Part shown: piece by piece, positions 1-64,000 of the stretch | Numbering within the stretch: the stretch's first letter is position 1 | How the letters are laid out: every line of letters begins with the position of its first letter | Assembly (NCBI GenBank): GCA_035278885.1 | Contig: DATEIR010000068.1 | Span: 4,095 to 68,094 of the forward strand | Source: Gemmatimonadales bacterium | Lineage (GTDB): Bacteria > Gemmatimonadota > Gemmatimonadetes > Gemmatimonadales > GWC2-71-9 | Length of the DNA: 64,000 nt | Direction: 5' to 3' | Notes under the pieces: generated by a model | The model's input: the letters and a program-made list of their open reading frames with translations, nothing else | What the model was told of the DNA's origin: nothing | Database searches by the model: none | Made by a program: the position numbers and the translations under genes

Positions 1-250
1 GCGTGTCGTCGAGCGAGCTCCACGTCACCAGGCGATCGGTGAGCACCGTGCCATCGGAATCGGTGACCTGGGCCGCGAGCTGGCCGCTGTCGTCCACCAC
101 GACGAGCTGGTTGTCAGGGGTGACGCGGACCGCCGCGACCGGCGCAGGATCAGGATCGGGCCCCGGACCAGGGTCGGGGTTGGGATCGGTGCCGCCGCCG
201 CCGCAGCCGAACAGGAGCGCCAGCGCGAGTACTCCGGCTCGGCGGCTCAC
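1..250 (-). CDS. Big_2/RCC1-repeat lipoprotein paralog, 5' part only (gene runs off the left edge)
   Basis: Reverse translation from GTG (complement of 248..250) gives VSRRAGVLALALLFGCGGGGTDPNPDPGPGPDPDPAPVAAVRVTPDNQLVVVDDSGQLAAQVTDSDGTVLTDRLVTWSSLDD. This is a lipobox, a Pro/Asp linker and a Big_2 domain, with the same layout and near-identical stretches as the N-terminus of the 247..1707 gene. There is a GTGA start/stop overlap at 247..250. The gene is absent from the ORF track because the window edge truncates it. Confidence 0.75.
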   Translation of the reverse strand, partial: MSRRAGVLALALLFGCGGGGTDPNPDPGPGPDPDPAPVAAVRVTPDNQLVVVDDSGQLAAQVTDSDGTVLTDRLVTWSSLDDT

Positions 251-1707
251 AGCTGCCCCGCCACGGCCGTCGGCACGTACCGGGGCTCCGACGTCCCATC
301 ACCCAGCTTCCCCGTGCCGTTCTCGCCCCAGCAGTAGGCGATCTGGTCCGTGGCGATCCCGCAGGTATAGAAGAACCCGAGATCGATCGCCGCCCAGCTA
401 TGTCCCCCGAGCGGGCTCACCGGCTCCAACAGCGGGCCGCCCACTCCACCGATGCCGAGCTGGCCAGACAGATTCTGGCCCCAGCAGCGCAGCGTTCCGC
501 CGTCCAGGACGACGCACGCGAAGCCGGCACCAGCGTCCATCGCGACCGCGCCGACAGCCGCGGGGTAGTCCCCCACCGTGTTTGGGGTTCGGTCGCGCGC
601 GATGTCGACCCCCCGGCACTGCGAGATGGGAGTCTGCCGATCGTCGCGATTCACGCCGGTGTAGCAGATGAAGTTGCTGCCGACCCCGAATTCGAAGGGG
701 GTGAGCGGCGCGTCGATCCGGCTGTAGAGCGGACCCGCCACCGACGCATCCATGATCTGCCCGAAGTCGTTGTCGCCCCAGCACCAGAGGTCGCCCCCAT
801 CGAGGTCGGCGGCGATGCCGCAGGTGAGGCCCAGGTTCGCCTTGATCGTTGCGAAGGTGAGCGGCGCGGGCCAGTCGGGCGGCGCCGGGAGTGCCACCGG
901 GACGGTCGCGTCCTCGGTCGTCCCCGGGATACGGCCATCGGCGGCCGAGCCCCAGCACCAGGCGAGGTGGCTTTCATCGAACGCGCAGGTATGGTCCCCG
1001 CCGGCGGCGATGGCGAGAAAGCGGTGGTCGCCGAGAACCCGCGTCGGCGCGCTGGCAGTGCCCGCGAGGCCGTTGCCCAGCTCTCCAGAGACGTTCTCCC
1101 CCCAGCACCAGGCGGCGAGGTCTTCGTCCAGTCCGCAGACGAAGTCGCGTCCGACGGACAAGGTGGTGAAGTGGTGAGCCCCCACCACGCGCACGGGCGA
1201 TTGATACGCCTGCCCGCTCAGTCCCGCGCCCAGCATGCCATCCTGATTGAGTCCCCAGCACCACGCGGCGCCGGAGGCCAGCAGTCCGCAGGTGAAGTCC
1301 CCGCCGGCGGAGATCTGGCTGAACCGCAGCCGGGCACGGACGGTCACGGTGTCGCTCTTCCCGTCGCTCGTCGCGACGATCCGCGCGTCGCCGTAGGAGA
1401 GCGCCGAGACCTCGCCGGTGGTCGAGACCGTGGCGAGGCTGTCGTCGAGCGAGCTCCAGGTCACCACGCGGTCGGTGAGGATCGTGCCATCGGAATCCGT
1501 CACCACTGCCGTGAGCTGACCGACACCGTCGACCGGCACGAGGCTGTTGTCGGGCGTGACGGTGACCGAGGCGACGGTCGCCTCGGGGTCGGGTCCCGGG
1601 TCGGGATCGGGATCGGTGGTGCCCCCGCCCCCGCAGCCGAGCGCGAGCGCCAGAACCAGGGGTGAGCCGAGCGACGCCAGGCGAGACGGCCGGGTAATGA
1701 GCGACAT
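247..1707 (-). CDS. Secreted lipoprotein with a Big_2 (bacterial Ig-like) domain and RCC1-type beta-propeller repeats
   Basis: ORF 247..1755. I prefer the ATG at 1707, which gives MSLITRPSRLASLGSPLVLALALGC (signal peptide plus lipobox). The Big_2-like segment is VTVTPDNSLVPVDGVGQLTAVVTDSDGTILTDRVVTWSSLDDSLATV. At least six RCC1-like repeats carry the signature CWGxNxxGQLG (CWGLNQDGMLG, CWGENVSGELGNG, CWGSAADGRIPG, CWGDNDFGQ, CWGQNLSGQLG, CWGENGTGKLGDG). Confidence 0.85.
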   Translation of the reverse strand: MSLITRPSRLASLGSPLVLALALGCGGGGTTDPDPDPGPDPEATVASVTVTPDNSLVPVDGVGQLTAVVTDSDGTILTDRVVTWSSLDDSLATVSTTGEVSALSYGDARIVATSDGKSDTVTVRARLRFSQISAGGDFTCGLLASGAAWCWGLNQDGMLGAGLSGQAYQSPVRVVGAHHFTTLSVGRDFVCGLDEDLAAWCWGENVSGELGNGLAGTASAPTRVLGDHRFLAIAAGGDHTCAFDESHLAWCWGSAADGRIPGTTEDATVPVALPAPPDWPAPLTFATIKANLGLTCGIAADLDGGDLWCWGDNDFGQIMDASVAGPLYSRIDAPLTPFEFGVGSNFICYTGVNRDDRQTPISQCRGVDIARDRTPNTVGDYPAAVGAVAMDAGAGFACVVLDGGTLRCWGQNLSGQLGIGGVGGPLLEPVSPLGGHSWAAIDLGFFYTCGIATDQIAYCWGENGTGKLGDGTSEPRYVPTAVAGQL

Positions 1708-1751
1708 GGGCGCATCCAGGACGTGACGGGAGGGCACCTCGGCGTGGCGGG

Positions 1752-2312
1752 TCACAGCCGCCGTACCGGGACCAGCTCGAACGCACCGTCGAACCGGTAG
1801 ACATATCCGTGGTCACGGGCCTGGCCGGCGAATGCGCCGCTGGATCGGCCATCCCGCATCTCGGTGAGGTTCAGCTCGCCTTCGGCAGGCGACAGCCGGC
1901 CCGGCAGGCCCCGGCTCACCAGCAGCAGCGTGGCCGCGCCGGGCTCGAACGTGGGCACCAGCCGGTAGCGCCCGGGCGTCGTGCCATCCACTTCGATCAC
2001 CAGCCGATGGATCCCGTCCCGGCTGCCGAGCTCGATCGACAGATGGCCGCCGTCCACCACGGCCGAGACTTTGGCGTTGTCGAATCGGGCGAGCACGGTG
2101 GAGTCCCGCCGGACCGTGACCCACCCGGTGCTGCCGATCCTCGCACCGGGGTCCACGGCACCGCTCTCGACCGCGTCGGGCGCTTCGCCCCGGCGGCAGG
2201 CCGGCAGGGCGATGAGGGTCAGGATCAGGGTGAGGCTGGAGTAGCGCAGAGGCGGCTCCGGTGCGGTTGCCGAGGGCCCCATTGGCACGTAGAGTTGGGA
2301 CACAGTCGCCAT
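1752..2312 (-). CDS. Hypothetical lipoprotein (first gene of the Big_2/RCC1 operon)
   Basis: 186-aa ORF with a hydrophobic leader and the lipobox-like LTLIALPAC. Its stop overlaps the upstream GTG of the next ORF (GTGA at 1752..1755). No family was recognised. Confidence 0.6.
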   Translation of the reverse strand: MATVSQLYVPMGPSATAPEPPLRYSSLTLILTLIALPACRRGEAPDAVESGAVDPGARIGSTGWVTVRRDSTVLARFDNAKVSAVVDGGHLSIELGSRDGIHRLVIEVDGTTPGRYRLVPTFEPGAATLLLVSRGLPGRLSPAEGELNLTEMRDGRSSGAFAGQARDHGYVYRFDGAFELVPVRRL

Positions 2313-2376
2313 ACGCCGTCACCCGGATGACCCGCCGCCGTTATCAGGCCGGTGACGCTCCCCTTTTCGCCATCAC

Positions 2377-5127
2377 ATGCTGCGTCTCCAGACCCTGGGC
2401 CGATTCGAGCTGACCCGGAGCCTGGCTGCGGGGGAAGAGCCTATCCCCATGCAGCCCAAGCGCCTGGCGCTGCTAGGATATCTGTGCATCGCCGGGGCGG
2501 GCGGCGCCGTCCGGCGTGACACGCTGCAGGCGCTCTTCTGGCCCGACTCCTCCGGCGAGGAGGCTCGGCGCTCCCTCCGTCAGGCGCTCTACTACCTCCG
2601 GAATGCCCTGGGCGACGGGGTGATCCCGAGCCCGGGCGCCGAGACCGTGGCCGTCGATGCCGGCCGGATCCGCTGCGACGCGGTCGAGCTGGAGCCCGCC
2701 GCCGGGAGCCGGCCGGACGAGGCCCTTTCCTTATATCGGGGGGACTTTCTGGAGGGCGTGCACCTGCCGGAGGTGGCGCCGGAGCTGGAGGAGTGGATCG
2801 ACGCCACCCGGCGGCGGCTGCGCGCTGCGGCCGCGGGCGCCGCCTGGCGGCTCGCGGGCGAGACCGAGACCGCCGGGCGAATGGCGGAGGCGGTGCGGGC
2901 CGCGCGGCGCGCGGTGGAGCTGGCGCCTGATGACGAGCCCGGAGTGCGTCGTCTCATCGCCCTGCTGGCCAAGGCAGGAGACCGGCTGAGCGCGCTCGGC
3001 ACCTACGACGAGCTGACGGCGAGGCTCCAGCGCGAGTTCGGCGCGGCACCGTCGCCGGAGACGGTGGCGCTGGGCCGGAGACTGCGGGAGCCCGGCGGTG
3101 CGGCCGCAGTGGTCGCGGAGTCGCTCGAGCCCGCGCCGGCCGCCGCGATCGCACCCGGCGCGCCCGTGATACAGAGGCGCCGGTGGTGGCCCGCGGTCGC
3201 CGGACTGGCCGCCGTTCTCGGGATCGGGGTGGCGCTGGCCCTTCGGGCGCGGCACGCGGAGGGAACCGCTCGTGCGCTCCCCACCGGCGCGGCTCCGGAC
3301 CGCATCCTCCTCGCCGACCTGGACAACCGGACCCGGGATTCGCTGCTCGCCGGCGCCATCGGCGAGGCGCTGCGGGTGGATCTCGCGCAGTCGCCCCGCG
3401 TGGCCGTGCTCAGCTCCCAGCAGGTGCGCGAGGGGCTGGCCCGAATGGAGCGGGGCGACGCATCCCGTCTCGGCGATTCACTCGCCCGCGAGCTGGCACT
3501 TCGGACCGGCGCCAAGGCCTACGTCGTCGGGTCGGTCGGGGAGATGGGCCGCGGATATTCGATCTCGGCCGAGCTGGTGGCGGCGGCCGACGGCGACATC
3601 CTGGCCGCGGTGCGCGAGACCGCCCGCGACTCGAGCGAGCTGTTGCCGGCCGTGGACCGGCTGGGCGCGGCCTTCCGCCGGCGCCTGGGTGAATCGGTGC
3701 GCGCCGCCCCCTCGGCCGCGCCATTGGAGCAGGTCACCACCCGCTCGCTCGAGGCGCTGCGCGGGTACTCCGAGGCCATCCGGGTCTCGGATCTCCAGGG
3801 CGACGAGCGTCGGGCGCTGCCGCTGCTGCGCGAGGCGGTGGCACTCGACTCCGGGTTCGCCATGGCGTGGCGCAAGCTCGCCTCCGTGGCGGCGAATGTC
3901 GGCGAATACGGCCTGGCGCACCAGGCCGGCGAGCACGCCTTTCAGCACCGCGACCGCCTGCCCGAGCGGGAGCGCTATCTCACCATGGGGAGCTACTACA
4001 CCAACGCCGATCGGCCAGCGGAGGCGATCCGCGCGTATTCGGCGCTGCTGGAGATCTGGCCCACCGATGTCCGCGCGCTCAACAACATCGGGTTCGTCTA
4101 CGAGCAGCTCCGCGACTACCGGCGGAGCGAGGAGTACCGCCGGCGGGCGCTCGCGGCCGACAGCAGCATCAGCGCCCTCTATTGGAACCTCGCGTCCGCC
4201 CTCCTGAACCAGGGCAAGCTCGACGCGGCGAGCCAGCTGGTCCGGACCACGCTGGCGCGCTTCCCCGACAACGAGCGGTCGCTCTGGCTCGAGGTGGACA
4301 TCGCGATCGCGCGCGGCGACCTCGACGCCGCCGAGCGGCGCACCCGCGAGCTGCTGGACCAGGCCACCGACGACTACACCCGGCGCGACCGGGCCCACCG
4401 CACCCTCGCGACGCTGAACCTGATGCGCGGGCGGGTGGGTGCGGCCGAGGCGGAGCTGCGCGCGCTGGAGCCGATCCTCCGGCGCGACGGCACGGCGGGC
4501 GACCTGGCGACGCTCGCGGCCTGGGAAGGCTTCGTCTCGGCCACCGCGCGCCAGGCGGGCGGCGAGGCCGCGAGGGTCATGGAGCGGGTGCTCGATGGGG
4601 TGCGACTCGACACGGTGCCGGTGGCGGATCGGCGGGACGGCTTTCGCGGGTACGTCTACGCGCTGGCGGGCCAGCCGCGCCGAGCCCGGGCCTTGGCGGC
4701 GGAGGGACGCGCCGCTCCGGGCGACGGGATCGGAGGGGAAGGGGAGCTGCAGCGCGCCGAAGGGGCGGCGCTGCTGGCGGAAGGACGCACCGCGGAGGCC
4801 GTGACCCGGCTGCAGGAGGCGGTGAAGGTGGGTTACTGTCCGATCTGCGCGCTGGCCGACCTGGCCCGCGCCTACGACGCCGCCGGGAACCGCGACTCCG
4901 CGCTCGCCGTCTGGCGGCGGTATGTGGAGACGCCGTGGAGCGAGCGCTGGAGCTCCGACGGGGAGTATACCGGCTTGGCCCTCGCACGGATCGTCTCGCT
5001 CAGCGCGGAGGAGGGAGACAGCGCAACGGCGAGGGCGGCATACGGTCGGCTGGCGGCGCTCTGGGCCGGGGCGGATCCCGAGATGAGGCCGCTGCTGCGG
5101 GACGCCGAGCGAAACGCGGGACACTGA
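2377..5127 (+). CDS. SARP/BTAD-family transcriptional regulator fused to a transmembrane segment and C-terminal TPR repeats
   Basis: The N-terminal winged-helix region reads LQTLGRFEL...PKRLALLGYL...RRSLRQALYYLRNAL. The BTAD motif reads LYRGDFLEG...EEWIDATRRRL. A single TM segment (WWPAVAGLAAVLGIGVALAL) is followed by long TPR-like repeats. The gene is divergent from the lipoprotein operon. Confidence 0.85.
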   Translation: MLRLQTLGRFELTRSLAAGEEPIPMQPKRLALLGYLCIAGAGGAVRRDTLQALFWPDSSGEEARRSLRQALYYLRNALGDGVIPSPGAETVAVDAGRIRCDAVELEPAAGSRPDEALSLYRGDFLEGVHLPEVAPELEEWIDATRRRLRAAAAGAAWRLAGETETAGRMAEAVRAARRAVELAPDDEPGVRRLIALLAKAGDRLSALGTYDELTARLQREFGAAPSPETVALGRRLREPGGAAAVVAESLEPAPAAAIAPGAPVIQRRRWWPAVAGLAAVLGIGVALALRARHAEGTARALPTGAAPDRILLADLDNRTRDSLLAGAIGEALRVDLAQSPRVAVLSSQQVREGLARMERGDASRLGDSLARELALRTGAKAYVVGSVGEMGRGYSISAELVAAADGDILAAVRETARDSSELLPAVDRLGAAFRRRLGESVRAAPSAAPLEQVTTRSLEALRGYSEAIRVSDLQGDERRALPLLREAVALDSGFAMAWRKLASVAANVGEYGLAHQAGEHAFQHRDRLPERERYLTMGSYYTNADRPAEAIRAYSALLEIWPTDVRALNNIGFVYEQLRDYRRSEEYRRRALAADSSISALYWNLASALLNQGKLDAASQLVRTTLARFPDNERSLWLEVDIAIARGDLDAAERRTRELLDQATDDYTRRDRAHRTLATLNLMRGRVGAAEAELRALEPILRRDGTAGDLATLAAWEGFVSATARQAGGEAARVMERVLDGVRLDTVPVADRRDGFRGYVYALAGQPRRARALAAEGRAAPGDGIGGEGELQRAEGAALLAEGRTAEAVTRLQEAVKVGYCPICALADLARAYDAAGNRDSALAVWRRYVETPWSERWSSDGEYTGLALARIVSLSAEEGDSATARAAYGRLAALWAGADPEMRPLLRDAERNAGH

Positions 5128-5131
5128 GGCG

Positions 5132-6355
5132 GTGCCCCGCCGCGTCGCCGTGATCGGGGCAGGGGCCGCCGGCACCATGGCGGCGATCTTCGCGGCCGCC
5201 GGCGGCGCCGAGACCCTGCTGCTGGAGCGCACGCGGGACGGCGGACGCAAGATCCTCATCAGCGGCGGCGGCCGCTGCAACATCCTGCCCGCGCGGGTGG
5301 AGGAGCGCCGGTTCGTCACCGACTCCTCGCCGCACACTCTCAGAAACATTCTCCGTTCCTGGCCGCTCGCGGAGCAGATCGCGTTCTTCGAGCGCGAGCT
5401 GAGCCTGCCGCTGGTGGAGGAGCGCGAGACGGCCAAGCTGTTCCCCGAGTCGAACCGCGCGCGCGACGTGCGGGACGGGTTGCTGGCGCTGGCGGCACGC
5501 CGCGGCGCGCGGGTGCTCTTCGATACCATGGTCACCGGGCTCGAGCCCGTGGCTGGCGGCTGGCGGGTCGAGCGGGAGCAGGGTGAGCCGCTGGCGGTGG
5601 ACGCGGTGGTCGTCGCCACCGGCGGGCTGTCCGTCCCCACCACCGGCAGCGACGGCCGCGGGCTGGCGATCCTTTCGGCGCTGGGACACACGGTGCACCC
5701 GACGTACCCGGCGCTCACGCCGGCGGTCGCGAGCCCGGCGCCGTTCGGGGCACTCGCCGGGGTCTCGCTGCCCGTCACGATCACCGCGCGCGACGACCGG
5801 AGGAGCGCCGGCAGCAGCGGCGGATTCCTCTTTACCCATCGGGGGTACAGTGGGCCGGCGGTGCTCGATGTGTCCCACGTTCTCGTGCGCTCACGCCTGG
5901 AGGGCGACGGGGGCGCACGGCTCCAGGTCCGGTGGTCAGCCCTCGACGAGGAGGGGTGGGCGCGCGCGCTCGAGCCGGAGGGCACCCGTACGGTCGCCGG
6001 GGTACTCCGGCGCGAGCTCCCCGATCGGCTGGCCGCCGCCTTGGCCGAGGCGGCCGGGGTGGATCCGTCCCGCCCGCTGGCCCAGCTCCGCCGAGAAGAG
6101 CGTTACCGACTGATCGAGGTGCTGGTGCGCGGCGAGCTTTTCTGGAGCGGAGACGAGGGGTACCGCAAGGCGGAGGTGACGGGCGGCGGGGTGAGCCTGG
6201 CGGAAGTGGCGCCCCGCACGCTGGAGAGTCGGCGCCACCCCGGGCTGTACCTGTCGGGGGAAGTCCTGGACGCATTCGGTCCCATCGGGGGATACAATTT
6301 CCTCTGGGCCTGGGCGACGGGCCGCGCGGCGGGGATCGCCGCGGCGCACGGGTGA
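5132..6355 (+). CDS. NAD(P)/FAD-dependent oxidoreductase, HI0933/YhiN (BaiN-like) family
   Basis: N-terminal dinucleotide fold VAVIGAGAAGTMAA, an ISGGGRCNI motif, and the C-terminal GEVLDAFGPIGGYNFLWAWATG that is typical of this family. Confidence 0.85.
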   Translation: MPRRVAVIGAGAAGTMAAIFAAAGGAETLLLERTRDGGRKILISGGGRCNILPARVEERRFVTDSSPHTLRNILRSWPLAEQIAFFERELSLPLVEERETAKLFPESNRARDVRDGLLALAARRGARVLFDTMVTGLEPVAGGWRVEREQGEPLAVDAVVVATGGLSVPTTGSDGRGLAILSALGHTVHPTYPALTPAVASPAPFGALAGVSLPVTITARDDRRSAGSSGGFLFTHRGYSGPAVLDVSHVLVRSRLEGDGGARLQVRWSALDEEGWARALEPEGTRTVAGVLRRELPDRLAAALAEAAGVDPSRPLAQLRREERYRLIEVLVRGELFWSGDEGYRKAEVTGGGVSLAEVAPRTLESRRHPGLYLSGEVLDAFGPIGGYNFLWAWATGRAAGIAAAHG

Positions 6356-6438
6356 GACGGCACTATCCTTCGGGAAATGCCGGCGCGCCTCTTCGAGAGG
6401 CGGCCGCGAGGATGGACCCCGAACGAGGAAGACTCGGT

Positions 6439-7140
6439 ATGGATCTGAAGACAGCCAAGGTGCTGGTGACCGGCGGCAGCACCGGAATCGGCCGCGACAT
6501 CGCCCGCGTACTGGTAGAGCGGGGCGCACGCGTCGCCATCTGCGCCCGCCACGAAGGAAATCTGCGGGCGGCCGCCAAGGAGATCGGCGCGACCGCCATC
6601 CACGGCGACGTGAGCCAGGAGGCCGACGCGGTCCGCATCGTGCGGGAGACGGTCGCCGCGCTCGGCGGTTACAACGTGCTGGTGAACAACGCGGGGATCG
6701 GTCAGTTCGCGCCGCTGCTCGACATGACCGCGACCATGATGCGTCAGGTGTGGGAGGTCAACGTGCTCGGCGCGACCATGGTCGCGCGCGAGTCGGCGCG
6801 TCACTTCGTGGCGCAGAAGGCGGGCAACATCATCAACATCGGCTCGACCTCCGGACTGCGGGCCGGGCCGGGCAGCAGCGCCTACGCCTCCACCAAGTTC
6901 GCCCTGCGCGCGCTGACCGAGTCGTGGCGCGCGGAGCTGCGCGCCCACAACGTGCGGGTGATGCTGCTCAACCCCAGTGAGGTCGTCACCGAGTTCGCCG
7001 GCCGAGCGGGCCACGCCCAGACCGACGACCCCTCCAAGCTGCACCCGCCCGAGATCGCGCACACGCTGGTGGCGATGCTGGAGATGGACGACCGCGGGAT
7101 GATTCCCGAGCTCAGCGTCTGGGCGACGAACCCGCGGTAG
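6439..7140 (+). CDS. Short-chain dehydrogenase/reductase (SDR)
   Basis: In-frame part of ORF 5932..7140. The ATG at 6439 gives MDLKTAKVLVTGGSTGIGRDIA (TGxxxGIG cofactor motif), NNAG, and YASTKFAL (YxxxK catalytic motif). An alternative ATG lies at 6412. The long upstream extension is Arg/Gly/Pro-rich and overlaps the previous gene. Confidence 0.85.
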   Translation: MDLKTAKVLVTGGSTGIGRDIARVLVERGARVAICARHEGNLRAAAKEIGATAIHGDVSQEADAVRIVRETVAALGGYNVLVNNAGIGQFAPLLDMTATMMRQVWEVNVLGATMVARESARHFVAQKAGNIINIGSTSGLRAGPGSSAYASTKFALRALTESWRAELRAHNVRVMLLNPSEVVTEFAGRAGHAQTDDPSKLHPPEIAHTLVAMLEMDDRGMIPELSVWATNPR

Positions 7141-7151
7141 GGAGACCGCAG

Positions 7152-8174
7152 GTGAGGCGATCCGTCCGGGCCGTCGCCATGGGCCAGTGGGCAAGCCTGC
7201 TTCTGCTGCAGGCGTGCCTGTCGTCGGGCGGCCGGACCCAGCTCGCCGCCGAGCCCTGGACCGATTCGTCGGCCCACCGGATCAGCTTCGTATCGGTGGC
7301 GCCCGACGTGCGCCTCGAGGTGCTCGACTGGGGCGGCTCGGGACCCCCGCTCGTCTTCCTCTCCGGATTGCAGGACGTGGCTCACGGGTTCGATGATCTC
7401 GCTCCACGCTTCATCGACCACCACCATGTCCTCGCGATCACCCGGCGTGGGTACGGCGCGTCGAGCCAGCCGGACTCGGGCTATGACCTGGCGGGCCGGG
7501 TCGCCGATCTGCGCGCCGTGCTGGATTCGCTGCGGCTCCCCCGCGTCGCCCTCGCAGGGCACTCGATCGCCGGCGACGAGCTGACGGCCTTTGCGGGCGC
7601 GTACCCCGACCGGGTGACCGAGCTGGTCTACCTGGACGCGGCATACGACCACAGCAGCCTGGGAGAGCTGCTTGGCCTGAGTCCGGCGCCGCCGACGATG
7701 CTGGCCCCGGACTCGGCGTCGGTCGGGGCGGTCCAGGCCTATCTGCAACGGTCCTACGGGATGCACATTCCAGAAGCCCAGCTCCGCGCCATCGGGCGGT
7801 ATGACGCGGCCGGCCGGCTGGTGGCGAATGTGACGCCCGCGGCCATAGACTCGCTGATCCTCGTCGGCTGCGGGAATCCCGACTATGCGGCCGTCCATGC
7901 GCCGGCGCTCGTCATCTATGCCGTGAGCGATTCCGTCCAGCAGGTGTTTCCGACGTGGCCCACGCTCGACAGCACCGAGCGGAGTGCCGCGCTCCGGTTT
8001 ACCGCGGCGCTCCAGACCTGGGAGGCCGCACAGCGGGCCCGGGTCCGGCGCGAGATGCCGTCCGCGCAGGTGCTGGAGCTCCACGGCGCCAATCACTATG
8101 TGTTCGACTCGGATTCGACCGAGGTGATACGGTCGATGAAGGCGTTCTTCGGGCAGTCCCGGGGCAGGGACTAG
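7152..8174 (+). CDS. Secreted alpha/beta-hydrolase
   Basis: Signal/lipobox-like N-terminus (WASLLLLQAC), nucleophile elbow GHSIAG, and an HG-type oxyanion region (PPLVFLSG). Confidence 0.8.
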   Translation: MRRSVRAVAMGQWASLLLLQACLSSGGRTQLAAEPWTDSSAHRISFVSVAPDVRLEVLDWGGSGPPLVFLSGLQDVAHGFDDLAPRFIDHHHVLAITRRGYGASSQPDSGYDLAGRVADLRAVLDSLRLPRVALAGHSIAGDELTAFAGAYPDRVTELVYLDAAYDHSSLGELLGLSPAPPTMLAPDSASVGAVQAYLQRSYGMHIPEAQLRAIGRYDAAGRLVANVTPAAIDSLILVGCGNPDYAAVHAPALVIYAVSDSVQQVFPTWPTLDSTERSAALRFTAALQTWEAAQRARVRREMPSAQVLELHGANHYVFDSDSTEVIRSMKAFFGQSRGRD

Positions 8175-8696
8175 GTGGGTGCGAGCATGCGGACGCAGCC
8201 AAGCCTGACAATCCGCAAGATCCGCCCCGACGAGTTCGAGCTCGTGTGGCCGATTTTCCGTGCGGTGATCTCGACCGGCGACACCTACGCCTACTCACCG
8301 GACTTGACGATCGCCCAAGCTCGAGCCACCTGGATCGCGCCGCCGGCCCGCGCCTTCATGGCCGAGCTGAGCGGCACGGTGGTCGGGACCTATGCGCTGC
8401 GGCCGAACCAGCCCGGGCTGGGTGACCATGTCGCCAATGCCGGGTACATGGTCGCCCCGGCGGCCCGGGGCCGGGGCGTCGCCCGAACGCTCTGCGAGCA
8501 CTCGATGGAAACCGCTCGGCAGGCCGGATTCACGGCGATGCAGTTCAATTTCGTCGTGAGCACCAACGAAGGAGCGGTCCGGCTCTGGCAGCGCTGCGGT
8601 TTTCGTATCGTCGGTCAGGTTCCGGCTGCTTTCCGGCATCGGGAGCGTGGGCCGACGGATGTGTTCATCATGCACCGGTTTCTCGCCGGAGAGTGA
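8175..8696 (+). CDS. GNAT family N-acetyltransferase
   Basis: Acetyl-CoA binding motif RGRGVARTL and C-terminal NEGAVRLWQRCGFRIVG. An alternative ATG start lies at 8187. Confidence 0.8.
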   Translation: MGASMRTQPSLTIRKIRPDEFELVWPIFRAVISTGDTYAYSPDLTIAQARATWIAPPARAFMAELSGTVVGTYALRPNQPGLGDHVANAGYMVAPAARGRGVARTLCEHSMETARQAGFTAMQFNFVVSTNEGAVRLWQRCGFRIVGQVPAAFRHRERGPTDVFIMHRFLAGE

Positions 8697-8896
8697 GAAG
8701 CGCCATGGAGACTGATCCCCTGAAGCTGGCCGAGCAGGTGCGGGGCGTCCTCGTGCACGCGGCCCTGATGGCCTACGAGGATGCGGCCATTCGCGGTCTT
8801 TGCTGTGAGGGCGCCTGGGAGGTGGCGGTAGGCGCGATGCGGGAGCTGGACCTTGCGAGGGTCGTGGCCCAGGGCTCACCCTCGCCGGCCGGCTGA
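8693..8896 (+). CDS. Small hypothetical protein (67 aa)
   Basis: GTGA overlap with the GNAT stop. The codon usage looks coding and the sequence is helical (LAEQVRGVLVHAALMAYEDAAIRGLCCEGAWEVAVGAM). I cannot name the family. Confidence 0.4.
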   Translation: MRSAMETDPLKLAEQVRGVLVHAALMAYEDAAIRGLCCEGAWEVAVGAMRELDLARVVAQGSPSPAG

Positions 8897-8940
8897 CGCC
8901 GCGAGACACGAGGCCGGTCAACCCGAACGAGGATCGTGAT

Positions 8941-9402
8941 CTGAAGATCTGGATCGATGCCGACGCGGCACCACGGGATGTGAAGGAGCTGGTGTTTCGA
9001 GCGGCCAAACGCCTCGACATAGAGACGGTGCTGGTCGCCAACCAGCGCCTCTATGCGCCTCCCGGGAATCCCCGGGTGACCGCGGTGTGGGTGGACGGCG
9101 GCGCCGACGTCGCGGACCAGCACATCGCCAGCCAGGCCGGCCCGGGCGACCTGGTGGTCACCCAGGATGTGCCCCTGGCGGCGCTGCTGGTGCCCAAGGG
9201 CATCGCCGTGCTGGATCCCCGGGGCGAGGAGCACACGGCCGAGACTATCGGCGAGCGCCTGTCGGTGCGTGACTTCATGGAGCAGGCCCGGATTGCGGGC
9301 GTCGTGACCGGTGGACCCGCTCCGTACGACGCCCGGGCGAAGCAGGCGTTCGCGGCCGCGCTCGACCGGGTGCTGACGCGCCTTCGGCGGCTCGCCACGT
9401 AA
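8941..9402 (+). CDS. yaiI: YaiI/YqxD family protein (DUF188/UPF0178), probable CTG start
   Basis: The track ORF 8980..9402 starts at a GTG, but the family's conserved N-terminus (E. coli YaiI MTIWVDADACP) is encoded in-frame upstream as L-KIWIDADAAP from CTG 8941. GAGGA (8929..8933) sits 7 nt before it. The frame has no ATG/GTG/TTG between the stop at 8806 and 8980. Confidence 0.8.
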   Translation: MKIWIDADAAPRDVKELVFRAAKRLDIETVLVANQRLYAPPGNPRVTAVWVDGGADVADQHIASQAGPGDLVVTQDVPLAALLVPKGIAVLDPRGEEHTAETIGERLSVRDFMEQARIAGVVTGGPAPYDARAKQAFAAALDRVLTRLRRLAT

Positions 9403-9449
9403 CGGTAGGCGGTGCAACCGACGTTCGAGCACCAACAAGGAAGGCGAAC

Positions 9450-9695
9450 ATGGATCCTGCGTTTCTCGGTCCGCTCGTTCCCATCGCGGCGATCATCGCC
9501 TTTGCGGCGGTGAAGATCGCCAAGCTGCGCGCCACGGCTCCATCCTCCCTTCCGGCCGATGTCTCGGCACGGCTGGAGGCGCTGGAGCAGCGGGTCGACG
9601 GCCTGCAACAGGAGCTGTCGGAAACCCACGAACGGCTCGATTTCGCGGAGCGCCTGCTGAGCCAGGCGCGGGATGATCGCCGCATAGGCGGGTAG
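9450..9695 (+). CDS. Small membrane-anchored coiled-coil protein
   Basis: AAGGAAGG Shine-Dalgarno sequence upstream of the ATG. One TM segment (LGPLVPIAAIIAFAAV) is followed by a heptad-like helix (RLEALEQRVDGLQQELSETHERLDFAERLL). Confidence 0.55.
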   Translation: MDPAFLGPLVPIAAIIAFAAVKIAKLRATAPSSLPADVSARLEALEQRVDGLQQELSETHERLDFAERLLSQARDDRRIGG

Positions 9696-9752
9696 AGCGT
9701 GCCGCACCGGGCTCGCATCGTGACCCCTGGGCGCCCTAAACGAGAGGACACC

Positions 9753-10136
9753 GTGGATCAATCCGACGAGCGGCTCCGGCCGCACCCGAGCCATCGCCTG
9801 GCCGGCCCGGCCGTGCTGCTCAACCTTCCGGATCTTGCCCGCGCGCTGCAAGCCGAGCCCCACCCTGCGAAGGACGGGCATCGGCAGGCCGGCCTGATCC
9901 ATCGGGGGCCGCTCCGGCTCCTGCTCTTCACCTTCGACGCGGGTGGTCGTCTGGCGGAGCATCGCGCTCCCGGGCACGTCATCATTCAATGCCTGCGCGG
10001 GCAGCTCGAGGTCGAGGCGGACGGGGCGCGGCACCGGTTGGGCGCAGGCGAGGCTGTCGCGCTGGAGCCCTCCGTTCCGCACACCGTCGATGCGGTCGCC
10101 GAGAGCGACATGTTGCTCACGGTTTGCATGAGCTGA
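9753..10136 (+). CDS. Cupin domain protein
   Basis: Cupin motifs G..LAEHRAPGHV and GEAVALEPSVPHTV. I prefer the GTG at 9753, preceded by GAGAGGA, over the track start at 9699. Confidence 0.7.
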   Translation: MDQSDERLRPHPSHRLAGPAVLLNLPDLARALQAEPHPAKDGHRQAGLIHRGPLRLLLFTFDAGGRLAEHRAPGHVIIQCLRGQLEVEADGARHRLGAGEAVALEPSVPHTVDAVAESDMLLTVCMS

Positions 10137-10192
10137 CGCGCTCGGCAGACACGTTCACGCTTCGACCCTCCAACACCAACCCAGCTCCTGAC

Positions 10193-10756
10193 ATGCCCAA
10201 AGCGAAGCAGCTATCCCCGAAGCAGCGCGACGCGCTGCTGGCGACCCTGAAGGCCCGCTTCGAGGCGAACCCGAAGCACCATGCAGGCGTCCAATGGTCC
10301 GCCGTCTTGAAGCGGCTGGAGGCGAGCGCCACGGCCATTTGGTCGCTTCATGAGATGGAGCAATCGGGCGGCGAGCCGGACGTGGTGGGTGTGGATGCGA
10401 GGACGGGCGAATGCCTCTTCGTCGACTGCTCGACCCAGAGCCCCAAAGGCCGTCGCAGCCTCTGCTACGATCGCGCGGCCCTGGACGCCCGAAAGGAGCA
10501 CAAGCCCAAGGCCAGCGCCGTCGAGCTGGCGGCCGCCATGGGCGCCGCGCTTCTCACGGTGGACGAGTACCGTGCACTGCAGTCGCTCGGGGAGTTCGAT
10601 ACCACCACGTCGAGCTGGGTGCAGACACCCGCTCCAATCCGGAAGCTTGGCGGCGCGCTCTTCTGCGACCGCCGCTATGATACGGTCTTCGTGTACCACA
10701 ACGGGGCCGAGTCCTATTATGCGGCCCGGGGATTCCGCTGCGCGCTCAGGGTGTAG
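10193..10756 (+). CDS. DUF4256 family protein
   Basis: The ATG at 10193 is in-frame within ORF 9989..10756. The family-typical strings are WSLHEMEQSGGEPDVVG, SPKGRRSLCYD, KLGGALFCDRRYDTVFVYHNGAESYYAARGFR. Confidence 0.75.
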   Translation: MPKAKQLSPKQRDALLATLKARFEANPKHHAGVQWSAVLKRLEASATAIWSLHEMEQSGGEPDVVGVDARTGECLFVDCSTQSPKGRRSLCYDRAALDARKEHKPKASAVELAAAMGAALLTVDEYRALQSLGEFDTTTSSWVQTPAPIRKLGGALFCDRRYDTVFVYHNGAESYYAARGFRCALRV

Positions 10757-11103
10757 GGTAACGACAACGGACTCGCAGGCACCCTGGCGCGACAATCTCA
10801 GCCGCCCTGCGGCGCCACGGGAGCCCACCCCTTGACTCCGCGTCGGCCCGCCCGCAATGTCTCAACCTCGTTCGCGACCGCGGCGCGGGTTCGCCGCGAT
10901 CCGCCCACTTCCCCGGAGAGCCTGTGCACCGAATCCTCGATCGCGTGTGAGCTGAGGATCGGGGTGCAGGTCTGCACCCTCCTCAGTAGGTCTCCCAGCC
11001 CGTCTCGCTGGCCGAGACTTCCTCGTCACATCCCGGATTCGACGCGCGCCCGCCCGGGGCTTCGCGACGCACGCAGGTGCGTTGCCCAGCTCGAGGAGAG
11101 CAC

Positions 11104-12270
11104 ATGCCGCATCCCTACGCCCCGGACCCCGCCGGCCTCGAGATCCTCGAGACCGCCAAGGCGGTCGTGCGCGACACGGTGGCGCCGCTCGCCGCCGAGG
11201 TCGACGCCGAGGCGCGCTTCCCCCGGGAGTCTCTGAGCGCGCTGGCCCGGGCCGGACTCCTCGGCCTCAACGTCGGCAAGGAGGCGGGCGGACTCGGCGG
11301 CGATCCCCGGGTGTTCGCATCCGTGGTGGAAGAGATCGCCGGGGCGTGCGGATCCACCGCGATGGTCTACGTGATGCATGTCGCGGCTACCCAGGTCATC
11401 GCCCAGGCGAGCCTCCTGGCGGACCGAGACGCGATCCTGCGGGAGATCGCCGCCGGGCGGCATCTGACGACGCTCGCCTTCTCCGAGAGCGGCTCGCGCT
11501 CCCAGTTCTGGGCGCCCGTGTCGCGCCTGACCGCGTCCGACAAGGGCTTCCGGATCTCGGCGCGGAAGTCGTGGGTCACGTCGGCGCACCACGCCAATTC
11601 GTACGTCGCCAGCGCGCAGGCGCCGACCGCGGCCTCGCCGATGGAATCGACGATCTACCTGGCTCGCCGAGGCAGCCCGGGCCTCAAGGTCGCCGGCTCG
11701 TTCAACGGGCTGGGACTGCGCGGCAACGACTCCGCCCCGGTGGCGATCGAGGGGATGACCGTCTCCGAAGGTGACTGGCTCAGCGCCCAAGGAGAAGGTG
11801 CCAACACGATGCTCGGCGTCGTGCTGCCGTGGTTCTGCGTCGGCACCGCTGCCATGGCGAACGGCCTCGCTCGCGCCGCGGTGACCGCGACGACCCGCCA
11901 CCTGTCGGCCACGAGCTTCGAGCACACGGGCACGAGCCTGCGCGACCTGCCCGTCCTGCGCGCCCGCGTCGCCGAGATGAACGTCCGCACCGAGCAGTCC
12001 CGGGCGCTGCTGGGCGTGACCCTGAACGAGCTGGCCCAGCCCTCCGAGCAGACGCCGCTGTTCGTCCTCCAGTGCCGCCTGGCGGCGCTCGAGGCCGTCC
12101 GCGAAGTGACCGACCTGGCGATGAAGGCGTGCGGCGGCGCCGCCTTCTCCCGCCAGCTCGGGGTGGAGCGGATCTTCCGCGACGCCCAGGCCGGATGGGT
12201 CATGGCCCCGACCGTTGATCACCTCCACGACTTCGTCGGCCGCGCCCTCACCGGCCTGCCGCTGTTCTGA
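11104..12270 (+). CDS. Acyl-CoA dehydrogenase-fold flavoprotein (possibly a monooxygenase/oxidase-type member)
   Basis: GAGGAGAG Shine-Dalgarno sequence then the ATG at 11104. The layout is ACAD-like throughout (RFPRESLSALARAGLLGL, WVTSAHHA, FRDAQAG). The segment aligning to the MCAD-type YEGT catalytic-base motif reads VMAPT, so there is no Glu at that position. Confidence 0.85.
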   Translation: MPHPYAPDPAGLEILETAKAVVRDTVAPLAAEVDAEARFPRESLSALARAGLLGLNVGKEAGGLGGDPRVFASVVEEIAGACGSTAMVYVMHVAATQVIAQASLLADRDAILREIAAGRHLTTLAFSESGSRSQFWAPVSRLTASDKGFRISARKSWVTSAHHANSYVASAQAPTAASPMESTIYLARRGSPGLKVAGSFNGLGLRGNDSAPVAIEGMTVSEGDWLSAQGEGANTMLGVVLPWFCVGTAAMANGLARAAVTATTRHLSATSFEHTGTSLRDLPVLRARVAEMNVRTEQSRALLGVTLNELAQPSEQTPLFVLQCRLAALEAVREVTDLAMKACGGAAFSRQLGVERIFRDAQAGWVMAPTVDHLHDFVGRALTGLPLF

Positions 12271-12281
12271 AAGGAATTCCG

Positions 12282-13097
12282 GTGAATCCGCACGTTCCCG
12301 CCCGGCTCGGCGCCGTGGTCTACGACCCCAAGGTCACCGTGATCTGGGGGATCATCCGCACCTTCTTCGAGCAGCAGGGCGCGCCGCTGGTGGTGAGCTT
12401 CTACGCCGACTATGCCCTGCAGGTGGACGCCCTGGTCAATGACCGGATCGACATCGCCTGGAACTCGCCGCTCGCGTGGCTCGACGCGGTGCGCCGCACG
12501 GGCGGTCGCTGCCGCGCCATCGCGATGCGGGACACCGACCGCGACCGGGTCTCGCATATCGTCAGCCGGGCTCCGGCGGCGGCCGTGGCCTCGTTGCGAG
12601 GGAAGACCCTCGCGACGGGGGCCGAGGACTCGCCTCAGGCGACCCTGATTCCGCTGCAGTGGCTGCGGGAGCAAGGACTCCGCCCCGGGGAGGACTTCCA
12701 CGTGCGCCGCTTCGACATCGGGGTCGGGCTGCACGGCGACCATGTCGGCGGTGAGCGGGAGGCGCTCGAGGCGTTGCGGCGGGGCGAGGTCGATGCCACC
12801 GTCATGCTCGACCTCAACCACGACGCCTGGGTCAGGGACGGAACCCTCGACCCGTCGCAGTTCGTCACGGTCGCGACCACCGGCCGGTTCGACCACTGCA
12901 ACTTCACGGTGCGCGAGGAGTTCGCGCGCGACCGCGAAGCGGCGTTCCTCGCCGCGCTGTTCGCCATGCACTACGACGATCCCACCCATCGGGAGATGAT
13001 GGACCTCGAAGGGCTCAAGCAGTGGCTGCCCGGCCGGGTGACCGGGTACGCCGCCCTGGAGCGCGCCGTGGCACCCGGCGGGTTGGTCGGCGCGTGA
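12282..13097 (+). CDS. PhnD/SsuA-like periplasmic-binding-protein-fold protein lacking a signal peptide
   Basis: PBP type-2 fold pattern (YADYALQVDALVNDRIDIAWNSPLAW, LRGKTLATGAEDSPQATLIP). There is no N-terminal hydrophobic leader. The stop overlaps the next gene's start (GTGA). Confidence 0.65.
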   Translation: MNPHVPARLGAVVYDPKVTVIWGIIRTFFEQQGAPLVVSFYADYALQVDALVNDRIDIAWNSPLAWLDAVRRTGGRCRAIAMRDTDRDRVSHIVSRAPAAAVASLRGKTLATGAEDSPQATLIPLQWLREQGLRPGEDFHVRRFDIGVGLHGDHVGGEREALEALRRGEVDATVMLDLNHDAWVRDGTLDPSQFVTVATTGRFDHCNFTVREEFARDREAAFLAALFAMHYDDPTHREMMDLEGLKQWLPGRVTGYAALERAVAPGGLVGA

Positions 13098-14251
13098 CGA
13101 CCCTGCCTCTGCTTCCCGTCACGATGGTCGGCAGCTGGCCCCGTCCCGCGCCGCTGCTTCGGGCCCAGCGCGAGCGGAGACTCGGCCGCCTCGACCCCGC
13201 CGCCTGCGACCGCATCGCCGACGGCGCCGTCGTCGACCTGCTGCGCCTCCAGGAGGACCTCGGCGTCGACCTGGTGACCGACGGCGAGCTCAGGCGCGAC
13301 AACTTCTACTCCTTCGTCGCCGACAAGCTGGCCGGCGTTCGGCTCATGACGCTGGCCGAGATGCTCGAGATCATCGAGGACAAGGCGGCCTTCGAGCGAA
13401 TCCTGCAGACCCTCGACGTGCCGGCGTACTCGATCTCCAATCCGACCTGCGTCGGCCGCGTCGAGCGGCGCGCTCCGCTGGCGGTGGACGACCTGCGGTT
13501 CGCCCGGCGCCACACGTCGAGGCCGATCAAGGTCACCTTACCCGGGCCGTATCTGCTGACGCGGGCCATGTTCGTGAAGGAGGCGACGGGCGCGGTGTAC
13601 CGCTCGAAGGAGGATCTGGCGGAGGATGTCGTCCGCCTGCTCGTGGACGAGATCGCCGAGCTGCGCGCCGAGGGGGTGGACTTCATCCAGCTCGACGAGC
13701 CGGTGCTGACCGAGCTGGTCTTCGCGCAGGGGAAGACGCGCACGTTCATGTGTGCCGCGCTCGCCTCCACCCAGGATCCCACGGCCGAGCTCGAGCTGGC
13801 CGTGCAGCTTCTCAACCGCGTGCTTCCGGCCGCCGGCGACGTACGGACGGGCCTGCACGTCTGCCGCGGCAACTGGAGTCAGGACGAGAGCACGCTGCTC
13901 CGCGGCGGCTACGCGCCGCTCCGGCCCTGGCTCGACCGCATCGGCGTCGATCAGCTCGTGCTCGAGTTCGCCACGGAGCGCGCCGGAGCGCTGCTCGCGT
14001 TCGAGGGCAAGGAGCTGGGACTGGGCGTGGTCAATCCGCGAACGGCCCGGGTGGAGTCGGTGGACGAGGTGCGGGCGTCGATCGAGGCCGCCCTGCGTCT
14101 CTACCCGCCGGAGCGGGTGTTTCTCAACCCCGACTGCGGGTTCGCCACCTTCTCCAACCGCCCGGTCAACGAGACCGGCGTGGCGATCCGGAAGATGCAG
14201 ACCGTCGTCGAGGCGGCGCGCTCGCTGCGCGGCCGGGTGGTCGCGGCGTGA
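13094..14251 (+). CDS. Cobalamin-independent methionine synthase-like (Meth_synt_2 / MetE C-terminal domain) protein
   Basis: GTG at 13094, in-frame within ORF 13022..14251. Family strings are TMVGSWPRP and LVTDGELRRDNFYSF. The Zn-ligand positions appear conserved (GLHVCRGN = HxC; NPDCGF = Cys). Confidence 0.8.
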   Translation: MTTLPLLPVTMVGSWPRPAPLLRAQRERRLGRLDPAACDRIADGAVVDLLRLQEDLGVDLVTDGELRRDNFYSFVADKLAGVRLMTLAEMLEIIEDKAAFERILQTLDVPAYSISNPTCVGRVERRAPLAVDDLRFARRHTSRPIKVTLPGPYLLTRAMFVKEATGAVYRSKEDLAEDVVRLLVDEIAELRAEGVDFIQLDEPVLTELVFAQGKTRTFMCAALASTQDPTAELELAVQLLNRVLPAAGDVRTGLHVCRGNWSQDESTLLRGGYAPLRPWLDRIGVDQLVLEFATERAGALLAFEGKELGLGVVNPRTARVESVDEVRASIEAALRLYPPERVFLNPDCGFATFSNRPVNETGVAIRKMQTVVEAARSLRGRVVAA

Positions 14252-14697
14252 CCCCGCACCTGTGGGCCCTCCGGGTCCGCTCGACCGAGCCGGGGGTGGC
14301 GACGGTGATCACGCGGAAGCATCGCTTCGAGGCCGGCCAGTCCGCCGAGTTCGACGAGGAGAGCCCCCATATCAGCGCGCTGGAATACGTCCTTGGGGCG
14401 CTGGGGGCGGACCTCGCGGCGGGGTTCGCCGGGCACGCGCGGCGGAGCGGCGCTCTGGTCGACCAGGTCGAAGCGGTCGTCCAGGGCGAGCTGAACGATC
14501 CGCTGGCGGCGCTCGGCGTCGTCGGAGCGAAGGGGCACCCGGGCATCGCACGGGTCCGGGTGACGGTCTACGTGAGCTCGCTCGAGTCCCCGGCTCGCCT
14601 CCTCGAGCTCTGGGAGGAGAGCGCACGGGCCTCGCCGTTGCTGCATACGTTCCGCGCTGCCTGCTATGTCGAGGTCAGGGTTACGATCGTGCCCTAG
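14248..14697 (+). CDS. OsmC/Ohr family protein
   Basis: GTG at 14248 (GTGA overlap with the previous stop), in-frame within ORF 13750..14697. The size and pattern are OsmC-like (SALEYVLGALGADLAAGF...SPLLHTF). Confidence 0.7.
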   Translation: MTPHLWALRVRSTEPGVATVITRKHRFEAGQSAEFDEESPHISALEYVLGALGADLAAGFAGHARRSGALVDQVEAVVQGELNDPLAALGVVGAKGHPGIARVRVTVYVSSLESPARLLELWEESARASPLLHTFRAACYVEVRVTIVP

Positions 14698-14701
14698 CGC
14701 C

Positions 14702-15352
14702 TCAGGCCGCCTGGATCGGCGCCCGCAGATACGCCGCGGCGCCCTGCGCCATCACCAGCGCGACGATTGCCGGACCGATGGCCTCGAGCGGCAGCACCAG
14801 GTCCACGCATCCGGTCGCGACGGCGGCTCGCGGCATCTGCACGGCGCGGCTCGACCCCTGGTCCTGCGCCAGGACCATTCCCCCGGTCCACTTGATCGCC
14901 TGCGCGCCGGCGGAGCCGTCGGTGTTGAGCCCGGTCAGCACCACCCCCAGAGTCCGCTCGCCGTAAGCGGCCGCCGCCGAGACCAGGAGCGGATCGCCCG
15001 CCGGCCGGCAGCACTTCACCTTTCGGCCGTGCGACAGGAGCACCCGGTGATCCCGGGCCACCAGCAGGTGCTGGTCCGGCGGCGCCGCGTACACCCGACC
15101 GGCAGCGATTGGCTCGCCCTGCAAGGCATAGGATACCGGCAGTCGCGAGTGGCGGCCGATCATGCTCGGGAGGGCGAGGGAGCCATGGGAGCCGATGTGC
15201 TGGCACACCGCCACCGCGGCCGGGAAGTTCGGGGGCAGGGCGGCGAGTACCTCCCGGAGTGCCTCCATGCCCCCGAGCGAGGCGACCATCGCAACCAGGT
15301 CGAAGGCGGCGTACGAGGGCGGTGGGGAGGGGGGAGGAGAGGTGTCGGACAT
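14702..15352 (-). CDS. Stand-alone CheB-type methylesterase domain protein (no receiver domain)
   Basis: Catalytic-triad contexts are present: VASLGGMEAL (Ser), VCQHIG (His), LTGLNTDGSAG (Asp). There is no REC domain. Its stop lies 4 nt from the convergent OsmC-like stop. Confidence 0.8.
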   Translation of the reverse strand: MSDTSPPPSPPPSYAAFDLVAMVASLGGMEALREVLAALPPNFPAAVAVCQHIGSHGSLALPSMIGRHSRLPVSYALQGEPIAAGRVYAAPPDQHLLVARDHRVLLSHGRKVKCCRPAGDPLLVSAAAAYGERTLGVVLTGLNTDGSAGAQAIKWTGGMVLAQDQGSSRAVQMPRAAVATGCVDLVLPLEAIGPAIVALVMAQGAAAYLRAPIQAA

Positions 15353-15471
15353 GCTCGCTCGTTGAAATCGCAGGGAGATATGCCTCCCCGGACCAACATA
15401 GGCAATCGGGCCTATGTCCGCCAGCGTGCATAACGGCTACCGTGGACGGGTACGCCACCCGGAGCCGGAGG

Positions 15472-16200
15472 ATGCCGAAGCATAAGGAAAGCTCCACCCT
15501 GCGGAACGGGAACCGGATCCTCGCCGGACTCTCCGCCGCGGACCGGGCCAGTCTCGAGCCCTTCCTGGAGCGGGTCCGGCTGGAGCCGCGGGCTTCGTTC
15601 TGGGAGACCGGCCGGCCGATTCGAACGGTCGTATTCCCCGAAACCTTGGTCGCGTCGATCATCGCGACGGACGAGGAGGGCGGGGAAGTCGAGGTCGGGA
15701 CGGTCGGGTACGAGGGCGTCGTCGGGCTGCCCCTCTTCCTCGGCGCCACGACCGCGCCGGGGCGGGCGTTCACTCAGATCGGTGGCGACGGGTCTCGGAT
15801 GGATGCCGAGGCGTTCACCCGGTTCGCCGCGTCCCTGCCGGAATTCCGCACCCGGCTCCAGCGCTACACCCAGGGCTTCGTCGCCCAGGTGTCCCAGTCG
15901 GTCGCCTGCAACCGGCTTCATTCCCCCAGCCAACGGCTGGCCCGCTGGCTCCTGTCCTGCGCCGACCGGGTGGGGGCGGACCGCTTCCCCATGACCCAGG
16001 AGTTCCTGGGACAGATGCTGGGCGTCCGCCGGGCCACCGTCGGTGAAGCGGCCCAGGAGCTCCAGGAGCGCGGCCTCATCCGGTACACCCGCGGCGTCAT
16101 CGACGTCCTCGACCGGAGCGCGCTGGAGCAGGTCGCCTGCCCCTGCTACGGCATCGTGCGGCGGGAGTACGACAAGCTGCTGGGAACGGCGTTAGGGTAG
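15472..16200 (+). CDS. Crp/Fnr family transcriptional regulator
   Basis: GGAGG then the ATG at 15472. The protein has a cNMP-binding-like beta-roll and a C-terminal HTH (MTQEFLGQMLGVRRATVGEAAQELQERGLI). Confidence 0.85.
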   Translation: MPKHKESSTLRNGNRILAGLSAADRASLEPFLERVRLEPRASFWETGRPIRTVVFPETLVASIIATDEEGGEVEVGTVGYEGVVGLPLFLGATTAPGRAFTQIGGDGSRMDAEAFTRFAASLPEFRTRLQRYTQGFVAQVSQSVACNRLHSPSQRLARWLLSCADRVGADRFPMTQEFLGQMLGVRRATVGEAAQELQERGLIRYTRGVIDVLDRSALEQVACPCYGIVRREYDKLLGTALG

Positions 16201-16227
16201 GTCGTCGAGGATCCAGCGGTCCCCCGG

Positions 16228-16267
16228 CCTCGCGAGTACCCAATGCTCGCGAGGTCGTCTTTCTTTA
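16228..16267 (+). terminator. Intrinsic terminator after the Crp-family gene
   Basis: CCTCGCGAG (16228..16236) pairs with CTCGCGAGG (16246..16254) across a 9-nt loop and is followed by TCGTCTTTCTTT. Confidence 0.65.
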
Positions 16268-16294
16268 GGGTACACCCTGTCCTCGCGAGGGTTC

Positions 16295-18610
16295 GTGTCA
16301 CCGATCCGTGCGTTCGCTCCGACCCTTCCGCTCCTGTTGGCCTGCGCCGCCCTGCAGGCGCAACAGCCGCCCGCTGACTCCTCCATGCTCACCCTCGACC
16401 GGATCTTCGCCTCGGCCGAGTTCCAGCCCGAGCGCCTGGGCGAGATTCGCTGGCTTCCCGACCGCCCGGCCTACCTCAAGCTCGAGGCCGACAGCGCAGA
16501 GGGCCCGGACGGCCCTCCGTCGCTGATTCGCTACGACGCCGCCACCGGCAAGCGGGACGTCCTGGTCCCCGCCGCACGCATGGTGGCGCCCGGCGACTCC
16601 GTCCCCCTGGACGTCGAAGACTACGACCTGGCCCCGGACGGCAAGCGGCTCCTGATCTTCACCAACTCCCGGAAGGTCTGGCGGCAGAACACCCGGGGCG
16701 ACTTCTACGACCTCGACCTCGGCACCTGGAAGCTCACCAGGCTCGGCGGGCCCGAGGCCAAGCCCTCGACCCTCATGTTCGCCAAGTTCTCCCCCGATGG
16801 GGGCCGGGTGGCCTACGTGCGGGAGAACAACCTGTACGTGGAGAACCTGGGCGACAACCACATCACCCAGCTCACCCGAGACGGCTCGCGCACCATCATC
16901 AACGGCACCTTCGACTGGGTTTACGAGGAGGAGCTGAGCCTGCGCGACGGCTTCCGCTGGAGTCCCGACGGGCGGCGGATCGCCTACTGGCAGCTCGACG
17001 CCTCGGGCGTGCGCGACTTCCTGCTGATCAACAACACCGACTCGCTCTACTCCTACACCATCCCGGTCCAGTACCCCAAGGCCGGCACCACCAACTCGGC
17101 CGGGCGTGTGGGCGTGGTGAGCGCCGACGGCGGCCCGACCGTCTGGCTCAAGGTGCCCGGCGACCCCCGCAACAACTACATCGCGCGGATGGAGTGGGCG
17201 GCGAGTCCGGGTGAGCTGGTGCTGCAGCACCTCAACCGGCTGCAGAACACCGACGACGTCATCCTGGCGAATGCGTCCACCGGCGACGTCCACACCGTGC
17301 TCAGCGAGCGCGACAGCGCCTGGGTAGATGTGGTGGACGACCTGCGCTGGATCGACCACGGTAAGAGCTTCACCTGGATCAGCGAGCGAGACGGGTGGCG
17401 GCACCTGTACGTGGTGTCGCGCGACGGGAAGAAGGTGCGGCTCGTCACCAAAGGCGCCTACGATCTGCACAATCCGCTGACCGCCTTCGGCGCAGGGCTG
17501 GTGACGGGCGTGGATTCGGCGCGCGGGCTGATCTACTTCACCGCCTCACCCGAGAACGCCACCCAGCTCTACCTCTACCGCACCCGGCTCGACGGCAAGG
17601 GCAAGGCCGAGCGGGTGACACCGAAGGATCAGCCCGGGTACCATCTGTATCAGATCTCGAGCGACGGGCGCTGGGCGCTGCACAGCTACTCGTCGTTCGG
17701 CGTGCCGCCGGTGGTGGACGTGGTGTCGCTCCCCGAGCACAAGGTGGTCCGCACCCTGGTGGAGAACCGGAGGCTCAAGGCCGCGGTCGCGCGCCTCGCG
17801 CGCGGGCCCAGCGGCTTCGTGAGGGTGGCCGCCGACAGCGGGCTCGCGCTCGACGCGTGGATCATCCGGCCGCCCGACTTCGACTCGACCAAGAAATACC
17901 CTCTCCTCTACAAGGTGTACGGCGAGCCCGCGGGTCAGACGGCGCTCGACCAGTGGAGCGGCGACTACCTCTGGCACCTGATGCTCGCGCAGCAGGGCTA
18001 CGTCGTGGCGTCGCTGGACAATCGCGGCACACCGGCACCTCGCGGCCGGGCCTTCCGGAAGGCGATCTATCAGAAGTTCGGGATCGTCAACGCGGGCGAC
18101 CAGGCGGCGGCGGCGCGCACCATGCGGAAGTGGTCCTGGGTGGACACCAGCAGGGTGGCGGTCTGGGGCTGGAGCGGCGGCGGCTCGATGACCCTGAACC
18201 TCATGTTCCGCTACCCCGATCTCTATCAGACGGGCATGGCGGTCGCTCCGGTGGCCGACGTGCGGCTGTACGACACCATCTATCAGGAGCGCTACCTCGG
18301 CCTGCCGCAGGAGAGCCCCGAGGTCTACCGCATCGGCTCTCCGCTCACCTACGCCGACAAGCTCCGGGGCCACCTGCTGGTCGTCCACGGCTCGGGCGAT
18401 GACAACGTGCACTACCAGGGCACCGAGCGCCTGGTCAACGCGCTGGTGGCGGCCAACCGGACCTTCACCATGATGGAATATCCCAACCGGACCCACTGCA
18501 TCTGCGAGGGCCCGGGGACGACGCTGCATCTGTATTCGTTGCTGACGAGATATCTGGAGCAGAACGTGGCGCCGGGGGCGCGAGGCGTGGCGGCGGCGGC
18601 GTCGCACTAG
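16295..18610 (+). CDS. Dipeptidyl-peptidase IV-type serine peptidase (S9B family)
   Basis: Signal peptide; DPP-IV N-terminal propeller strings (NGTFDWVYEEEL, RIAYWQLD); catalytic GWSGGGSM nucleophile elbow; C-terminal HGSGDDNVH. Confidence 0.9.
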   Translation: MSPIRAFAPTLPLLLACAALQAQQPPADSSMLTLDRIFASAEFQPERLGEIRWLPDRPAYLKLEADSAEGPDGPPSLIRYDAATGKRDVLVPAARMVAPGDSVPLDVEDYDLAPDGKRLLIFTNSRKVWRQNTRGDFYDLDLGTWKLTRLGGPEAKPSTLMFAKFSPDGGRVAYVRENNLYVENLGDNHITQLTRDGSRTIINGTFDWVYEEELSLRDGFRWSPDGRRIAYWQLDASGVRDFLLINNTDSLYSYTIPVQYPKAGTTNSAGRVGVVSADGGPTVWLKVPGDPRNNYIARMEWAASPGELVLQHLNRLQNTDDVILANASTGDVHTVLSERDSAWVDVVDDLRWIDHGKSFTWISERDGWRHLYVVSRDGKKVRLVTKGAYDLHNPLTAFGAGLVTGVDSARGLIYFTASPENATQLYLYRTRLDGKGKAERVTPKDQPGYHLYQISSDGRWALHSYSSFGVPPVVDVVSLPEHKVVRTLVENRRLKAAVARLARGPSGFVRVAADSGLALDAWIIRPPDFDSTKKYPLLYKVYGEPAGQTALDQWSGDYLWHLMLAQQGYVVASLDNRGTPAPRGRAFRKAIYQKFGIVNAGDQAAAARTMRKWSWVDTSRVAVWGWSGGGSMTLNLMFRYPDLYQTGMAVAPVADVRLYDTIYQERYLGLPQESPEVYRIGSPLTYADKLRGHLLVVHGSGDDNVHYQGTERLVNALVAANRTFTMMEYPNRTHCICEGPGTTLHLYSLLTRYLEQNVAPGARGVAAAASH

Positions 18611-18626
18611 GAGGGGAAGGAGAGCC

Positions 18627-18706
18627 GGGAAGAGCGAAGGGCGAAAGGCGAAGGGGCGCTACGATGAGCTTCTCGCGCGCCCCTTCGCCTTTCGCCCTTC
18701 CCGCTC
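18627..18706. repeat. Palindromic GGCGAAG-heptamer element (element A), a probable bidirectional terminator hairpin
   Basis: Perfect 24-bp stem GAAGGGCGAAAGGCGAAGGGGCGC (18636..18659) pairs with its complement at 18677..18700 across a 17-nt loop. It lies between convergent stops (18610 and 18728). It is related to the element at 38511..38611. Confidence 0.75.
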
Positions 18707-18727
18707 GCCTAACCTCCCCGGCCCCCC

Positions 18728-20214
<1,487 letters not shown>

Positions 20215-20218
<4 letters not shown>

Positions 20219-21258
20219 CGGCTGGCGACCTTTCGGCGCGAGGTCCGGGATGCGACGGCGCCCTCCGGCGGCGCCGTGGTGGCGCGGACCAGCAGGCTCG
20301 GCGACATGACGAGGGTGCGCCGGGCGGAGCGACGCTGCTCCAGGCGCTCGAGCAGCAGGTCGGCCGCGCTCCGGCCCATGGCGTTCCGGGGCTGATCGAT
20401 GGTGGTGAGGCCGATGTGGCCGAGGGCGGCGAGGGCGGTGTTGTCGTAGCCGACCAGGGAGACATCGTTGGGCACGCGGAGCCCGCTCCGGGTCAACGCA
20501 TCGAGGGCGCCGATGGCACTGAGGTCGTTGGCGGCGAAGATCGCGCTGGGGCGGGGGCCCCGTCCGAGCAGGGCCGCGACCGCGGCCGCGCCGCCTTCCT
20601 CGGTGTAGTCCCCCCGCACCACCCGCGCCTCCCGGCCGAGCCCGTGCCGCCGCATGGCCGTGAGATAGCCCTGCCGCCGCCCCTGGGCGCCGGCGCCGCG
20701 GCCGCCGTCGATGTGGGCGACCCGCCGGTGCCCCAGCTCGAGCAGGTGCTCGACGGCGAGGGTGGCGCCGGCCTCGTCGTCGTTGGTCACACAGTCCACC
20801 CGGGGCGCGGCGAGGACGCGGGAGACCAGCACCACGGGCACCGTGCGGCTGGCCTCCACGATCCGGGCGGACGGGAGCACCGGTCCCGCCAGGATCAGCG
20901 CGTCCATCCGGAGCTCGAGCAGGCTCTCGATCGCTTCGGACTCGCGCTCGGGATCGCGGCTGCCCGTGGTCACCATGGTGCGGTACCCCCGCTCGGCCGC
21001 CCGGGCGGCGATCCCGTCGAACACTTCGGCGAAGTAGGCGTTGTGCAGGTCCGAGAGCATCACGCCGAGCACGTTGGTGCGGCGGCGGACGAGACTCCGG
21101 GCGACGGCGTTGGGCCGGTAGTCGAGCGCGGCGACGGCGGCGAGCACCGCGCGCCGCTTGGCGTCGCTCACCGAGGGCGCGTTGCGGAGCACCAGCGACA
21201 CGAGCGACTTGGAGACGCCGGCACGGGCTGCGATGTCGAGAATGGTGGGCTGGCCCAC
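20215..21258 (-). CDS. LacI family transcriptional repressor (candidate iol regulator)
   Basis: N-terminal [25 protein letters not shown]...[10 protein letters not shown] followed by a periplasmic-binding-like sugar domain. Confidence 0.9.
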
Positions 21259-21297
21259 GCGCCGCTCCGGCTGACGAGGAGGGACGAAATATGGTGC

Positions 21298-21326
21298 TTG
21301 ACAGCGCCGAACGCGCGCCGTATCTA
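21298..21326 (+). promoter_or_regulatory. Sigma70-like promoter candidate for the iolG operon
   Basis: TTGACA (21298..21303), a 17-nt spacer, then TATCTA (21321..21326). Identified by eye only. Confidence 0.45.
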
Positions 21327-21338
21327 TGAAACTATCGC

Positions 21339-21372
21339 TTGGAACGTTCCAAAAGCAAGGTGGAACGTTCCA
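21339..21372. promoter_or_regulatory. Two tandem palindromic operator candidates (LacI-family type)
   Basis: TTGGAACGTTCCAA (21339..21352) is a perfect 14-bp palindrome and TGGAACGTTCCA (21361..21372) is a perfect 12-bp palindrome. Their centres are 21 bp apart. They lie just downstream of the promoter candidate, in the divergent LacI/iolG intergenic region. Confidence 0.6.
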
Positions 21373-21395
21373 ACGCCCTCCAGGAGAGACCCCCA

Positions 21396-22391
21396 GTGCG
21401 TATCGGCGTCATCGGTGTCGGCCGGATCGGCTCGTTCCACGCTGGCGTCCTCCGGGCCCAGCCCGGGGTGCGGCAGGTGCTGCTGCTCGACGCGGACGAG
21501 GCCCGCGCCGCCGCGGTGGCCGCGGAGCACGGCGTCGGGGTCGCGCCCTCGCTCGACGCCCTGCTCGCGGCGTCGGACGCGGTGGTCATCACCACCCCGA
21601 CGGCGACCCACGCGGACCTGCTGTACCAGGTCGCCGAGGCAGGGCGGCCCACCTTCTGCGAAAAGCCGATCACCGTCGATCTCGCCTCCACCGAGGCGGT
21701 CATCCGCCACATTCGCGGCCGGAAGGCCGTCGTCCAGATGGGATTCCAGCGCCGGTTCGATCCGGGCTACCGGCGGGTCCAGGAGATGGTGAGCAGCGGC
21801 GCGCTGGGCCGGCTCTACGTCGTGCGCATGTCGGGCCACGATCCCAATCCGCCGCACGAGGAATACATCCCCGGCTCCGGGGGGATCTTCCGCGACCTGC
21901 ACATTCACGACTTCGACATCGCCCGTTTCGTGACCGGGCAGGAGGTCACCGAGGTCTACGCCGACGGCGATCTCTCCGGCTTCGAGGCCTTCGGCCGCTA
22001 TGGCGACGTGGCGACCGCGGTCGCGACGCTCCGGTTCAGCGGCGGCACCCTGGGCATCCTCTCCGGCACCCGGCACAATCCGCTGGGCTACGACATCCGG
22101 CTCGAGGCGTTCGGCTCGGGGGACAGCGTCGCGGCCGGCTGGGACGCGCGGACGCCGCTGCGCTCCGTCGAGCCGGACGGCCTGCCCGCTCCGGTCAGCC
22201 CCTACAGCTTCTTCCTCGATCGCTTCGGTCCGGCCTACCGGGCCGAGCTGGAGGCGTTCCTGGAGGTGGTGGCGGGGCGGCGCCCGAACCCCTGCCCGCC
22301 GGAGGAGGCCCGTGAGGCGATCCGGGTCGCGATGGCCTGCGATCTCTCCCGGGAGCAGCATCGGCCCGTCCGGGTGGCGGAGGTGGGATGA
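21396..22391 (+). CDS. iolG: Gfo/Idh/MocA oxidoreductase, probable myo-inositol 2-dehydrogenase
   Basis: GGAGAG then the GTG at 21396. Matching strings are RIGVIGVGRIG, FCEKP, MGFQRRFDPGY and HIHDFD, which parallel B. subtilis IolG motifs. It is the first gene of the iol string. Confidence 0.75.
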   Translation: MRIGVIGVGRIGSFHAGVLRAQPGVRQVLLLDADEARAAAVAAEHGVGVAPSLDALLAASDAVVITTPTATHADLLYQVAEAGRPTFCEKPITVDLASTEAVIRHIRGRKAVVQMGFQRRFDPGYRRVQEMVSSGALGRLYVVRMSGHDPNPPHEEYIPGSGGIFRDLHIHDFDIARFVTGQEVTEVYADGDLSGFEAFGRYGDVATAVATLRFSGGTLGILSGTRHNPLGYDIRLEAFGSGDSVAAGWDARTPLRSVEPDGLPAPVSPYSFFLDRFGPAYRAELEAFLEVVAGRRPNPCPPEEAREAIRVAMACDLSREQHRPVRVAEVG

Positions 22392-23293
22392 TCCGCCGTG
22401 CCGCCCGGGTGGCCGGGGCGCCCATCACCTGGGGGGTCTGCGAGGTGCCCGGCTGGGGTTGCCAGCTCGGGTGCGATCGGGTGCTGGAGGAAGCCACCAG
22501 CCTGGGCCTCCAGGCCATCGAGCTGGGGCCCCGGGGGTTTCTGCCGGACGACCCCGGCGAGGTGAAGCGCAGCCTCGCGCCGCATCGGCTGGAGCTCGCC
22601 GCCGGCTTCGTCCCGGCGGTGCTGCACCGCAGGGAGCCGCGCGAGGAAGTCCTGCGGGAGACGGCCGCCGCGGCCGACACCCTGGCCGGCGCCGGCGCGA
22701 CGGTGATGGTGCTGGCGGCGGAGCTGGGGAACGGCGGCTACGAGCGCTCCGCCGAGCTGTCCACCACGGAGTGGGCGACGCTGCTGGATGGCCTGGATCG
22801 CCTTCGGGACATCGGCGCGGCCCGGAATCTGGAGGTCGTGCTGCACCCGCACTACGGGACCGCCGTCGCGAGCGCCGAACAGGTGCAGCGGGTGCTCTCC
22901 CGCACCGATGTCCCGCTCTGCCTGGATACGGGGCACCTGATGGTGAGCGGGGCCGATCCGCTCGAGATCACGCAGGCGGCAGACGGCCGGATCGGGCACG
23001 TGCACCTGAAGGACGTGGACGCCGCGCTGGCGGAGCGGGTGCGCCGAGGGGAGCTGGGCTATCGCGAGGCCGTGGCCGTGGGCCTCTACCGTCCGCTGGG
23101 CGAAGGCGACGCCCAGATCGGCCGCGTGCTCGCCCGGCTCGAAGGGCGGGGGTACGCCGGCTGGTACGTGCTGGAGCAGGACGTGGTGCTCGACCAGGTG
23201 CCGCAGCCGGGCGAGGGCCCGGTGGCGTCGGCCAGGCAAAGCCTCGACTACTTCCACAGGACCATAGACGAGTGCCGGCTTTCGACGTCCTGA
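22388..23293 (+). CDS. iolE: Xylose-isomerase-like TIM-barrel protein, probable inosose dehydratase
   Basis: APITWGV..., VLHPHYGTAV, LDTGHLMVSG, GHVHLKD and GYAGWYVLEQD align with IolE motifs recalled from B. subtilis. There is a 4-nt overlap with iolG. Confidence 0.7.
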   Translation: MIRRAARVAGAPITWGVCEVPGWGCQLGCDRVLEEATSLGLQAIELGPRGFLPDDPGEVKRSLAPHRLELAAGFVPAVLHRREPREEVLRETAAAADTLAGAGATVMVLAAELGNGGYERSAELSTTEWATLLDGLDRLRDIGAARNLEVVLHPHYGTAVASAEQVQRVLSRTDVPLCLDTGHLMVSGADPLEITQAADGRIGHVHLKDVDAALAERVRRGELGYREAVAVGLYRPLGEGDAQIGRVLARLEGRGYAGWYVLEQDVVLDQVPQPGEGPVASARQSLDYFHRTIDECRLSTS

Positions 23294-24243
23294 CGATGGG
23301 GCGGGTCAGCGTGGACCTCTACCCCGAGCAGAGCGGGGTGCCGCTCGCGGGGGTGCGGAGCTTCGCCAAGTCGCTGGGCGGCAGCCCCACGAACGTGGCG
23401 GTGGCGGCGGCGCGGCTGGGGCGCAGCGCCGCGGTGATCACCAAGGTCGGCAACGACGGCTTCGGTCCGTACGTGCGGAGCGCGCTTGGCGGCTTCGGCG
23501 TCGATCCTCGCTACGTCGGCGTCGACGCCACGCTCCGGACGCCGGTCGTCTTCTGCGAGCTGTTCCCGCCCGACCGCTTTCCGCTCCTCTTTTACCGCCA
23601 GCCCAGCGCGCCCGACATGCAGCTGCGCCTGGCGGAGCTGGACCTCGACGCGATCGCGGGGTCCGGGGTGTTCTGGACCACGGGCACCGGCCTTTCCGAC
23701 GAGCCCAGCCGGACCGCGACCCTGGGCGCGCTCGAGGCCCGCGCCCGCGCGCGGATCACGATCCACGACCTCGACTTCAGGCCCACGCTGTGGCGCGAGC
23801 CGGAGAGCGCCGGGCCCTATCAGCGGAGCGCGCTGCGGTACGCCACGGTCGCGGTGGGCAACGAAGAGGAAGCGGCGGTGGCCGTCGGCGAAGGAGCGCC
23901 CGAGGTGCTGGCCAGGAGGCTGCTGAAGCACGGGCCCGAGCTCGCGGTGGTGAAGCTGGGGGAGCACGGCGTGGTGGTCGCGTGGGCGGACGAGGTCGTC
24001 CGCATCCCCGCGGTGCGGGTCACCGTGGTGAACGCGCTCGGCGCCGGCGACGCGTTCGGCGGCGCGCTGTGCCACGCGCTCCTCGGTGGATGGGAGCCGC
24101 CACGCGCCGTGGCCTTCGCCGCGGCCGCGGGGGCCCACGTGGCCGCCCGGCTCGCCTGCGCGGACGCCATGCCCAGCGTGGACGAGGTCAACGCCTTACT
24201 CGATTCGGGCCGGGAGCTGCCGGCCAGGAGCCAGGCATGCTGA
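23272..24243 (+). CDS. iolC: 5-dehydro-2-deoxygluconokinase (PfkB family)
   Basis: GTG at 23272, in-frame within ORF 22000..24243. The strings FDVLTMGRVSVDLYPEQ, GGSPTNVAV and GAGDAFGGAL are typical of IolC/PfkB kinases. Confidence 0.85.
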   Translation: MPAFDVLTMGRVSVDLYPEQSGVPLAGVRSFAKSLGGSPTNVAVAAARLGRSAAVITKVGNDGFGPYVRSALGGFGVDPRYVGVDATLRTPVVFCELFPPDRFPLLFYRQPSAPDMQLRLAELDLDAIAGSGVFWTTGTGLSDEPSRTATLGALEARARARITIHDLDFRPTLWREPESAGPYQRSALRYATVAVGNEEEAAVAVGEGAPEVLARRLLKHGPELAVVKLGEHGVVVAWADEVVRIPAVRVTVVNALGAGDAFGGALCHALLGGWEPPRAVAFAAAAGAHVAARLACADAMPSVDEVNALLDSGRELPARSQAC

Positions 24244-25124
24244 TCGACGAGCGCCGCTACCTCGAGCTGCTGGAGGCGCGGGCCCGTTCTCCCGAGCGCA
24301 TCGCGGCCGCGGCGTCGGCCCGCAAGCGCCGGCCGTTCCTGGCCGACGATGGCCGCGTGTGCATCATCGCCGCGGATCACCCCGCCCGGGCGGCGCTCAA
24401 GGTCGGCAGCGACGCGCTCGCGATGGCCAACCGGCGGGACCTGCTGGAGCGCCTGCTGGTGGCGCTGCAGCAGCCCGGAGTGGACGGCGTGCTGGCCGCG
24501 CCCGACGTCATGGAAGATCTCCTCCTCCTCGGCGCGCTCGACCAGCGGATCGCGATCGGCTCGCTGAACCGGGGCGGCCTGCCCGGCGCGGTCTGGGAGC
24601 TCGACGACCGGTTCACCGCGTACGACCCAGTCTCGGTGAAACGGGCGGGCCTGGACGGCGGGAAGATGCTGCTCCGGCTGGCGCTCAACGACGCGGGCAC
24701 GCTGCCGACGCTGGAGAGCTGCGCCCGCGCGATCGACGGGCTGGCCGAGCAGCGGCTGCTCGCCATGGTGGAGCCGCTGCCGGCCACGCGCGAAGCCGAC
24801 GGCACCGTGCGGATCTCCAAGGAGCCGGACGACCTCATCAAGGTGATCAGCGTCGCGTCGGGGCTCGGCAACACCTCCGCCTACACCTGGCTCAAGGTGC
24901 ACGTCACCCAGGACATGGAGCGCGTCCTCTCCGCGACCACGCTGCCCACGCTCCTGCTGGGGGGCGATCCGGGCAATCGCCCGGCCGAGGTGTTCGACGG
25001 GTGGCGGCGCGCCTTGCGCCTGCCGCAGGTGCGCGGGCTGGTGGCGGGGCGGGCCCTGCTCTATCCGCCCGACGGGAACGTGGCCGCGGCGGTGGCGGCG
25101 GCGGCCGAGCTGGTGCACGGATGA
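24237..25124 (+). CDS. DeoC/LacD-type (beta/alpha)8 aldolase-like protein, candidate 5-dehydro-2-deoxyphosphogluconate aldolase (IolJ analogue)
   Basis: ATG at 24237, in-frame within ORF 23790..25124 and overlapping the iolC stop. It has the pattern of the aldolase-like proteins that follow iolC in high-GC iol clusters (IIAADHPARAAL...GVDGVLA...AMVEPLP). The function is assigned by context. Confidence 0.6.
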   Translation: MLIDERRYLELLEARARSPERIAAAASARKRRPFLADDGRVCIIAADHPARAALKVGSDALAMANRRDLLERLLVALQQPGVDGVLAAPDVMEDLLLLGALDQRIAIGSLNRGGLPGAVWELDDRFTAYDPVSVKRAGLDGGKMLLRLALNDAGTLPTLESCARAIDGLAEQRLLAMVEPLPATREADGTVRISKEPDDLIKVISVASGLGNTSAYTWLKVHVTQDMERVLSATTLPTLLLGGDPGNRPAEVFDGWRRALRLPQVRGLVAGRALLYPPDGNVAAAVAAAAELVHG

Positions 25125-25981
25125 GCTCGATGCTCCACTGGCCCGCGGGCGCGGCGACGGACGGCGGGGACCCCGTCTGCGTCACGCCGCGGCTGGCCGG
25201 ATGGCGATACACGGGGCTCCACGTCATCCGGCTGGAGGCGGGGGTGCGGCGGAGGGTCGGCACCGGACAGCGGGAGATGCTGGTGCTTCCGCTCTCCGGT
25301 CGCTGCCGGGTGGAGGTGAACGGCCGCAGCTTCGAGCTGACCGGCCGGGCCGACGTGTTCGCCGGGAGCACCGACTTCGCCTACCTGCCGGTGGAGGCCG
25401 AGGCGACCATCACGGGCAGCGGCGAGTTCGCGCTTCCGTGGGCCGAAGCCGGCACTCGGCGCGAGGCGGCCTACTACCCGGTCGAGCCGGCGGCGACCGA
25501 GGTGCGCGGCGCCGGACGGGCGACCCGCCGCATCCACAATCTGTTCGTCGCGGGCTCCTCGACGGCGGAGCGGCTCGTCGTGGTCGAGGTGCTCACACCG
25601 CCGGGCAACTGGTCCTCCTACCCGCCGCACAAACATGACGACGCTGCCGTGCCGGGCGAGGCGATGCTGGAGGAGATCTACTACTTCAGGATCCAGGGTC
25701 CCGGCGGCTTCGGCGTCCATCGCACCTACACCGGCGACCGATCGCTCGACGAGACGGTCCTGGTACATGACGGCGACGTGTTCCTGGTACCGCGGGGCTA
25801 TCATGGCCCGTGCGCCGCGCCGCCCGATTTCCCCATGTATTACCTCAACGTGCTGGCCGGGCCGGCGACCACGCGCTCGCTCGGCTTTACCGACGACCCG
25901 GCGTACGCCTGGATCCGCGGCACCTGGGCAGGCCAAGGCCCCGATCCCCGCGTCGCGTTGGCGGCGGACGCGGCGCGATGA
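25121..25981 (+). CDS. iolB: 5-deoxy-glucuronate isomerase
   Basis: ATGA overlap with the previous stop. IolB signature strings are GNWSSYPPHKHD, EEIYYFR, VPRGYHGP and YYLNVLAG. Confidence 0.9.
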   Translation: MSSMLHWPAGAATDGGDPVCVTPRLAGWRYTGLHVIRLEAGVRRRVGTGQREMLVLPLSGRCRVEVNGRSFELTGRADVFAGSTDFAYLPVEAEATITGSGEFALPWAEAGTRREAAYYPVEPAATEVRGAGRATRRIHNLFVAGSSTAERLVVVEVLTPPGNWSSYPPHKHDDAAVPGEAMLEEIYYFRIQGPGGFGVHRTYTGDRSLDETVLVHDGDVFLVPRGYHGPCAAPPDFPMYYLNVLAGPATTRSLGFTDDPAYAWIRGTWAGQGPDPRVALAADAAR

Positions 25982-27852
25982 GGGCCGCCCGCCGCACGGA
26001 GCGGCTCACCCTGGCCCAGGCGCTGGTGCGCTTCCTCGCGGTGCAGCGCACCGAGCGCGACGGGGTCGAGCGTCCCTTCGTCGCGGGCGTGTTCGGCATC
26101 TTCGGCCACGGCAACGTCGCCGGAATCGGACAGGCCCTCCAGCAGTACGCCGACCGGCTGCGCTACTACCAATCGCGCAACGAGCAGGCGCAGGTGCACG
26201 CGGCGGCGGCCTATGCCCGGATGACCAACCGGCTCCAGACCCTGGCCTGCACCAGCTCGGTCGGGCCGGGCGCGACCAACATGATCACCGGGGCCGCGGG
26301 GGCGACGATCAACCGGCTCCCGGTGCTGCTGCTTCCCGGCGACGTCTTCGCCACTCGGCGGGTCGGCTCGGTGCTGCAGCAGCTGGAGAGCGGCAGCACC
26401 CAGGACATCTCCGTCAACGACGCCTTCCGGCCGGTGTCCCGCTACTGGGATCGGCTCAGCCGTCCCGAGCAGCTCATCGCCTCCGCCCCCGAGGCCATGC
26501 GGGTGCTGACGAGCCCTGCGGAGACCGGCGCGGTGACGCTCGCGCTGCCGCAGGATGTCCAGGCCGAAGCGTACGACTATCCGGCCGAGCTGTTCGAGCC
26601 GCGGGTGTGGCACGTACCGCGGCCACTGCCCGACGAGCGTGCACTCCGCCGCGCCGTCGAGCTGATCCGGGGCTCGCGCCGGCCGATGATCATCGCCGGT
26701 GGGGGAGTGATCTACTCGGAGGCGTGCGCCGAGCTGGCGGCGCTGGTGCAGGCGACCGGGATTCCCGTGGGCGAGACTCAGGCGGGCAAGGGCTCGCTCT
26801 CCTACGATCATCCCTCCTGCCTCGGGGCGATCGGCGTCACCGGCACGCCGGGCGCGAACCGGATGGCACGCGAGGCCGATCTGATCATCGGGATCGGCAC
26901 CAGGTACAGCGATTTCACCACCGCGTCGCGCACCGCGTTTCAGGAGCGCGAGGTCCGCTTCCTCAACATCAACGTGGCCGAGCTCGATTCCTACAAGCTC
27001 GCCGCGCTGCCGCTGACCGGTGACGCCCGCGTCACGTTGCAGGCGCTGGCCGCTGGGCTCCAGGATTGGACGGTCGAGACGGGCTACCGGCAGGCCGTCG
27101 CTCGTTGCAATCTCGAGTGGGACCGCGAGGTGGAGCGGATCTACGAGCTGGGGCACGGGCCGCTGCCGAGCCAGGGCGAGGTGATCGGCGCGGTGAACCG
27201 CGCGGCCGCTCCGGAGGACGTGGTCGTCTGCGCCGCCGGCAGCATGCCCGGCGATCTGCACAAGTTATGGCGGGCCCGGGACCCGAAGAGCTACCACGTC
27301 GAATACGGCTACAGCTGCATGGGCTACGAGGTCGCCGGCGGCCTGGGGGTGAAGATGGCCGCTCCCGACCGCGAGGTGTACGTGATGGTGGGCGACGGTT
27401 CCTGGCTCATGATGTCGTCCGAGCTGGTGACCGCGGTGCAGGAGGGCGTCAAGCTCACCGTCGTCCTGGTGGACAATCACGGCTTCGCCTCGATCGGTGG
27501 ACTGTCGGCGGCCCTCGGCTCCCAGGGCTTCGGCACCGAGTATCGCTATCGCTCCGCGGCGGGAGAGCTGGACGGTCCGCCCCTGCCGGTCGACCTCGCG
27601 GCCAACGCCGAGAGTCTGGGCGCGTGTGTCTACCGGGTGCGCAGCGTCGCGGAGCTGGACGAGGCCCTGGGGAAGGCTCGCCGCATGGATCGGACGGTGG
27701 TGATCCAGGTGGAGACCGATCGGGAGGTGCGGGTCGGGGGCTACGAGAGCTGGTGGGACGTTCCGGTGGCGGAAGTCTCGACGATGGATTCGGTTCGCGC
27801 CGCGCGGGCGGAGTACGAGGCTGCGCGGGCGGGGGAGCGCTGGCACCTGTAA
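25978..27852 (+). CDS. iolD: 3D-(3,5/4)-trihydroxycyclohexane-1,2-dione acylhydrolase (ThDP-dependent)
   Basis: ATGA overlap with iolB. It has the ThDP enzyme layout with IolD-like strings (GIFGHGNV, TSSVGPGATNM, GDGSWLMMSSEL, NHGFASIG). Confidence 0.9.
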   Translation: MRAARRTERLTLAQALVRFLAVQRTERDGVERPFVAGVFGIFGHGNVAGIGQALQQYADRLRYYQSRNEQAQVHAAAAYARMTNRLQTLACTSSVGPGATNMITGAAGATINRLPVLLLPGDVFATRRVGSVLQQLESGSTQDISVNDAFRPVSRYWDRLSRPEQLIASAPEAMRVLTSPAETGAVTLALPQDVQAEAYDYPAELFEPRVWHVPRPLPDERALRRAVELIRGSRRPMIIAGGGVIYSEACAELAALVQATGIPVGETQAGKGSLSYDHPSCLGAIGVTGTPGANRMAREADLIIGIGTRYSDFTTASRTAFQEREVRFLNINVAELDSYKLAALPLTGDARVTLQALAAGLQDWTVETGYRQAVARCNLEWDREVERIYELGHGPLPSQGEVIGAVNRAAAPEDVVVCAAGSMPGDLHKLWRARDPKSYHVEYGYSCMGYEVAGGLGVKMAAPDREVYVMVGDGSWLMMSSELVTAVQEGVKLTVVLVDNHGFASIGGLSAALGSQGFGTEYRYRSAAGELDGPPLPVDLAANAESLGACVYRVRSVAELDEALGKARRMDRTVVIQVETDREVRVGGYESWWDVPVAEVSTMDSVRAARAEYEAARAGERWHL

Positions 27853-27876
27853 ACCGCATCGGAGGAGGCAGACGAC

Positions 27877-30606
27877 ATGCACGCGCTTTTCTTGTCCAGA
27901 TTGCTGCTCGTCGGACCGCTTGCGTTGGCCGCGATCACGCTCCTGACCACGGTCGCGCCGCTGATGGCGCAGGACGCGGGTCGAATCCAGGGACGGATCA
28001 GCGGCGCCGAGAACGACCGCGCGCTCGAGGGCGCCCGGGTCACTCTGCGCCGCTCCACCCTGGTCGCGGTCACCGATGCCAAGGGCAACTATGTCCTGCC
28101 CCGGGTGCCGGCGGGCACCGATACCCTCGACGTCGCGTACATCGGGCGGGAACGGCTGAGTCAGGTGGTGACCGTGGAGGCGGGGCAGGCGGTGCAGGCC
28201 GACTTCAAGCTGGGCGTGTCGGCCGTCGCCCTGGAGGAGATCCAGGTGCTCGGCATGCGGGCGATGACCCAGGCCGAGGCGCTCAACCGGCAGCAGAACG
28301 CGGCCAACATCCAGAACATCGTCGCCTCGGACCAGATGGGCCGCTTCCCCGACGCCTCCGCGCCGGAAGCGGTGCAACGGCTGCCGGGCGTGGCACTGGA
28401 GCGGGACCAGGGCGAGGGCCGCTACATCCAGATCCGCGGCGGGTCGGCCCAGAACACCCAGGTCACCTTCAACGGCGAGCAGATCCCCTCGCCCGAGCCG
28501 GACGTCCGCCAGATCGAGCTCGACGCGGTCCCGGTGGACATGCTCGAGTCGATCGAGGTTTCCAAGGCGATCACTCCCGACATGGATGCCGACGCGATCG
28601 GCGGCTCGGTCAACCTGGTCACCAAGAAGGCTCCCGACATCCCGCTCTTCTCGGCCGAGGTGGCGGGCGGGTACGCGCCGATCCGGGAAGACCTGTCGGG
28701 CAACGGCTCGTTGACGTACGGCAGCCGGGTGAGCGACGGCCGGCTCGGGTTCCTCGTCTCCGGCTCCTACGCCAAGCGCAACTTCGGCAGCGACGACTCC
28801 GAGCCCGAGTACGACATCTCGGATCCGGGGCTGGACGACGACGCGCTGACCGGCCTCGACTCGCGTTACTACTCCCTGTGGCGGGAGCGGATCGGCGTCA
28901 CCGGCAATGTCGACTATCGCCTGGGCGAGAACTCGACCCTCATGGTGACCGGGATCTACTCCGACCTGGGCGACGAGGAGAATCGACGCCGGTTCATCAA
29001 CGGCGTGGAGGACGGCGAGCTGGAGTTCCTGCACAAGAACCGGCTGGAGCGCTCCAAGACCTGGAACGTGACCGCCGCCGGCGACCATCTCCTCTCCAGC
29101 GGCATCGGGGTGGACTACCATGCGACCCTGACCCGATCGGTCCAGGACACGCCCTACGACAACGAGATCTCATTCCTGCAGGAGGATGTCGAGTTCTCGC
29201 CCGATCTCAGCAACGCCGACGAGCCCCAGGCCAACCCCGGCAACGGCGCCGTCCAGGGCACCTATCTGTTCGACAACTTCGAGCCCGAGTCCAGCTACGC
29301 CTCCAACCTGGATCACGTCGCCGCGCTCAACTTCACGATTCCGTTCGGGCTGGGCGGCGGCGCGTCCGGCAAGCTCAAGGTCGGCGCCAAGTACCGGAAC
29401 AAGCACAAGTGGCAGGACTTCCAGTCGGTGGAGCAGGGTCTGACGGACGGGGCGAACGACATACTGCTGGGCACCGACGTCGGCGAGCCGTTCGAGGTGA
29501 AGGATTACCAGCCCGGCGACTACGAGTTCCCGCCCTTCACCACCAGCAATCAGGACGTTCGCGAGTTCGGCGACCGGTTCGCCTCGTCGCTCGAGACCGA
29601 GACGAACCTGGAAGAAAAGACCAACAATTACGAGGTGAACGAGCGGGTGGTGGCCGGGTACGTGATGAGCGAGATCCAGCTCACCCCGTCGCTCATGTTC
29701 CTCCCGGGACTGCGCTACGAGCACACCAGCTTCGACGGCACCGGCTACGACTTCGATCCCGATGCCGAGACGCTGACGCCGCACGAGGCGAGCAACGACT
29801 ATGGCCGGCTCTTCCCGGCGCTGCACATGCGCTATCAGGTCGCGCCGCGGACCAACATCCGGGCGGCGGTCACCACTGCCATGGCCCGGCCCAACTTCAT
29901 CGACCTGATCCCCTTCCGCCTGCCCGACGACGAGGACCTGGTCCTGGGCAACCCCGAGCTCGATCCGACCACCTCCACCAACTACGACCTGTTGCTGGAG
30001 CACTACGACCAGAACATCGGCGTCCTGTCCGCCGGGGTGTTCTACAAGGCCATCAAGGACCCCATCTTCCGCTTCATCACCGACAACGACCTCGGCGGCG
30101 AAACGGAGCAGCCCGGCAACGGCGAGAGCGGGCACATCGCCGGCTTCGAGGTCGCCGCGCAGCAGCAGCTGCGGATGCTGCCCCGGCCGTTCGACGGACT
30201 GGGCATCTTCGCCAACTACACCTACACCGATTCCAAGACCACGCTGCCCGGCGGCCGCGAGGCCCGACTTCAGGGTCAGGCCCCCCACGTCTTCAACGCC
30301 GCCCTCAGCTACGAGCGGGGACCCTTCTCCGGCCAGTTCAGCGTGAACTTCCTCGACGACTATGTGCTGGAGTACGGCGGAGACTCGGGTGAGCCCGACG
30401 AGGCGCTCGAGGACCTGATCGTGGACGACCACCTGCAGCTCGATTTCTCGGCGAACGTGGCGGTCACCCGGACGACGGCCGTCTTCGTGGAGTGGATCAA
30501 CATTTCGAACGAGCCCTATCGGGTCTTCCAGGGGGTCCAGGAGCGTCCGGTCCAGCGCGAGTTCTACCGCAGCTGGGGACGCTTCGGGGTCCGGGTGGCC
30601 CGGTAA
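27877..30606 (+). CDS. TonB-dependent outer-membrane receptor with N-terminal carboxypeptidase-regulatory-like domain
   Basis: GGAGGAGG Shine-Dalgarno sequence; signal peptide; CarbopepD_reg-like segment (GRISGAENDRALEGARVTL...TDAKGNYVL); plug motifs (QRLPGVALERDQGEGRYIQIRG); long beta-barrel ending ...GRFGVRVAR. Confidence 0.85.
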   Translation: MHALFLSRLLLVGPLALAAITLLTTVAPLMAQDAGRIQGRISGAENDRALEGARVTLRRSTLVAVTDAKGNYVLPRVPAGTDTLDVAYIGRERLSQVVTVEAGQAVQADFKLGVSAVALEEIQVLGMRAMTQAEALNRQQNAANIQNIVASDQMGRFPDASAPEAVQRLPGVALERDQGEGRYIQIRGGSAQNTQVTFNGEQIPSPEPDVRQIELDAVPVDMLESIEVSKAITPDMDADAIGGSVNLVTKKAPDIPLFSAEVAGGYAPIREDLSGNGSLTYGSRVSDGRLGFLVSGSYAKRNFGSDDSEPEYDISDPGLDDDALTGLDSRYYSLWRERIGVTGNVDYRLGENSTLMVTGIYSDLGDEENRRRFINGVEDGELEFLHKNRLERSKTWNVTAAGDHLLSSGIGVDYHATLTRSVQDTPYDNEISFLQEDVEFSPDLSNADEPQANPGNGAVQGTYLFDNFEPESSYASNLDHVAALNFTIPFGLGGGASGKLKVGAKYRNKHKWQDFQSVEQGLTDGANDILLGTDVGEPFEVKDYQPGDYEFPPFTTSNQDVREFGDRFASSLETETNLEEKTNNYEVNERVVAGYVMSEIQLTPSLMFLPGLRYEHTSFDGTGYDFDPDAETLTPHEASNDYGRLFPALHMRYQVAPRTNIRAAVTTAMARPNFIDLIPFRLPDDEDLVLGNPELDPTTSTNYDLLLEHYDQNIGVLSAGVFYKAIKDPIFRFITDNDLGGETEQPGNGESGHIAGFEVAAQQQLRMLPRPFDGLGIFANYTYTDSKTTLPGGREARLQGQAPHVFNAALSYERGPFSGQFSVNFLDDYVLEYGGDSGEPDEALEDLIVDDHLQLDFSANVAVTRTTAVFVEWINISNEPYRVFQGVQERPVQREFYRSWGRFGVRVAR

Positions 30607-30609
30607 GGG

Positions 30610-31776
30610 ATGGCGCTCTCAATCCCGAAATTCGGAGGAGTGGTGCATTCGACTGATTGCTTGCCGAGCCGTGCGGCGTACCTGGCGGTCCTGGTGCTGG
30701 CCGCCCTGGGATGCGGAAAGGAGCCGGCCGCCGACAAGGCGCCGGCCGCAGCCGAGGCGCCGGCCCCCGACCCCGTGGTCGCGGACCTGCCGGAGGCCTG
30801 GCTCACCCACCGCGACACGCTGGACAACATCGATTCCCCGGCGGTGTGGCACGGTCCCAAGGGGCAGCACTGGCTCCTGTCCACCGCCAAGACCACCCAC
30901 GTCCTGGTGGTGAACGATGCCGCCACCGGCGCGCCGATCCGCCGGGTGGGCGGGCCGGGCAAGGCCAAGGGACAGCTGCTGCGACCCAACGGCATCGCCG
31001 TGATCGACGACCTCGCCCTCGTGGTCGAGCGCGACAACCACCGGGTGCAGGTGTTCCGGCTGCCGGAGTTCACCTCGCTGGGCACCTTCGGCGACGACGT
31101 GCTGCGGCTGCCGTACGGCCTCACCGTCTTCCCCGACAAGGAGGCGGGCCACTACACCGTCTACGTGACCGACAACTACGAGATGCCGGACGAGACCGTC
31201 CCGCCGGACAGCCTCCTGGGCCAGCGGGTCCGCCAGTTCCGGGTCGGCGTGACGCCGAGCGGTATCTCGGCCGAGTCGGTCAAGGCGTTCGGCGAGACCG
31301 CCGGCCCCGGCGTGCTCAAGGTGGTCGAATCGATCGAGGCCGACCCGTCGCACGACCGCCTGCTCATCGCCGAGGAGCTGGAGGGCGGGTCGGTGATCAA
31401 GGAGTACACGCTGGAAGGGAAGTTCACCGGGCGGCTAGTGGGGCCGGGCCTGTTTCCCCACCAGGCGGAAGGGATCATCCTCTACAGCTGCGGCGACACG
31501 GCGGGGTACTGGGTGACCACCGACCAGAGCCTGGAGGTCAATACCTTCCACGTGTTCGACCGAACCACGCTGGCCCATCTGGGCTCGTTCCGGGGGAACA
31601 CCACGCTCAACACCGACGGGATCGCGCTGACGCAGCGCGGCTATGGCGCGTTCCCCAACGGCGCGTTCTTCGCGGTGCACAACGACGGCAACGTCGCCGC
31701 ATTCTCCTGGGCGGCCATCGCCGATGCGCTGAAGCTGCGGAAGGACTGTCCGGGGCCGCAGGAGAAGGCGTCGTGA
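30610..31776 (+). CDS. Beta-propeller phytase (3-phytase/BPP family) lipoprotein
   Basis: Lipobox LVLAALGC. The blocks ESIEADPSHDRLLIAEELEGG, HQAEGIILYSCGDTAGYWVTTDQS and TDGIALTQRGYGAFPNGAFFAVHNDGN...FSW parallel the Bacillus PhyC blocks [44 protein letters not shown] and [27 protein letters not shown]...VPW (recalled from memory). Confidence 0.7.
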   Translation: MALSIPKFGGVVHSTDCLPSRAAYLAVLVLAALGCGKEPAADKAPAAAEAPAPDPVVADLPEAWLTHRDTLDNIDSPAVWHGPKGQHWLLSTAKTTHVLVVNDAATGAPIRRVGGPGKAKGQLLRPNGIAVIDDLALVVERDNHRVQVFRLPEFTSLGTFGDDVLRLPYGLTVFPDKEAGHYTVYVTDNYEMPDETVPPDSLLGQRVRQFRVGVTPSGISAESVKAFGETAGPGVLKVVESIEADPSHDRLLIAEELEGGSVIKEYTLEGKFTGRLVGPGLFPHQAEGIILYSCGDTAGYWVTTDQSLEVNTFHVFDRTTLAHLGSFRGNTTLNTDGIALTQRGYGAFPNGAFFAVHNDGNVAAFSWAAIADALKLRKDCPGPQEKAS

Positions 31777-33392
31777 GACGCTGGCTGGCGATCGGGCTGG
31801 CCGCGGCGCTGGCTCCGGCCGGCTCCGTGGCCGAGGCTCAGGCGGTGGCGCGGAGCCGGCCCCGGCTGGTCGTGGCCATCGCGGTGGACCAGCTTCGGGC
31901 CGATTACATGGAGCGCTTCCGGCCCTATTTCGGGCCGGGCGGCTTCAACCTCTTCCTCCAGCGCGGGGCCAACTTCGCCCAGGCCCGATACGAGCATTCC
32001 ACGACGTCCACCTGCCCGGGCCACGCGGTCATCCTGACCGGCAGCTACGGGCAGAACAACGGGATCATCGCCAACAACTGGTTCGACGTGACGCGGGGCC
32101 GGAAGACGTACTGCGCCGAGGACACGACTACGACGCTGATCGGCTCGACGGAGCCCGGGCGCTCTCCGCGCAACCTGTTCGGCGCCACGGTCGGCGACGT
32201 GCTCAAGATGAACACCGGAGGCCGGAGCAAGGTGGTCACGGTCTCGGCGAAGGACCGGTCGGCCATCATGCTGGGCGGGCACCTGGCCGATGCGGCCTAC
32301 TGGATCGTGGACACGCTGTTCGTCACCTCCACATACTACCGCACCGAGCTGCCGGCCTGGGCCCGGGAGTTCAACGCCTCGCACCCGATCTCCAAGTACT
32401 TCGGCCGCAAGTGGGAGCGGCTGCTGCCGGCCGCGGCCTACGCCGGCATGGGACCGGACGACGAGCCGGCGGAGCGGGACGAGGCCGGGCTGGGGCGGGT
32501 CTTTCCCCACCCGGTGGCGGACGGTGACGCCTTCGATCTCTCCCCCTTCCTGAACGAGGTCACGGCTCAGTTCGCGATGCGCGCCGTTACGGCCGAAGGT
32601 CTGGGGAAGGACACCATTCCCGACCTCCTGGGCATCAGCTTCTCGGCCAACGACCGGGTGGGTCACGCTTTCGGGCCGGAGAGCCATGAGGTGATGGATG
32701 TGACGGTGCGGCTCGACCGTCTCCTGGGGCGGCTGTTCGGCTTCCTGGACCGAACGGTCGGCCTCGCGAACGTGATGATCGTGCTGACGGCCGATCACGG
32801 CGTGGCGCCGATGCCGGAGGTGCTCGCCCGGCTCCATCCGGGAACGACGGCGCGGCGCCTCAACCCGGCCGTGATCGACACCGCGGTCGACGCCGCTATG
32901 GTGGCGCGCTACGGCGCGGCCGCGGCGCCGGGCTGGATCATCTATCACGATACGCCGCTGCTCTATCTCAACCGGGCCGCGTTGGAGGCGCACCGGATTC
33001 CGCTGGAGGAGGCGCAGGAGGTGGCCCGGACGGCCGTGCTGTCGGTGCCAGGGGTCCACGAGGCGCTCACCGCCGCGGAGCTGATCCGTCTCCGGGATGG
33101 CGGGGCCGAGAGCGGTTCGGTGCGCTCGTTTCACCCTGCCCGGAGCGGGGACGTCTACTATCGGCTCGAGCCGTACTGGCAGGCGGATGACGAAGGCGCC
33201 GGCACCGATCACGGAAGCGGCTGGCTGTACGACCAGCGGGTGCCGCTGCTCTGGTACGGGCGAGGTGTCGGCGCGGGGACCTACCAGGGCGCCGCCGCGG
33301 TGGCGGACATCGCGCCGACGTTGTCCGCCTACCTGGGACTGATCGGCCCGGGGGGAGCGCAGGGACGGGTGCTGCGCGAGATGATGCGGTGA
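31773..33392 (+). CDS. Alkaline-phosphatase-superfamily phosphatase/phosphodiesterase (NPP/PafA-like)
   Basis: GTGA overlap with the phytase stop. Signal peptide; DQLRADY; Thr-nucleophile motif TSTCPGHAVILTG (TxPxH); LTADHG metal site. Confidence 0.8.
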   Translation: MRRWLAIGLAAALAPAGSVAEAQAVARSRPRLVVAIAVDQLRADYMERFRPYFGPGGFNLFLQRGANFAQARYEHSTTSTCPGHAVILTGSYGQNNGIIANNWFDVTRGRKTYCAEDTTTTLIGSTEPGRSPRNLFGATVGDVLKMNTGGRSKVVTVSAKDRSAIMLGGHLADAAYWIVDTLFVTSTYYRTELPAWAREFNASHPISKYFGRKWERLLPAAAYAGMGPDDEPAERDEAGLGRVFPHPVADGDAFDLSPFLNEVTAQFAMRAVTAEGLGKDTIPDLLGISFSANDRVGHAFGPESHEVMDVTVRLDRLLGRLFGFLDRTVGLANVMIVLTADHGVAPMPEVLARLHPGTTARRLNPAVIDTAVDAAMVARYGAAAAPGWIIYHDTPLLYLNRAALEAHRIPLEEAQEVARTAVLSVPGVHEALTAAELIRLRDGGAESGSVRSFHPARSGDVYYRLEPYWQADDEGAGTDHGSGWLYDQRVPLLWYGRGVGAGTYQGAAAVADIAPTLSAYLGLIGPGGAQGRVLREMMR

Positions 33393-34147
33393 GGCTGCAG
33401 CGGTCCGCGTCCGGTTGGCTGCTGGTCCTCAACCTTCTACTTCCTGCAGCGGTGGCTGCCCAGGGTGGGCCCCCGCTTCGGACCGACGACCCGGGCACCC
33501 CGGGCCCGGGGCACTGGGAAATCAACACCGCGCTCACGATCGAGAAAGTCCCCGGGCAGACCGCGTTCGAGGCGCCGCTCGCCGACATCAATTACGGCAT
33601 CGGGGAGCGGGTCCAGCTCAAGCTGGAGGCGCCGCTCGAGGTGGTGGACCAGCACGGCGCCAGCGCGGAGACCCGGTTGGGGAACCCGATGGTGGGCGTG
33701 AAGTGGCGCTTCCTGGACCGGGTCGGAACGGGATTCGCCGTGTCCACCTATCCCCAGCTCGAGCTGGTAGGCCCGAGTCGGACGGAAGCGGAACGGGAGG
33801 CGGACGGCGGCGAGTCGCTGCTGCTTCCGATCGAGGCGGTCGTACGCACCGGGCCGGTGGCGTGGAACGCGGAGGTGGGCTACCGGATGGTGGCGGACGC
33901 CGCGAGCGCCGTCATCTATGGCCTCGTGCTGGGGCACGACCTCACCCCTTGGCTGGAGCTGGCGGCGGAGTGCAACGGCGAAAGCGATTCCAGGCTCGAG
34001 GAGGCGACGGTCGTGTGCTCGCTGGGTGCCCGAGAATCGGTGAACGAGCACTTCACCCTGCTCGGCGCGCTGGGCCGCGGGATCAGCGGGCCATCGGAGG
34101 AGCGACCGACCATGGCCATGTACCTGGGCCTGCAGTCGTCCTGGTAG
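33389..34147 (+). CDS. Outer-membrane beta-barrel 'transporter' (MetA-pathway/Phenol_MetA_deg-like)
   Basis: Signal peptide, then PLRTDDPGTPGPGHWEIN, which is typical of this OM barrel family. Alternating beta-strand pattern. There is a 4-nt overlap with the upstream gene. Confidence 0.55.
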   Translation: MRLQRSASGWLLVLNLLLPAAVAAQGGPPLRTDDPGTPGPGHWEINTALTIEKVPGQTAFEAPLADINYGIGERVQLKLEAPLEVVDQHGASAETRLGNPMVGVKWRFLDRVGTGFAVSTYPQLELVGPSRTEAEREADGGESLLLPIEAVVRTGPVAWNAEVGYRMVADAASAVIYGLVLGHDLTPWLELAAECNGESDSRLEEATVVCSLGARESVNEHFTLLGALGRGISGPSEERPTMAMYLGLQSSW

Positions 34148-34153
34148 CCGACC

Positions 34154-34996
34154 GTGCCCGCGGCGCTCTTGCCCAGGTTCGCGCTCAACCACATGGCCGC
34201 TCCCAGGCTCGGCGTGGCCGAGTTCTTCCGGCTCGCCGGCTCGCTCGGGATTACCGAAGTCGAGATCCGCAACGATCTTCCTGGGCGGGCGATCGTGGAC
34301 GGCACCTCACCCCGCGCTGTCCGCCGGACGGCTGCCGAGGCGGGAGTGGCAATCGCCTCGATCAACGCGCTCCAGCGCTTCGACGACTGGAATGCGGCGC
34401 GTGAAGCCGAAGCGACCGCGCTCGCCGCGTATGCCGGGGCGGCCGGGGCCCGAGCGCTGGTGCTGGTGCCGAGGAACGACGGGACATCTAACGGAAACGG
34501 TCCGGAGCTGGCGAAGGCGCTCAGGATGCTGGCTCCTATCCTGGCCGACCACGACATCGTCGGCCTGGTCGAGCCGCTCGGGTTCGGCACCTGCTCGCTG
34601 CGGCTCAAGCGGCGGGCCGCCGAGGCGATCGATGCGGTCGGGGGCGGGCGCTTTCGCCTGGTCCACGACACCTTTCACCACGCCGTGGCGGGCGAGGCGG
34701 ACCTGTATCCGGCGCTCACAGGCCTGGTCCACATCTCCGGCGTGAGCGAGGGTGCTCTCGCCCTGGCGGAGCTGGCGGACAGCCACAGGGTGCTGGTGGA
34801 CGAAGGGGACCGGATCGACAATCTGGGGCAGATCGAGCTGCTGCTGGCCGGCGGGTATGGCGGCCCGTTCTCGTTCGAGCCATTCGCGGAGGACGTTCAC
34901 CGCCTTGGCGAGCCCGGGCAGGCCCTCGGCCGAAGCATGGAGTTCATCCGGCACCGCCTCGCGCGGCCTGCCGTGATCGGAGGCGAACCGGCATGA
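34154..34996 (+). CDS. Xylose-isomerase-like TIM-barrel protein, IolI (inosose isomerase)-like
   Basis: FALNHMAAP, EVEIRND, INALQRFDDWN, VHDTFHHAVAGE and FSFEPF parallel B. subtilis IolI blocks (recalled from memory). Confidence 0.6.
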   Translation: MPAALLPRFALNHMAAPRLGVAEFFRLAGSLGITEVEIRNDLPGRAIVDGTSPRAVRRTAAEAGVAIASINALQRFDDWNAAREAEATALAAYAGAAGARALVLVPRNDGTSNGNGPELAKALRMLAPILADHDIVGLVEPLGFGTCSLRLKRRAAEAIDAVGGGRFRLVHDTFHHAVAGEADLYPALTGLVHISGVSEGALALAELADSHRVLVDEGDRIDNLGQIELLLAGGYGGPFSFEPFAEDVHRLGEPGQALGRSMEFIRHRLARPAVIGGEPA

Positions 34997-35937
34997 AGAA
35001 GGTCCTGCTCGCGATAGCCGTCCTGGCGCTGGGAGCGTGCGCCCGATCCAAGACGACCACCATCGGCGTCTCGATGGCGCTGTTCGACGACAACTTCCTG
35101 ACCGTCCTGCGCAACGGGATGCAGAGCTACGCGCAGGCCCTCGACGCCGTCAGCCTTCAGGTGGAGGACGCGCAGAACGACGTCGCCAAGCAGCTGAGCC
35201 AGATCCAGAATTTTATCTCTCAGGGAGTCGATGCCATCCTGGTGATCCCGGTGGACACCGATGCGACGCCCGCCATGACCAAGCTGGCGGCCGAGGCCGG
35301 GATTCCGCTCATTTACGTGAACCGGACGCCGGCCGATCTGGACCGGCTGCCGAAGAACATGGCCTTCGTCGGCTCCAACGAGGTGGAGGCCGGCACGCTG
35401 GAGACCAAGGAGGTCTGCCGCCTGCTGAAGGGAGCGGGGAAGGCGGAGGCCCACATCGTGGTCATCATGGGCGAGCTCTCCAACCAGGCCGCCCGACAGC
35501 GGACGCAGGACGTGGTGGACGTGCTGGCGACGCCGGAATGCTCCTTCATGAAGATCGTGGAGCGGCAGACCGGCAACTGGCAGCGCACCCAGGGCCAGGA
35601 CCTGATGAGCAACTGGATCAGCGCCGGCATCAAGTTCGATGCCGTGGTCTCGAACAACGACGAGATGGCCATCGGCGCGATTCAGGCGCTCAAGGCGGCG
35701 GGCTACGACATGGGCAAGCTGATCGTGGCCGGCGTGGATGGGACGGACGACGCCCTGGCCGCGATGCAGGCCGGCGATCTCGACGTGACGGTGTTTCAGG
35801 ATGCCGCCGGCCAGGGCAAGGGAGCGGTCGACGCCGCGCTCAAGCTGGGCCGGGGTGAGACGGTCGAGCAGACCGTCTGGATTCCGTTCGAGCTGGTGAC
35901 GCCCGAGAACGTCGAGCGGTACCTGGCGCGGGATTAG
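34993..35937 (+). CDS. Sugar ABC transporter substrate-binding lipoprotein (ribose/inositol-binding type)
   Basis: ATGA overlap with the previous stop. Lipobox LALGAC. Peripla_BP_4-like pattern ([52 protein letters not shown]). Confidence 0.85.
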
Positions 35938-35948
35938 GCGGCGACGCG

Positions 35949-37454
35949 GTGGCCATGGACGGCGGCGGCTCCGACTTCCTGCTCGAGGCGCACGGCATCC
36001 GGAAGACGTTTCCGGGCGTGGTGGCCCTGCACGACGTCTCCTTCCGTCTGAGGCCGGGCACGGTCCACGCGCTGGTCGGGGAGAACGGCGCCGGGAAATC
36101 CACGCTGATGAAGATCATCGCCGCCGTGGATCAACCCGATCGCGGCGGCATCAGGCTCCGGAGCAGGGAAGTCCGCCTGGCCTCTCCGCTGGATGCGCTG
36201 GAGCAGGGGATCGCCATGATCCATCAGGAGCTCAACCTGATGCCCTTCATGACGGTGGCGGAGAACATCTGGATCCGGCGGGAGCCCACGACCCGGCTGG
36301 GCTTCGTGTCGCATGGCGAGCTCCATCGCCGGACGGCGCGACTGCTCGGCGACCTGGAGATCGACCTCGATCCCGAGGCCGAGGTCCGGAGCCTGTCGGT
36401 CGCCGAGCGACAGATGGTGGAGATCGCGAAGGCGATTTCCTACGATGCGGACGTCCTGATCATGGACGAGCCGACGTCCGCCCTGAGCGAGCGGGAGGTC
36501 GGGCACCTCTTCCGGATCATCCGGGACCTCAGGGGCCGGGGCAAAGGCATCATCTACATCACTCATCGGATGGACGAGCTGTTCGCGATCGCGGACGAAG
36601 TGTCCGTGTTCCGCGACGGATCCCACGTCGGGACCGAGGCCATCGGGGCGGTGACGCGGGACTCGCTGATCCGCATGATGGTGGGCCGGGATGTGAGCCA
36701 GCTCTTTCCCCGGCGGGAGGCCGCGATCGGGGAGGTGGTGCTCTCGGTCAGCAACCTGAGCCTCGGCGACCGGTTCCGCGACGTCTCATTCGAGCTCAGA
36801 GCGGGCGAGATCCTGGGCGTGGCGGGCCTGGTCGGATCGGGCCGCAGCAACGTGGCGGAGGCCATCTTCGGCGTGACCCCGCCGACCGCGGGCTCCATTG
36901 CCGTCGGCGGCGAGCCGATCACGCAGCCGAGCCCGCGGGAAGCCCTGAAGCGGGGGATCGCCTTCATCACCGAGGACCGGAAGGAGAGCGGCTGTTTCCT
37001 GCTGCTCGACATCCTCGCCAACATGGAGATGGCGGTCCTGAACCGCGACTTCGTGCGCTGGGGCTTCGTGGACAGCGTGGCCGTCGATCGGGAATGCGAG
37101 CGGATGCGGGCGACGCTCCGGGTCAAGACGCCGGACCTGCAGGAGCCGGTGATCAACCTGTCGGGCGGCAACCAGCAGAAGGTGCTGCTCGCCCGCTGGC
37201 TGCTCACCCGGCCCCGCGTGCTCATCCTGGACGAGCCGACCCGCGGGATCGACGTGGCCGCCAAGGCGGAGATACACCAGCTGATCGCGCGGCTGGCCGA
37301 GCAGGGTGTCGCGGTGCTGATGATCTCCTCCGAGCTGCCGGAGGTGCTGGGAATGAGCGACAGGATCCTGGTGATGCACGAGGGGCGGGTCACCGGTCTG
37401 CTGGACCGGGCGGACGCCGACCAGGTCACCATCATGACGCTCGCGTCGGACTGA
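35949..37454 (+). CDS. Sugar ABC transporter ATP-binding protein (duplicated ABC domains, RbsA/MglA type)
   Basis: Walker [10 protein letters not shown], signature [12 protein letters not shown], Walker B LIMDEPT, and second-domain LSGGNQQKV / [12 protein letters not shown]. Confidence 0.9.
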
Positions 37455-37479
37455 TGCGCGAGACCCGGAGGAGTGCCGC

Positions 37480-38511
37480 GTGGCGGTAGAACAGGTCGCC
37501 GAGATCGGCCGGCGGGCGGAGGCGGTGACTGGACGCCGGCGGAGGTGGCCGCCGGAGGCGGGGATCTTCCTGGTGCTCGTCGGCATAGCGCTGGCCTTCG
37601 AGCTGCTGGGCTGGATCCTGGTCGGGCAAAGCTTTCTGCTGAACTGGCAGCGGCTGCAGGTCATGATCCTGCAGGTCGCCGTCACCGGCATCATAGCGGT
37701 CGGGGTGACCCAGGTGATCATCACCGGGGGCATCGACCTGTCGTCGGGGTCGGTGCTCGGCATGACGGCGATGATCGCGGCGAGCCTGGCGCAGCGCTCC
37801 GACTACGCCAGGGCGGTGTATCCGGCGCTCACCGATCTGCCGGTGCTCGTGCCGGTGGCGGCGGGCCTGCTGGCGGGACTGGTGGCCGGGCTGGTCAACG
37901 GGACGCTGATTGCCTACACCAGGATTCCCCCATTCATCGCGACCCTGGGCATGATGGTGTCGGCCCGCGGCGTCGCCAAATGGTATACCCACGGCCAGCC
38001 GGTGAGCGGCCTGCGAGACGGCTACGCGGCGATCGGCTCGTGGATCTGGCCGGTGTTCATCTTCCTCGTCGTCGCGCTGATCTTTCACATCGCGCTCCGG
38101 TTCACCCGCTACGGCAAGTTCACCTACGCCATCGGCTCGAACCTGCAGGCGGCGAGGGTGTCCGGCATCGACGTGGGCCGTCACCTCATCGCGGTGTACG
38201 CCATCGCGGGACTGCTCTCCGGCCTCGCGGGGGTGGTGCAGTCCGCCCGGGCCATCACCGGGCAGGCGGGGATGGGGGTGATGGCGGAGCTGGACGCGAT
38301 CGCCGCCGCCGTCATCGGAGGCACATCGCTGTCGGGCGGCGTCGGGCGGATCACCGGGACGGTGCTGGGCACCGTGATCCTCGGCGTGCTGACGTCCGGG
38401 TTCACGTTCCTCAGGATCGACGCCTACTACCAGGAGATCATCAAGGGAGCGGTGATCGTCGCGGCCGTGGTGGCGGATCAGTATCGGCAGCGGAAGCGGA
38501 AGGGGGGGTAG
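37480..38511 (+). CDS. Sugar ABC transporter permease (RbsC/BPD_transp_2 type)
   Basis: Multiple TM segments and family strings ([28 protein letters not shown]). Confidence 0.9.
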
Positions 38512-38611
38512 GGAAGGGAAAGAGCGAAAGGCGAAGGGCGAAGGCGAAGGGCGCGCGCGAAGAATTCCTCGCGGGCCCCCTTCGCCTTTCGCCCTTCGCC
38601 TTTCCCCTCCC
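38511..38611. repeat. Palindromic GGCGAAG-heptamer element (element B), a probable bidirectional terminator hairpin
   Basis: The left arm GGGAAGGGAAAGAGCGAAAGGCGAAGGGCGAAGGCGAAGGGCG pairs with the right arm CCCCCTTCGCCTTTCGCCCTTCGCCTTTCCCCTCCC, with one indel. The loop is centred on GAATTC. It exactly fills the gap between convergent stops (38509..38511 and 38612..38614). Confidence 0.75.
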
Positions 38612-39361
38612 TTAAGACCTCGCCGGCCGATGCCCCAGCACCACGTCCGCCACTCCCTGTACCGTCTCCGCGGCCTCGGATGCCAGGTCGAGGACCTTGC
38701 GGCCCAGCTCCTTCCGCCGACCCGCGCCCTTCTGCCAGCGGCGGAAGCCATCGGTGACGGCTTCCTGGCCCGACTTGGCGGCCCGGATCGGCCACTCGAC
38801 AACCCAATCGCCGGCGGCGGGCGCCACAGGCGTCTCGGCCGAGGGCTGGTCGGGACGGGCTTCGTCGAGCAGCGTTTGCAGGCGTGCCTCAGCGAGGAAG
38901 GGGCAGCCCGCGGGCACGCTGGTGGCGAACCGGGTCTCGGTCGCGCTGTCGAAGCGGAGTCGCCGGCCGGGGAGGACCGTCGGCTTCCGCAGCCGGCGGG
39001 TCGGGGGCGGCTCTGCGCCCTCGACATAGGCCAGCCAGGCGCCGCCCTCGCGGTCCTTGAACTCCATGGCCTGGGTCAGGGGGTTACCGCGCGGGTACAG
39101 GGGGGTTCGCGAGGCCTGCAGGGCAACCTTCTTCCCCCGGGATGGCGAGCGGCGTTTCGGCGCGGGGATGTCGGGGGCTGCGGGGCGCGCCGCCTGCATT
39201 TCCCGCGTCCATTCAGTGAGGCTGTCGATCAGCTTGCCGAGGTCCGCTTCCATTCTGCTGCGGTCTATTGGGGTCACGCTCTCGGATTCGATCCGGTTGT
39301 GCCGTCGTTGTGCGTTGGTCGCCTTCGGCGCGGCCGGCTTCGGCGCCTTCCTCCCAGCCAT
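38612..39361 (-). CDS. Hypothetical protein (basic N-terminus)
   Basis: ORF 38612..39424. I prefer the ATG at 39361 (MAGRKAPKP...), which is preceded by GGGAGGA. No family was recognised. Confidence 0.5.
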   Translation of the reverse strand: MAGRKAPKPAAPKATNAQRRHNRIESESVTPIDRSRMEADLGKLIDSLTEWTREMQAARPAAPDIPAPKRRSPSRGKKVALQASRTPLYPRGNPLTQAMEFKDREGGAWLAYVEGAEPPPTRRLRKPTVLPGRRLRFDSATETRFATSVPAGCPFLAEARLQTLLDEARPDQPSAETPVAPAAGDWVVEWPIRAAKSGQEAVTDGFRRWQKGAGRRKELGRKVLDLASEAAETVQGVADVVLGHRPARS

Positions 39362-39686
39362 TGTTCCGTCCTCCCGGTAATGATTGGCACCACGGTATGA
39401 GGCCAGACCACGCCGGCGCGCCACGACACAACCCGCATGCTGGACCTGCGCTGATGTCCTTCGCCGGGTCGCAAGGAGGAGGGGCGTTCACCGAACCGCA
39501 TTTTGGACGAGCGAGGCAGACGGAGGGGTGAGGGCCGGCCATCCCCGGGCCCGATGACCAAGATCAGGATAGCAGGAGATGCTGGATATTGCACTTTGGT
39601 GGTAGGAGGGTGCGGGGTGCCGTGGTCTCGTAGTAGCCTCCCCAACAAGGGGAGATCCGCAGTTCCAGGCACGCCCGCCACTCCCC

Positions 39687-40697
39687 TTACACGGCGGCCG
39701 GACTTCTCACGCTCAGATCCCTCGGCGACCCGCCCCACTGCCGGCTCCATGCCCGGCGGAGCTGCTGGCCGGAGCTGAACCCCGCCGACTCCGCCGCCCG
39801 GGTCACGCTCGCGCCGCACTCCAGCGCCTGCCGCGCGCGTTCCAGGCGGATGGAACGGAGATAGTGCAGCGGCGCGATCCCGACGTGCTCCCGGAAGAGC
39901 CGCAGCAGGTGCCGCTCGGTGGTGTGGCCGACCGAGGCCAGGCTCGCCATGTCCCACTCATCCGACGGCCGGCTCAGAATGGCGTCCTGCACCCGGTGGA
40001 CCGCGGGGTGTAAGTGCCTGCGGTGCACCAGAAAGGGCGACAGCTCCGGGTCGCTCGGCGTGCGCCTGAAATAGACCACCATGTCCTCGGCCACCGTGGC
40101 CGCGAGCGCCTCGCCGCACTCCTCCGCGATGAGGTGCAGGGCCAGGTCGATGCCGGCGGTGATCCCGGCGCTCGACGCGATGGGCCCATCCACCACGAAG
40201 ACCCGGTTGTCGATGACCCGGGCCGACGGCGCGGCCGTGCGCAGCACGTCCAGCAGCTCATGATGGGTGGTGCAGCTCCGGCGGGCGAGGATCCCGGCCC
40301 GGGCGCCGAGCAGTGTGCCGGAGCAGATCGCGACGAAACGGTGGGGAGACTGCTCACCCCGGAAGTCCTCCCGCCGCCGCCGCAGCCACTCGACGATCGC
40401 GACGATCTCCGGGGTGATCGTGCTCAGGTGGATGGTCGGACGCCCCGCCACCACCACCCAGGTCGGCCGAGGCAGCTCGGCGGGCAGCGGCTCGAGGTTG
40501 CTGATGGAGAGGCCGACGGAGGTCGAGACCGGGCTCGCCGGCCCGGCGAACCTGAGCCGGAAGCGGTGGGGCAGGCCGCGGAGGGAGCGGTGGTAGTTGG
40601 CCAGCCGGAACGCCTCCGCCGGCCCGGCGATGTCGAGCAGGAGCGCGTGCGGGGCGATCACGAACAGGAGATCGATTTGGTCCACGGGCAGGATCAT
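39687..40697 (-). CDS. GlxA-family regulator (DJ-1/PfpI-like domain fused to AraC-type HTH)
   Basis: N-terminal amidotransferase-like domain (AICSGTLLGARAGIL, SSAGITAGIDLALHLI) and C-terminal AraC HTH (SLASVGHTTERHLLRLF...YLRSIRLERARQAL). Confidence 0.85.
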   Translation of the reverse strand: MILPVDQIDLLFVIAPHALLLDIAGPAEAFRLANYHRSLRGLPHRFRLRFAGPASPVSTSVGLSISNLEPLPAELPRPTWVVVAGRPTIHLSTITPEIVAIVEWLRRRREDFRGEQSPHRFVAICSGTLLGARAGILARRSCTTHHELLDVLRTAAPSARVIDNRVFVVDGPIASSAGITAGIDLALHLIAEECGEALAATVAEDMVVYFRRTPSDPELSPFLVHRRHLHPAVHRVQDAILSRPSDEWDMASLASVGHTTERHLLRLFREHVGIAPLHYLRSIRLERARQALECGASVTRAAESAGFSSGQQLRRAWSRQWGGSPRDLSVRSPAAV

Positions 40698-40783
40698 GTC
40701 AGGTGTCCGGAAGTGATCGAAAGTTGTCGTCCCATGGCGCGCCGGGCGGAACCCGGACTCCTAGCTTCGGAGCGGTTCCCGCT

Positions 40784-42829
40784 ATGGAGACGCGCTCGAT
40801 GCTTCGACCGACGACAATGGCGGCGGGTCTGCTCGCCGTCTCGCTCGCCACCGCCGGCGCCCAGGCGCCCAACGTCGTGAGCCCGGGCGACGACTTCTTC
40901 GCCTACGCCAACGGCGACTGGCTCGCCGCCACCGCGTTGCCGGCGGGTACCGAACGCTGGACCGCCCGCAACGAGATCAACGAGCTGGCGCGTCGACAGG
41001 TCGCCCAGCTCCTCGACGCCGCGGCCTCGGCGCCGGCGGGGTCGCTGGCGCGCCGGGTCGCCGACTTCCGCGCTGCCTGGCTGGACACCGCGGCCATCGA
41101 GTCGAAGGGGATCCGGCCCCTCGCGCCCCTGCTCGACAGCATCGGCCTGCTCCGCGACAAGGCGGACCTGACCCGCTACCTCGGGCGCGACGTGCTCGCC
41201 GACGTCGATCCGCTCAACTGGGGCGTGTACCGCTCGTCGCACGTGCTGGGTCTGTCGGTCGAGCCCGGCATCTGCGAGCCGACCCCGGTGGCCTTCCTGC
41301 TCCAGGGCGGGCTCGGCCTGCCCGACCGGGAGGACTATCTGAGCGCTGACCCGGCAAAGGTGTCACTCCGGAGCCGGTACCGACAGTACATCGCGCGGCT
41401 GCTGACACTCGCCGGGTTCGGGCATGCAATCGAGCGGGCCCGCGGGGTCCTGGACCTGGAGGTGGCGCTCGCGCAGTCCCAGGCGGGCGCCGAGACGTCG
41501 GCCAGCGACCAGAACGCCGACAGCCTGTGGCAGCGGGCGGACTTCGCCGGCCGGGCTCCGGGGATGGACTGGGCGGCCTTCTTCGACGCCGCGGGTCTGG
41601 CGGGGCAGGGGTCGTTCGGGGTGTGGCAGCCGCGGGCGGTCACCGGGCTGGCTGCCCAGGTCGGGTCCCGCCCGCTCCCCGTCTGGAAGGACTACCTGCG
41701 CTTTCATCTCCTGCAGGAGAACGTCGACCTGCTTCCGCGGCGGTTCGCCGAGGCGGGGGAGGCGCTTAGAGCGCGCAGGGACGCAGGGGCGCGGGGACGC
41801 AGAGGCGCAGAAACCAGCCCAGCGGCCGACCGAGCCGAGCAGGCGCTCGATGCGACCCAGACGGCCCTGGGCAACGCCGTGGGCCGGCTCTACGTCGAGC
41901 GGTACTTCGCGCCAACGCAGAAGGCCAGGCTGCAGACCATCGTCGCCAACGTGATCGCGGCTTTCCGGAAGCGCGTCGAGGCGGCGAGCTGGATGTCGGC
42001 CGAGACCCGCGCGACCGCGCTGGCCAAGCTGGACGCGGTGTATTTCGGAATCGGGTACCCGGAGCGGTGGCCGGACTATGGTGATCTGGTGGTGAAGGCC
42101 GACGACCCGATCGGCAACCTCCGTCGGGTCCGCGCGTGGGAGTACCGCCGAGCGCTGGCGCGCCTGGGCCGGCGGGTGGATCTGAAGGAATGGTGGCTGC
42201 CGCCTGCCCGGCCGGCGGCGATCCTGATCTTCCAGCAGAACGCGTACAACTTTCCCGCGGCCCTGCTGCAGCCGCCCAAGTTCGACCCGGCCGCGTCCGA
42301 CGCCACCAACTACGGCGCCATCGGGGCGATCGTCGGACACGAGGTCAGCCATATCGTCGATCTGCTGGGCATGGAGTGGGATGCCCAGAGGCGAGAGCGC
42401 CGGTGGTGGACGGATGAGGACATCGCGCGGTTCCATGCTGCGGCCGAGCCGCTGATGCGGCAGGTCGCCGAATATCAACCACTGCCAGGCGTGGCCGTCG
42501 ACGCCAAGAAGACGCAGATCGAGGATGTGGCCGACCTGGCCGGGCTGATGGCGGCCTTCGAGGCCTACCGCGCCGCTTTCGACGCCCGGCGCTTCGACGC
42601 CGGGTACGTAAAGCAGCAGGATCGGGAGTTCTTCCTGGGGTTCGCGCGAAGCTGGCGTAGCCGGAGCAGTGAGGCGGGATTGCGGACGCAGCTCGCGTCG
42701 GACAACCACACGCCGGAACAGTTCCGAATCGCCACGGTGCGCAACCTGGACGCGTGGTACCAGGCGTTCGATGTCACTCCGGGCCAGAAGCTGTACCTCG
42801 AGCCGCGCGCCCGGGTGCGTGTCTGGTAG
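40784..42829 (+). CDS. M13 family zinc metallopeptidase (PepO/endothelin-converting-enzyme-like)
   Basis: ATG at 40784, in-frame within ORF 40703..42829. Signal peptide; DDFFAYANGDW; NAYNFP; zinc motif VGHEVSH; C-terminal NLDAWYQAF...W. Confidence 0.9.
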   Translation: METRSMLRPTTMAAGLLAVSLATAGAQAPNVVSPGDDFFAYANGDWLAATALPAGTERWTARNEINELARRQVAQLLDAAASAPAGSLARRVADFRAAWLDTAAIESKGIRPLAPLLDSIGLLRDKADLTRYLGRDVLADVDPLNWGVYRSSHVLGLSVEPGICEPTPVAFLLQGGLGLPDREDYLSADPAKVSLRSRYRQYIARLLTLAGFGHAIERARGVLDLEVALAQSQAGAETSASDQNADSLWQRADFAGRAPGMDWAAFFDAAGLAGQGSFGVWQPRAVTGLAAQVGSRPLPVWKDYLRFHLLQENVDLLPRRFAEAGEALRARRDAGARGRRGAETSPAADRAEQALDATQTALGNAVGRLYVERYFAPTQKARLQTIVANVIAAFRKRVEAASWMSAETRATALAKLDAVYFGIGYPERWPDYGDLVVKADDPIGNLRRVRAWEYRRALARLGRRVDLKEWWLPPARPAAILIFQQNAYNFPAALLQPPKFDPAASDATNYGAIGAIVGHEVSHIVDLLGMEWDAQRRERRWWTDEDIARFHAAAEPLMRQVAEYQPLPGVAVDAKKTQIEDVADLAGLMAAFEAYRAAFDARRFDAGYVKQQDREFFLGFARSWRSRSSEAGLRTQLASDNHTPEQFRIATVRNLDAWYQAFDVTPGQKLYLEPRARVRVW

Positions 42830-42839
42830 CGAGACACGC

Positions 42840-43601
42840 ATGCGAGTCACCGTCTGCGAGCTGCCGCACGAGACCGATGCGCTCATCGCCGCGTGGGCAG
42901 ACTTGTGCGCGCACACCGCGGCGCACGGGTCGCAGCTCGTGCTTCTCCCTGAGTTCGCCATGGTGGAGCCTGTGTGGGAGTCGGAGCAATTCGAGGCCGA
43001 GCGCTGGAGTGCGATCGAGGCCCTGGGGACTGCGTACCTCCGCTGCCTCGCGGACCTGGGCGCCGAGTATGTGGTGGGCACCCGGCCGGTGACCCGCAAG
43101 GGGCGGCGCCTGAACCAGGCCTACATCTGGTCGGCTGCCGCCGGCGAAGAGCCGCTGCGGAACAAGTTCTTCCTCCCGCAGGAGCCGGGGAACTGGGAGG
43201 CGACGTGGTTCGAGGCGGGGGATCCCGGGTTCCCCCTGTTCCACACGGGTTCGATGTCCTTCGGGGTCAACATCTGCACCGAGCTGTGGGCGCTGGAGAC
43301 TTATGCGGCGTACGCCGCAGGTGGGATCGAGGTGTTGATGTCCCCGCGGGCAACCGCGCGGGCGACGATGAAGAAGTGGCTGGCGGCGGGGGTCGTCGCG
43401 GCGGTGCGCTCGGGGGCGTTCAGCTTGTCGTCCAATCGGGTCGATGCGACCGGTGGGTGCGGTGGGGGCGGGTGGATCATCGATCCGGCCGGGGAGGTGC
43501 TCGCAGTGACCTCGGCGCCCGAGCCGTTCGCGACGCGAGAGATCGATCTGGCGGCGGCGGCGGCGGCGAAGCGGAGCTACCCTCGGTACGTGTTTGGGTG
43601 A
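42840..43601 (+). CDS. Carbon-nitrogen hydrolase (nitrilase superfamily) protein
   Basis: ATG at 42840, in-frame within ORF 42669..43601. The Glu/Lys/Cys triad contexts are LLPEF, RNKFFLP and VNICTELW. Confidence 0.8.
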   Translation: MRVTVCELPHETDALIAAWADLCAHTAAHGSQLVLLPEFAMVEPVWESEQFEAERWSAIEALGTAYLRCLADLGAEYVVGTRPVTRKGRRLNQAYIWSAAAGEEPLRNKFFLPQEPGNWEATWFEAGDPGFPLFHTGSMSFGVNICTELWALETYAAYAAGGIEVLMSPRATARATMKKWLAAGVVAAVRSGAFSLSSNRVDATGGCGGGGWIIDPAGEVLAVTSAPEPFATREIDLAAAAAAKRSYPRYVFG

Positions 43602-43602
43602 A

Positions 43603-43642
43603 GGGGCGCAGGGCGCAGGGGCGCAGGGCGCAGGGGCGCAGG
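43603..43642. repeat. Left arm of a gene-flanking inverted simple repeat (GGGGCGCA/GGGCGCA)n
   Basis: GGGGCGCAGGGCGCAGGGGCGCAGGGCGCAGGGGCGCAGG begins 2 nt after the TGA at 43599..43601. It is the reverse complement of the array at 44026..44058. Confidence 0.8.
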
Positions 43643-43649
43643 TAGAGAT

Positions 43650-44009
43650 TCAGGGCGGGTCGGACATTCCTCTGAGCAGACCCCAGGTCAGTCGGCCTAC
43701 CTGGGTTCTTAGCCCATGCAGCTTTGCCCACTCCTGCTCCTCCAAGAGGCCGCGATCGCGAGCGAACCGTAGCAGATGGGACAGCTCCGCCAAGGACCCC
43801 CGGGCAATATTGAGGAACCGCCGCAGCTCGCGCGGGCCCAGGCGTGCCGCACCTTCCGCGATGTTGGCAGGGACCGACAAGGCGGCGCGACGCACTTGGG
43901 TCGTCAGCTCGAACCGCTCCGTCCTCGGCCATCTGTCGGTGGCATCATACACCTGCAGCGCCAAGCGATGCGCGGCTTGCCATGCGTCAAGCTTCTCGTG
44001 AGGGTCCAT
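43650..44009 (-). CDS. Four-helix-bundle protein (23S rRNA intervening-sequence protein family, PF05635/TIGR02436-like)
   Basis: LDAWQAAHRLALQVY...ERFELTTQVRRAALSVPANIAEGAAR...FLNIARGSLAELSHLL match the family consensus (W/FQKA...LxxQLRRAAxSIxxNIAEG...FLxIAxGSxxEL). Confidence 0.9.
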   Translation of the reverse strand: MDPHEKLDAWQAAHRLALQVYDATDRWPRTERFELTTQVRRAALSVPANIAEGAARLGPRELRRFLNIARGSLAELSHLLRFARDRGLLEEQEWAKLHGLRTQVGRLTWGLLRGMSDPP

Positions 44010-44025
44010 TCACCAAGGTTGGGCA

Positions 44026-44058
44026 CCCGCCCCTGCGCCCCTGCGCCCCTGCGCCCCT
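44026..44058. repeat. Right arm of the gene-flanking inverted simple repeat (CCCCTGCG)n
   Basis: CCCGCCCCTGCGCCCCTGCGCCCCTGCGCCCCT overlaps the stop codon (44057..44059) of the histidine-kinase gene. Confidence 0.8.
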
Positions 44059-45460
44059 ATCCCACCGCCGGCAACGCCACCCGAAACTCCGTCCGTCCCG
44101 GCTCCGACTCCACGTCGATCGTTCCCTCGTTCTTGTCCACCAGCCGGCGGACGATGTCGAGCCCGAGCCCGGTGCCCTTGCCCACTCCCTTGGTGGTGAA
44201 GAAGGGATCGAAGATCCGGGATTTCACATCGTCAGGGATGCCGGCCCCGTTGTCCCGCACCCGCACCACTACCCGATTCGACTCGACGCGGGCGGAGACC
44301 ACCACCCGGCCGTTCTCGCCCACCGCATCGAGCGCGTTGTCGATCAGGTTGGCCCAGACCTGGTTGAGCTCACCCCCGAACCCGCTCGCCTTGGGCAGGC
44401 CGGCCGGCAGGTCGAGGGTCAACGCCGCAGACTTCTCCCGCGCCTTCGCCCCCATCACGGCCAGCGTGTCCGTGATCCCCTTCGCCACATCCACCGGCTC
44501 GGCCGACGGCGCGTGGTCCATATAGGTGAAGCCCTTCACCGCGCTCACCAGCTCGTGCACCCGCGAGGCGGCACGCTCGACGTCCTGGGTCAGCGACCGG
44601 ACCATGCACCCGGAGGCGATCCAGCGGAGGCCCACCCCCAGCCGGTCTCCATCGAGCGCGGTGGCGAGCTCGTCGAGCAGGGCTATGGTGACGTTGGTCT
44701 CGCCCAGCGGGCCCGCGAGCGCGTCGTCCAGCCCGTGGTCCAGCAGCCAGTCGGTGAGCGCCTCCTCACGGTCGGAGCGCTCGAGCGGCGAGAACACGCC
44801 CGTGGTGGGCCCGCCGGTGCAGATGAAACGCACCCGCTCGACCGCCAGGAGCGCGCGGTCGTCGAGATCCGCCGCGCCCAGCTCGCGGGACGCCTCCTCG
44901 GACTCCGCCAGTGCCTCGGAGAGAAGCCTGGCGCTCCGGGCGGCCGCCGAGGCCGGGTTGTTCAGCTCGTGCGCCAGGCCGGCGGCGAGCTTGCCCAGCG
45001 AGGCCATCTTCTCCACCTGAAAGTCGCTGGCCTTGAAGGCCTTGGCCCGGTCCACCATCACGTGCACCAGCGACGCCGTCACAGTGGGACAATGGACCGG
45101 CAGCGCGGGCAGGTGCTCGGTGGGCACTCGGAAGATCTCGGCCGGCTCCAGGATCACCGAGTTCCCCGGCGCGGCGGCCATGCGGGAGTAGGGGAGCATG
45201 CCGGTCGCGTCCCCGGCATACCAGTCGATGGCCTTTCGCCAGACGCCGGCCTGATCCAGCATGTGCGCCACGTGGCCGGAGAGGATGATGTACATCGCCT
45301 CGACCGGCTGACCCTTGCGGGCGATCAGGTCGCCATCCTGATAGTGCTCCAGCGTCCCATGGTCCATCAGCCACTCCAGCTCGGCGCGAGGCGCGTTCCC
45401 CAGCGCCTTGTGCGCGCCGAGCCGGGCGAGGAGGGAGCCGTCGGATCCGGAGTCGCTCAT
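44057..45460 (-). CDS. Cytoplasmic sensor histidine kinase with N-terminal cyclic-nucleotide-binding domain
   Basis: cNMP-binding-like beta-roll (YQDGDLIARKGQPVEAMYIILSGHV), H-box AAGLAHELNNPASA and HATPase_c motifs (DNGAGIP, GTGLGLDIV). No TM segments. Confidence 0.85.
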   Translation of the reverse strand: MSDSGSDGSLLARLGAHKALGNAPRAELEWLMDHGTLEHYQDGDLIARKGQPVEAMYIILSGHVAHMLDQAGVWRKAIDWYAGDATGMLPYSRMAAAPGNSVILEPAEIFRVPTEHLPALPVHCPTVTASLVHVMVDRAKAFKASDFQVEKMASLGKLAAGLAHELNNPASAAARSARLLSEALAESEEASRELGAADLDDRALLAVERVRFICTGGPTTGVFSPLERSDREEALTDWLLDHGLDDALAGPLGETNVTIALLDELATALDGDRLGVGLRWIASGCMVRSLTQDVERAASRVHELVSAVKGFTYMDHAPSAEPVDVAKGITDTLAVMGAKAREKSAALTLDLPAGLPKASGFGGELNQVWANLIDNALDAVGENGRVVVSARVESNRVVVRVRDNGAGIPDDVKSRIFDPFFTTKGVGKGTGLGLDIVRRLVDKNEGTIDVESEPGRTEFRVALPAVG

Positions 45461-45464
45461 GGGC

Positions 45465-47210
45465 CTAGACCGTCTGCAGGTATTGGTGGACCATGCTCAC
45501 CGTCGCCGAACCCTCGCCGACGGCGGCGGCGACGCGCTTGCCCGAGCCGAGACGCGCGTCCCCGGCGCAGAAGATCCCCGGCACGCTGGTCTCGAACAGG
45601 TACGGGTCGCGTGGGGCGGTCCAGCCCGGGGGGCGCTGGCCGTCGGTCATCAGGTCTCGGCCGGTGACCACGAAGCCATGGGTGTCGCGCTGCACCAGGT
45701 CGGCGCAGAACGCCGTGCGCGGCGCGGCCCCGATGAAGATGAACATGGCGGCCGCGGGGAGCTCCCGGCGCTCGCCGCTCCCGGCGTCGGTCACCACGAC
45801 GCTCTCGAGCCGTCCCTCACCCCGGGCCGAGGCCACGCTGGTGTTCACCAGGACCTCGATGTTGGGTGTTTCCCGGATCCGGTCCACCAGGTAGCTCGAC
45901 ATGGCCGTGGCCAGGTCGGCCCCGCGGACCAGGATGGTGACCTTCCTCGCCTGCCGGGAAAAGAAGAGCGCGCCCTGGCCGCATGAGTTGGCGCCGCCGA
46001 CCACGATCACGTCGCGACCCCGATACATCGCCGCCTCGGTGAGCGACGAGCCGTAGTAGACCCCGGTGCCGATCAGCGGCTCGATCCCCTCGGCCTGGAG
46101 CCGCCGCACTTCCATGCCCGGCGTGATCAGCACGGCGTATCCCGTCACCTCCGAGCCGTCGCTCAGGAGCACCTTGCGGTAGGGGTCCTCGCGCCGGACC
46201 TCGACCACCTCCGCCGTGGTGATGATCTCGGCGCCGAAGCGACGGGCCTGGGCTGCGGCACGGGTGGTGAGGTCGCCGCCGGACAGGCCGCCCGGGAACC
46301 CGAGGTAGTTCTCGATTTTCGAGCTGGTTCCCGCCTGGCCTCCGCAGGCGAAGCGCTCGACCAGGATGGTGCGCAGCCCCTCCGACGCGCCGTACACGGC
46401 GCCGGCCAGCCCCGCCGGCCCGCCCCCGACCACGATCAGGTCGTAGAATGGTTTTCGGGCCCGGGTCTGCAGCCCGATCTTCTCGGCCAGGTCGCGGATG
46501 GCCGGCTGTTCCATCCGGGTGCCGTCGGGGAAGAGGACCACGGGCAGGTGGGAGGCGCCGCCGTTCATCCCGGCGAGCAGCTCACGCACCGACGAATCCT
46601 CGTCCGCGTCGAGCCACTGGTAAGGCACCTGGTTGGAGGCGAGGAACTCCTTCACCGCGTAGCTCGCCGGCGACAGCGTGGTGCCGGCGATCCGGATTCC
46701 ATCGAAGGCCGGCCGGGCCTTGGCCCACCACTCCGAGAGCAGATCCTCCAGCACCGGATAGAGCTTCTGGGTGGGCGGCTCCCAGGGCTTGAGCAGGTAG
46801 TGGTCGAGGCCGACCTGGTTGATCGCGGTGATCGCCGTGTCGGTGTCGGCGTAGGCCGTGAGCAGCACCCGGCGTGCGTCGGGGTAGAGCTTGATCGCCT
46901 CGAGGAGGAACTGGGTGCCGCTCATCCCGGGCATGCGCTCGTCCACCAGGAAGAGCGCCACCTGGGCGCCTCGCTGCAGCAGCTCGCGGACCGTCTCGAG
47001 GGCCTGGGCGCCGGAGGACGCCTTCACGATGCGGTAGTCCGAGCGGAAATGCTGTCGGAGATCGCGCTCGATCGCCTTCAGGACTTCGCGATCGTCATCG
47101 ACGGTGAGGAGAACGGGCTTCAGGGGGACAGCCGTGCGTTGGAGATGATGAAGGTTAACGCTCCTTCGAGCGTCCGCCAGCCGGCGCGATATCTTTCCGC
47201 ACACGTCCAT
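45465..47210 (-). CDS. Response-regulator receiver fused to a thioredoxin-fold linker and a thioredoxin-reductase-like flavoprotein (no CxxC)
   Basis: This is the 3' part of ORF 45465..48788. REC motifs are LLTVDDD, LFLVDERMPGMSG and YLLKPW. The FAD/NAD folds read DLIVVGGGPAGLAGA and VIVVGGANSCGQGALFF. The TrxB CATC position reads GSSL. The start is uncertain (ATG at 47210 or 47231). Confidence 0.85.
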   Translation of the reverse strand: MDVCGKISRRLADARRSVNLHHLQRTAVPLKPVLLTVDDDREVLKAIERDLRQHFRSDYRIVKASSGAQALETVRELLQRGAQVALFLVDERMPGMSGTQFLLEAIKLYPDARRVLLTAYADTDTAITAINQVGLDHYLLKPWEPPTQKLYPVLEDLLSEWWAKARPAFDGIRIAGTTLSPASYAVKEFLASNQVPYQWLDADEDSSVRELLAGMNGGASHLPVVLFPDGTRMEQPAIRDLAEKIGLQTRARKPFYDLIVVGGGPAGLAGAVYGASEGLRTILVERFACGGQAGTSSKIENYLGFPGGLSGGDLTTRAAAQARRFGAEIITTAEVVEVRREDPYRKVLLSDGSEVTGYAVLITPGMEVRRLQAEGIEPLIGTGVYYGSSLTEAAMYRGRDVIVVGGANSCGQGALFFSRQARKVTILVRGADLATAMSSYLVDRIRETPNIEVLVNTSVASARGEGRLESVVVTDAGSGERRELPAAAMFIFIGAAPRTAFCADLVQRDTHGFVVTGRDLMTDGQRPPGWTAPRDPYLFETSVPGIFCAGDARLGSGKRVAAAVGEGSATVSMVHQYLQTV

Positions 47211-47225
47211 CCAATGGAGGCCCCG

Positions 47226-48845
47226 ATGCATCGGCGCACCGCGCTGGGGCTGCTGCTCATCGCGGGAGGCGTGGCGCCCTCCCTGTCCGCTCAAGAGCAT
47301 GCTCACGGCCACGGCGAGCGCCTGGGCCGGGTCGTCTTTCCGGTATCCTGCAGGGCCGAGGCGCAGCATCGCTTCGAGCGGGCCATGGCGGCGCTCCACT
47401 CCTTCTGGTGGGAGGAAGGGCCGCGCGCCTTCGGCGCGGTGCTGGAGGCCGACTCCACCTGCGCGATGGCCCACTGGGGCCTGGCGCTCAACGCCTGGGG
47501 CAACCCATTCGCCGGCGGCCCCTCCAAGGACCTGGTTCGGACCGGCGCCGGGGAGGCCGCTCAGGCGGCCGCCCTGGGGGCGCCGACCGCGCGGGAGCGG
47601 GGGTTCATCGCGGCGGCGTCCGCGCTCTATCGGGACTACGAGACGGTGCCCGCGCCGGTCCGACTCCAGGCGTACTCCGATACGCTCGCCCGGCTCTACC
47701 GCGACGAGCCCCGTGAGCCGGAGGTGGCGCTCTATTACGCCCTCAGCCTCATCGCTACGGCCCCCAAGACCGACACGACCTACGTGAAGCAGAAGCGGGC
47801 GGCGGCCATTCTCGACCCGCTCTTCGCCCGCTACCCGGACCATCCGGGGCTGGCTCACTACATCATCCACGCCGACGACTCGCCCGCGCTGGCCCACCTC
47901 GGCCTGAACGCGGCCCGGCGCTACGCGGCCATCGCGCCGGACGCGCCGCACGCGCAGCACATGCCGTCGCACATCTTCGTACGCCTCGGGCTCTGGGACG
48001 AGACGGTCGCGTCCAACCGGCGCTCGTACGAGGCGGGCGCGCGCTTCGCCAGGGCGCAAGGGATCGCCGGCGCCGTCTACGAGAACTATCACGCCATGGA
48101 TTACATGGTCTACGGCTACCTGCAGGAGGGCCGCGATTCGGCCGCGCGGGCGGTGGTGGCGCAGGGGCTCGCCGTGAGCGAGGTGCGCGGGCCATCGCCC
48201 CTGGTCCGGGGATACAATCGAACCGCCATGGAGGCCAGGGTGCCGCTCGAGCGGGGCGACTGGCTGGCCGCCTCCGCGCTCCCGGTACGGATGCCGGACA
48301 TTCCCGTCTGCCAGATGCTGATCCACTTCGCTCGCGGGATCGGGGCGGCGCGCTCGTCGAGAGCCGGGCAGCTCCAGGACGAAGTGGCCGAGCTGGCGAA
48401 GGTCGAGAAACTGCTCGACACGCCGAGCGATGCCTATTGGAGCCGGGTCGCCGGCATCAAGCGGCAGGCGCTCGGCGCCTGGACGCTCCTGGCCGCGGGG
48501 GACACCGCCGGCGCGCTGGCGGCGGCAAAGGCGGCGGCGGATTCGGAGGCGGTCACCGAGAAGCATCCGATCACGCCGGGGGAGCTGATTCCGGCGCGGG
48601 AGCTGGAGGCCGACCTGAACTTCCAGGTGGCCCGTTACCGAGAGGCTCGGACCGCCTACCTGGCCACACTCAAACGGGAGCCGGGCCGGGCCCGCTCGGT
48701 GTTCGGTGCCGCACGCGCCGCGGAAATGGCGGGCGACAAGGCCGCGGCGGCGAAGGGCTACCGGCAGTACCTGGAGCTCATGCGGCACGCCGACGGCGAC
48801 CGGCCGGAGCTTCGGATCGCGCGGGCGGGCGCGAAGGCCGGCTAG
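47226..48845 (+). CDS. Secreted TPR-like hypothetical protein
   Basis: GGAGG lies 5 nt before the ATG at 47226. Signal peptide MHRRTALGLLLIAGGVAPSLSAQ, then a helical-repeat protein. The family could not be named. Confidence 0.6.
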   Translation: MHRRTALGLLLIAGGVAPSLSAQEHAHGHGERLGRVVFPVSCRAEAQHRFERAMAALHSFWWEEGPRAFGAVLEADSTCAMAHWGLALNAWGNPFAGGPSKDLVRTGAGEAAQAAALGAPTARERGFIAAASALYRDYETVPAPVRLQAYSDTLARLYRDEPREPEVALYYALSLIATAPKTDTTYVKQKRAAAILDPLFARYPDHPGLAHYIIHADDSPALAHLGLNAARRYAAIAPDAPHAQHMPSHIFVRLGLWDETVASNRRSYEAGARFARAQGIAGAVYENYHAMDYMVYGYLQEGRDSAARAVVAQGLAVSEVRGPSPLVRGYNRTAMEARVPLERGDWLAASALPVRMPDIPVCQMLIHFARGIGAARSSRAGQLQDEVAELAKVEKLLDTPSDAYWSRVAGIKRQALGAWTLLAAGDTAGALAAAKAAADSEAVTEKHPITPGELIPARELEADLNFQVARYREARTAYLATLKREPGRARSVFGAARAAEMAGDKAAAAKGYRQYLELMRHADGDRPELRIARAGAKAG

Positions 48846-48957
48846 ACGGACCGGCTGCGCGGCGCTGGTGACTCACGTCACCGCAGCGTCTCCGGGAGCG
48901 GGCATTCTAGAGGAAAGCGTCGTCCTGAATCTTCCTCGGCCACCCGCGCCCGCCACG

Positions 48958-50682
48958 ATGCGTAGCAGACCCACGGTCCCGCTCCTCGCTCTCCTTTCCG
49001 CACTGTTCGCCTGCACGACCGGCGCCGGGGAACACCCAGCGCGGCACGACCGCACGGCGTCCGCCAAGGCCGGGCAGGCGGAGCGCGCGCTCCGGACGGC
49101 GATGGCCGACAGCGCCGCCTGGCCGTCATACGGCCGAGACCAGAGCAATCAGCGCTACTCGCCGCTGAGCCAGATCGGCACCGGCAACGTCGCCCGGCTG
49201 CGTCTGGCCTGGACGTACCACACCGGCATCCCGCACGCCTTCGAGGCCAGCCCGGTGGTGGTGGGCGGCACCATGTTCGTGTCCACCCCGCTGAATCACG
49301 TCGTCGCGCTGGATGCGGCCACCGGCAAGAAGCTCTGGGAGTACGCGGAGACCCTGTCGACCACCGTCCACTGCTGCGGACCGGTCAACCGCGGCGTCGC
49401 CGTTTACGGTGGCCGGGTGTACGAGGGGACCCTCGACGGCCGCCTGGTGGCGCTCGATGCCCGGACCGGGCGACGCGATTGGGTGGTGCGGGTGGCCGAC
49501 AACGAGCGGGGCTACGCCGTGGACGGCGCGCCGGTGGCCGCGGACGGCAAGATCATCGTCGGCGTCAGCGGCGCCGAGTACGGCATCCGCGGCTTCGTCA
49601 CGGCGTACGACGCGGAGACCGGCGCGAGGATCTGGCGGTTCTATACCATCCCGAGTCCCCAGGAAGGCGGCTGGTGGGGCAAGTGGGCCGCGGCCGATCC
49701 CTTCGGCACCCCGCTCAACCGCGACCTCGCGCGCGAGCACGCCGACAGCGCCCAGCACGCCGACACCTGGAAGGTCGGCGGAGGGTCGGTCTGGCAGGCG
49801 CCGGCGGTGGACCGCGACCTGGGCCTGGTGATCTTCGGCGTGGGCAACCCCTCACCCGACCTCGACGGCTCGGTCCGGCCGGGCGACAACCTGTATACCG
49901 CGTCGGTGGTGGCGGTCGATCTCGGCACCGGTCAGCTCAAGTGGTATTTCCAGGAGCTGCCGCACGACACCTGGGACCTGGACGCGGTGAGTCCGGTGGT
50001 GCTCTTCGATCTGCCGTCGGCGGGCGGTGGGGCGCCGGTCCACGCGGTCGCTCAGGCCGGGAAGACCGGCTGGGTCTATATCCTCGACCGCAAGACCGGA
50101 CGGCCGATCCGCCGGTCCGATCCGTTCGTCCCCCAGGCCAACCTGTTCGCTCGTCCGACGCCCGGCGGGGTTCGCATGCTGCCCGGGGCCAACGGAGGCT
50201 CCGAGTGGTCGGCCCCCGCGTACAGCCCCGCGACCGGATACCTGTACGTGCTCGGCCTGCACCAGCCGATGCTCTACAAGGTGAAGCCCGAGCCGCTCCT
50301 CCCGCCGGCCTTCTGGCTGGGCGGCGCCTTCTACAGCAACGGCGAGCCGGAGTACGGACTGTTCAGCGCGGTGGATCTGGCCACCGGCAAGATCGCGTGG
50401 CAGAACAAGGTGAAGGACCCGATGATCGGCGGGGCGCTCGCGACCGGCGGCGGTCTCGTCTTCACCGGGACCAAGGACAAGCAGTTCCTCGCGTTCGACG
50501 CCCGGAGCGGAAAGCAGCTCTGGCGCTATGACGCCAGCGCGGGCGTCAACGCGCCGCCGGTGAGCTACGCCGTGCAGGGCCGGCAGTACGTGGCGGTCGC
50601 GGCGGGCGGTAACTATCAGATCAACGCGCCGCGGGGCGACGAGGTCCTCGCCTTCGCGCTCGACGCCGGGGGCGCGCCGTGA
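48958..50682 (+). CDS. PQQ-dependent alcohol/sugar dehydrogenase (methanol/ethanol quinoprotein family)
   Basis: ATG at 48958, in-frame within ORF 48706..50682. Lipobox LSALFAC; WPSYGRDQSNQRYSPL; vicinal Cys pair HCCGPVNRG; repeated W-motif propeller blades. Confidence 0.9.
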   Translation: MRSRPTVPLLALLSALFACTTGAGEHPARHDRTASAKAGQAERALRTAMADSAAWPSYGRDQSNQRYSPLSQIGTGNVARLRLAWTYHTGIPHAFEASPVVVGGTMFVSTPLNHVVALDAATGKKLWEYAETLSTTVHCCGPVNRGVAVYGGRVYEGTLDGRLVALDARTGRRDWVVRVADNERGYAVDGAPVAADGKIIVGVSGAEYGIRGFVTAYDAETGARIWRFYTIPSPQEGGWWGKWAAADPFGTPLNRDLAREHADSAQHADTWKVGGGSVWQAPAVDRDLGLVIFGVGNPSPDLDGSVRPGDNLYTASVVAVDLGTGQLKWYFQELPHDTWDLDAVSPVVLFDLPSAGGGAPVHAVAQAGKTGWVYILDRKTGRPIRRSDPFVPQANLFARPTPGGVRMLPGANGGSEWSAPAYSPATGYLYVLGLHQPMLYKVKPEPLLPPAFWLGGAFYSNGEPEYGLFSAVDLATGKIAWQNKVKDPMIGGALATGGGLVFTGTKDKQFLAFDARSGKQLWRYDASAGVNAPPVSYAVQGRQYVAVAAGGNYQINAPRGDEVLAFALDAGGAP

Positions 50683-51248
50683 ACGCCGCGGCCTCACTCG
50701 TGGCGGTCGCGGTCCTTGTCCTGGCACCGGCGGCGGTCGCGGCCCAGGTCGCGGGCCGAGGCTCCTCGCCGTCTCCCGGCGCCTCCGCGGATACCGCCGG
50801 ACAAGGGATCTCGACCAACGAGGAAGGCCAGCCGCCCAAACTTCCCCCGCTGCCGCAGGGAATGACGGTGGATCTGATCGTCACCGGGGACAGCCTGTTT
50901 CATACGAAGGGCCATTGCTTCGCCTGCCACGGGGCGGACGCCGCCGGCCTGCCGGACGCCGGCTCGGCGCTCACGCGGGGTCTCAACTTCGTGCCGCTCG
51001 AGTGGGGGCCCATCGACTCCCTGATCATCAGCGGCATTCCCGACGCGATCACGCGCTCGGCCATCCAGATGCCGCCCAAGGGGGGCAAGTCCGACCTGAC
51101 CGCGGAAGAGACCCGGGCCATCGCCGCCTACGTCTGGGCGATCAGTCAGACCCGCGGTGAGCCATGGTCCGGCGGCCATGCCACGCACGCGTCCATGATC
51201 GCGCCGGGCGTGACCGCGGGGACGGCCGCGGCCCCGATGGGAAGGTAA
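50679..51248 (+). CDS. c-type cytochrome
   Basis: Signal peptide and heme-binding motif CFACH. The start overlaps the stop of the PQQ dehydrogenase gene. Confidence 0.8.
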   Translation: MNAAASLVAVAVLVLAPAAVAAQVAGRGSSPSPGASADTAGQGISTNEEGQPPKLPPLPQGMTVDLIVTGDSLFHTKGHCFACHGADAAGLPDAGSALTRGLNFVPLEWGPIDSLIISGIPDAITRSAIQMPPKGGKSDLTAEETRAIAAYVWAISQTRGEPWSGGHATHASMIAPGVTAGTAAAPMGR

Positions 51249-51282
51249 GGGCCGTCGGTTGAACGGATGGATCGGAGGAGGC

Positions 51283-51648
51283 ATGCGACAGGGAATGTGG
51301 CTCGTGCTCGCCGGGGCGCTGGTGGCGGGAGCCTGCCGGGACAAGGAGCCACCGCGCGTGGTCGCCGGGGGCGACCCCCAGGTGGGCGAGCACCTGATCC
51401 AGCGCTACGGCTGCGGGTCGTGTCACGTCGTGCCCGGCGTCAAGGGCGCGGACGGGATGGTGGGGCCGCCCCTCGATCACTTCGCGCGGCGCGCCTTCAT
51501 CGCGGGACAAGTCCCCAACGACGCGGAGTATCTGATCCGCTGGATCGAGGTTCCCCAGGCCATCGAGCCCGGCACCGCGATGCCCAACCTCGGTGTCTCG
51601 GAGGGTCAGGCCCGGAGCATCGCGGCCTATCTGTATACCCTGAGGTAA
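51283..51648 (+). CDS. c-type cytochrome (small, lipoprotein-like)
   Basis: GGAGGAGG precedes the ATG at 51283. Lipobox-like LVAGAC; heme motif CGSCH; distal Met context GTAMPN. Confidence 0.75.
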   Translation: MRQGMWLVLAGALVAGACRDKEPPRVVAGGDPQVGEHLIQRYGCGSCHVVPGVKGADGMVGPPLDHFARRAFIAGQVPNDAEYLIRWIEVPQAIEPGTAMPNLGVSEGQARSIAAYLYTLR

Positions 51649-51649
51649 G

Positions 51650-51675
51650 GGCGCCGGCTGGATTCCTCCGGCGCC
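51650..51675. terminator. Hairpin between convergent genes (candidate bidirectional terminator)
   Basis: GGCGCCGG (51650..51657) pairs with CCGGCGCC (51668..51675) across a 10-nt loop. There is no clear U-tract. Confidence 0.4.
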
Positions 51676-51690
51676 ACGGGATCGTCACCC

Positions 51691-52842
51691 CTATCGAACC
51701 GCCAGACCGCCATCCCCGGCGGGCAATCCTCCTACCGTCCCGAGCGGCTCGAGCTGGCCGTCCGGCTCTACACGGAATGCATGAACCGCGGGCGTAGCAC
51801 CGACGCTGAGCGCGTACAGGTACCGGCTGCTGCCGCTCAGGGCGATATCGTTGATCCCCGTGTCGAACAGCGCGGTCGCACCGTCGGCGTTCAATCCCTG
51901 CATCGTACCATCGGAGCCGAAGGCGAAGCCCGTGATCGATCCGCCGCCGTTGCCGGTGTAGACGAACCGACGGTCGCGGGTAATCACTACCCAGCAGGGC
52001 GCACCCTGGTGGGTGGGCACCGATCCGCTCACCACCGCGAAGCCGCCATCCCGCTCCACCTCGTACGACGACGCCGAGCCCGACCCTCCAGCCTCGGAGA
52101 CGACCATCCGCGCAGAGGAGCCGAACGCGAACCCGAAGGGCGTAGCGCCCGACGAAGGAAACGACGCGCGCGTGCCGGCGAGCCCGCGATCGTCAACCGG
52201 AAAGACATCGATCAGATTGGTGGCCTTCTCGGTGACGACCAGGCGGCGGCCGTCAGGACTGAATGCGACCTCAGCCGGATCGGAGGCGGCCCCCGACAAG
52301 GCCCGGGTCGAGCCGGCGATCGACTCGAGCTGCCCGCCGTCGCGGATGCTGAAGCCGCTGATGTTGCCCTCCCCGCCCGCGTTGAGCACGTACAGCACCC
52401 GACCCTGAACGGTGAGGCTGATGGGCCGAGTTCCCCCCGACGGTGTCCGGCTCAGGAGCGCCAGGCCATTCGCCTCGACGCCGAAGACCGACACGTCGTT
52501 GGAGCCGGCGTTCACCGCGAACAGCCGCCGACCGTCCGCGCTCAGGATGACCGCGCCCTGGGAGCCGAGACCGGCCCCCGTTCCCGTCCCGCCGGTGGCG
52601 AAGCGACCGGCGGGGTCGAGTCGCCCGTCAACCCCGCGGGCAAACACGGCGACCTCGTTGCCCGAGACCTGGTTGGTGATGGTGTAGACGGCGAGCGGCC
52701 CTGCAGGTTCGCCCCGATCGACATCCGCATCGGCGGACCGTGAATTCTCGGCCGAGGCCCCAGGGCTGGTGAGGTCGGTGTCGCGGTCACACGCAGCCAG
52801 AGCCGCGGCCGCGAATGCGAGCACAGCGAAACGAAACTGCAT
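51691..52842 (-). CDS. Lactonase-type 7-bladed beta-propeller lipoprotein
   Basis: GGAGGA lies 6 nt before the ATG at 52842, within ORF 51691..53352. Lipobox AALAAC. Repeated blade pattern (NEVAVF..., RLFAVNAGSNDVSVF, VLYVLNAGGEGNISGF, RFVYTGNGGGSITGF). Confidence 0.7.
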   Translation of the reverse strand: MQFRFAVLAFAAAALAACDRDTDLTSPGASAENSRSADADVDRGEPAGPLAVYTITNQVSGNEVAVFARGVDGRLDPAGRFATGGTGTGAGLGSQGAVILSADGRRLFAVNAGSNDVSVFGVEANGLALLSRTPSGGTRPISLTVQGRVLYVLNAGGEGNISGFSIRDGGQLESIAGSTRALSGAASDPAEVAFSPDGRRLVVTEKATNLIDVFPVDDRGLAGTRASFPSSGATPFGFAFGSSARMVVSEAGGSGSASSYEVERDGGFAVVSGSVPTHQGAPCWVVITRDRRFVYTGNGGGSITGFAFGSDGTMQGLNADGATALFDTGINDIALSGSSRYLYALSVGATPAVHAFRVEPDGQLEPLGTVGGLPAGDGGLAVR

Positions 52843-52925
52843 CGACGAATCCTCCGAGAGTGTTGGATGCACGACATGTGCACGCTGGAGGAAGTCGCCG
52901 AGTCGGTCGGCAGTTCCATGAGCCG

Positions 52926-53414
52926 TCAGCGGGCTCGCGATGCGGAGCTCGGCGTGCCAGGAGCAGCGCGCTTCATATGCAGGATCGGAAACGGCCGGCC
53001 TGCCGCATCCGTCGGGCTCCTGCCCACTACCGTGAAGCCGAGCGCCTGGTAGGCACGGGTGGCCTGCTCGTTGGCTTCGTTCACATCGACCGCGAGCGCG
53101 CCGCCGGCCAGCCGCTGGGCGTGCGCCACGAGTAACCGGCCGGCCCCCTGACGCTGGTGGTCCGGGTCGATGAAGAGCCCTTCGATGGTGCCGCTCGTGT
53201 AACCCAGAAATCCGACGATCGCCGCTGCCGGTGACTCCAGTACCCACCAGTCCACGGCGGTGCCGGCCAGCTCTTCGGCCACCAAAGGCCGGAGCGTCAC
53301 GATATCGCGGTCCGTGAGAAATCCATGGGTGGCCCGGACCGAGCGCTCCCACAGCGCCAGCAGCCGCTCACGATCTTCCTTGCGCGCCGGCCGAATCTCC
53401 GGGCCCGACGTCAC
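52926..53414 (-). CDS. GNAT family N-acetyltransferase
   Basis: IRPARKEDRERLLALW, QRQGAGRLL (acetyl-CoA motif) and AYQALGFTVVG. There is a 4-nt overlap with the anti-sigma gene. Confidence 0.8.
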   Translation of the reverse strand: MTSGPEIRPARKEDRERLLALWERSVRATHGFLTDRDIVTLRPLVAEELAGTAVDWWVLESPAAAIVGFLGYTSGTIEGLFIDPDHQRQGAGRLLVAHAQRLAGGALAVDVNEANEQATRAYQALGFTVVGRSPTDAAGRPFPILHMKRAAPGTPSSASRAR

Positions 53415-53668
53415 GTCCCGGAGCTTCCCGCGGCGCGCAGCACCTCGAGCACCGCCGCCCGGAGCCGCTCCGGGTCGGAATGCTCCCGACGCAACCCCGC
53501 GAGGGTTTTCACCAGCCGCTCCTCGAATGCGAAGTGGGCCCGGCAGCCTTCACACCAGGCCAGGTGGGCCTCGATACCCACGACGAGCCCGTCGCTCGCC
53601 CGGCCGTCCAGGTATTCCCACAGGCTTCGCACCACCTCGGTGCACTCGAGACCATTGTCCGGGGTCAT
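53411..53668 (-). CDS. Zinc-binding anti-sigma factor (ZAS, RsrA-like, soluble)
   Basis: 85 aa. The HxxxCxxC motif is in EAHLAWCEGC and there is an upstream Cys (LECTEV). No TM segment. There is a 4-nt overlap with the sigma gene. Confidence 0.75.
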   Translation of the reverse strand: MTPDNGLECTEVVRSLWEYLDGRASDGLVVGIEAHLAWCEGCRAHFAFEERLVKTLAGLRREHSDPERLRAAVLEVLRAAGSSGT

Positions 53669-54252
53669 GGGATGGTTCGCGCCTCCGCGCGAGTGGCAAG
53701 CGGGATTGCGGTGGCGGAGTGGCCGATGCCGCGGTCCCGTGCATGGGCCAGAAGTGCTTCCTGCACGTGGCGCCGAGCGCGGTACAGCCGCGACCGGACC
53801 GTCCCCACCGGCACCCCCAGCACGCCCGCGGCCTCCTCGTAGGTCAGGCCTTCCAGATCGATCATCACCAGAATCGAATGGTGCGGTTCCGGCAGCGCGT
53901 GCACCGCCGACTCGATGGCCGGCCGCACATCGATGTGGTCGAAGACGTCCGCGATTCCCTCGCTCACCGCCTGCATGTGCGTGAGGGCCGCCGGCATGGC
54001 GTCGAGGTCACCCTCGCCCCACTCGACCTCCCGGGGCTTTCGGGACCACTGGTTGATGAACGCGTTGCGGCAGATGGTGAAAAGCCAACGACGGCAATCG
54101 GTACCGGGCGTGAACGTGTGCCACCCCCGAAGCGCCCGGAGGAAGGTCTCCTGGACCAGATCGTCGGCATCCGCCTCATGCCGCGTCAAGGACAGCGCAA
54201 AGCGCCCCACGCTGGCGAGGTGCGGGAGTGCGGTGTCTTCGAAGCCTGCCAC
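53665..54252 (-). CDS. ECF-type RNA polymerase sigma-70 factor
   Basis: Region 2 (DADDLVQETFLRALRGW) and region 4 (LEGLTYEEAAGVLGVPVGTVRSRLYRAR). I prefer the GTG at 54252, which is preceded by GGAGG at 6-nt spacing. The track ORF starts at 54297. Confidence 0.85.
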   Translation of the reverse strand: MAGFEDTALPHLASVGRFALSLTRHEADADDLVQETFLRALRGWHTFTPGTDCRRWLFTICRNAFINQWSRKPREVEWGEGDLDAMPAALTHMQAVSEGIADVFDHIDVRPAIESAVHALPEPHHSILVMIDLEGLTYEEAAGVLGVPVGTVRSRLYRARRHVQEALLAHARDRGIGHSATAIPLATRAEARTIP

Positions 54253-54455
54253 CTTCGCCCTCCAGTGGTGCCTGCGAACCGGGCGCCCGGACGTCACTGC
54301 GACGATACGTTAAGTCGGGCCGCCCCTCGGGAGTTCCATCGAAGCCAGGCGCGGCCGCTGGCGGCCGATTCGGCGCGTGGCATGGCGGCATGGAACCATC
54401 TCTCGGGCACACCACTTAGTGAGCGCATGACCACCGCGCGCTCACGAGGCCCGAC

Positions 54456-54800
54456 ATGACGCTGATTTCTCCCTCGGGGCACCGCCTGCTCGACGGGCTC
54501 ACCGTCGTCGGGTTCGCGGCCGCTCCGTTCGTGATCCCACTGTCCGGGGCCGCGGCAGGGTTGGCCTGGGCCTTGGCGGTGGTCCATCTGCTGATGACGC
54601 TGGCCACCTCGTTCCCCGACAGGCCGCGGGGCGTCGTGCCGCTTCAGTGGCACGGCTCGGTGGAGCTGCTGGTGGGGGCGGCGCTCCTGGCAGCGCCGTT
54701 CGTGGCCGGGTGGGCGGGTCCCGCCCGATGGTTCTACCTGCTCGCCGGCGGCGTCATTCTGGTCGTGCGGCTTGGGTCGCGGTTCGAGGTGAAGGCTTAG
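54456..54800 (+). CDS. Small integral membrane protein (about 4 TM segments)
   Basis: 114 aa, hydrophobic throughout (GLTVVGFAAAPFVIPL, LAWALAVVHLLMTLA, LLVGAALLAAPFVAGW, FYLLAGGVILVV). Confidence 0.5.
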   Translation: MTLISPSGHRLLDGLTVVGFAAAPFVIPLSGAAAGLAWALAVVHLLMTLATSFPDRPRGVVPLQWHGSVELLVGAALLAAPFVAGWAGPARWFYLLAGGVILVVRLGSRFEVKA

Positions 54801-54841
54801 CTGAGTAGTCACTCTGCGATGGTGCTACACCCCGGACCGAT

Positions 54842-54867
54842 GCCCCGCGCGAGCGGGGCGTTGCGTT
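54842..54867 (+). terminator. Intrinsic terminator candidate
   Basis: GCCCCGC (54842..54848) pairs with GCGGGGC (54853..54859) across a GCGA loop and is followed by GTTGCGTTG. Confidence 0.4.
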
Positions 54868-55018
54868 GAACCTAGGTCCAATTTCCAGCGCGCGTCCCCA
54901 TTACAAGAATCAGGGCGTGACGCCCCGGTGCAGGGGACCGGGAGTGACGCAGTCACGACGAGCCACCGGTTGATGGCCCAGCCGAGCTGCCGAGCCAGCA
55001 GGGAAGGAGCGCTGAGAC

Positions 55019-55318
55019 GTGAGAGCGGAGATGATCGAAGTTGTCGAGACCGAGTTGAAACGATTTGCAGCGGATCTGAACTTATCCGACGCCCAGAAGA
55101 CCCAGTTGAAGGTTGCCCTGGAGAACGCGCACGAGAAGATCGAGGCGGTTCGCGAGCAGAACCCCAACATCTCGAGGGCGGATGTGGTCGCGAAACTCAA
55201 GGAGAACCGGACCGCCATCCGCGAGCGGGTGGCGAAGTTCCTGAGCCCCGAGCAGCTGACCAAGTGGGATGCCGAAGTGACCAAGGCCAGGACGTTCCTG
55301 GGCAACAAGATCGACTGA
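55019..55318 (+). CDS. Small helical hypothetical protein with two LTxxQ-like motifs
   Basis: AAGGAG lies 9 nt before the GTG at 55019. The protein is 99 aa, Lys/Glu-rich, with LSDAQKTQL and LSPEQLTKW. There is no signal peptide (an in-frame TGA lies 2 codons upstream). The DNA is visibly more A/T-rich than its surroundings. Confidence 0.5.
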   Translation: MRAEMIEVVETELKRFAADLNLSDAQKTQLKVALENAHEKIEAVREQNPNISRADVVAKLKENRTAIRERVAKFLSPEQLTKWDAEVTKARTFLGNKID

Positions 55319-55376
55319 TGCCGGTTCCACCCGTCACCCGCGGCGGCCGCGGCCGCCGCGGGTGGCGGGCTCCTGC

Positions 55377-56348
55377 CTACTGCGCCAGTGAGAGTGGATC
55401 GATCCCCTTGCTCGCGTCGAACGAGGAGCCGATCGCGGCGACCACCGCGCGCTTCCGGTCCAGATCGGCCAGCTCCCGGATCCGGTAGACCGCCTCGATT
55501 CCCGTGCAGTGCGCGCCGAGCAGGTAGCCGAGGTGGGCCGAGCGGAGCCGGGTCGCCGTCCAGGCCAACGCCGAATCGCTGGCGGCGAACAGGTGCAATC
55601 CTCCGACGATCGCGTATGCCGGCTCGGCGCCCAGGATGTGCCGGGCGTACTCGACGGTATTGATGGTCCCCGCGTGTCCGCACCCCGCCACGACGACGAA
55701 GCCGCTGTCCGTGTCCACCAGCAACGACATGTCCTCGGGAAGCGTATCGGTGACGAGGCCGCCGTTCGTCACGATGCTCTCGGGCACGCCGTAGTAGCGC
55801 TCCGGGTTGGGGCGGGGGATCGGACCGGTGAGCCAGACGCCGGGGAAGATCTCCTCCGGCTTTCCGTGCACCACGAAGACCGCTCCGCTGGCCTCCATCG
55901 CGGCCCTCACCGCGATGGTGGGGTTGGCCTCCCGGTCGGCGCCAGGTGTACGGCGGCTCAGGAAGATGCCCGGCGCCACGTGGACGCGGGACATCGCCGA
56001 GGGCGATTGCTTCGAGAGCGCCTGACGCAGCGCGACCAGTCCGCCGGTATGATCCCCATGGTGGTGGCTCAGCACCACGTCGGTGACGTTGGAGAGATCG
56101 ATGCCGAGGTCGCGGGCGTTCTGCATCACGGTCTCCGGGTGGAGGCCGGTGTCGAACAGGATCCGGTGGCCGTCGGCCTCGACCAGCACGGAGAAGCCCC
56201 ACTCGCCCATGCCGCGGTCGGCCAGCATGGTGGATAGGGTCGTGATCTTGAGTGACGCGACCTTGTGGGGAGGGTGGCCCGGCAGTGCGACCGCCGGGCT
56301 GGCGGACAGGCCCAGTCCGGCGATCGTGCAGACGGCGAAACGGAGCAT
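55377..56348 (-). CDS. Secreted MBL-fold metallo-hydrolase
   Basis: Signal peptide; HxHxDH motif LSHHHGDHTGG; later His/Asp ligand contexts (AGCGHAG). Confidence 0.85.
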   Translation of the reverse strand: MLRFAVCTIAGLGLSASPAVALPGHPPHKVASLKITTLSTMLADRGMGEWGFSVLVEADGHRILFDTGLHPETVMQNARDLGIDLSNVTDVVLSHHHGDHTGGLVALRQALSKQSPSAMSRVHVAPGIFLSRRTPGADREANPTIAVRAAMEASGAVFVVHGKPEEIFPGVWLTGPIPRPNPERYYGVPESIVTNGGLVTDTLPEDMSLLVDTDSGFVVVAGCGHAGTINTVEYARHILGAEPAYAIVGGLHLFAASDSALAWTATRLRSAHLGYLLGAHCTGIEAVYRIRELADLDRKRAVVAAIGSSFDASKGIDPLSLAQ

Positions 56349-56376
56349 ACCGCCTCCGTGAGGTTGCGGTTTCCTC

Positions 56377-57249
56377 CTACGGCGTAATCACCAGTCCCGC
56401 GCGGATGTTCGAGAGCGGGTACTTGATCTTCCCGCTGAAGCCCTTGCCGCTGTCTCTCGGATCTACCGTGAGCCGGATCGAGCTGATGCCGTAGCCCAGC
56501 TCGGCGGCGAACTTCTGGGACAGGAAGTAACGTCCGGCCAGGTTGCCTTCGACCACGCTGGCATGGAGCCGGTCGATCTTGATCTTGATGGCACGGAGAT
56601 CGGTCTCGAGGAACCAGCGCTCGCCCAGGAGCCACCGGCCGTACCCCCCGATCGAGGCGGTCGGGCCGAGGAAGGTCTTTTCGCCGCTCTTCGTCACCTC
56701 GCTGCTGTTCACACTGGCGAGCGCATCGATCTGGAACTTGAACGGCAGCAGTCCGATCCCGACGCCGAGGCCCAGCTGGCTGCGCTCGGCGGCCTTGAGG
56801 GCATAGCGGTAGGTGAAGAAGGCCTGGTCGGTGCGGAACTTGGTGTCGAGATTTGCGCCGACATCGTAGGTGGAATCGTTGAAGACGATCTCGCGGTCGA
56901 GCGTATGGGTGGCGCCGCGCCGCGCTACCTGGTAGCCGAGCTCGAGCTCGTGCTTGCGTCCCGGTCGCCAGCGGACGGAGGCGCGGGGCTCGAACCTATC
57001 GTTGCCCAGGCCGAGCAGGTCCGAGTCGACGTCCGTGCCTTCGCCGTTCGCCCCGTCCACCCGGATGGTGGAGCCCATGATCACCACGGCTCCGGACAGG
57101 TCGATCTGCCACTTGGGGTACAGGTTGCCGAGGCTCGACTGGGCCTGGGCTGCCGGCGCCACGCCCAGCGTCGTCAGGCCGAGCACTGAGACGAGGGTCG
57201 CGAGCCGTCGGATCCGACAATAGGCTGGACCGAACACACCGTCCGTCAT
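56377..57249 (-). CDS. Outer-membrane beta-barrel protein (hypothetical)
   Basis: Signal peptide ending AAQAQ. Alternating amphipathic strands with aromatic girdle residues. Confidence 0.6.
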   Translation of the reverse strand: MTDGVFGPAYCRIRRLATLVSVLGLTTLGVAPAAQAQSSLGNLYPKWQIDLSGAVVIMGSTIRVDGANGEGTDVDSDLLGLGNDRFEPRASVRWRPGRKHELELGYQVARRGATHTLDREIVFNDSTYDVGANLDTKFRTDQAFFTYRYALKAAERSQLGLGVGIGLLPFKFQIDALASVNSSEVTKSGEKTFLGPTASIGGYGRWLLGERWFLETDLRAIKIKIDRLHASVVEGNLAGRYFLSQKFAAELGYGISSIRLTVDPRDSGKGFSGKIKYPLSNIRAGLVITP

Positions 57250-57444
57250 GGCATCCCCTCCGGCAGGGCCCTCGGTGGGAAACGTGTTTCGGACTGAATG
57301 ATCTCTAGGTTACGCAGCCAGGGGGCGGGGGGCCAGAGCCGCCCGGTCAATTCAGGTTGCACCAAGGTCTAATTTCGCTGGCCAGGCCGCTAGATGGTAT
57401 TGGTCGCTGCCCGGACCTAACCACTTCAGAGCAGGAGGCTTCCG

Positions 57445-57972
57445 ATGATCGGGAGAGCCCGCACGCTTGTCCTGGCCGTTGCCCTGGTCGCCTGCAGCAA
57501 GGCCACCCAGGAGGGCGGCGCCGCGTCGGACCTGGCGACCCCCGCCGGCCTGACCAGCATGATCACCAGCAAGCTCGGTATCAGCGAGGCCCAGGCCAGC
57601 GCGGCCCTGGGTGCCCTGCTCGGCGAGGCGCAAGGAAAGCTGTCGCCCGGCGACTACAGCAAGCTCGAGGGGGCTCTGCCGGGCGCGGAGCACTTTCTCT
57701 CGGTGGCCCAGGGGGCGGGGGCGTTGCCCAGCACCCACGAGGTCGCCGCCGCGGCTCCGAGCGCGGACGCCGCGCCGCCGGCGCCCCAGGCCGAAGCGGC
57801 GGCAACGGCGGCCGGGCCAGCGGCGGGACCATCGGGCCTGAACGCCGCGCTCGCCAAGATAGGGCTTCCGCCCGAGGCGGCCAGTCAGTTCGTCCCCGTC
57901 GTGACCGAGTACGTCGGCAAGGTGGCGGGGCCCGACGTCGCCAACATCCTGAAGACGGCCTTCCCGGCATAG
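57445..57972 (+). CDS. DUF2780-like lipoprotein
   Basis: AGGAGG lies 7 nt before the ATG. Lipobox LVAC. LGISEAQASAALGALLGEAQGKLSPGDYSKL and a C-terminal helix after an Ala/Pro linker, as in DUF2780 proteins. Confidence 0.65.
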   Translation: MIGRARTLVLAVALVACSKATQEGGAASDLATPAGLTSMITSKLGISEAQASAALGALLGEAQGKLSPGDYSKLEGALPGAEHFLSVAQGAGALPSTHEVAAAAPSADAAPPAPQAEAAATAAGPAAGPSGLNAALAKIGLPPEAASQFVPVVTEYVGKVAGPDVANILKTAFPA

Positions 57973-58020
57973 AAGCCGGGGAGCGCATTGGACCGGCCGG
58001 TGGACCTCAGGCCGGAGGGA

Positions 58021-58057
58021 GGACAGCCGGTCGCGCGATTGCGCGGACCGGCTGTCC
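58021..58057 (+). terminator. Strong hairpin after the DUF2780 gene
   Basis: GGACAGCCGGTCGCGC (58021..58036) pairs with GCGCGGACCGGCTGTCC (58041..58057) across a GATT loop, with one bulge. Confidence 0.55.
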
Positions 58058-58204
58058 TGCCGAAAGGGTCTTGCTTACGGGACCCCGCGCCCCGGCCTTG
58101 TCCCGGGGCCGGACCGCGCCCTAGGTTGCCGCGGTAGGCGGGCCCGCCGCAGGGGGTGGACTCGCCGGCAACCAAACGCACAGGCGCAGCGCGGAGGGTT
58201 CGAC

Positions 58205-58915
58205 ATGAGCAAGGTTCTGATGGTACTCACCTCGCACGATCGGCTCGGCGACACCGGCCACAAGACGGGATTCTGGCTGGAGGAGTTCGCCGCGCCGTAC
58301 TACATCCTGAAGGACGCCGGGCTCGAGGTCACCCTGGCCTCGCCCAAGGGTGGCCAGCCCCCGCTCGATCCCAAGAGCGACGACCCCGGCTCCCAGACCG
58401 AGGCCATGCGGCGGTTCAAGGCCGACCCGACGGCTCAGGCGGCGCTGGCCCGGACCGTGAAGCTGTCGACGGTATCGCCCGAGGATTACGACGGGGTGTT
58501 CTATCCCGGCGGCCACGGGCCGCTGTGGGACCTGTCCGAGGACCAGGATTCGATCGCCCTGATCGAGGCGCTGTATGCCGCCGGCAAACCGGTGGCGGCG
58601 GTCTGCCACGGGCCCGCGGCGTTCCGCCGAGCCAAGGCGGCGGACGGAAAGCCCCTGGTTCGAGGCAAGTCCGTCACCGGGTTCAGTGACACGGAAGAGG
58701 CGGCGGTCAAGCTCACCGACGTGGTGCCGTTCCTGGTGGAGGACATGCTGAAGGAGAACGGCGGCAAATTCTCCAAGGCCGGCGACTGGCAGCCCTACGC
58801 GGTCACCGACGGCAACCTGGTGACGGGGCAGAACCCGGCCTCGTCCGAGGCGGCGGCGAAGGCGTTCGTCGAGCAGCTCACCGCGGCCGGGGCGACGGGC
58901 TCGAGGCCGCGCTGA
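58205..58915 (+). CDS. DJ-1/PfpI-family type-1 glutamine amidotransferase-like protein (Hsp31/amidase-like)
   Basis: KVLMVLTSH...TGFWLEEFAAPY and the nucleophile elbow AAVCHGPAAF. Confidence 0.85.
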   Translation: MSKVLMVLTSHDRLGDTGHKTGFWLEEFAAPYYILKDAGLEVTLASPKGGQPPLDPKSDDPGSQTEAMRRFKADPTAQAALARTVKLSTVSPEDYDGVFYPGGHGPLWDLSEDQDSIALIEALYAAGKPVAAVCHGPAAFRRAKAADGKPLVRGKSVTGFSDTEEAAVKLTDVVPFLVEDMLKENGGKFSKAGDWQPYAVTDGNLVTGQNPASSEAAAKAFVEQLTAAGATGSRPR

Positions 58916-59637
58916 TCGGTCGTCTCGCCCTGGGTGTCGGCCTCCTGGTCTGGGTCTCGCAGGAGGCCGCCGCCCAGTCCGCCGCCGACACGGAGTCGTG
59001 GCGCTTCGCGTTCACCCCCTACGCCTGGATATCCGGCATCCGGGGTACCCTCGGCGTGGGCTCGAACACCGGCGAGGTGGATGTCGCGTTTAACGAGGGG
59101 GGTGAAGACTTCGAGTTCGGCTTCGCCGGCCTGCTGGAGGCCAGGCGCCGCCGCTGGGTCGCCCGCACCGATTTCTTCTACGTCTCCTTCTCGAACGAGC
59201 AGGCGACCTCCGCGGGGCGCCCCGTGACCGTCGGCCAGGACGACCTCATGTTCCACCCCGAGATCGGGTACACGCTGCTCGCCCGCTCCTGGGGCGGCGT
59301 GGACGGGCTGGTCGGGGCGCGATACCTGAACACCGGTGCGGACGTGACCGGCGACATGGGGGATGCCTCGGTCGACCGTGACTGGGTGGACGCCACGGTG
59401 GGCGCGAACGTCCGCTACCAGCCCGGCTCGCGGTGGCGCCTCGTGGCCAAAGCCGATATCGGCGCCGGTGGATCCGATTTCATCTGGCAGCTCTACGGCG
59501 GAGGCGGGTACGATCTGGGGCGCTGCTGCGCGGTGGTCGGGGCCTGGCGCCTGCTCGACCTCGATTACGACCGGGACGACGTCCTCTATGACGTCCGGCT
59601 CAGCGGTCCTACCTTTGGGCTGACCCTGCGCTTCTGA
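58912..59637 (+). CDS. Small outer-membrane beta-barrel protein, probable CTG start
   Basis: The track ORF starts at the GTG at 59056. The same frame is open upstream and encodes a signal peptide (L)IGRLALGVGLLVWVSQEAAAQS from CTG 58912. That CTG overlaps the upstream TGA (CTGA), and GAGG lies 5 nt before it. No ATG/GTG/TTG is available in this frame. The protein ends in the OMP-typical ...GLTLRF. Confidence 0.65.
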   Translation: MIGRLALGVGLLVWVSQEAAAQSAADTESWRFAFTPYAWISGIRGTLGVGSNTGEVDVAFNEGGEDFEFGFAGLLEARRRRWVARTDFFYVSFSNEQATSAGRPVTVGQDDLMFHPEIGYTLLARSWGGVDGLVGARYLNTGADVTGDMGDASVDRDWVDATVGANVRYQPGSRWRLVAKADIGAGGSDFIWQLYGGGGYDLGRCCAVVGAWRLLDLDYDRDDVLYDVRLSGPTFGLTLRF

Positions 59638-59688
59638 CATTCCGACCTCCATGGACCTTGCGGCCGCCTTCGCCTGGAGGGCCGTTCG

Positions 59689-62277
59689 ATGAGCTCCTGC
59701 CGGCTCGGCGACGCGATCCATCGCCTCGGTGTGGCGATTGCACTGCTCGGGCTCGCGATGGAGGCCGGCCCCCTCGAGGCCCAGTCCTCCGAGCTGCCGA
59801 GCTGGGCCGACAGCTTCGCGGTGGTGACGCCTGGCCCGACCTATGGCAAGAGCGGTTTGTGGACGGTATTCGCGGGGCGCCACTATCGCGATCTCTGGAC
59901 CATCCCCATCCAGGTGCCGGTGGTCAGCCTGCAGCGCTTCGCCGGCGGCCTGACGCCGCTCGCGGCCCATGCGGGACACCAGACGACCTCGCTGCGCTTC
60001 TCCGGCGCCGACGGCAAGCAGTACCAGTTCCGCACCATCAACAAGGATCCCACCGCACTGCTCGCGCCCGCGCTGCAGGGCAGCGCCTACGCCAAGGCGC
60101 TGCAGGACGGGGTGAGCGCCTCGTTCCCGGGCGCGCCGCTGGTGGCCAACCCGCTGCTCGTCTCCGCCGGGGTGCTGGTGGACAACCAGACGCTCGCGCT
60201 CCTGCCGGACGACCCGGCCCTGGGCGAGTTCCGGGACAAATGGAAAGGTGTCCTGGGGCTGATCGAGGAGCGGCCGCCCTCGACGCCCGACGCCACGGAC
60301 ACGCTGGGGCCGAAGCGGGTCGTCTCGCCCGCGGGCCTGTTCCGCCGGATCGACAAGAGTCCCGACCATAGGGTGGACACCCGGGCGTTTCTCCGCGCCC
60401 GCCTGATGGACATGTACCTGGGCGACCGGGACCGTCATCGGGACCAGTTCCGCTGGGCGGACTTCGGCGGCAAGCACCCGACCGTCTGGCAGCCGATCTC
60501 GCGCGACCACGACGAGGCCTTCGTCCAGCTCGATGGGCTCTCGCTCGATCTCGCGCGCTTCTACTTCCCGCCGCTCATCACGTTCCATTCGGAGTACCCC
60601 AGCCACGTCCGACTCAACTGGCACTCGCGGGAGATCGACCGCCGGTTCCTGGCGGGACTCGACCGCGCGACCTGGGACTCGGTCGCGAACGCGCTGCAGG
60701 GCACCCTCACCGACGCGGCGATCGACTCGGCGGTGCGCCGGATGCCGGCCGAGATGTATCCCGTGGGCGGCCCGCGGCTCGACTCCGTGCTGCGGGCACG
60801 ACGTGACGGGCTGGTGAGCGAGGCACTGAGCTATTACGCGTTCCTCTCCCGGCAGGTCGAGATCCGCGCCACCGACGCCGCCGAAGTGGCGGAAGTCAAC
60901 CGGGTCGATCCGCACCACCTCGAGGTCACGCTGCGTGAAGAAGGAAAGGAGGAGCCGTACTTCCATCGGGTATTCGCCGACAGCGAGACCCGGGAGGTCA
61001 ACCTCAAGATGTGGGGCGGCGCTGACCGGGTCGTCGTCCGGGGCGACGATCCGTCGGCCATCCGGCTTCGCGTCGTGAGCGGCGCCGGCGACGACGTGCT
61101 GGTGGACTCCACGGGCACGGGCGGCACCCGGTTCTACGACGACCAGGGCACGAATTCCACCGAAGGCAGCCGGCCGATCGACCTCAATACCAAGCGCTAT
61201 GACGAATGGATCGGCAGCGACACCAACCGGTACCCACCGCGGGAGTGGGGCAGCTGGACGCGGCCGATCCCTTGGCTGGAGGTCAGCAGCGATCTGGGGC
61301 TCTTCATCGGGGCCGGCTTGCGGCGGACCACCTACGGGTTCCGCAAGGAGCCGTACGCATCCGAGATGCGGGTGCGGGCCGGGTACGCCACCGCGGCCCA
61401 GGCCGGACGGCTCGACTTCGACGCCGACGTGCATCCCGAGAACTCGGCGCATTTCTGGCGCGTGCACGCCATGGCCTCGGGGCTGGAGACGCTCAGGTTC
61501 TACGGTCCGGGCAACGAGAGCCCCAACGAGGGGCCGAGCGACTTCTTCCGGGTGGACCAGCAGCGCTACGAGCTGATGCCGGCGCTGGTCGTTCCGGTCG
61601 GCAAGCTGGAGGTGGGGCTCGGACCGCTGGTGCGTTTCACCAGCACCGGGCAGAACGACGGCCGGTTCATCGCGACGCTGGCGGACACCATCACGGGCGG
61701 GCAGGATTTCGGCCAGGTCGGCGGCCGCCTGACGCTCGATCTCGACGCCCTGGACCGGGATACCCTTCCGCTCCGGGTTCTCCACCTCACCGCCGTCGGC
61801 GAGCTCAATCCGGCGACGTGGGACGTGGAGAGCACCTTCGGGTCGGTGCAGGCCCAGGTGGAGGGCACCGTGTCGGCGGATACCCGGGCCTCCCCGACGC
61901 TGGCGCTCCGGGTGGGCGGCCGAAAGGTGTGGGGCGAGTTTCCCTTCTTCGAATCGGCCTTCGTCGGCGGCTCCCACACCGTGGCAGGGTACCACTCGAA
62001 CCGCTTCGCCGGTGACGCCAGCCTCTACGGCGGCGGGCTGGTCCGGCTCACGGTCGGCCCCGCGCCGCTGGCGCTCCCGGCCATCTGGGGTGTCTTCGGC
62101 AACTACGACGTGGGCCGGGTGTACGTGAACGGCGACTCGCCCGGGGGATGGCACACCGGCGGCGGAGGCGGGGTGTGGCTCGGGTTCCTGGATCGGAAGA
62201 ACAGCGCGTCGCTCGGGATCGCCACTTCCAGCGAGGGGACGCTGCTCCAGGCCGGGCTGGTCTTCGGCATACAGTGA
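59689..62277 (+). CDS. Large secreted protein: unknown N-terminal domain plus C-terminal Omp85/Bac_surface_Ag-type beta-barrel
   Basis: Signal peptide ending LEAQS. The C-terminal third shows Omp85 barrel strings (FVGGSHTVAGYHSNRFAGDASLYGGG, GVFGNYDVGRVY, GGGVWLGF). The N-terminal part contains MYLGDRDRHRDQFRWA and no recognisable POTRA repeats. Confidence 0.7.
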   Translation: MSSCRLGDAIHRLGVAIALLGLAMEAGPLEAQSSELPSWADSFAVVTPGPTYGKSGLWTVFAGRHYRDLWTIPIQVPVVSLQRFAGGLTPLAAHAGHQTTSLRFSGADGKQYQFRTINKDPTALLAPALQGSAYAKALQDGVSASFPGAPLVANPLLVSAGVLVDNQTLALLPDDPALGEFRDKWKGVLGLIEERPPSTPDATDTLGPKRVVSPAGLFRRIDKSPDHRVDTRAFLRARLMDMYLGDRDRHRDQFRWADFGGKHPTVWQPISRDHDEAFVQLDGLSLDLARFYFPPLITFHSEYPSHVRLNWHSREIDRRFLAGLDRATWDSVANALQGTLTDAAIDSAVRRMPAEMYPVGGPRLDSVLRARRDGLVSEALSYYAFLSRQVEIRATDAAEVAEVNRVDPHHLEVTLREEGKEEPYFHRVFADSETREVNLKMWGGADRVVVRGDDPSAIRLRVVSGAGDDVLVDSTGTGGTRFYDDQGTNSTEGSRPIDLNTKRYDEWIGSDTNRYPPREWGSWTRPIPWLEVSSDLGLFIGAGLRRTTYGFRKEPYASEMRVRAGYATAAQAGRLDFDADVHPENSAHFWRVHAMASGLETLRFYGPGNESPNEGPSDFFRVDQQRYELMPALVVPVGKLEVGLGPLVRFTSTGQNDGRFIATLADTITGGQDFGQVGGRLTLDLDALDRDTLPLRVLHLTAVGELNPATWDVESTFGSVQAQVEGTVSADTRASPTLALRVGGRKVWGEFPFFESAFVGGSHTVAGYHSNRFAGDASLYGGGLVRLTVGPAPLALPAIWGVFGNYDVGRVYVNGDSPGGWHTGGGGGVWLGFLDRKNSASLGIATSSEGTLLQAGLVFGIQ

Positions 62278-62296
62278 CGGATCGGACGACGAGGCG

Positions 62297-62455
62297 GTGA
62301 CGAGCCGCGCGAGGAGATCGCGCGAAGCCCGCTCGGTGGTGAACCCGGACTTCTTCGACCGGCTCTACGGGTACGCCTGGTTCGTGACCTTCGGGCTCAG
62401 CTTCGGGGCGTACCTGTTATTTGTGCGGCAGGCGGGTCCGGGCGAGTCGCCTTGA
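62297..62455 (+). pseudogene. Possible C-terminal relic of an NCS1-type (purine/cytosine/allantoin) permease gene
   Basis: The + strand frame reads ...NPDFFDRLYGYAWFVTFGLSFGAYLLFVRQAGPGESP* with a stop at 62453..62455. YxYAWFVxFG plus a hydrophobic tail resembles the last TM segment of NCS1 permeases (recalled from memory). No upstream body of the gene exists, and the relic overlaps the 3' end of the FkbM gene antisense. Confidence 0.35.
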
Positions 62456-63164
62456 TGACCGACATGTAGGGATGGACCCGGCTCACCCACCCGTCGATCT
62501 CCGACGGAAAGATATCCCGAGGTTTCCGGGAGATCGCCAGCTCGAAGCCGCTCTGCCGCAGCAACCGCAGGATCTCCTCCTCGCCGCTTTCGGCCGCATC
62601 TCCGGTGCCGTGGAACTCGAGGCCCAGGGCCTTCACCAGGTGCAGCCGCGAAGCGATCGAACGCAGGACCTCCGTCTCCATCCCTTCGATGTCCAGCTTG
62701 AGATAGTCTACCGGTCCCGTGATGTAGTCGGACAGCGGGACCGTCTGCACCAGGATCCAGGACTTGGTCCGCTGGGTGCCCCAGTCCTCCATGAGTGAAT
62801 GAGAGGACGACATCGGCTCCTCGGCCTTGAACTGGCCGTAGAAGCGGGCCGTGCCGCGCTCAGCCGCCAGGGCGACGTTCAGGAGCTCGACCTCCTGGAG
62901 TCCGTTGGCGGCGACGTTGGCCTGGAGGAGCTCGAAGTTCCGGGGATCGGGCTCGAAGGCCGTGATGCGGGCCCTGGGGAAGCGTCGCTTGAACCAGGCG
63001 ACCGAGAGGCCGATGTGGCTGCCGCAGTCGAGGATGACCGGGGCGTCGGTGGAGCAGGGAAAGTCGTACTCCCCGCCCTCGAAGATCTCGTGGGCGAGGA
63101 GCTCGAATTCGGGGGCGTTGCGGTACTGGAAGGTGAGGCCGTATACCTCGCGTTCGCCCCTCAC
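62397..63164 (-). CDS. FkbM family methyltransferase
   Basis: SAM-binding and FkbM pattern VILDCGSHIGLSVAWF...ITAFEPDPRNFELLQANV...LLNVALAAERGTARFY. There is a GTGA overlap with the upstream gene. Confidence 0.8.
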   Translation of the reverse strand: MRGEREVYGLTFQYRNAPEFELLAHEIFEGGEYDFPCSTDAPVILDCGSHIGLSVAWFKRRFPRARITAFEPDPRNFELLQANVAANGLQEVELLNVALAAERGTARFYGQFKAEEPMSSSHSLMEDWGTQRTKSWILVQTVPLSDYITGPVDYLKLDIEGMETEVLRSIASRLHLVKALGLEFHGTGDAAESGEEEILRLLRQSGFELAISRKPRDIFPSEIDGWVSRVHPYMSVIKATRPDPPAAQITGTPRS

Positions 63165-64000
63165 ACGTACTGCCCCAGCAGCGCCACCCCGCCGACGAAG
63201 ATCCCCAGGTCCGGCGCGCGATAGTCGATCTTGACCCGCCCGTCACTCCCGATCGCCAGCGACGAGCAGGCCACCTGGAGGTGGCAGACCACGTCGCCGC
63301 CGCCGGCGTCGGGCTTCCGGATCACGATGCTGGCCGGGTAGGGGCCCCCCGAGAGCACCGAGCGGATCTGGCGGGCGTATTCGCCCTTGCCGGTGAAGAG
63401 CCGGTCGGAGACCAGCGGCCACTGCTGATACTCGCCATTGACCTCCTGGGCGACCCAGACGTCGAGCTGCACGTAGGTGTGCTCGTAGAGCGGGTCGGCC
63501 TTGGTGGGCCACTTGAAGTCGCCCAGCACGCTGCTGGCGAGGCCGTTGCCGACCAGGTCCACCCGCACGCTGGACACGTAGAAGCTCTGGGCCGGCGGGC
63601 TCATCGCGTAGCTCAGGTCCTGGAGGGTCTGCCCCGCCTTGCTGTCGTCGCAGTCGCCGGTGTCCGTATAGATGTAGGGATAGAGCCAGACGCCGGCATC
63701 GCCGTTGTCGGTCAGGTCGGCCGAGGCCTCCCAGGCGCCGGCGTCTGGGTCGAGGCCGCCGATGATCTTGTTGCAGTCGGCCCGGCTGAACGTGGAGCTC
63801 GAATCGACGGGGCGCTTGAACTTGAGCTGGGGCGGGAGCGCGGTGGCCGCGGGGAGCCCGGCGGCGAAGAGTTCCTGGTACGCCGAGCGCGTCTTGTGGA
63901 ACCTGGCTTTCTCGGCCTTGGCCTCCGCGAGGGCACGCGCCTCCAGCGGCTGCAGGGCCTGCCGGACATAGCGGCGCTGGGCGGCGTTGCGTCGCCGGTG
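63161..64000 (-). CDS. Hypothetical protein, 5' end beyond the right edge
   Basis: The track lists only 63161..63604 (from an internal ATG). By manual translation, the same frame stays open with coding-like GC3 usage up to position 64000 (...AEKARFHKTRSAYQELFAAGLPAATALPPQLKFKRPVDSSSTFSRADCNKIIGGLDPDAGAWEASADLTDNGDAGVWLYPYIYTDTGDCDDSKAGQTLQDLSYAMSPP...). No family was recognised. Confidence 0.6.
   Translation of the reverse strand, partial: HRRRNAAQRRYVRQALQPLEARALAEAKAEKARFHKTRSAYQELFAAGLPAATALPPQLKFKRPVDSSSTFSRADCNKIIGGLDPDAGAWEASADLTDNGDAGVWLYPYIYTDTGDCDDSKAGQTLQDLSYAMSPPAQSFYVSSVRVDLVGNGLASSVLGDFKWPTKADPLYEHTYVQLDVWVAQEVNGEYQQWPLVSDRLFTGKGEYARQIRSVLSGGPYPASIVIRKPDAGGGDVVCHLQVACSSLAIGSDGRVKIDYRAPDLGIFVGGVALLGQYV

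Follow-up and report, generated by a model that had tools for sequence, protein, structure and literature searches.

An apparent intervening-sequence-type cassette outside rRNA: a PF05635 gene between inverted 7-8-nt repeat arrays in a Gemmatimonadales genome

Since about 1990 it has been known that bacterial 23S rRNA can carry intervening sequences (IVSs), and PF05635 is a large protein family without a known function. How IVSs arose, how mobile they are and what their conserved ORF does are open questions (PMC4990558). Here, we ask what kind of element occupies positions 43602-44058 of a 64,000-nt stretch of Gemmatimonadales DNA (the window), where a minus-strand gene for a 119-aa protein lies between tandem arrays of GGGGCGCA and CCCCTGCG. 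We propose that it is a non-ribosomal copy of a bacterial IVS, a PF05635 gene inside two inverted 7-8-nt arrays with the unit GGGGCGCA, that would be expressed by read-through and insulated by RNase III. For this account as a whole we put the probability at roughly 0.6; that the element is a discrete cassette of the IVS type is the part that we hold with high confidence.

Both arrays adjoin the stop codons of the flanking genes, which encode a nitrilase-superfamily protein and a histidine kinase (Table 1). The left arm, on the 3' side of the cargo gene, begins 1 nt past the nitrilase TGA (43599-43601) and consists of alternating 8- and 7-nt units (AGGGGCGC/AGGGCGC), about 5.4 in number. The right arm is the 5' arm relative to the gene, whose sense strand reads (GGGGCGCA)n, and its last repeat unit contains the kinase stop codon (TAG, complement of 44057-44059). 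These stops, the arrays and the minus-strand gene had been placed by an earlier, sequence-only reading, and all are present, with coordinates off by 1-2 nt at most. The same reading saw the element at the shared 3' end of two convergent operons. It does fill the stop-to-stop gap, but its position is not neutral: the cargo gene reads in the same direction as the kinase gene, with its start 47 nt past the kinase stop. Between 43300 and 44400 neither a sigma-70-like promoter nor an intrinsic terminator was found, and none lies between the kinase and the cargo gene. The 5' spacer of the cargo gene, 55-110 nt long in relatives, is missing here; aligned with the related locus L082, the window lacks about 40 nt of spacer. 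Since this spacer is lost, read-through from the kinase gene is most likely, and we regard that gene as the probable source of transcription into the cassette. A CRISPR array was ruled out, as the units are 7-8 nt long and abut directly, while CRISPR needs 23-50-nt repeats with unique spacers. The nitrilase-superfamily gene was called as 253 aa in the same-species contig L001.

Table 1. Features of the element, its neighbours and the two ORF-less hairpins in the window
Feature	Position	Strand	Description
Left neighbour, carbon-nitrogen hydrolase (nitrilase superfamily)	42840..43601	+	PF00795, E=9e-20
Left arm	43602..43642	no strand	15-nt super-unit AGGGGCGCAGGGCGC x2.7 (TRF); inverted-repeat pairs
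Cargo gene	43650..44009	-	PF05635/TIGR02436, 119 aa
5' leader, 5' arm to ATG	44010..44027	-	sense strand reads GGGTGCCCAACCTTGGTGA ahead of ATG
Right arm	44028..44058	no strand	+ strand (CGCCCCTG)x3.9, 100% perfect (TRF); inverted-repeat pairs
Upstream neighbour, cNMP-binding histidine kinase	44057..45460	-	PF02518 + PF00027
ORF-less hairpin 1	18611..18727	no strand	arms (GAAGGGC)x3.9 + (CCCTTCG)x2.9, loop 17-25 nt
ORF-less hairpin 2	38512..38611	no strand	arms (AAGGGCG)x5 + (TTCGCCT)x4

The cargo protein belongs to the family named '23S rRNA intervening sequence protein' and matches PF05635 (E=3e-32, 111.4 bits against a cut-off of 33.8, residues 5-107 on a 106-position model) and TIGR02436 (E=3e-29, 101.4 bits against a cut-off of 24). 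From this family membership and from homology to PDB 2GSC (XCC0516; E=1e-21) it is predicted to be a four-helix bundle. It carries the invariant motif R40 R41 A42 A43 S45 P47 N49 A51, plus G58. The core motif described for the family, GxxRxxxSxxxNxxE (PMC3936711), is present as RRAALSVPANIAEG; in an alignment of 31 sequences no substitution occurs at R40, R41, S45 or N49, and almost none at E52 and G53. The dN/dS of the cargo gene is 0.08 against L082 and 0.11 against L134, a second related locus, and ranges from 0.03 to 0.16 across comparisons of PF05635 cassettes. Judged by these ratios, the protein is under purifying selection. The GC3 of the gene is 0.76 compared to about 0.9 in the neighbouring genes. 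Profile searches gave no transposase-family match for the cargo protein.

The arms contain perfect inverted repeats of 17-18 nt, and the arm 17-mer has 7 matches in the window against 0.22 expected. Arm-arm duplexes of about 38-40 bp with 1-3 bulges reach a predicted free energy of -85.4 and -83.3 kcal/mol, compared to -53 +/- 4.8 kcal/mol for shuffled arms. When the whole element is folded as RNA, the arms find each other whichever strand is used (z=-3.6 and -3.0), and 0 of 100 shuffles were as stable. Pairing is not always retained: at L134 only about 1.5 units of the 5' array are left, next to a 3' array that is still long and variable. At L041, L042, L076 and also L166 the arrays lie in direct and not in inverted orientation. 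Arm mismatches give no RNA signature on the sense strand, with 57 A·C and 58 G·U, and thus nothing suggests selection for pairing in the sense RNA in particular. The complementarity of the arms could be maintained by a process at the DNA level.

The layout is general. We sampled 80 genome loci, which are the best matches to the window protein and hence not an unbiased sample of PF05635; they span more than 10 phyla, including Gemmatimonadota, Acidobacteriota, Planctomycetota, Omnitrophota, Nitrospirota, Desulfobacterota and NC10. Comparing each upstream flank with the reverse-complemented downstream flank, a complementarity score of at least 30 was obtained at 56 of 76 loci (the shuffle maximum was at most 30). 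By the strict criterion of complementary 7-8-nt tandem arrays on both sides, 35 of the 71 related genes with both flanks available qualified, compared to only 2 among 1420 control intervals (Fisher p ~1e-48). Periods were mostly 8 (89 arrays) and 7 (39), with some of 9 (10) and 10 (6). The 5' unit is the reverse complement of the 3' unit, with at most one mismatch, at 72% of loci compared to 10% for mismatched loci. Cultured Nostoc, Calothrix, Geminocystis and Gemmatirosa have the same layout on complete plasmids. Placement in a convergent gap, true of the window, is not part of the general pattern, as cassettes also occur in co-directional and divergent gaps, in operon interiors and in rRNA. 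In the searchable literature no description of this architecture, an array-bracketed PF05635 cassette beyond rRNA, was found.

Comparison of loci also sets the boundaries of the unit. In the two non-syntenic pairs L014/L016 (94% protein identity) and L002/L023 (87%) the flanks are unrelated, and DNA homology runs up to the outer end of the 3' array and no further. In L002/L023 it starts with the 5' array; in L014/L016 this boundary is not seen, both contigs beginning inside the 5' array. The window, L082 and L134 have the unit GGGGCGCA in common in differing contexts, at a dS of 0.7-1.3. ORF GC was lower than flank GC in 41 of 41 cases. Array copy number differs between samples, and in L001 the left array is shorter by one 15-nt super-unit, which indicates that copy number slips. 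Orthologous junctions, retrieved via the nitrilase gene, are polymorphic among relatives: intact (L082), decayed (L085, L131), reduced to a solo arm (L084, L089) or empty (L087). The sequence-only reading had proposed a self-contained and possibly mobile cassette with the IVS layout outside rRNA, to be given up if PF05635 genes elsewhere lacked flanking inverted repeats, if the junction were fixed, or if the stem were no more stable than shuffled sequence. It is supported on all three counts. MITEs and other TIR transposons combine terminal inverted repeats with a target-site duplication. The window cassette has inverted ends; neither at its boundaries nor at those of L002/L023 and L014/L016 is such a duplication evident, though the degenerate array ends could hide short ones, and no recombinase was found; mobility thus rests on comparative inference. 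Metagenome assemblies may in addition be chimeric at repeats, and many contigs stop within arrays. With movement inferred by comparison, we interpret the gene with its arms as a widespread, movable and dispensable cassette rather than an ordinary gene.

How close is this element to a true IVS? Azospirillum L153 is a bona fide 23S IVS, lying within the Rfam LSU match at 2280-5478 at the helix-45 site, and its ORF sits between a purine-rich first arm and a pyrimidine-rich second arm with 7-nt periodicity. The architecture of the cassette is identical. ORF-containing 23S IVSs (Leptospira, Coxiella, Brucella, Xanthomonas and Azospirillum L153) share with the window element a long stem whose loop holds the PF05635 ORF, the purine-rich 5' and pyrimidine-rich 3' arms, the 7-8-nt tandem periodicity and a copy number that varies between strains. 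They differ in location, since they lie in rRNA while the window copy lies in the 3' region of an mRNA with protein-coding flanks; Rfam gave no rRNA anywhere in the 64-kb window, so that insertion in a 23S helix (H25 or H45), as a criterion, is not met. There are also ORF-less rRNA IVSs, of the Salmonella, Yersinia or Campylobacter type (PMC4990558). They parallel the two ORF-less hairpins of the window in having a cargo-free stem. In contrast to these IVSs, which sit in 23S helices 25 and 45, the window hairpins are intergenic between convergent genes, and for this parallel there are no data on descent. The Coxiella IVS has a 5' arm of (GACAGAT)x2-3 that varies from strain to strain and is cleaved by RNase III at the first repeat; its ORF appears untranslated and decaying (PMC4990558), whereas the window ORF is under strong purifying selection. 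RNase III excision has been shown for rRNA IVSs; for the window cassette it is only inferred.

On the favoured account the gene is inherited and relocated as one unit with a short spacer and the two arrays, which shift copy number fast by slippage yet remain mutually complementary. The host can dispense with the cassette, which has decayed or been lost in some relatives; purifying selection maintains the protein. In the window the cassette occupies the 3' UTR of the histidine-kinase gene and is inferred to be transcribed by read-through. In the transcript the arrays would then pair into a duplex of about 40 bp with the ORF in the loop. By inference from the rRNA precedent, RNase III would cut this duplex and release the cassette RNA, or insulate it, from the host transcript. 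Such insulation, likewise inferred, would let the element live in transcription units, rRNA included, with little harm. The RNase III step is the weak one; without direct evidence for transcription or cleavage at the locus, the analogy leaves it at somewhat below even odds.

Several known systems share parts of this anatomy. Inverted ends built of short tandem repeats in variable number, with or without a coding loop, are known from Drosophila foldback (FB) transposons. The likeness is an analogy only, as FB elements are eukaryotic and have much longer arms and a known transposase in their coding copies. REP/REPIN elements and their RAYTs resemble the cassette as dispersed extragenic palindromes, frequent between convergent genes, and as a single protein gene flanked by inverted repeats. 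However, RAYT is a tyrosine (Y1) transposase of the IS200/IS605 type, while the cassette protein is a predicted four-helix bundle without a known catalytic motif, and REPs have a fixed sequence while the unit of the cassette's tandem arrays varies by locus. Membership was rejected, the enclosed protein being PF05635 without a transposase-family match. The accessory protein of diversity-generating retroelements (DGRs), Avd, is a distant homolog of the cargo protein (PF22296, E=4e-6) and belongs to the same four-helix-bundle pentamer fold class as the cargo family (PMC10053308). Identity with Avd was not met (NCBIfam model NF033474, 29.8 bits against a cut-off of 80), and unlike in DGRs no reverse transcriptase or template/variable repeat lies beside the cargo gene, whose neighbours are the kinase and the nitrilase. 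Intergenic heptamer arrays, GGGAATC in Xanthomonas and GGGGA(C/T)T in Nostoc, have been treated as G-quadruplex elements (PMC4692102). Like the cassette arms, these arrays and the cyanobacterial STRRs are intergenic 7-nt tandem repeats, often in convergent (inverted) pairs; Xanthomonas has about 70 such pairs per genome, with lengths that vary between relatives (PMC4692102). Both genera have PF05635 genes, and the words 'intervening', 'hypothetical protein' and 'terminator' do not occur in the text of that paper. The link between heptamer arrays and PF05635 is established for plasmid copies only.

The most serious alternative is that we are dealing with a DNA-level foldback or REPIN-like element. 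Its arrays would be cis-acting DNA sites, as hairpin or cruciform, that serve transposition, copying linked to replication, or gene conversion; the PF05635 protein would act in trans by analogy with RAYT and REP, ORF-less hairpins would be non-autonomous satellites and RNA processing would be incidental. The hairpins speak for it. The two cargo-less relatives noted earlier in the window do exist; they are its strongest hairpins, lie 20 kb apart, use one unit family and each fill a convergent gap, between stops at 18610 and 18728 (with a 29-nt inverted repeat, 93% complementary) and at 38511 and 38612. Near cassettes, and within the window too, hairpins that lack an ORF and have tandem-array arms are frequent (20 in 712 kb), and one and the same unit turns up at several intergenic sites close to each other (L082 at 1189, at 2247-2486 and inside its cassette; L063 with six arrays; L160 at 15707-15753). 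The symmetric G·U and A·C mismatches, the arrays that persist and vary without a partner, and the Xanthomonas array pairs of unknown function (about 70 with inverted GGGAATC; PMC4692102) point the same way, as does the polarity with the purine-rich arm first (75 of 90 pairs), which the palindrome shows on either strand, whatever the gene orientation. Against this, no nuclease, recombinase or polymerase motif can be recognised in PF05635, the only solved relative being a four-helix-bundle pentamer; PADLOC gave no match, and no target-site duplications were seen. The protein lineage is only weakly linked to the repeat unit in Gemmatimonadales (rho -0.20, 36 of 2000 Mantel permutations as extreme), proteins of only 56% identity have one unit in common, and the window's ORF-less hairpins are built of another unit than its cassette arms. 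We consider this alternative unlikely, yet a live one; it overlaps with the IVS-type cassette and does not exclude it.

Two further readings leave the gene out of the explanation, and both seem very improbable to us. Simple-repeat hairpins might be the normal way in which this lineage ends convergent genes, an ordinary gene having landed by chance inside a pre-existing bidirectional terminator whose arms belong to the host site. The arms adjoin both host stop codons, and the two other convergent junctions carry cargo-free simple-repeat hairpins. But the arms travel with the gene: the unit is kept in non-syntenic contexts, homology ends at the outer arm ends, and the association extends across phyla and to operon-internal, divergent and rRNA contexts. 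The loop between the arms of the window element is about 385 nt and a U-tract is missing, so that the criterion for an intrinsic (Rho-independent) terminator is not met; none of these hairpins has a U-tract. A loop of 400 nt is incompatible with intrinsic termination. The non-syntenic copies and the 35 of 71 against 2 of 1420 largely refute this reading already. The arrays could also be mainly G-quadruplex or Rho-related regulatory repeats at the nitrilase and kinase 3' ends, with the PF05635 gene as a bystander. (GGGGCGCA)4 matches the G4 motif on both sense transcripts, and G-rich heptamer arrays of Xanthomonas and Nostoc have been investigated as G4 elements (PMC4692102). However, many cassettes have non-G4 units (GTGACAA, AGTCACA, AATGGTG, AAAAGCT) with the architecture unchanged, and G4 formation does not explain why arrays are linked to the gene.

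If the architecture is general, IVSs are one niche of a widespread cassette able to occupy any transcription unit, and this cassette is a candidate explanation for heptameric intergenic repeats. One may go further, speculatively, and see PF05635 cassettes and ORF-less hairpins as a pan-bacterial class of foldback-type mobile elements, an extension that we think doubtful. The rRNA IVSs may then be merely the first-noticed members, and the class may be the source of an excess of 7-8-nt tandem repeats in intergenic DNA of bacteria that has long gone unexplained, including STRRs and the Xanthomonas GGGAATC arrays. By analogy with TRAP, and without binding data, a ring-forming Avd-like protein may bind one unit per subunit and so may control pairing, processing or copying of the arrays; per-subunit binding, if true, would conserve the period while the unit sequence drifts. 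As the element boundaries are now defined, mobility, RNase III processing and protein-repeat binding can be tested directly, and Gemmatirosa, Nostoc, Xanthomonas and Azospirillum offer cultured hosts. The many contigs that end in arrays are a warning that such arrays break assemblies. PF05635 has also been given the label 'CRISPR-associated' (PMC3936711, PMC10910872). Operons are among the places where cassettes insert, two of them lying between cas6 and cas4, and we infer that this may explain some of the reported neighbourhood associations of PF05635.

Intervening sequences (IVSs) of 23S rRNA are already known, as is the four-helix-bundle family first described within them, PF05635/TIGR02436, whose members are annotated as 'four helix bundle protein' or 'S23 ribosomal protein'. 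What appears to be new, in that we found no description of it, is that PF05635 genes outside rRNA generally retain the IVS architecture; this statement covers the 80 best matches to one protein and a literature search that did not reach most subscription journals. Within the same limit of the search, we found no description of inverted tandem arrays around non-rRNA PF05635 genes, no account of gene and arms as a discrete relocatable unit, and none of ORF-less hairpins of the same build accompanying such genes. Heptameric intergenic arrays, often in inverted pairs, have been described in Xanthomonas and Nostoc (PMC4692102), and a search of that text turned up no mention of intervening sequences, hypothetical proteins or terminators. 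The finding is real, and the interpretation offered by the sequence-only reading, a possibly mobile or RNase III-processed cassette, is largely right. It raises testable questions about the origin of IVSs, the function of PF05635 proteins and the heptamer repeats of bacteria.

In the window the PF05635 gene is enclosed by two inverted tandem arrays (arms) whose cognate units are GGGGCGCA and UGCGCCCC, and the succession of nitrilase stop, array, ORF, array and kinase stop that had been read there was borne out by the coordinates and by the PF00795 and PF05635 matches (see the table). Both profile matches of the cargo ORF lie far over the cut-off (PF05635, E=3e-32; TIGR02436, E=3e-29), and the sole solved relative of its product is XCC0516 of Xanthomonas campestris (PDB 2GSC). 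The arms hold perfect inverted repeats of 17-18 nt, and their motif occurs 7 times in the window vs 0.22 expected. They pair in the minimum-energy fold of each strand (z=-3.6 and -3.0), and the isolated arm duplex reaches -85 and -83 kcal/mol vs -53 +/- 4.8 for shuffled arms, so the stem is much stabler than shuffled sequence. One correction concerns the relation of the cargo gene to its neighbours: it runs in the same direction as the kinase gene and starts 47 nt beyond the kinase stop, and no sigma-70 promoter-like or intrinsic-terminator-like site was found in the interval between the two. The usual 55-110-nt 5' spacer is absent from this cassette. Since the spacer is missing and no promoter was seen, we infer that read-through from the kinase gene is the likely source of cargo expression. 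Searches of the window against Rfam families and PADLOC defence models and a phage genome search gave no match, and no further PF05635 copies were found within it.

Positions of the cassette and the ORF-less hairpins in the window, and of six small genes at comparison locus L159
Feature	Position	Strand	Remarks
Nitrilase-superfamily ORF, stop TGA	43599-43601		PF00795 match
Left array	43602-43642		alternating 8/7-nt units (AGGGGCGC/AGGGCGC)
Cargo ORF, 119 aa	43650-44009	minus	PF05635 + TIGR02436
Right array	44028-44058		perfect (CGCCCCTG)x3.9
cNMP-binding histidine kinase, stop	complement of 44057-44059		inside last unit of right array
ORF-less simple-repeat hairpin	18611-18727		unit family GAAGGGC/GAAAGGC; fills convergent stop-to-stop gap
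ORF-less simple-repeat hairpin	38512-38611		unit family GAAGGGC/GAAAGGC; fills convergent stop-to-stop gap
L159, six genes	1017-1367, 4715-5071, 6066-6449, 6599-6979, 13425-13799, 19941-20291		

A direct comparison with a true IVS is possible, as one plasmid match without an annotated CDS lies in an rRNA operon of Azospirillum lipoferum 4B (locus L153), with the PF05635 ORF inside a 23S rRNA at 2280-5478 (Rfam). The insert starts after ...CGAAGCUGCGGA and opens with TTCAGAGGACGGATGACAGAGGACGGAGGACAGAAAGG; it ends in CTATCCGTCCTCTGTCTTCTGTCATCCGTCTTCTGA, followed by UGGUAGCGGAGCG. It consists of a purine-rich 5' arm with a 7-nt period, the ORF and a complementary pyrimidine-rich 3' arm. The IVS of Coxiella carries two or three tandem GACAGAT heptamers ahead of the ORF, a number that differs from strain to strain, and the RNase III cut falls where the first of them begins (PMC4990558). 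The window element is alike in every sequence feature of IVS architecture and differs in location alone, and the comparison with both IVSs upholds the proposal of a stem-plus-ORF of this type outside rRNA.

This architecture is widespread. We aligned 31 homologues and searched for relatives in one genome of each species; of the 80 loci, the best matches to this one protein, 37 belong to Gemmatimonadales and the others to Planctomycetota, Omnitrophota, Nitrospirota, Acidobacteriota, Desulfobacterota, NC10, WOR-3 and more. When the 150 nt upstream of each gene were locally aligned with the reverse complement of the 150 nt downstream, the score was at least 30 in 56/76 loci, a value never exceeded by per-locus shuffles, and the matching segments were nearly always tandem arrays. 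Under a strict criterion, complementary arrays bracket 35/71 PF05635 genes vs 2/1420 control intervals of the same length from the same loci; the association with flanking inverted repeats on which the initial proposal depended is thus found elsewhere. The period was 7 in 39 arrays, 8 in 89, 9 in 10 and 10 in 6, and the 5' unit is the reverse complement of the 3' unit (at most 1 mismatch) in 72% of loci vs 10% for arrays paired across loci. Period and layout are conserved, while the unit sequence varies widely (GGCGGTCG, GGACGGTC, GGTAAGGC, GAGGGAAC, GACAGATG, GTGACAA, AGTCACA, AATGGTG and more). Complete plasmids of cultured strains share the layout, which is therefore no artefact of metagenomes. 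In Nostoc punctiforme (L154), (CAGGAGT)n and (CTCCTGA)n are packed into operon gaps of 38 nt and 16 nt; (GGGAAAA)n and (CCCTTTT)n occur in both Nostoc ATCC 53789 and Geminocystis, (GGGTGTA)n in Calothrix, and (GGGCAGGA)n and (CTCCTGCC)n in Gemmatirosa. The cassette of Gemmatirosa kalamazoonensis KBS708 (L156) lies on plasmid 1 at about 1,007,600-1,008,100. The convergent stop-to-stop setting described for the window holds there and had to be rejected as a general rule, with cassettes in other gap types. A gene-linked polarity, with the purine-rich arm upstream of the gene, was likewise rejected; the polarity of an inverted repeat is the same on both strands and hence says nothing about gene orientation.

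PF05635 proteins are related to the DGR protein Avd (PMC10053308) and have been reported in cas loci (PMC3936711, PMC10910872). Two cyanobacterial cassettes with long heptamer arrays lie between cas6 and cas4 (L164, Anabaena sp. 90 pANA02, 595-963; L166, Pseudanabaena galeata pPg_01, 601-960), a placement that fits the reported association. Such cassettes may be what lies behind the family's published 'CRISPR association', which, we infer, may reflect operon insertion and not CRISPR function. At L166 the ORF stands between arrays in direct orientation, and a third, complementary array lies upstream.

Gene and arms form one unit, as judged by boundaries, composition, dynamics and junction polymorphism. 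Two pairs of loci have closely related cassettes in unrelated flanks, L014/L016 (94% protein and ~95% DNA identity) and L002/L023 (87% identity), and in both the DNA similarity extends through the 3' array and stops at its outer edge. In L002/L023 it also starts within the 5' array; in L014/L016 this boundary is not visible because both contigs start inside that array. The window, L082 and the L134 group (SWIB - cassette - ABC-F) have the GGGGCGCA unit in common in differing contexts, at a synonymous divergence of 0.7-1.3. No target-site duplications were seen where cassette boundaries were compared. The GC content of the ORF is below that of the flanks in 41/41 Gemmatimonadales cassettes (0.60 vs 0.68), and the window cargo gene has a GC3 of 0.76 vs ~0.9 in neighbouring genes (values from a simple GC-frame gene caller, which miscalled the nitrilase region and was used for GC3 only). 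The arrays are dynamic: the same-species contig L001 has one 15-nt super-unit fewer, population samples (L134-L143) have anywhere between ~4 and 10 units in the 3' array, and copy number varies in both arrays in L144-L152. Intact ORFs are under strong purifying selection (dN/dS 0.03-0.16), which indicates that the protein is used, though the cassette is dispensable.

At the nitrilase/kinase junction, a metagenome scan with the nitrilase gene gave 52 loci, with close relatives defined by a 77-90% identical nitrilase. In L082 the cassette is intact and has the GGGGCGCA unit; its 5' spacer is 55 nt long, an additional small gene lies to its left, and its right neighbour differs. In L085 and L131 the cassette is decayed (49-nt internal deletion, 5' end replaced, right arm gone). 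L089 keeps a solo (CCCTGCGC)x3 array, and in L084 the nitrilase and a 90%-identical kinase have no cassette between them, only a solo (CTGTCCGA)x3 array adjoining the kinase stop. In L087 the site is empty, and the left flank runs straight into the response-regulator gene found after the decayed cassette of L085. The junction is thus polymorphic for presence and absence.

Some further features of these loci were observed. A conserved minus-strand ORF of ~80 aa lies between nitrilase and cassette in L082 (3260-3560) and is present in all the other close relatives too (L084, L085, L087, L088, L089 and L131). The window lacks this ORF, its arm adjoining the nitrilase stop, and a deletion in its lineage is implied. 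Directly upstream of the nitrilase gene, L082 (1189-1237 and 2247-2486, GGGGCGCA) and L084 (675-750, GGCGGACA) have arrays of the local unit family, so that this gene is bracketed there by arrays of two adjacent hairpins. In L014/L016, ORF and spacer have ~53% GC in host genomes of ~66% GC, yet their arms, (GGGCGGTC)n, are rich in GC, as in other Gemmatimonadales cassettes, which suggests that arms and cargo can differ in history, e.g. by arm exchange or rewriting. Many metagenome and MAG contigs begin or stop in or beside arrays (L005, L009, L012, L014, L016, L036, L088 and others), and assemblies seem to break often at these elements.

Judged by its anatomy and by the rRNA precedent, the cassette would form an RNA stem from the paired arms, and RNase III would cut it. 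Such a cut would free the cassette RNA from the host transcript or insulate it, which would account for the tolerance of the element inside rRNA, operons and 3' regions. The main rival, compatible with RNA processing, is that a DNA-level process may maintain the arms, such as template switching within palindromes, gene conversion between arrays or a foldback-transposon-like mechanism, and that the PF05635 protein may act on the arrays. Mismatches in 56 arm pairs, counted on the sense strand, were G·U in 58 cases vs A·C in 57; this symmetry lends no support to selection acting specifically on the RNA, and the idea of a sense-strand RNA signature was dropped. Some arrays also stay unpaired or lie in direct orientation, and together with the missing RNA signal this makes DNA-level maintenance of the arms possible. 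Support for a protein that recognizes its own repeat unit is weak: protein and unit correlate over all loci (rho -0.55), a value confounded by GC content and taxonomy, and within Gemmatimonadales rho is -0.20 and 56%-identical proteins share a unit, so that specificity is not established. RNase III processing of the stem remains an inference.

The two cargo-less relatives of the cassette proposed for the window are present, and they are its top hairpins. The 712 kb of fetched sequence contain 53 complementary array pairs around a PF05635 gene and 20 short-loop pairs without ORF, the latter in several phyla. Local recurrence of a unit is frequent: GGGGCGCA arrays occur four times in L082, a single family accounts for six arrays in L063, and L160 has a hairpin that reuses the unit of its cassette 5 kb away. 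L084 has GGCGGACA arrays where L082 and the window have GGGGCGCA arrays. In the window, a GGGGCGCA-like array (41768-41811, ~5.4 units of AGAGGCGC/AGGGACGC, encoding roughly RARRDAGARGRRGAET) falls inside the part of ORF 40703-42829 that codes for Peptidase_M13_N and may be an in-frame array insertion; the cassette, which uses the same unit family, is 1.8 kb away. A GC-rich palindrome at 55330-55369 (20+20 nt, 95% complementary, no loop), between the convergent ORFs 55019-55318 (+) and 55377-56348 (-), is an ordinary hairpin without tandem repeats. L159 has six called genes of 116-127 aa within 20 kb of its cassette, none with a match to Pfam or the PF05635 profile. L156 and L157 have a closed purine-arm/pyrimidine-arm hairpin upstream and a second pyrimidine-rich arm after the ORF, an arrangement that allows alternative pairings. 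In L157 (647-1640) the closed hairpin at 647-753, made of the purine-rich and the first pyrimidine-rich array, is followed by a 124-aa ORF without Pfam match, the PF05635 gene and the second pyrimidine-rich array (1608-1640), with the 124-aa ORF as a possible second cargo gene.

Follow-up and report, generated by a model that had tools for sequence, protein, structure and literature searches.

A conserved regulator-kinase gene pair

The window, the whole 64,000-nucleotide stretch of Gemmatimonadales DNA analyzed here, carries two minus-strand open reading frames at 45465..47231 and 44057..45460, confirming the predicted gene pair with its 4-nt spacing; all features described below lie on the same strand. 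The first frame, identified by ORF calling and by Pfam and TIGR profile matches, encodes a response regulator composed of a receiver (REC), a glutaredoxin-like (Grx-like) domain, and a thioredoxin reductase-like (TrxR-like) domain. The second, which starts 4 nt after the regulator stop codon, encodes a soluble histidine kinase of 467 aa. A scan of this operon for promoters and terminators returned nothing above shuffled background. The regulator has 588 codons when read from the ATG at 47231 and 581 when read from the ATG at 47210. Its close homologues begin with MAVPLKPV, and the same ATG position reads ACG in the window (47133-47135). This ACG is the ancestral start position of the regulator; the start is therefore at 47210 or 47231, or non-canonical, and its placement at 47231 is uncertain.

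We compared the pair across 81 loci, which represent at least nine phyla (Gemmatimonadota, Acidobacteriota, Chloroflexota, Bacteroidota, Actinomycetota, Cyanobacteriota, Planctomycetota, Verrucomicrobiota, and Deinococcota). In 77 of them the regulator has a kinase core as its same-strand neighbor, and a cNMP_binding match is present in 36 of 38 partner kinases. Cultured carriers of the regulator include Deinococcus aetherius, Tunturiibacter empetritectus, Nostoc edaphicum, and Mycolicibacterium. All-against-all ORF clustering of the 81 loci yielded no third conserved gene, with only the regulator and the kinase common across phyla. A LuxR/GerE neighbor gene is confined to Acidobacteriaceae (26 loci), and the neighbors in the window (a 23S-rRNA-IVS protein, a PQQ dehydrogenase, a cytochrome c, and a secreted protein) are absent even from the closest loci. 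The regulator and kinase thus form a conserved two-gene module. The domain anatomy and this adjacency uphold the proposal that the two proteins are a two-component pair whose output is a flavoprotein and not a DNA-binding domain.

The receiver occupies regulator residues 42 to 152 (46776..47108) and matches Pfam Response_reg at 53.2 bits, against a cut-off of 30.2. Every receiver motif that had been predicted is present: DDD at residues 45 to 47, the phospho-Asp context LFLVDERMPGMSG at 93 to 105, and YLLKPW at 145 to 150. D45 to D47 make up the acidic pocket and D97 is the phospho-acceptor, with T125 and K148 also in place; these residues are kept in all 80 orthologues compared.

Loss of the redox cysteines from both output domains

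The receiver is followed by a Grx-like domain with a thioredoxin fold (residues about 179 to 252; 46476..46697), recognized by a weak Pfam Glutaredoxin match at residues 188 to 233 (E value of 6e-4), by TIGR02200 (E value of 7e-8), and by the AF2 model, in which its topology is beta-alpha-beta-alpha-beta-beta-alpha. The sequence SPAS (46662-46673) stands in place of CxxC, and its serines S187 and S190 align to the WCPDC of the nearest redox-active relatives (P0193 and P0256), in agreement with the prediction of a thioredoxin-fold linker without CxxC.

The remainder of the protein is a TrxR-like, two-Rossmann flavoprotein (residues 263 to 588; 45468..46445), as established by profile matches, alignments, and structure superposition. 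The Pfam Pyr_redox_2 match spans residues 263 to 574, and the TIGR01292 TrxB profile scores 215.7 bits, under its curated cut-off of 343.45. At the CxxC-equivalent position the domain reads GVYYGSSLTEA (46032-46064), of which GSSLTE aligns to the CA(A/V)C-D of solved TrxRs and of the TrxB encoded in this genome. The loss of the TrxB redox disulfide, as originally proposed, extends to the whole cysteine-free clade described below. A search for a CxxC elsewhere in the regulator found none, and its four cysteines are not conserved.

The FAD motifs GxGxxG (GGGPAG; 46410-46427) and GD (AGDAR; 45552-45572) are both kept. The glycine motif of the NAD(P)H domain is weakened, reading GGANSC (45981-45998) versus the family consensus GGGNSA(GQ), and LVRG...A (LVRG at 45903-45932) replaces the HRR...R of TrxB, so that one of the three 2'-phosphate arginines is left and two are gone. 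Judged by these motifs, the regulator has probably retained the ability to bind FAD and NAD(P)H, with NAD(P)H binding by the window protein made less certain by the weakened GGANSC and the two lost arginines. The AF2 model of the regulator (pLDDT of 91) superposes on the FR conformation of Lactococcus lactis TrxR (5mh4) with a TM score of 0.93 and an rmsd of 2.5 Å in Foldseek; the FO conformation of that TrxR gives no such fit (5mjk; rmsd of 7.3 Å). As modeled, the regulator adopts the flavin-reducing (FR-type) TrxR conformation. Searches for YpdA-type, FMO-type, and Lys/Orn-monooxygenase-type identities gave only weak partial matches, and these were rejected.

A histidine kinase with a non-canonical CAP-type sensor

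The kinase is built from a CAP-like barrel, a DHp domain whose H-box is followed by an inserted helical bundle, and HATPase_c. Its core (44066..45025), defined by Pfam, invariant residues, and the AF2 model, contains the H-box GLAHELNNP with H164 (44954-44980) and the N, G1, F, and G2 boxes of HATPase_c (44159-44350; 89.8 bits in Pfam). H164, N371, D403, G405, G407, F420, G429, G431, and G433 are invariant across 38 kinase orthologues. The sensor is a CAP-type (cNMP-binding-like) beta-barrel at residues about 15 to 145 (45026..45418; Pfam and AF2 model), and its match to PF00027 is borderline, at 26.9 bits in hmmscan against a cut-off of 27.5 and 30.3 bits in a six-frame genome search. No membrane segment was found in the kinase. 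The original prediction of a soluble kinase with a single cNMP-type sensor stands as to solubility and the one CAP-type barrel, but the canonical cassette is missing.

The phosphate-binding cassette (45146-45214) reads TGMLPYSRMAAAPGNS and lacks both the glutamate of the GE motif and the arginine of R[ST]A. These two residues are kept in 13 of the 69 orthologous kinases compared, every one of them from Chloroflexota, and are absent from the other 56. Sequence similarity of the sensor to CAP extends to residue 72 and does not reach the cassette. In the AF2 model the barrel strands span residues 36 to 113 and are followed by a helix from 125 to 196, in which the barrel C-helix is continuous with the DHp helix; no cassette helix is formed, and confidence is lower in that region.

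A family of cysteine-free Grx-TrxR modules

In a tree of Grx-TrxR modules, all 127 cysteine-free members form one clade (support of 100), whose nearest outgroup consists of two Grx-TrxR fusions that still carry WCPDC and CATC. The window protein lies inside the clade, grouped with the REC-fused members, and shares its motifs G[VI][YH][YF]..xxxEA, GGxNSAGQ, VRG, and MSxYL. The regulator output is a cysteine-free descendant of a glutaredoxin-thioredoxin reductase fusion. The first of these motifs, which replaces the CxxC, is conserved, with its Y and E at or near invariance, and conservation across the family also covers GGxNSAGQ and the FAD motifs GxGxxG and GD; no cysteine column of the REC-fused family reaches 20%. 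From this pattern of residues, the cysteine-free module is under selection. The family is a large one, and its members are named "thioredoxin reductase (NADPH)" or "...thioredoxin-disulfide reductase" in databases, an annotation that is probably wrong at scale, because to judge from their sequences they lack the cysteines that define that activity.

The REC-fused form is one of several. In 52 of 150 representative clusters the module is fused directly to a CAP-like domain, and in about 15 to 20 it stands alone. The canonical cassette is missing from 52 of the 53 directly fused CAP-like domains.

Relationship to characterized flavoproteins

The regulator shares the two-Rossmann FAD/NAD(P)H fold of low-molecular-weight TrxB (7jyp, 4zn0, 5mh4, and 1f6m) and of the C-terminal part of AhpF (1hyu and 4o5q), with an E value of 1e-45 by sequence, a TM score of 0.93 by structure, and the GxGxxG, GGQ, and GD motifs in common. 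Like TrxR, it has an acidic residue at the position of Asp139, and like AhpF, it has a thioredoxin-fold domain N-terminal to the reductase. It differs from TrxB and AhpF in having lost CxxC from both the NADPH domain and the thioredoxin-fold domain, in carrying VRG for HRR, and in its added receiver, and it scores far under the cut-offs of the TIGR01292 and AhpF models. TrxR-type ferredoxin-NADP+ reductases (FNRs; Bacillus subtilis YumC, 3lzw; Chlorobaculum tepidum, 3ab1; Thermus thermophilus, 2zbw), with which a comparison had been suggested, also combine the TrxR fold with the absence of CxxC, and the acceptor of their NAD(P)H-derived electrons is not a thiol. They serve as a working mechanistic analogy, and the comparison holds for mechanism only: by sequence the regulator is far closer to TrxR and AhpF (1e-45) than to these FNRs (1e-16 to 1e-11). 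It also lacks the FNR-type C-terminal flavin-stacking extension, its C terminus being the last TrxR helix, and FNRs have neither a Grx-like nor a receiver domain.

The CAP-fused relatives carry the same cysteine-free Grx-like and TrxR-like module and fall in the same clade. In these proteins the CAP-like domain is joined directly to the module, whereas here it sits on a separate kinase, with predicted His-Asp phosphotransfer between the two. They probably include ATII-TrxR, a 552-aa cNMP+TrxB protein. ATII-TrxR was reported to be an FAD-containing dimer that oxidizes NADPH and NADH, to reduce DTNB with a kcat of 5.6 per s and to support thioredoxin-dependent insulin reduction; the redox centers named for it are distant cysteine pairs only, never a CxxC (PMC6544261). 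A protein of the same cNMP+TrxB architecture on the Cupriavidus metallidurans chromid reads GVYYWASPVEA and has no CxxC. Because its cysteines are not at the positions named in that study, this protein may be a paralogue of the best hit given there (PMC6544261).

The REC-TrxB architecture itself, a receiver with a thioredoxin reductase, has already been catalogued (Galperin et al. 2018, PMC5847659; Tang et al. 2023, PMC9953108). These censuses record the architecture only and do not note the cysteine loss, the obligatory CAP-domain kinase partner, or a function. Our full-text literature search returned only these two mentions and the ATII-TrxR paper, and no functional or biochemical study of the REC-fused form. 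The regulator-kinase pair is a real and uncharacterized family.

Candidate mechanism and alternative readings

An NAD(P)H-dependent, non-thiol electron-transfer output, as originally suggested, appears the most economical reading, because the cofactor motifs are kept and the model takes up a flavin-reducing conformation. More specifically, we give about an even chance that the pair is a self-contained two-component module in which a signal gates diaphorase- or FNR-like transfer of NAD(P)H electrons to an acceptor other than a thiol. In the model, the barrel C-helix runs straight into the helix bearing the phospho-histidine H164, so a ligand bound in the barrel could influence autophosphorylation by a mechanical route. 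The kinase would then hand its phosphoryl group to D97 of the regulator. The phosphorylated receiver would probably exert its effect either by way of the dimer interface or by making the NAD(P)H domain rotate and the Grx-like domain dock. The output flavoprotein would probably still bind FAD and NAD(P)H and would be incapable of dithiol-disulfide exchange. No conserved neighbor gene in the 81 loci hints at the electron acceptor.

Other readings of the output were weighed against this one. The flavoprotein could be a cofactor-binding pseudo-enzyme or redox sensor of the NAD(P)H/NAD(P)+ ratio or flavin state, with protein contact or receiver feedback as its output. Thiol chemistry has gone from two domains at once, the Grx-like domain is kept without catalytic residues, as expected of a docking module, and the NAD(P)H motif of the window copy is partly eroded. 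We nevertheless consider this unlikely, given the strong conservation of the active-site-proximal Y, E, GGQ, and GD, the absence of a conserved partner gene nearby, the standalone forms, which are hard to square with a pure sensor lacking an output, and the NAD(P)H turnover of a probable relative (PMC6544261). A further reading, implied by the database names, has the regulator retaining disulfide reductase activity, on thioredoxin or another substrate, by a non-canonical route. This is highly improbable for a REC-fused family with neither a CxxC nor any conserved cysteine, far under the TIGR01292 cut-off, in a genome that already has a genuine TrxB with CAVC. DTNB, moreover, is an unspecific electron acceptor. 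The DTNB and thioredoxin-dependent insulin reduction by ATII-TrxR argues for such a route, and that paper cites distant cysteine pairs rather than a CxxC (PMC6544261); if this activity is correct and the protein is truly free of cysteine motifs, it would conflict with a non-disulfide role.

On the input side, it had been proposed that cAMP or cGMP bound in the CAP-type domain of the kinase gates the phosphorelay. The sensor does have a CAP/CNB fold, and the genome has genes for one class III cyclase and for one strong CRP-like protein. The 13 Chloroflexota orthologues have kept the canonical GE...R[STN]A form of the cassette, and a cyclic nucleotide may therefore have been a ligand of the ancestral kinase. 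For the locus in the window, the claim is not supported: TGMLPYSRMAAAPGNS, like the cassettes of most orthologues (56 of 69), lacks the glutamate and arginine that hold ribose and phosphate, the PF00027 score lies at threshold, CAP similarity stops short of the cassette, and the model forms no cassette helix, at lower confidence there. The directly fused CAP-like domains are likewise non-canonical (52 of 53), and CAP-fold domains are known that bind other ligands, such as heme, 2-oxoglutarate, and halophenols. Cyclic-nucleotide gating is thus distinctly unlikely. With the phosphate-contacting residues absent, cAMP and cGMP are unlikely ligands of the kinase, and from its sequence the pair in this organism is probably not switched by either.

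Returning to signal-gated, non-thiol electron transfer, nearly all characterized response regulators, to our knowledge, control transcription, c-di-GMP turnover, or chemotaxis, and a phosphorylation-gated flavoenzyme would tie sensing directly to redox metabolism. A broader generalization, which we hold at somewhat less than even confidence, is that a large family of cysteine-free, TrxR-derived flavoenzymes from multiple phyla serves as a direct enzymatic output of signaling, with His-Asp phosphotransfer as the gate in some members and, in others, a fused CAP-like sensor that has ceased to read cyclic nucleotides. If so, NAD(P)H-driven electron flow to a new acceptor would be under the post-translational control of a metabolite.

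The genome under study contains the module in REC-fused, CAP-fused, and standalone form, the window protein having two paralogues, together with a true TrxB (CAVC; TIGR01292 score of 359.9 bits). The direct CAP fusions, and the presence of all three formats in addition to TrxB, mark the flavoprotein as a regulated output. Their coexistence in one genome offers a clean system for studying an enzyme under signal control, and it equally suits the question of what is sensed by CAP-fold domains that lack a cyclic-nucleotide cassette.

The regulator-kinase pair and its lost cysteines

The regulator and kinase genes are recovered as minus-strand ORFs at 45465-47231(-) and 44057-45460(-), 4 nt apart as originally predicted, in a window of ~70% G+C whose closest relatives are Gemmatimonadales. 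The regulator consists of a receiver (REC) domain (residues 42 to 152; Pfam Response_reg, 53 bits), a weak glutaredoxin (Grx)-like stretch (residues 188 to 233; NCBIfam mycoredoxin model, E 7e-8), and a thioredoxin reductase (TrxR)-like flavoprotein part (residues 263 to 574; Pyr_redox_2). TIGR01292 scores 215.7 bits on it, against a cut-off of 343.45. All of the sequence motifs cited in the original prediction are present. When we aligned the regulator to solved thioredoxin reductases and to its own genome's TrxB (CAVC), G-S-S-L-T-E stood opposite C-A-x-C-D in both alignments, indicating that both TrxR cysteines are gone and bearing out the predicted loss of the TrxB redox CxxC. The site also contains a one-residue insertion, with Glu at the catalytic Asp position. 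In the Grx-like domain, S187 and S190 lie where the nearest redox-active relatives carry WCPDC, and across the REC-fused family no alignment position reaches 20% Cys. FAD motifs are intact. The glycine motif of the NAD(P)H domain, preserved in most family members, is weakened in the window regulator (GGANSC), which keeps one of the three 2'-phosphate arginines.

The ORF originally assigned to the regulator stands, but its start codon required correction. Close homologues begin with MAVPLKPV, and the corresponding ATG reads ACG in the window (47133-47135); the only canonical in-frame starts are at 47210 and 47231. The ATG at 47210 is 15 nt from a divergent signal-peptide gene starting at 47226, and the ATG at 47231 would overlap that secreted-protein gene by 6 nt, so almost no intergenic room is left for two promoters. 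Besides this secreted protein (539 aa, weakly matching TPR), the divergent cluster (47226-51248(+)) encodes a cytochrome c and a PQQ-dependent dehydrogenase (328 bits). The cluster is possibly a periplasmic electron-transfer unit, and we found no linkage between it and the pair in other genomes. Beyond the kinase's 3' end, after a gap of 47 nt and on the kinase's strand, is a gene for a four-helix "23S rRNA intervening-sequence protein" (43650-44009(-); PF05635, 111 bits), which the other loci do not conserve.

The pair is widespread

Searching one genome per species for relatives of the regulator yielded 590 related stretches. Receiver and flavoprotein were both covered in all of the best 80 of these, which come from Gemmatimonadota, Acidobacteriota, Chloroflexota, Bacteroidota, Actinomycetota (including Mycobacterium), Cyanobacteriota, Planctomycetota, and Verrucomicrobiota; plasmid records added carriers in Deinococcus, Nostoc, Streptomyces, and Burkholderiaceae. 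In 77 of 81 loci the regulator has a kinase core as its neighbour in the same orientation, and 36 of the 38 partner kinases tested have a Pfam cNMP_binding match. Clustering of all flanking ORFs revealed no third gene conserved across phyla. These data indicate that the regulator-kinase family is real and widespread. Within the window's phylum the pair is patchy, occurring in 17 of the 151 genomes searched, 3 of them among 11 further genomes from the window's genus. In 26 loci, mostly from one family of Acidobacteriota (L037-L075, Acidobacteriaceae), the pair has a LuxR/GerE-type regulator gene upstream in divergent orientation (for example, L043:5098-5754(-)).

The REC-TrxR architecture already appears in response-regulator censuses (PMC5847659; PMC9953108), and a form fused to a CAP-like domain is named by PGAP. 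Searches of open-access papers and preprints yielded no functional study of the REC-fused form. The family, which is uncharacterised and of moderate interest, is probably mis-annotated.

The output module probably lost its cysteines once

With the Grx-like and TrxR-like part as sole query, we searched 1.8 billion cluster representatives and sorted the top 150 matches. REC fusions account for 57 to 61 of these, direct CAP-like fusions for 52, and full-length standalone proteins for about 15 to 20. CxxC is absent from all but two (P0193 and P0256), and the cysteine-free modules carry a conserved replacement, G[VI][YH][YF]..xxxEA, together with GGxNSAGQ, VRG (for HRR), and MSxYL. The two exceptions are metagenomic standalone Grx-TrxR fusions (407 and 413 aa) with WCPDC and CATC, and they already have VRG in place of HRR. 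One of their clusters bears the name Anaerolineae. All 127 of the cysteine-free modules group in a single clade (support 100) with a long stem when a FastTree phylogeny is rooted on TrxB from this genome; P0193 and P0256 fall immediately outside and look like the redox-active ancestor type. The CAP-fused forms fall into two main clades, and most REC-fused forms gather in a single large clade, beside unresolved basal groups; because the tree is a quick one, deep branching order within the cysteine-free clade is not resolved. The single origin that these sequences suggest, beside surviving redox-active fusions, is new here.

Also new is the co-occurrence of three module architectures in one genome. 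The window's genome has five related genes: the REC-fused regulator, one standalone copy (contig C93, L082:1171-2424), two CAP-fused copies (C100, L085:829-2481; C169, L084:1441-3402), and the genuine TrxB (C165, L081:1453-2421).

Probable activity of the flavoprotein

In the flavin-reducing (FR) state of TrxR, the nicotinamide site faces the flavin and the disulfide loop is exposed where thioredoxin docks. Our AlphaFold model of the regulator (pLDDT 91, pTM 0.78) superposes on FR-conformation TrxR structures; this FR-state model is new here. Against Lactococcus lactis TrxR it gives a TM of 0.93 and an rmsd of 2.5 A for the FR form (5mh4), versus 0.64 and 7.3 A for the flavin-oxidising (FO) form (5mjk). 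By analogy with TrxR-type FNRs, a protein that lacks the cysteines and is fixed in this predicted geometry would suit the role of an NAD(P)H:acceptor oxidoreductase. The analogy is mechanistic; in sequence, the regulator is much nearer to TrxR/AhpF than to these FNRs.

A published protein bears on this activity, a link to the module family that is new here. ATII-TrxR, a 552-aa cNMP-binding and TrxB protein with 87% identity to a C. metallidurans protein, was reported as a dimer containing FAD, with Km values of 5 uM for NADPH and 4 uM for NADH, a DTNB kcat of 5.6 per s, and insulin reduction via thioredoxin; its authors identify redox centres only in distant Cys pairs and nowhere mention CxxC (PMC6544261). 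A C. metallidurans chromid protein of this architecture reads GVYYWASPVEA, without CxxC, and its Cys positions differ from those published. If ATII-TrxR belongs to the cysteine-free family, its data support the view that the module binds FAD and turns over NAD(P)H, and the claimed thioredoxin reduction would need re-examination.

The kinase input

The kinase is soluble and combines a CAP-type barrel with an H-box (H164), an inserted bundle of helices, and a complete HATPase_c. Its CAP-like domain scores 26.9 and 30.3 bits, around the Pfam threshold of 27.5, and its phosphate-binding cassette, TGMLPYSRMAAAPGNS, lacks both the Glu of the GE pair and the arginine of R[ST]A. Similarity to Escherichia coli CAP covers only residues 27 to 72 and ends ahead of the cassette, and the predicted kinase model has no cassette helix in that region. 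A single class III cyclase and a single strong CRP-like protein are encoded in the genome, so cyclic-nucleotide signalling exists in the organism; the kinase's CAP-like domain does not look like a cyclic-nucleotide receptor, judged by sequence and model. The original reading was right about a flavoprotein output and wrong about, or at best without support for, its cAMP/cGMP input at this locus.

We sorted the cassettes of 69 orthologous kinases into classes, which are new here: 13 are canonical, all from Chloroflexota; 19, including the window's kinase, have G.LP[FY]SR; and 37 keep the Glu and lose the Arg. The cassette is also non-canonical in 52 of 53 directly fused CAP-like domains. In the predicted kinase model, the barrel's C-helix runs unbroken into the DHp helix carrying H164, which suggests a route by which a ligand on the barrel could control the kinase. 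In a Promineifilaceae MAG, the partner kinase (L015:1169-2581) has a receiver domain in place of the CAP-like barrel, and one database protein (P0126, 714 aa) combines REC and the module with a C-terminal CAP-like domain carrying a canonical cassette.
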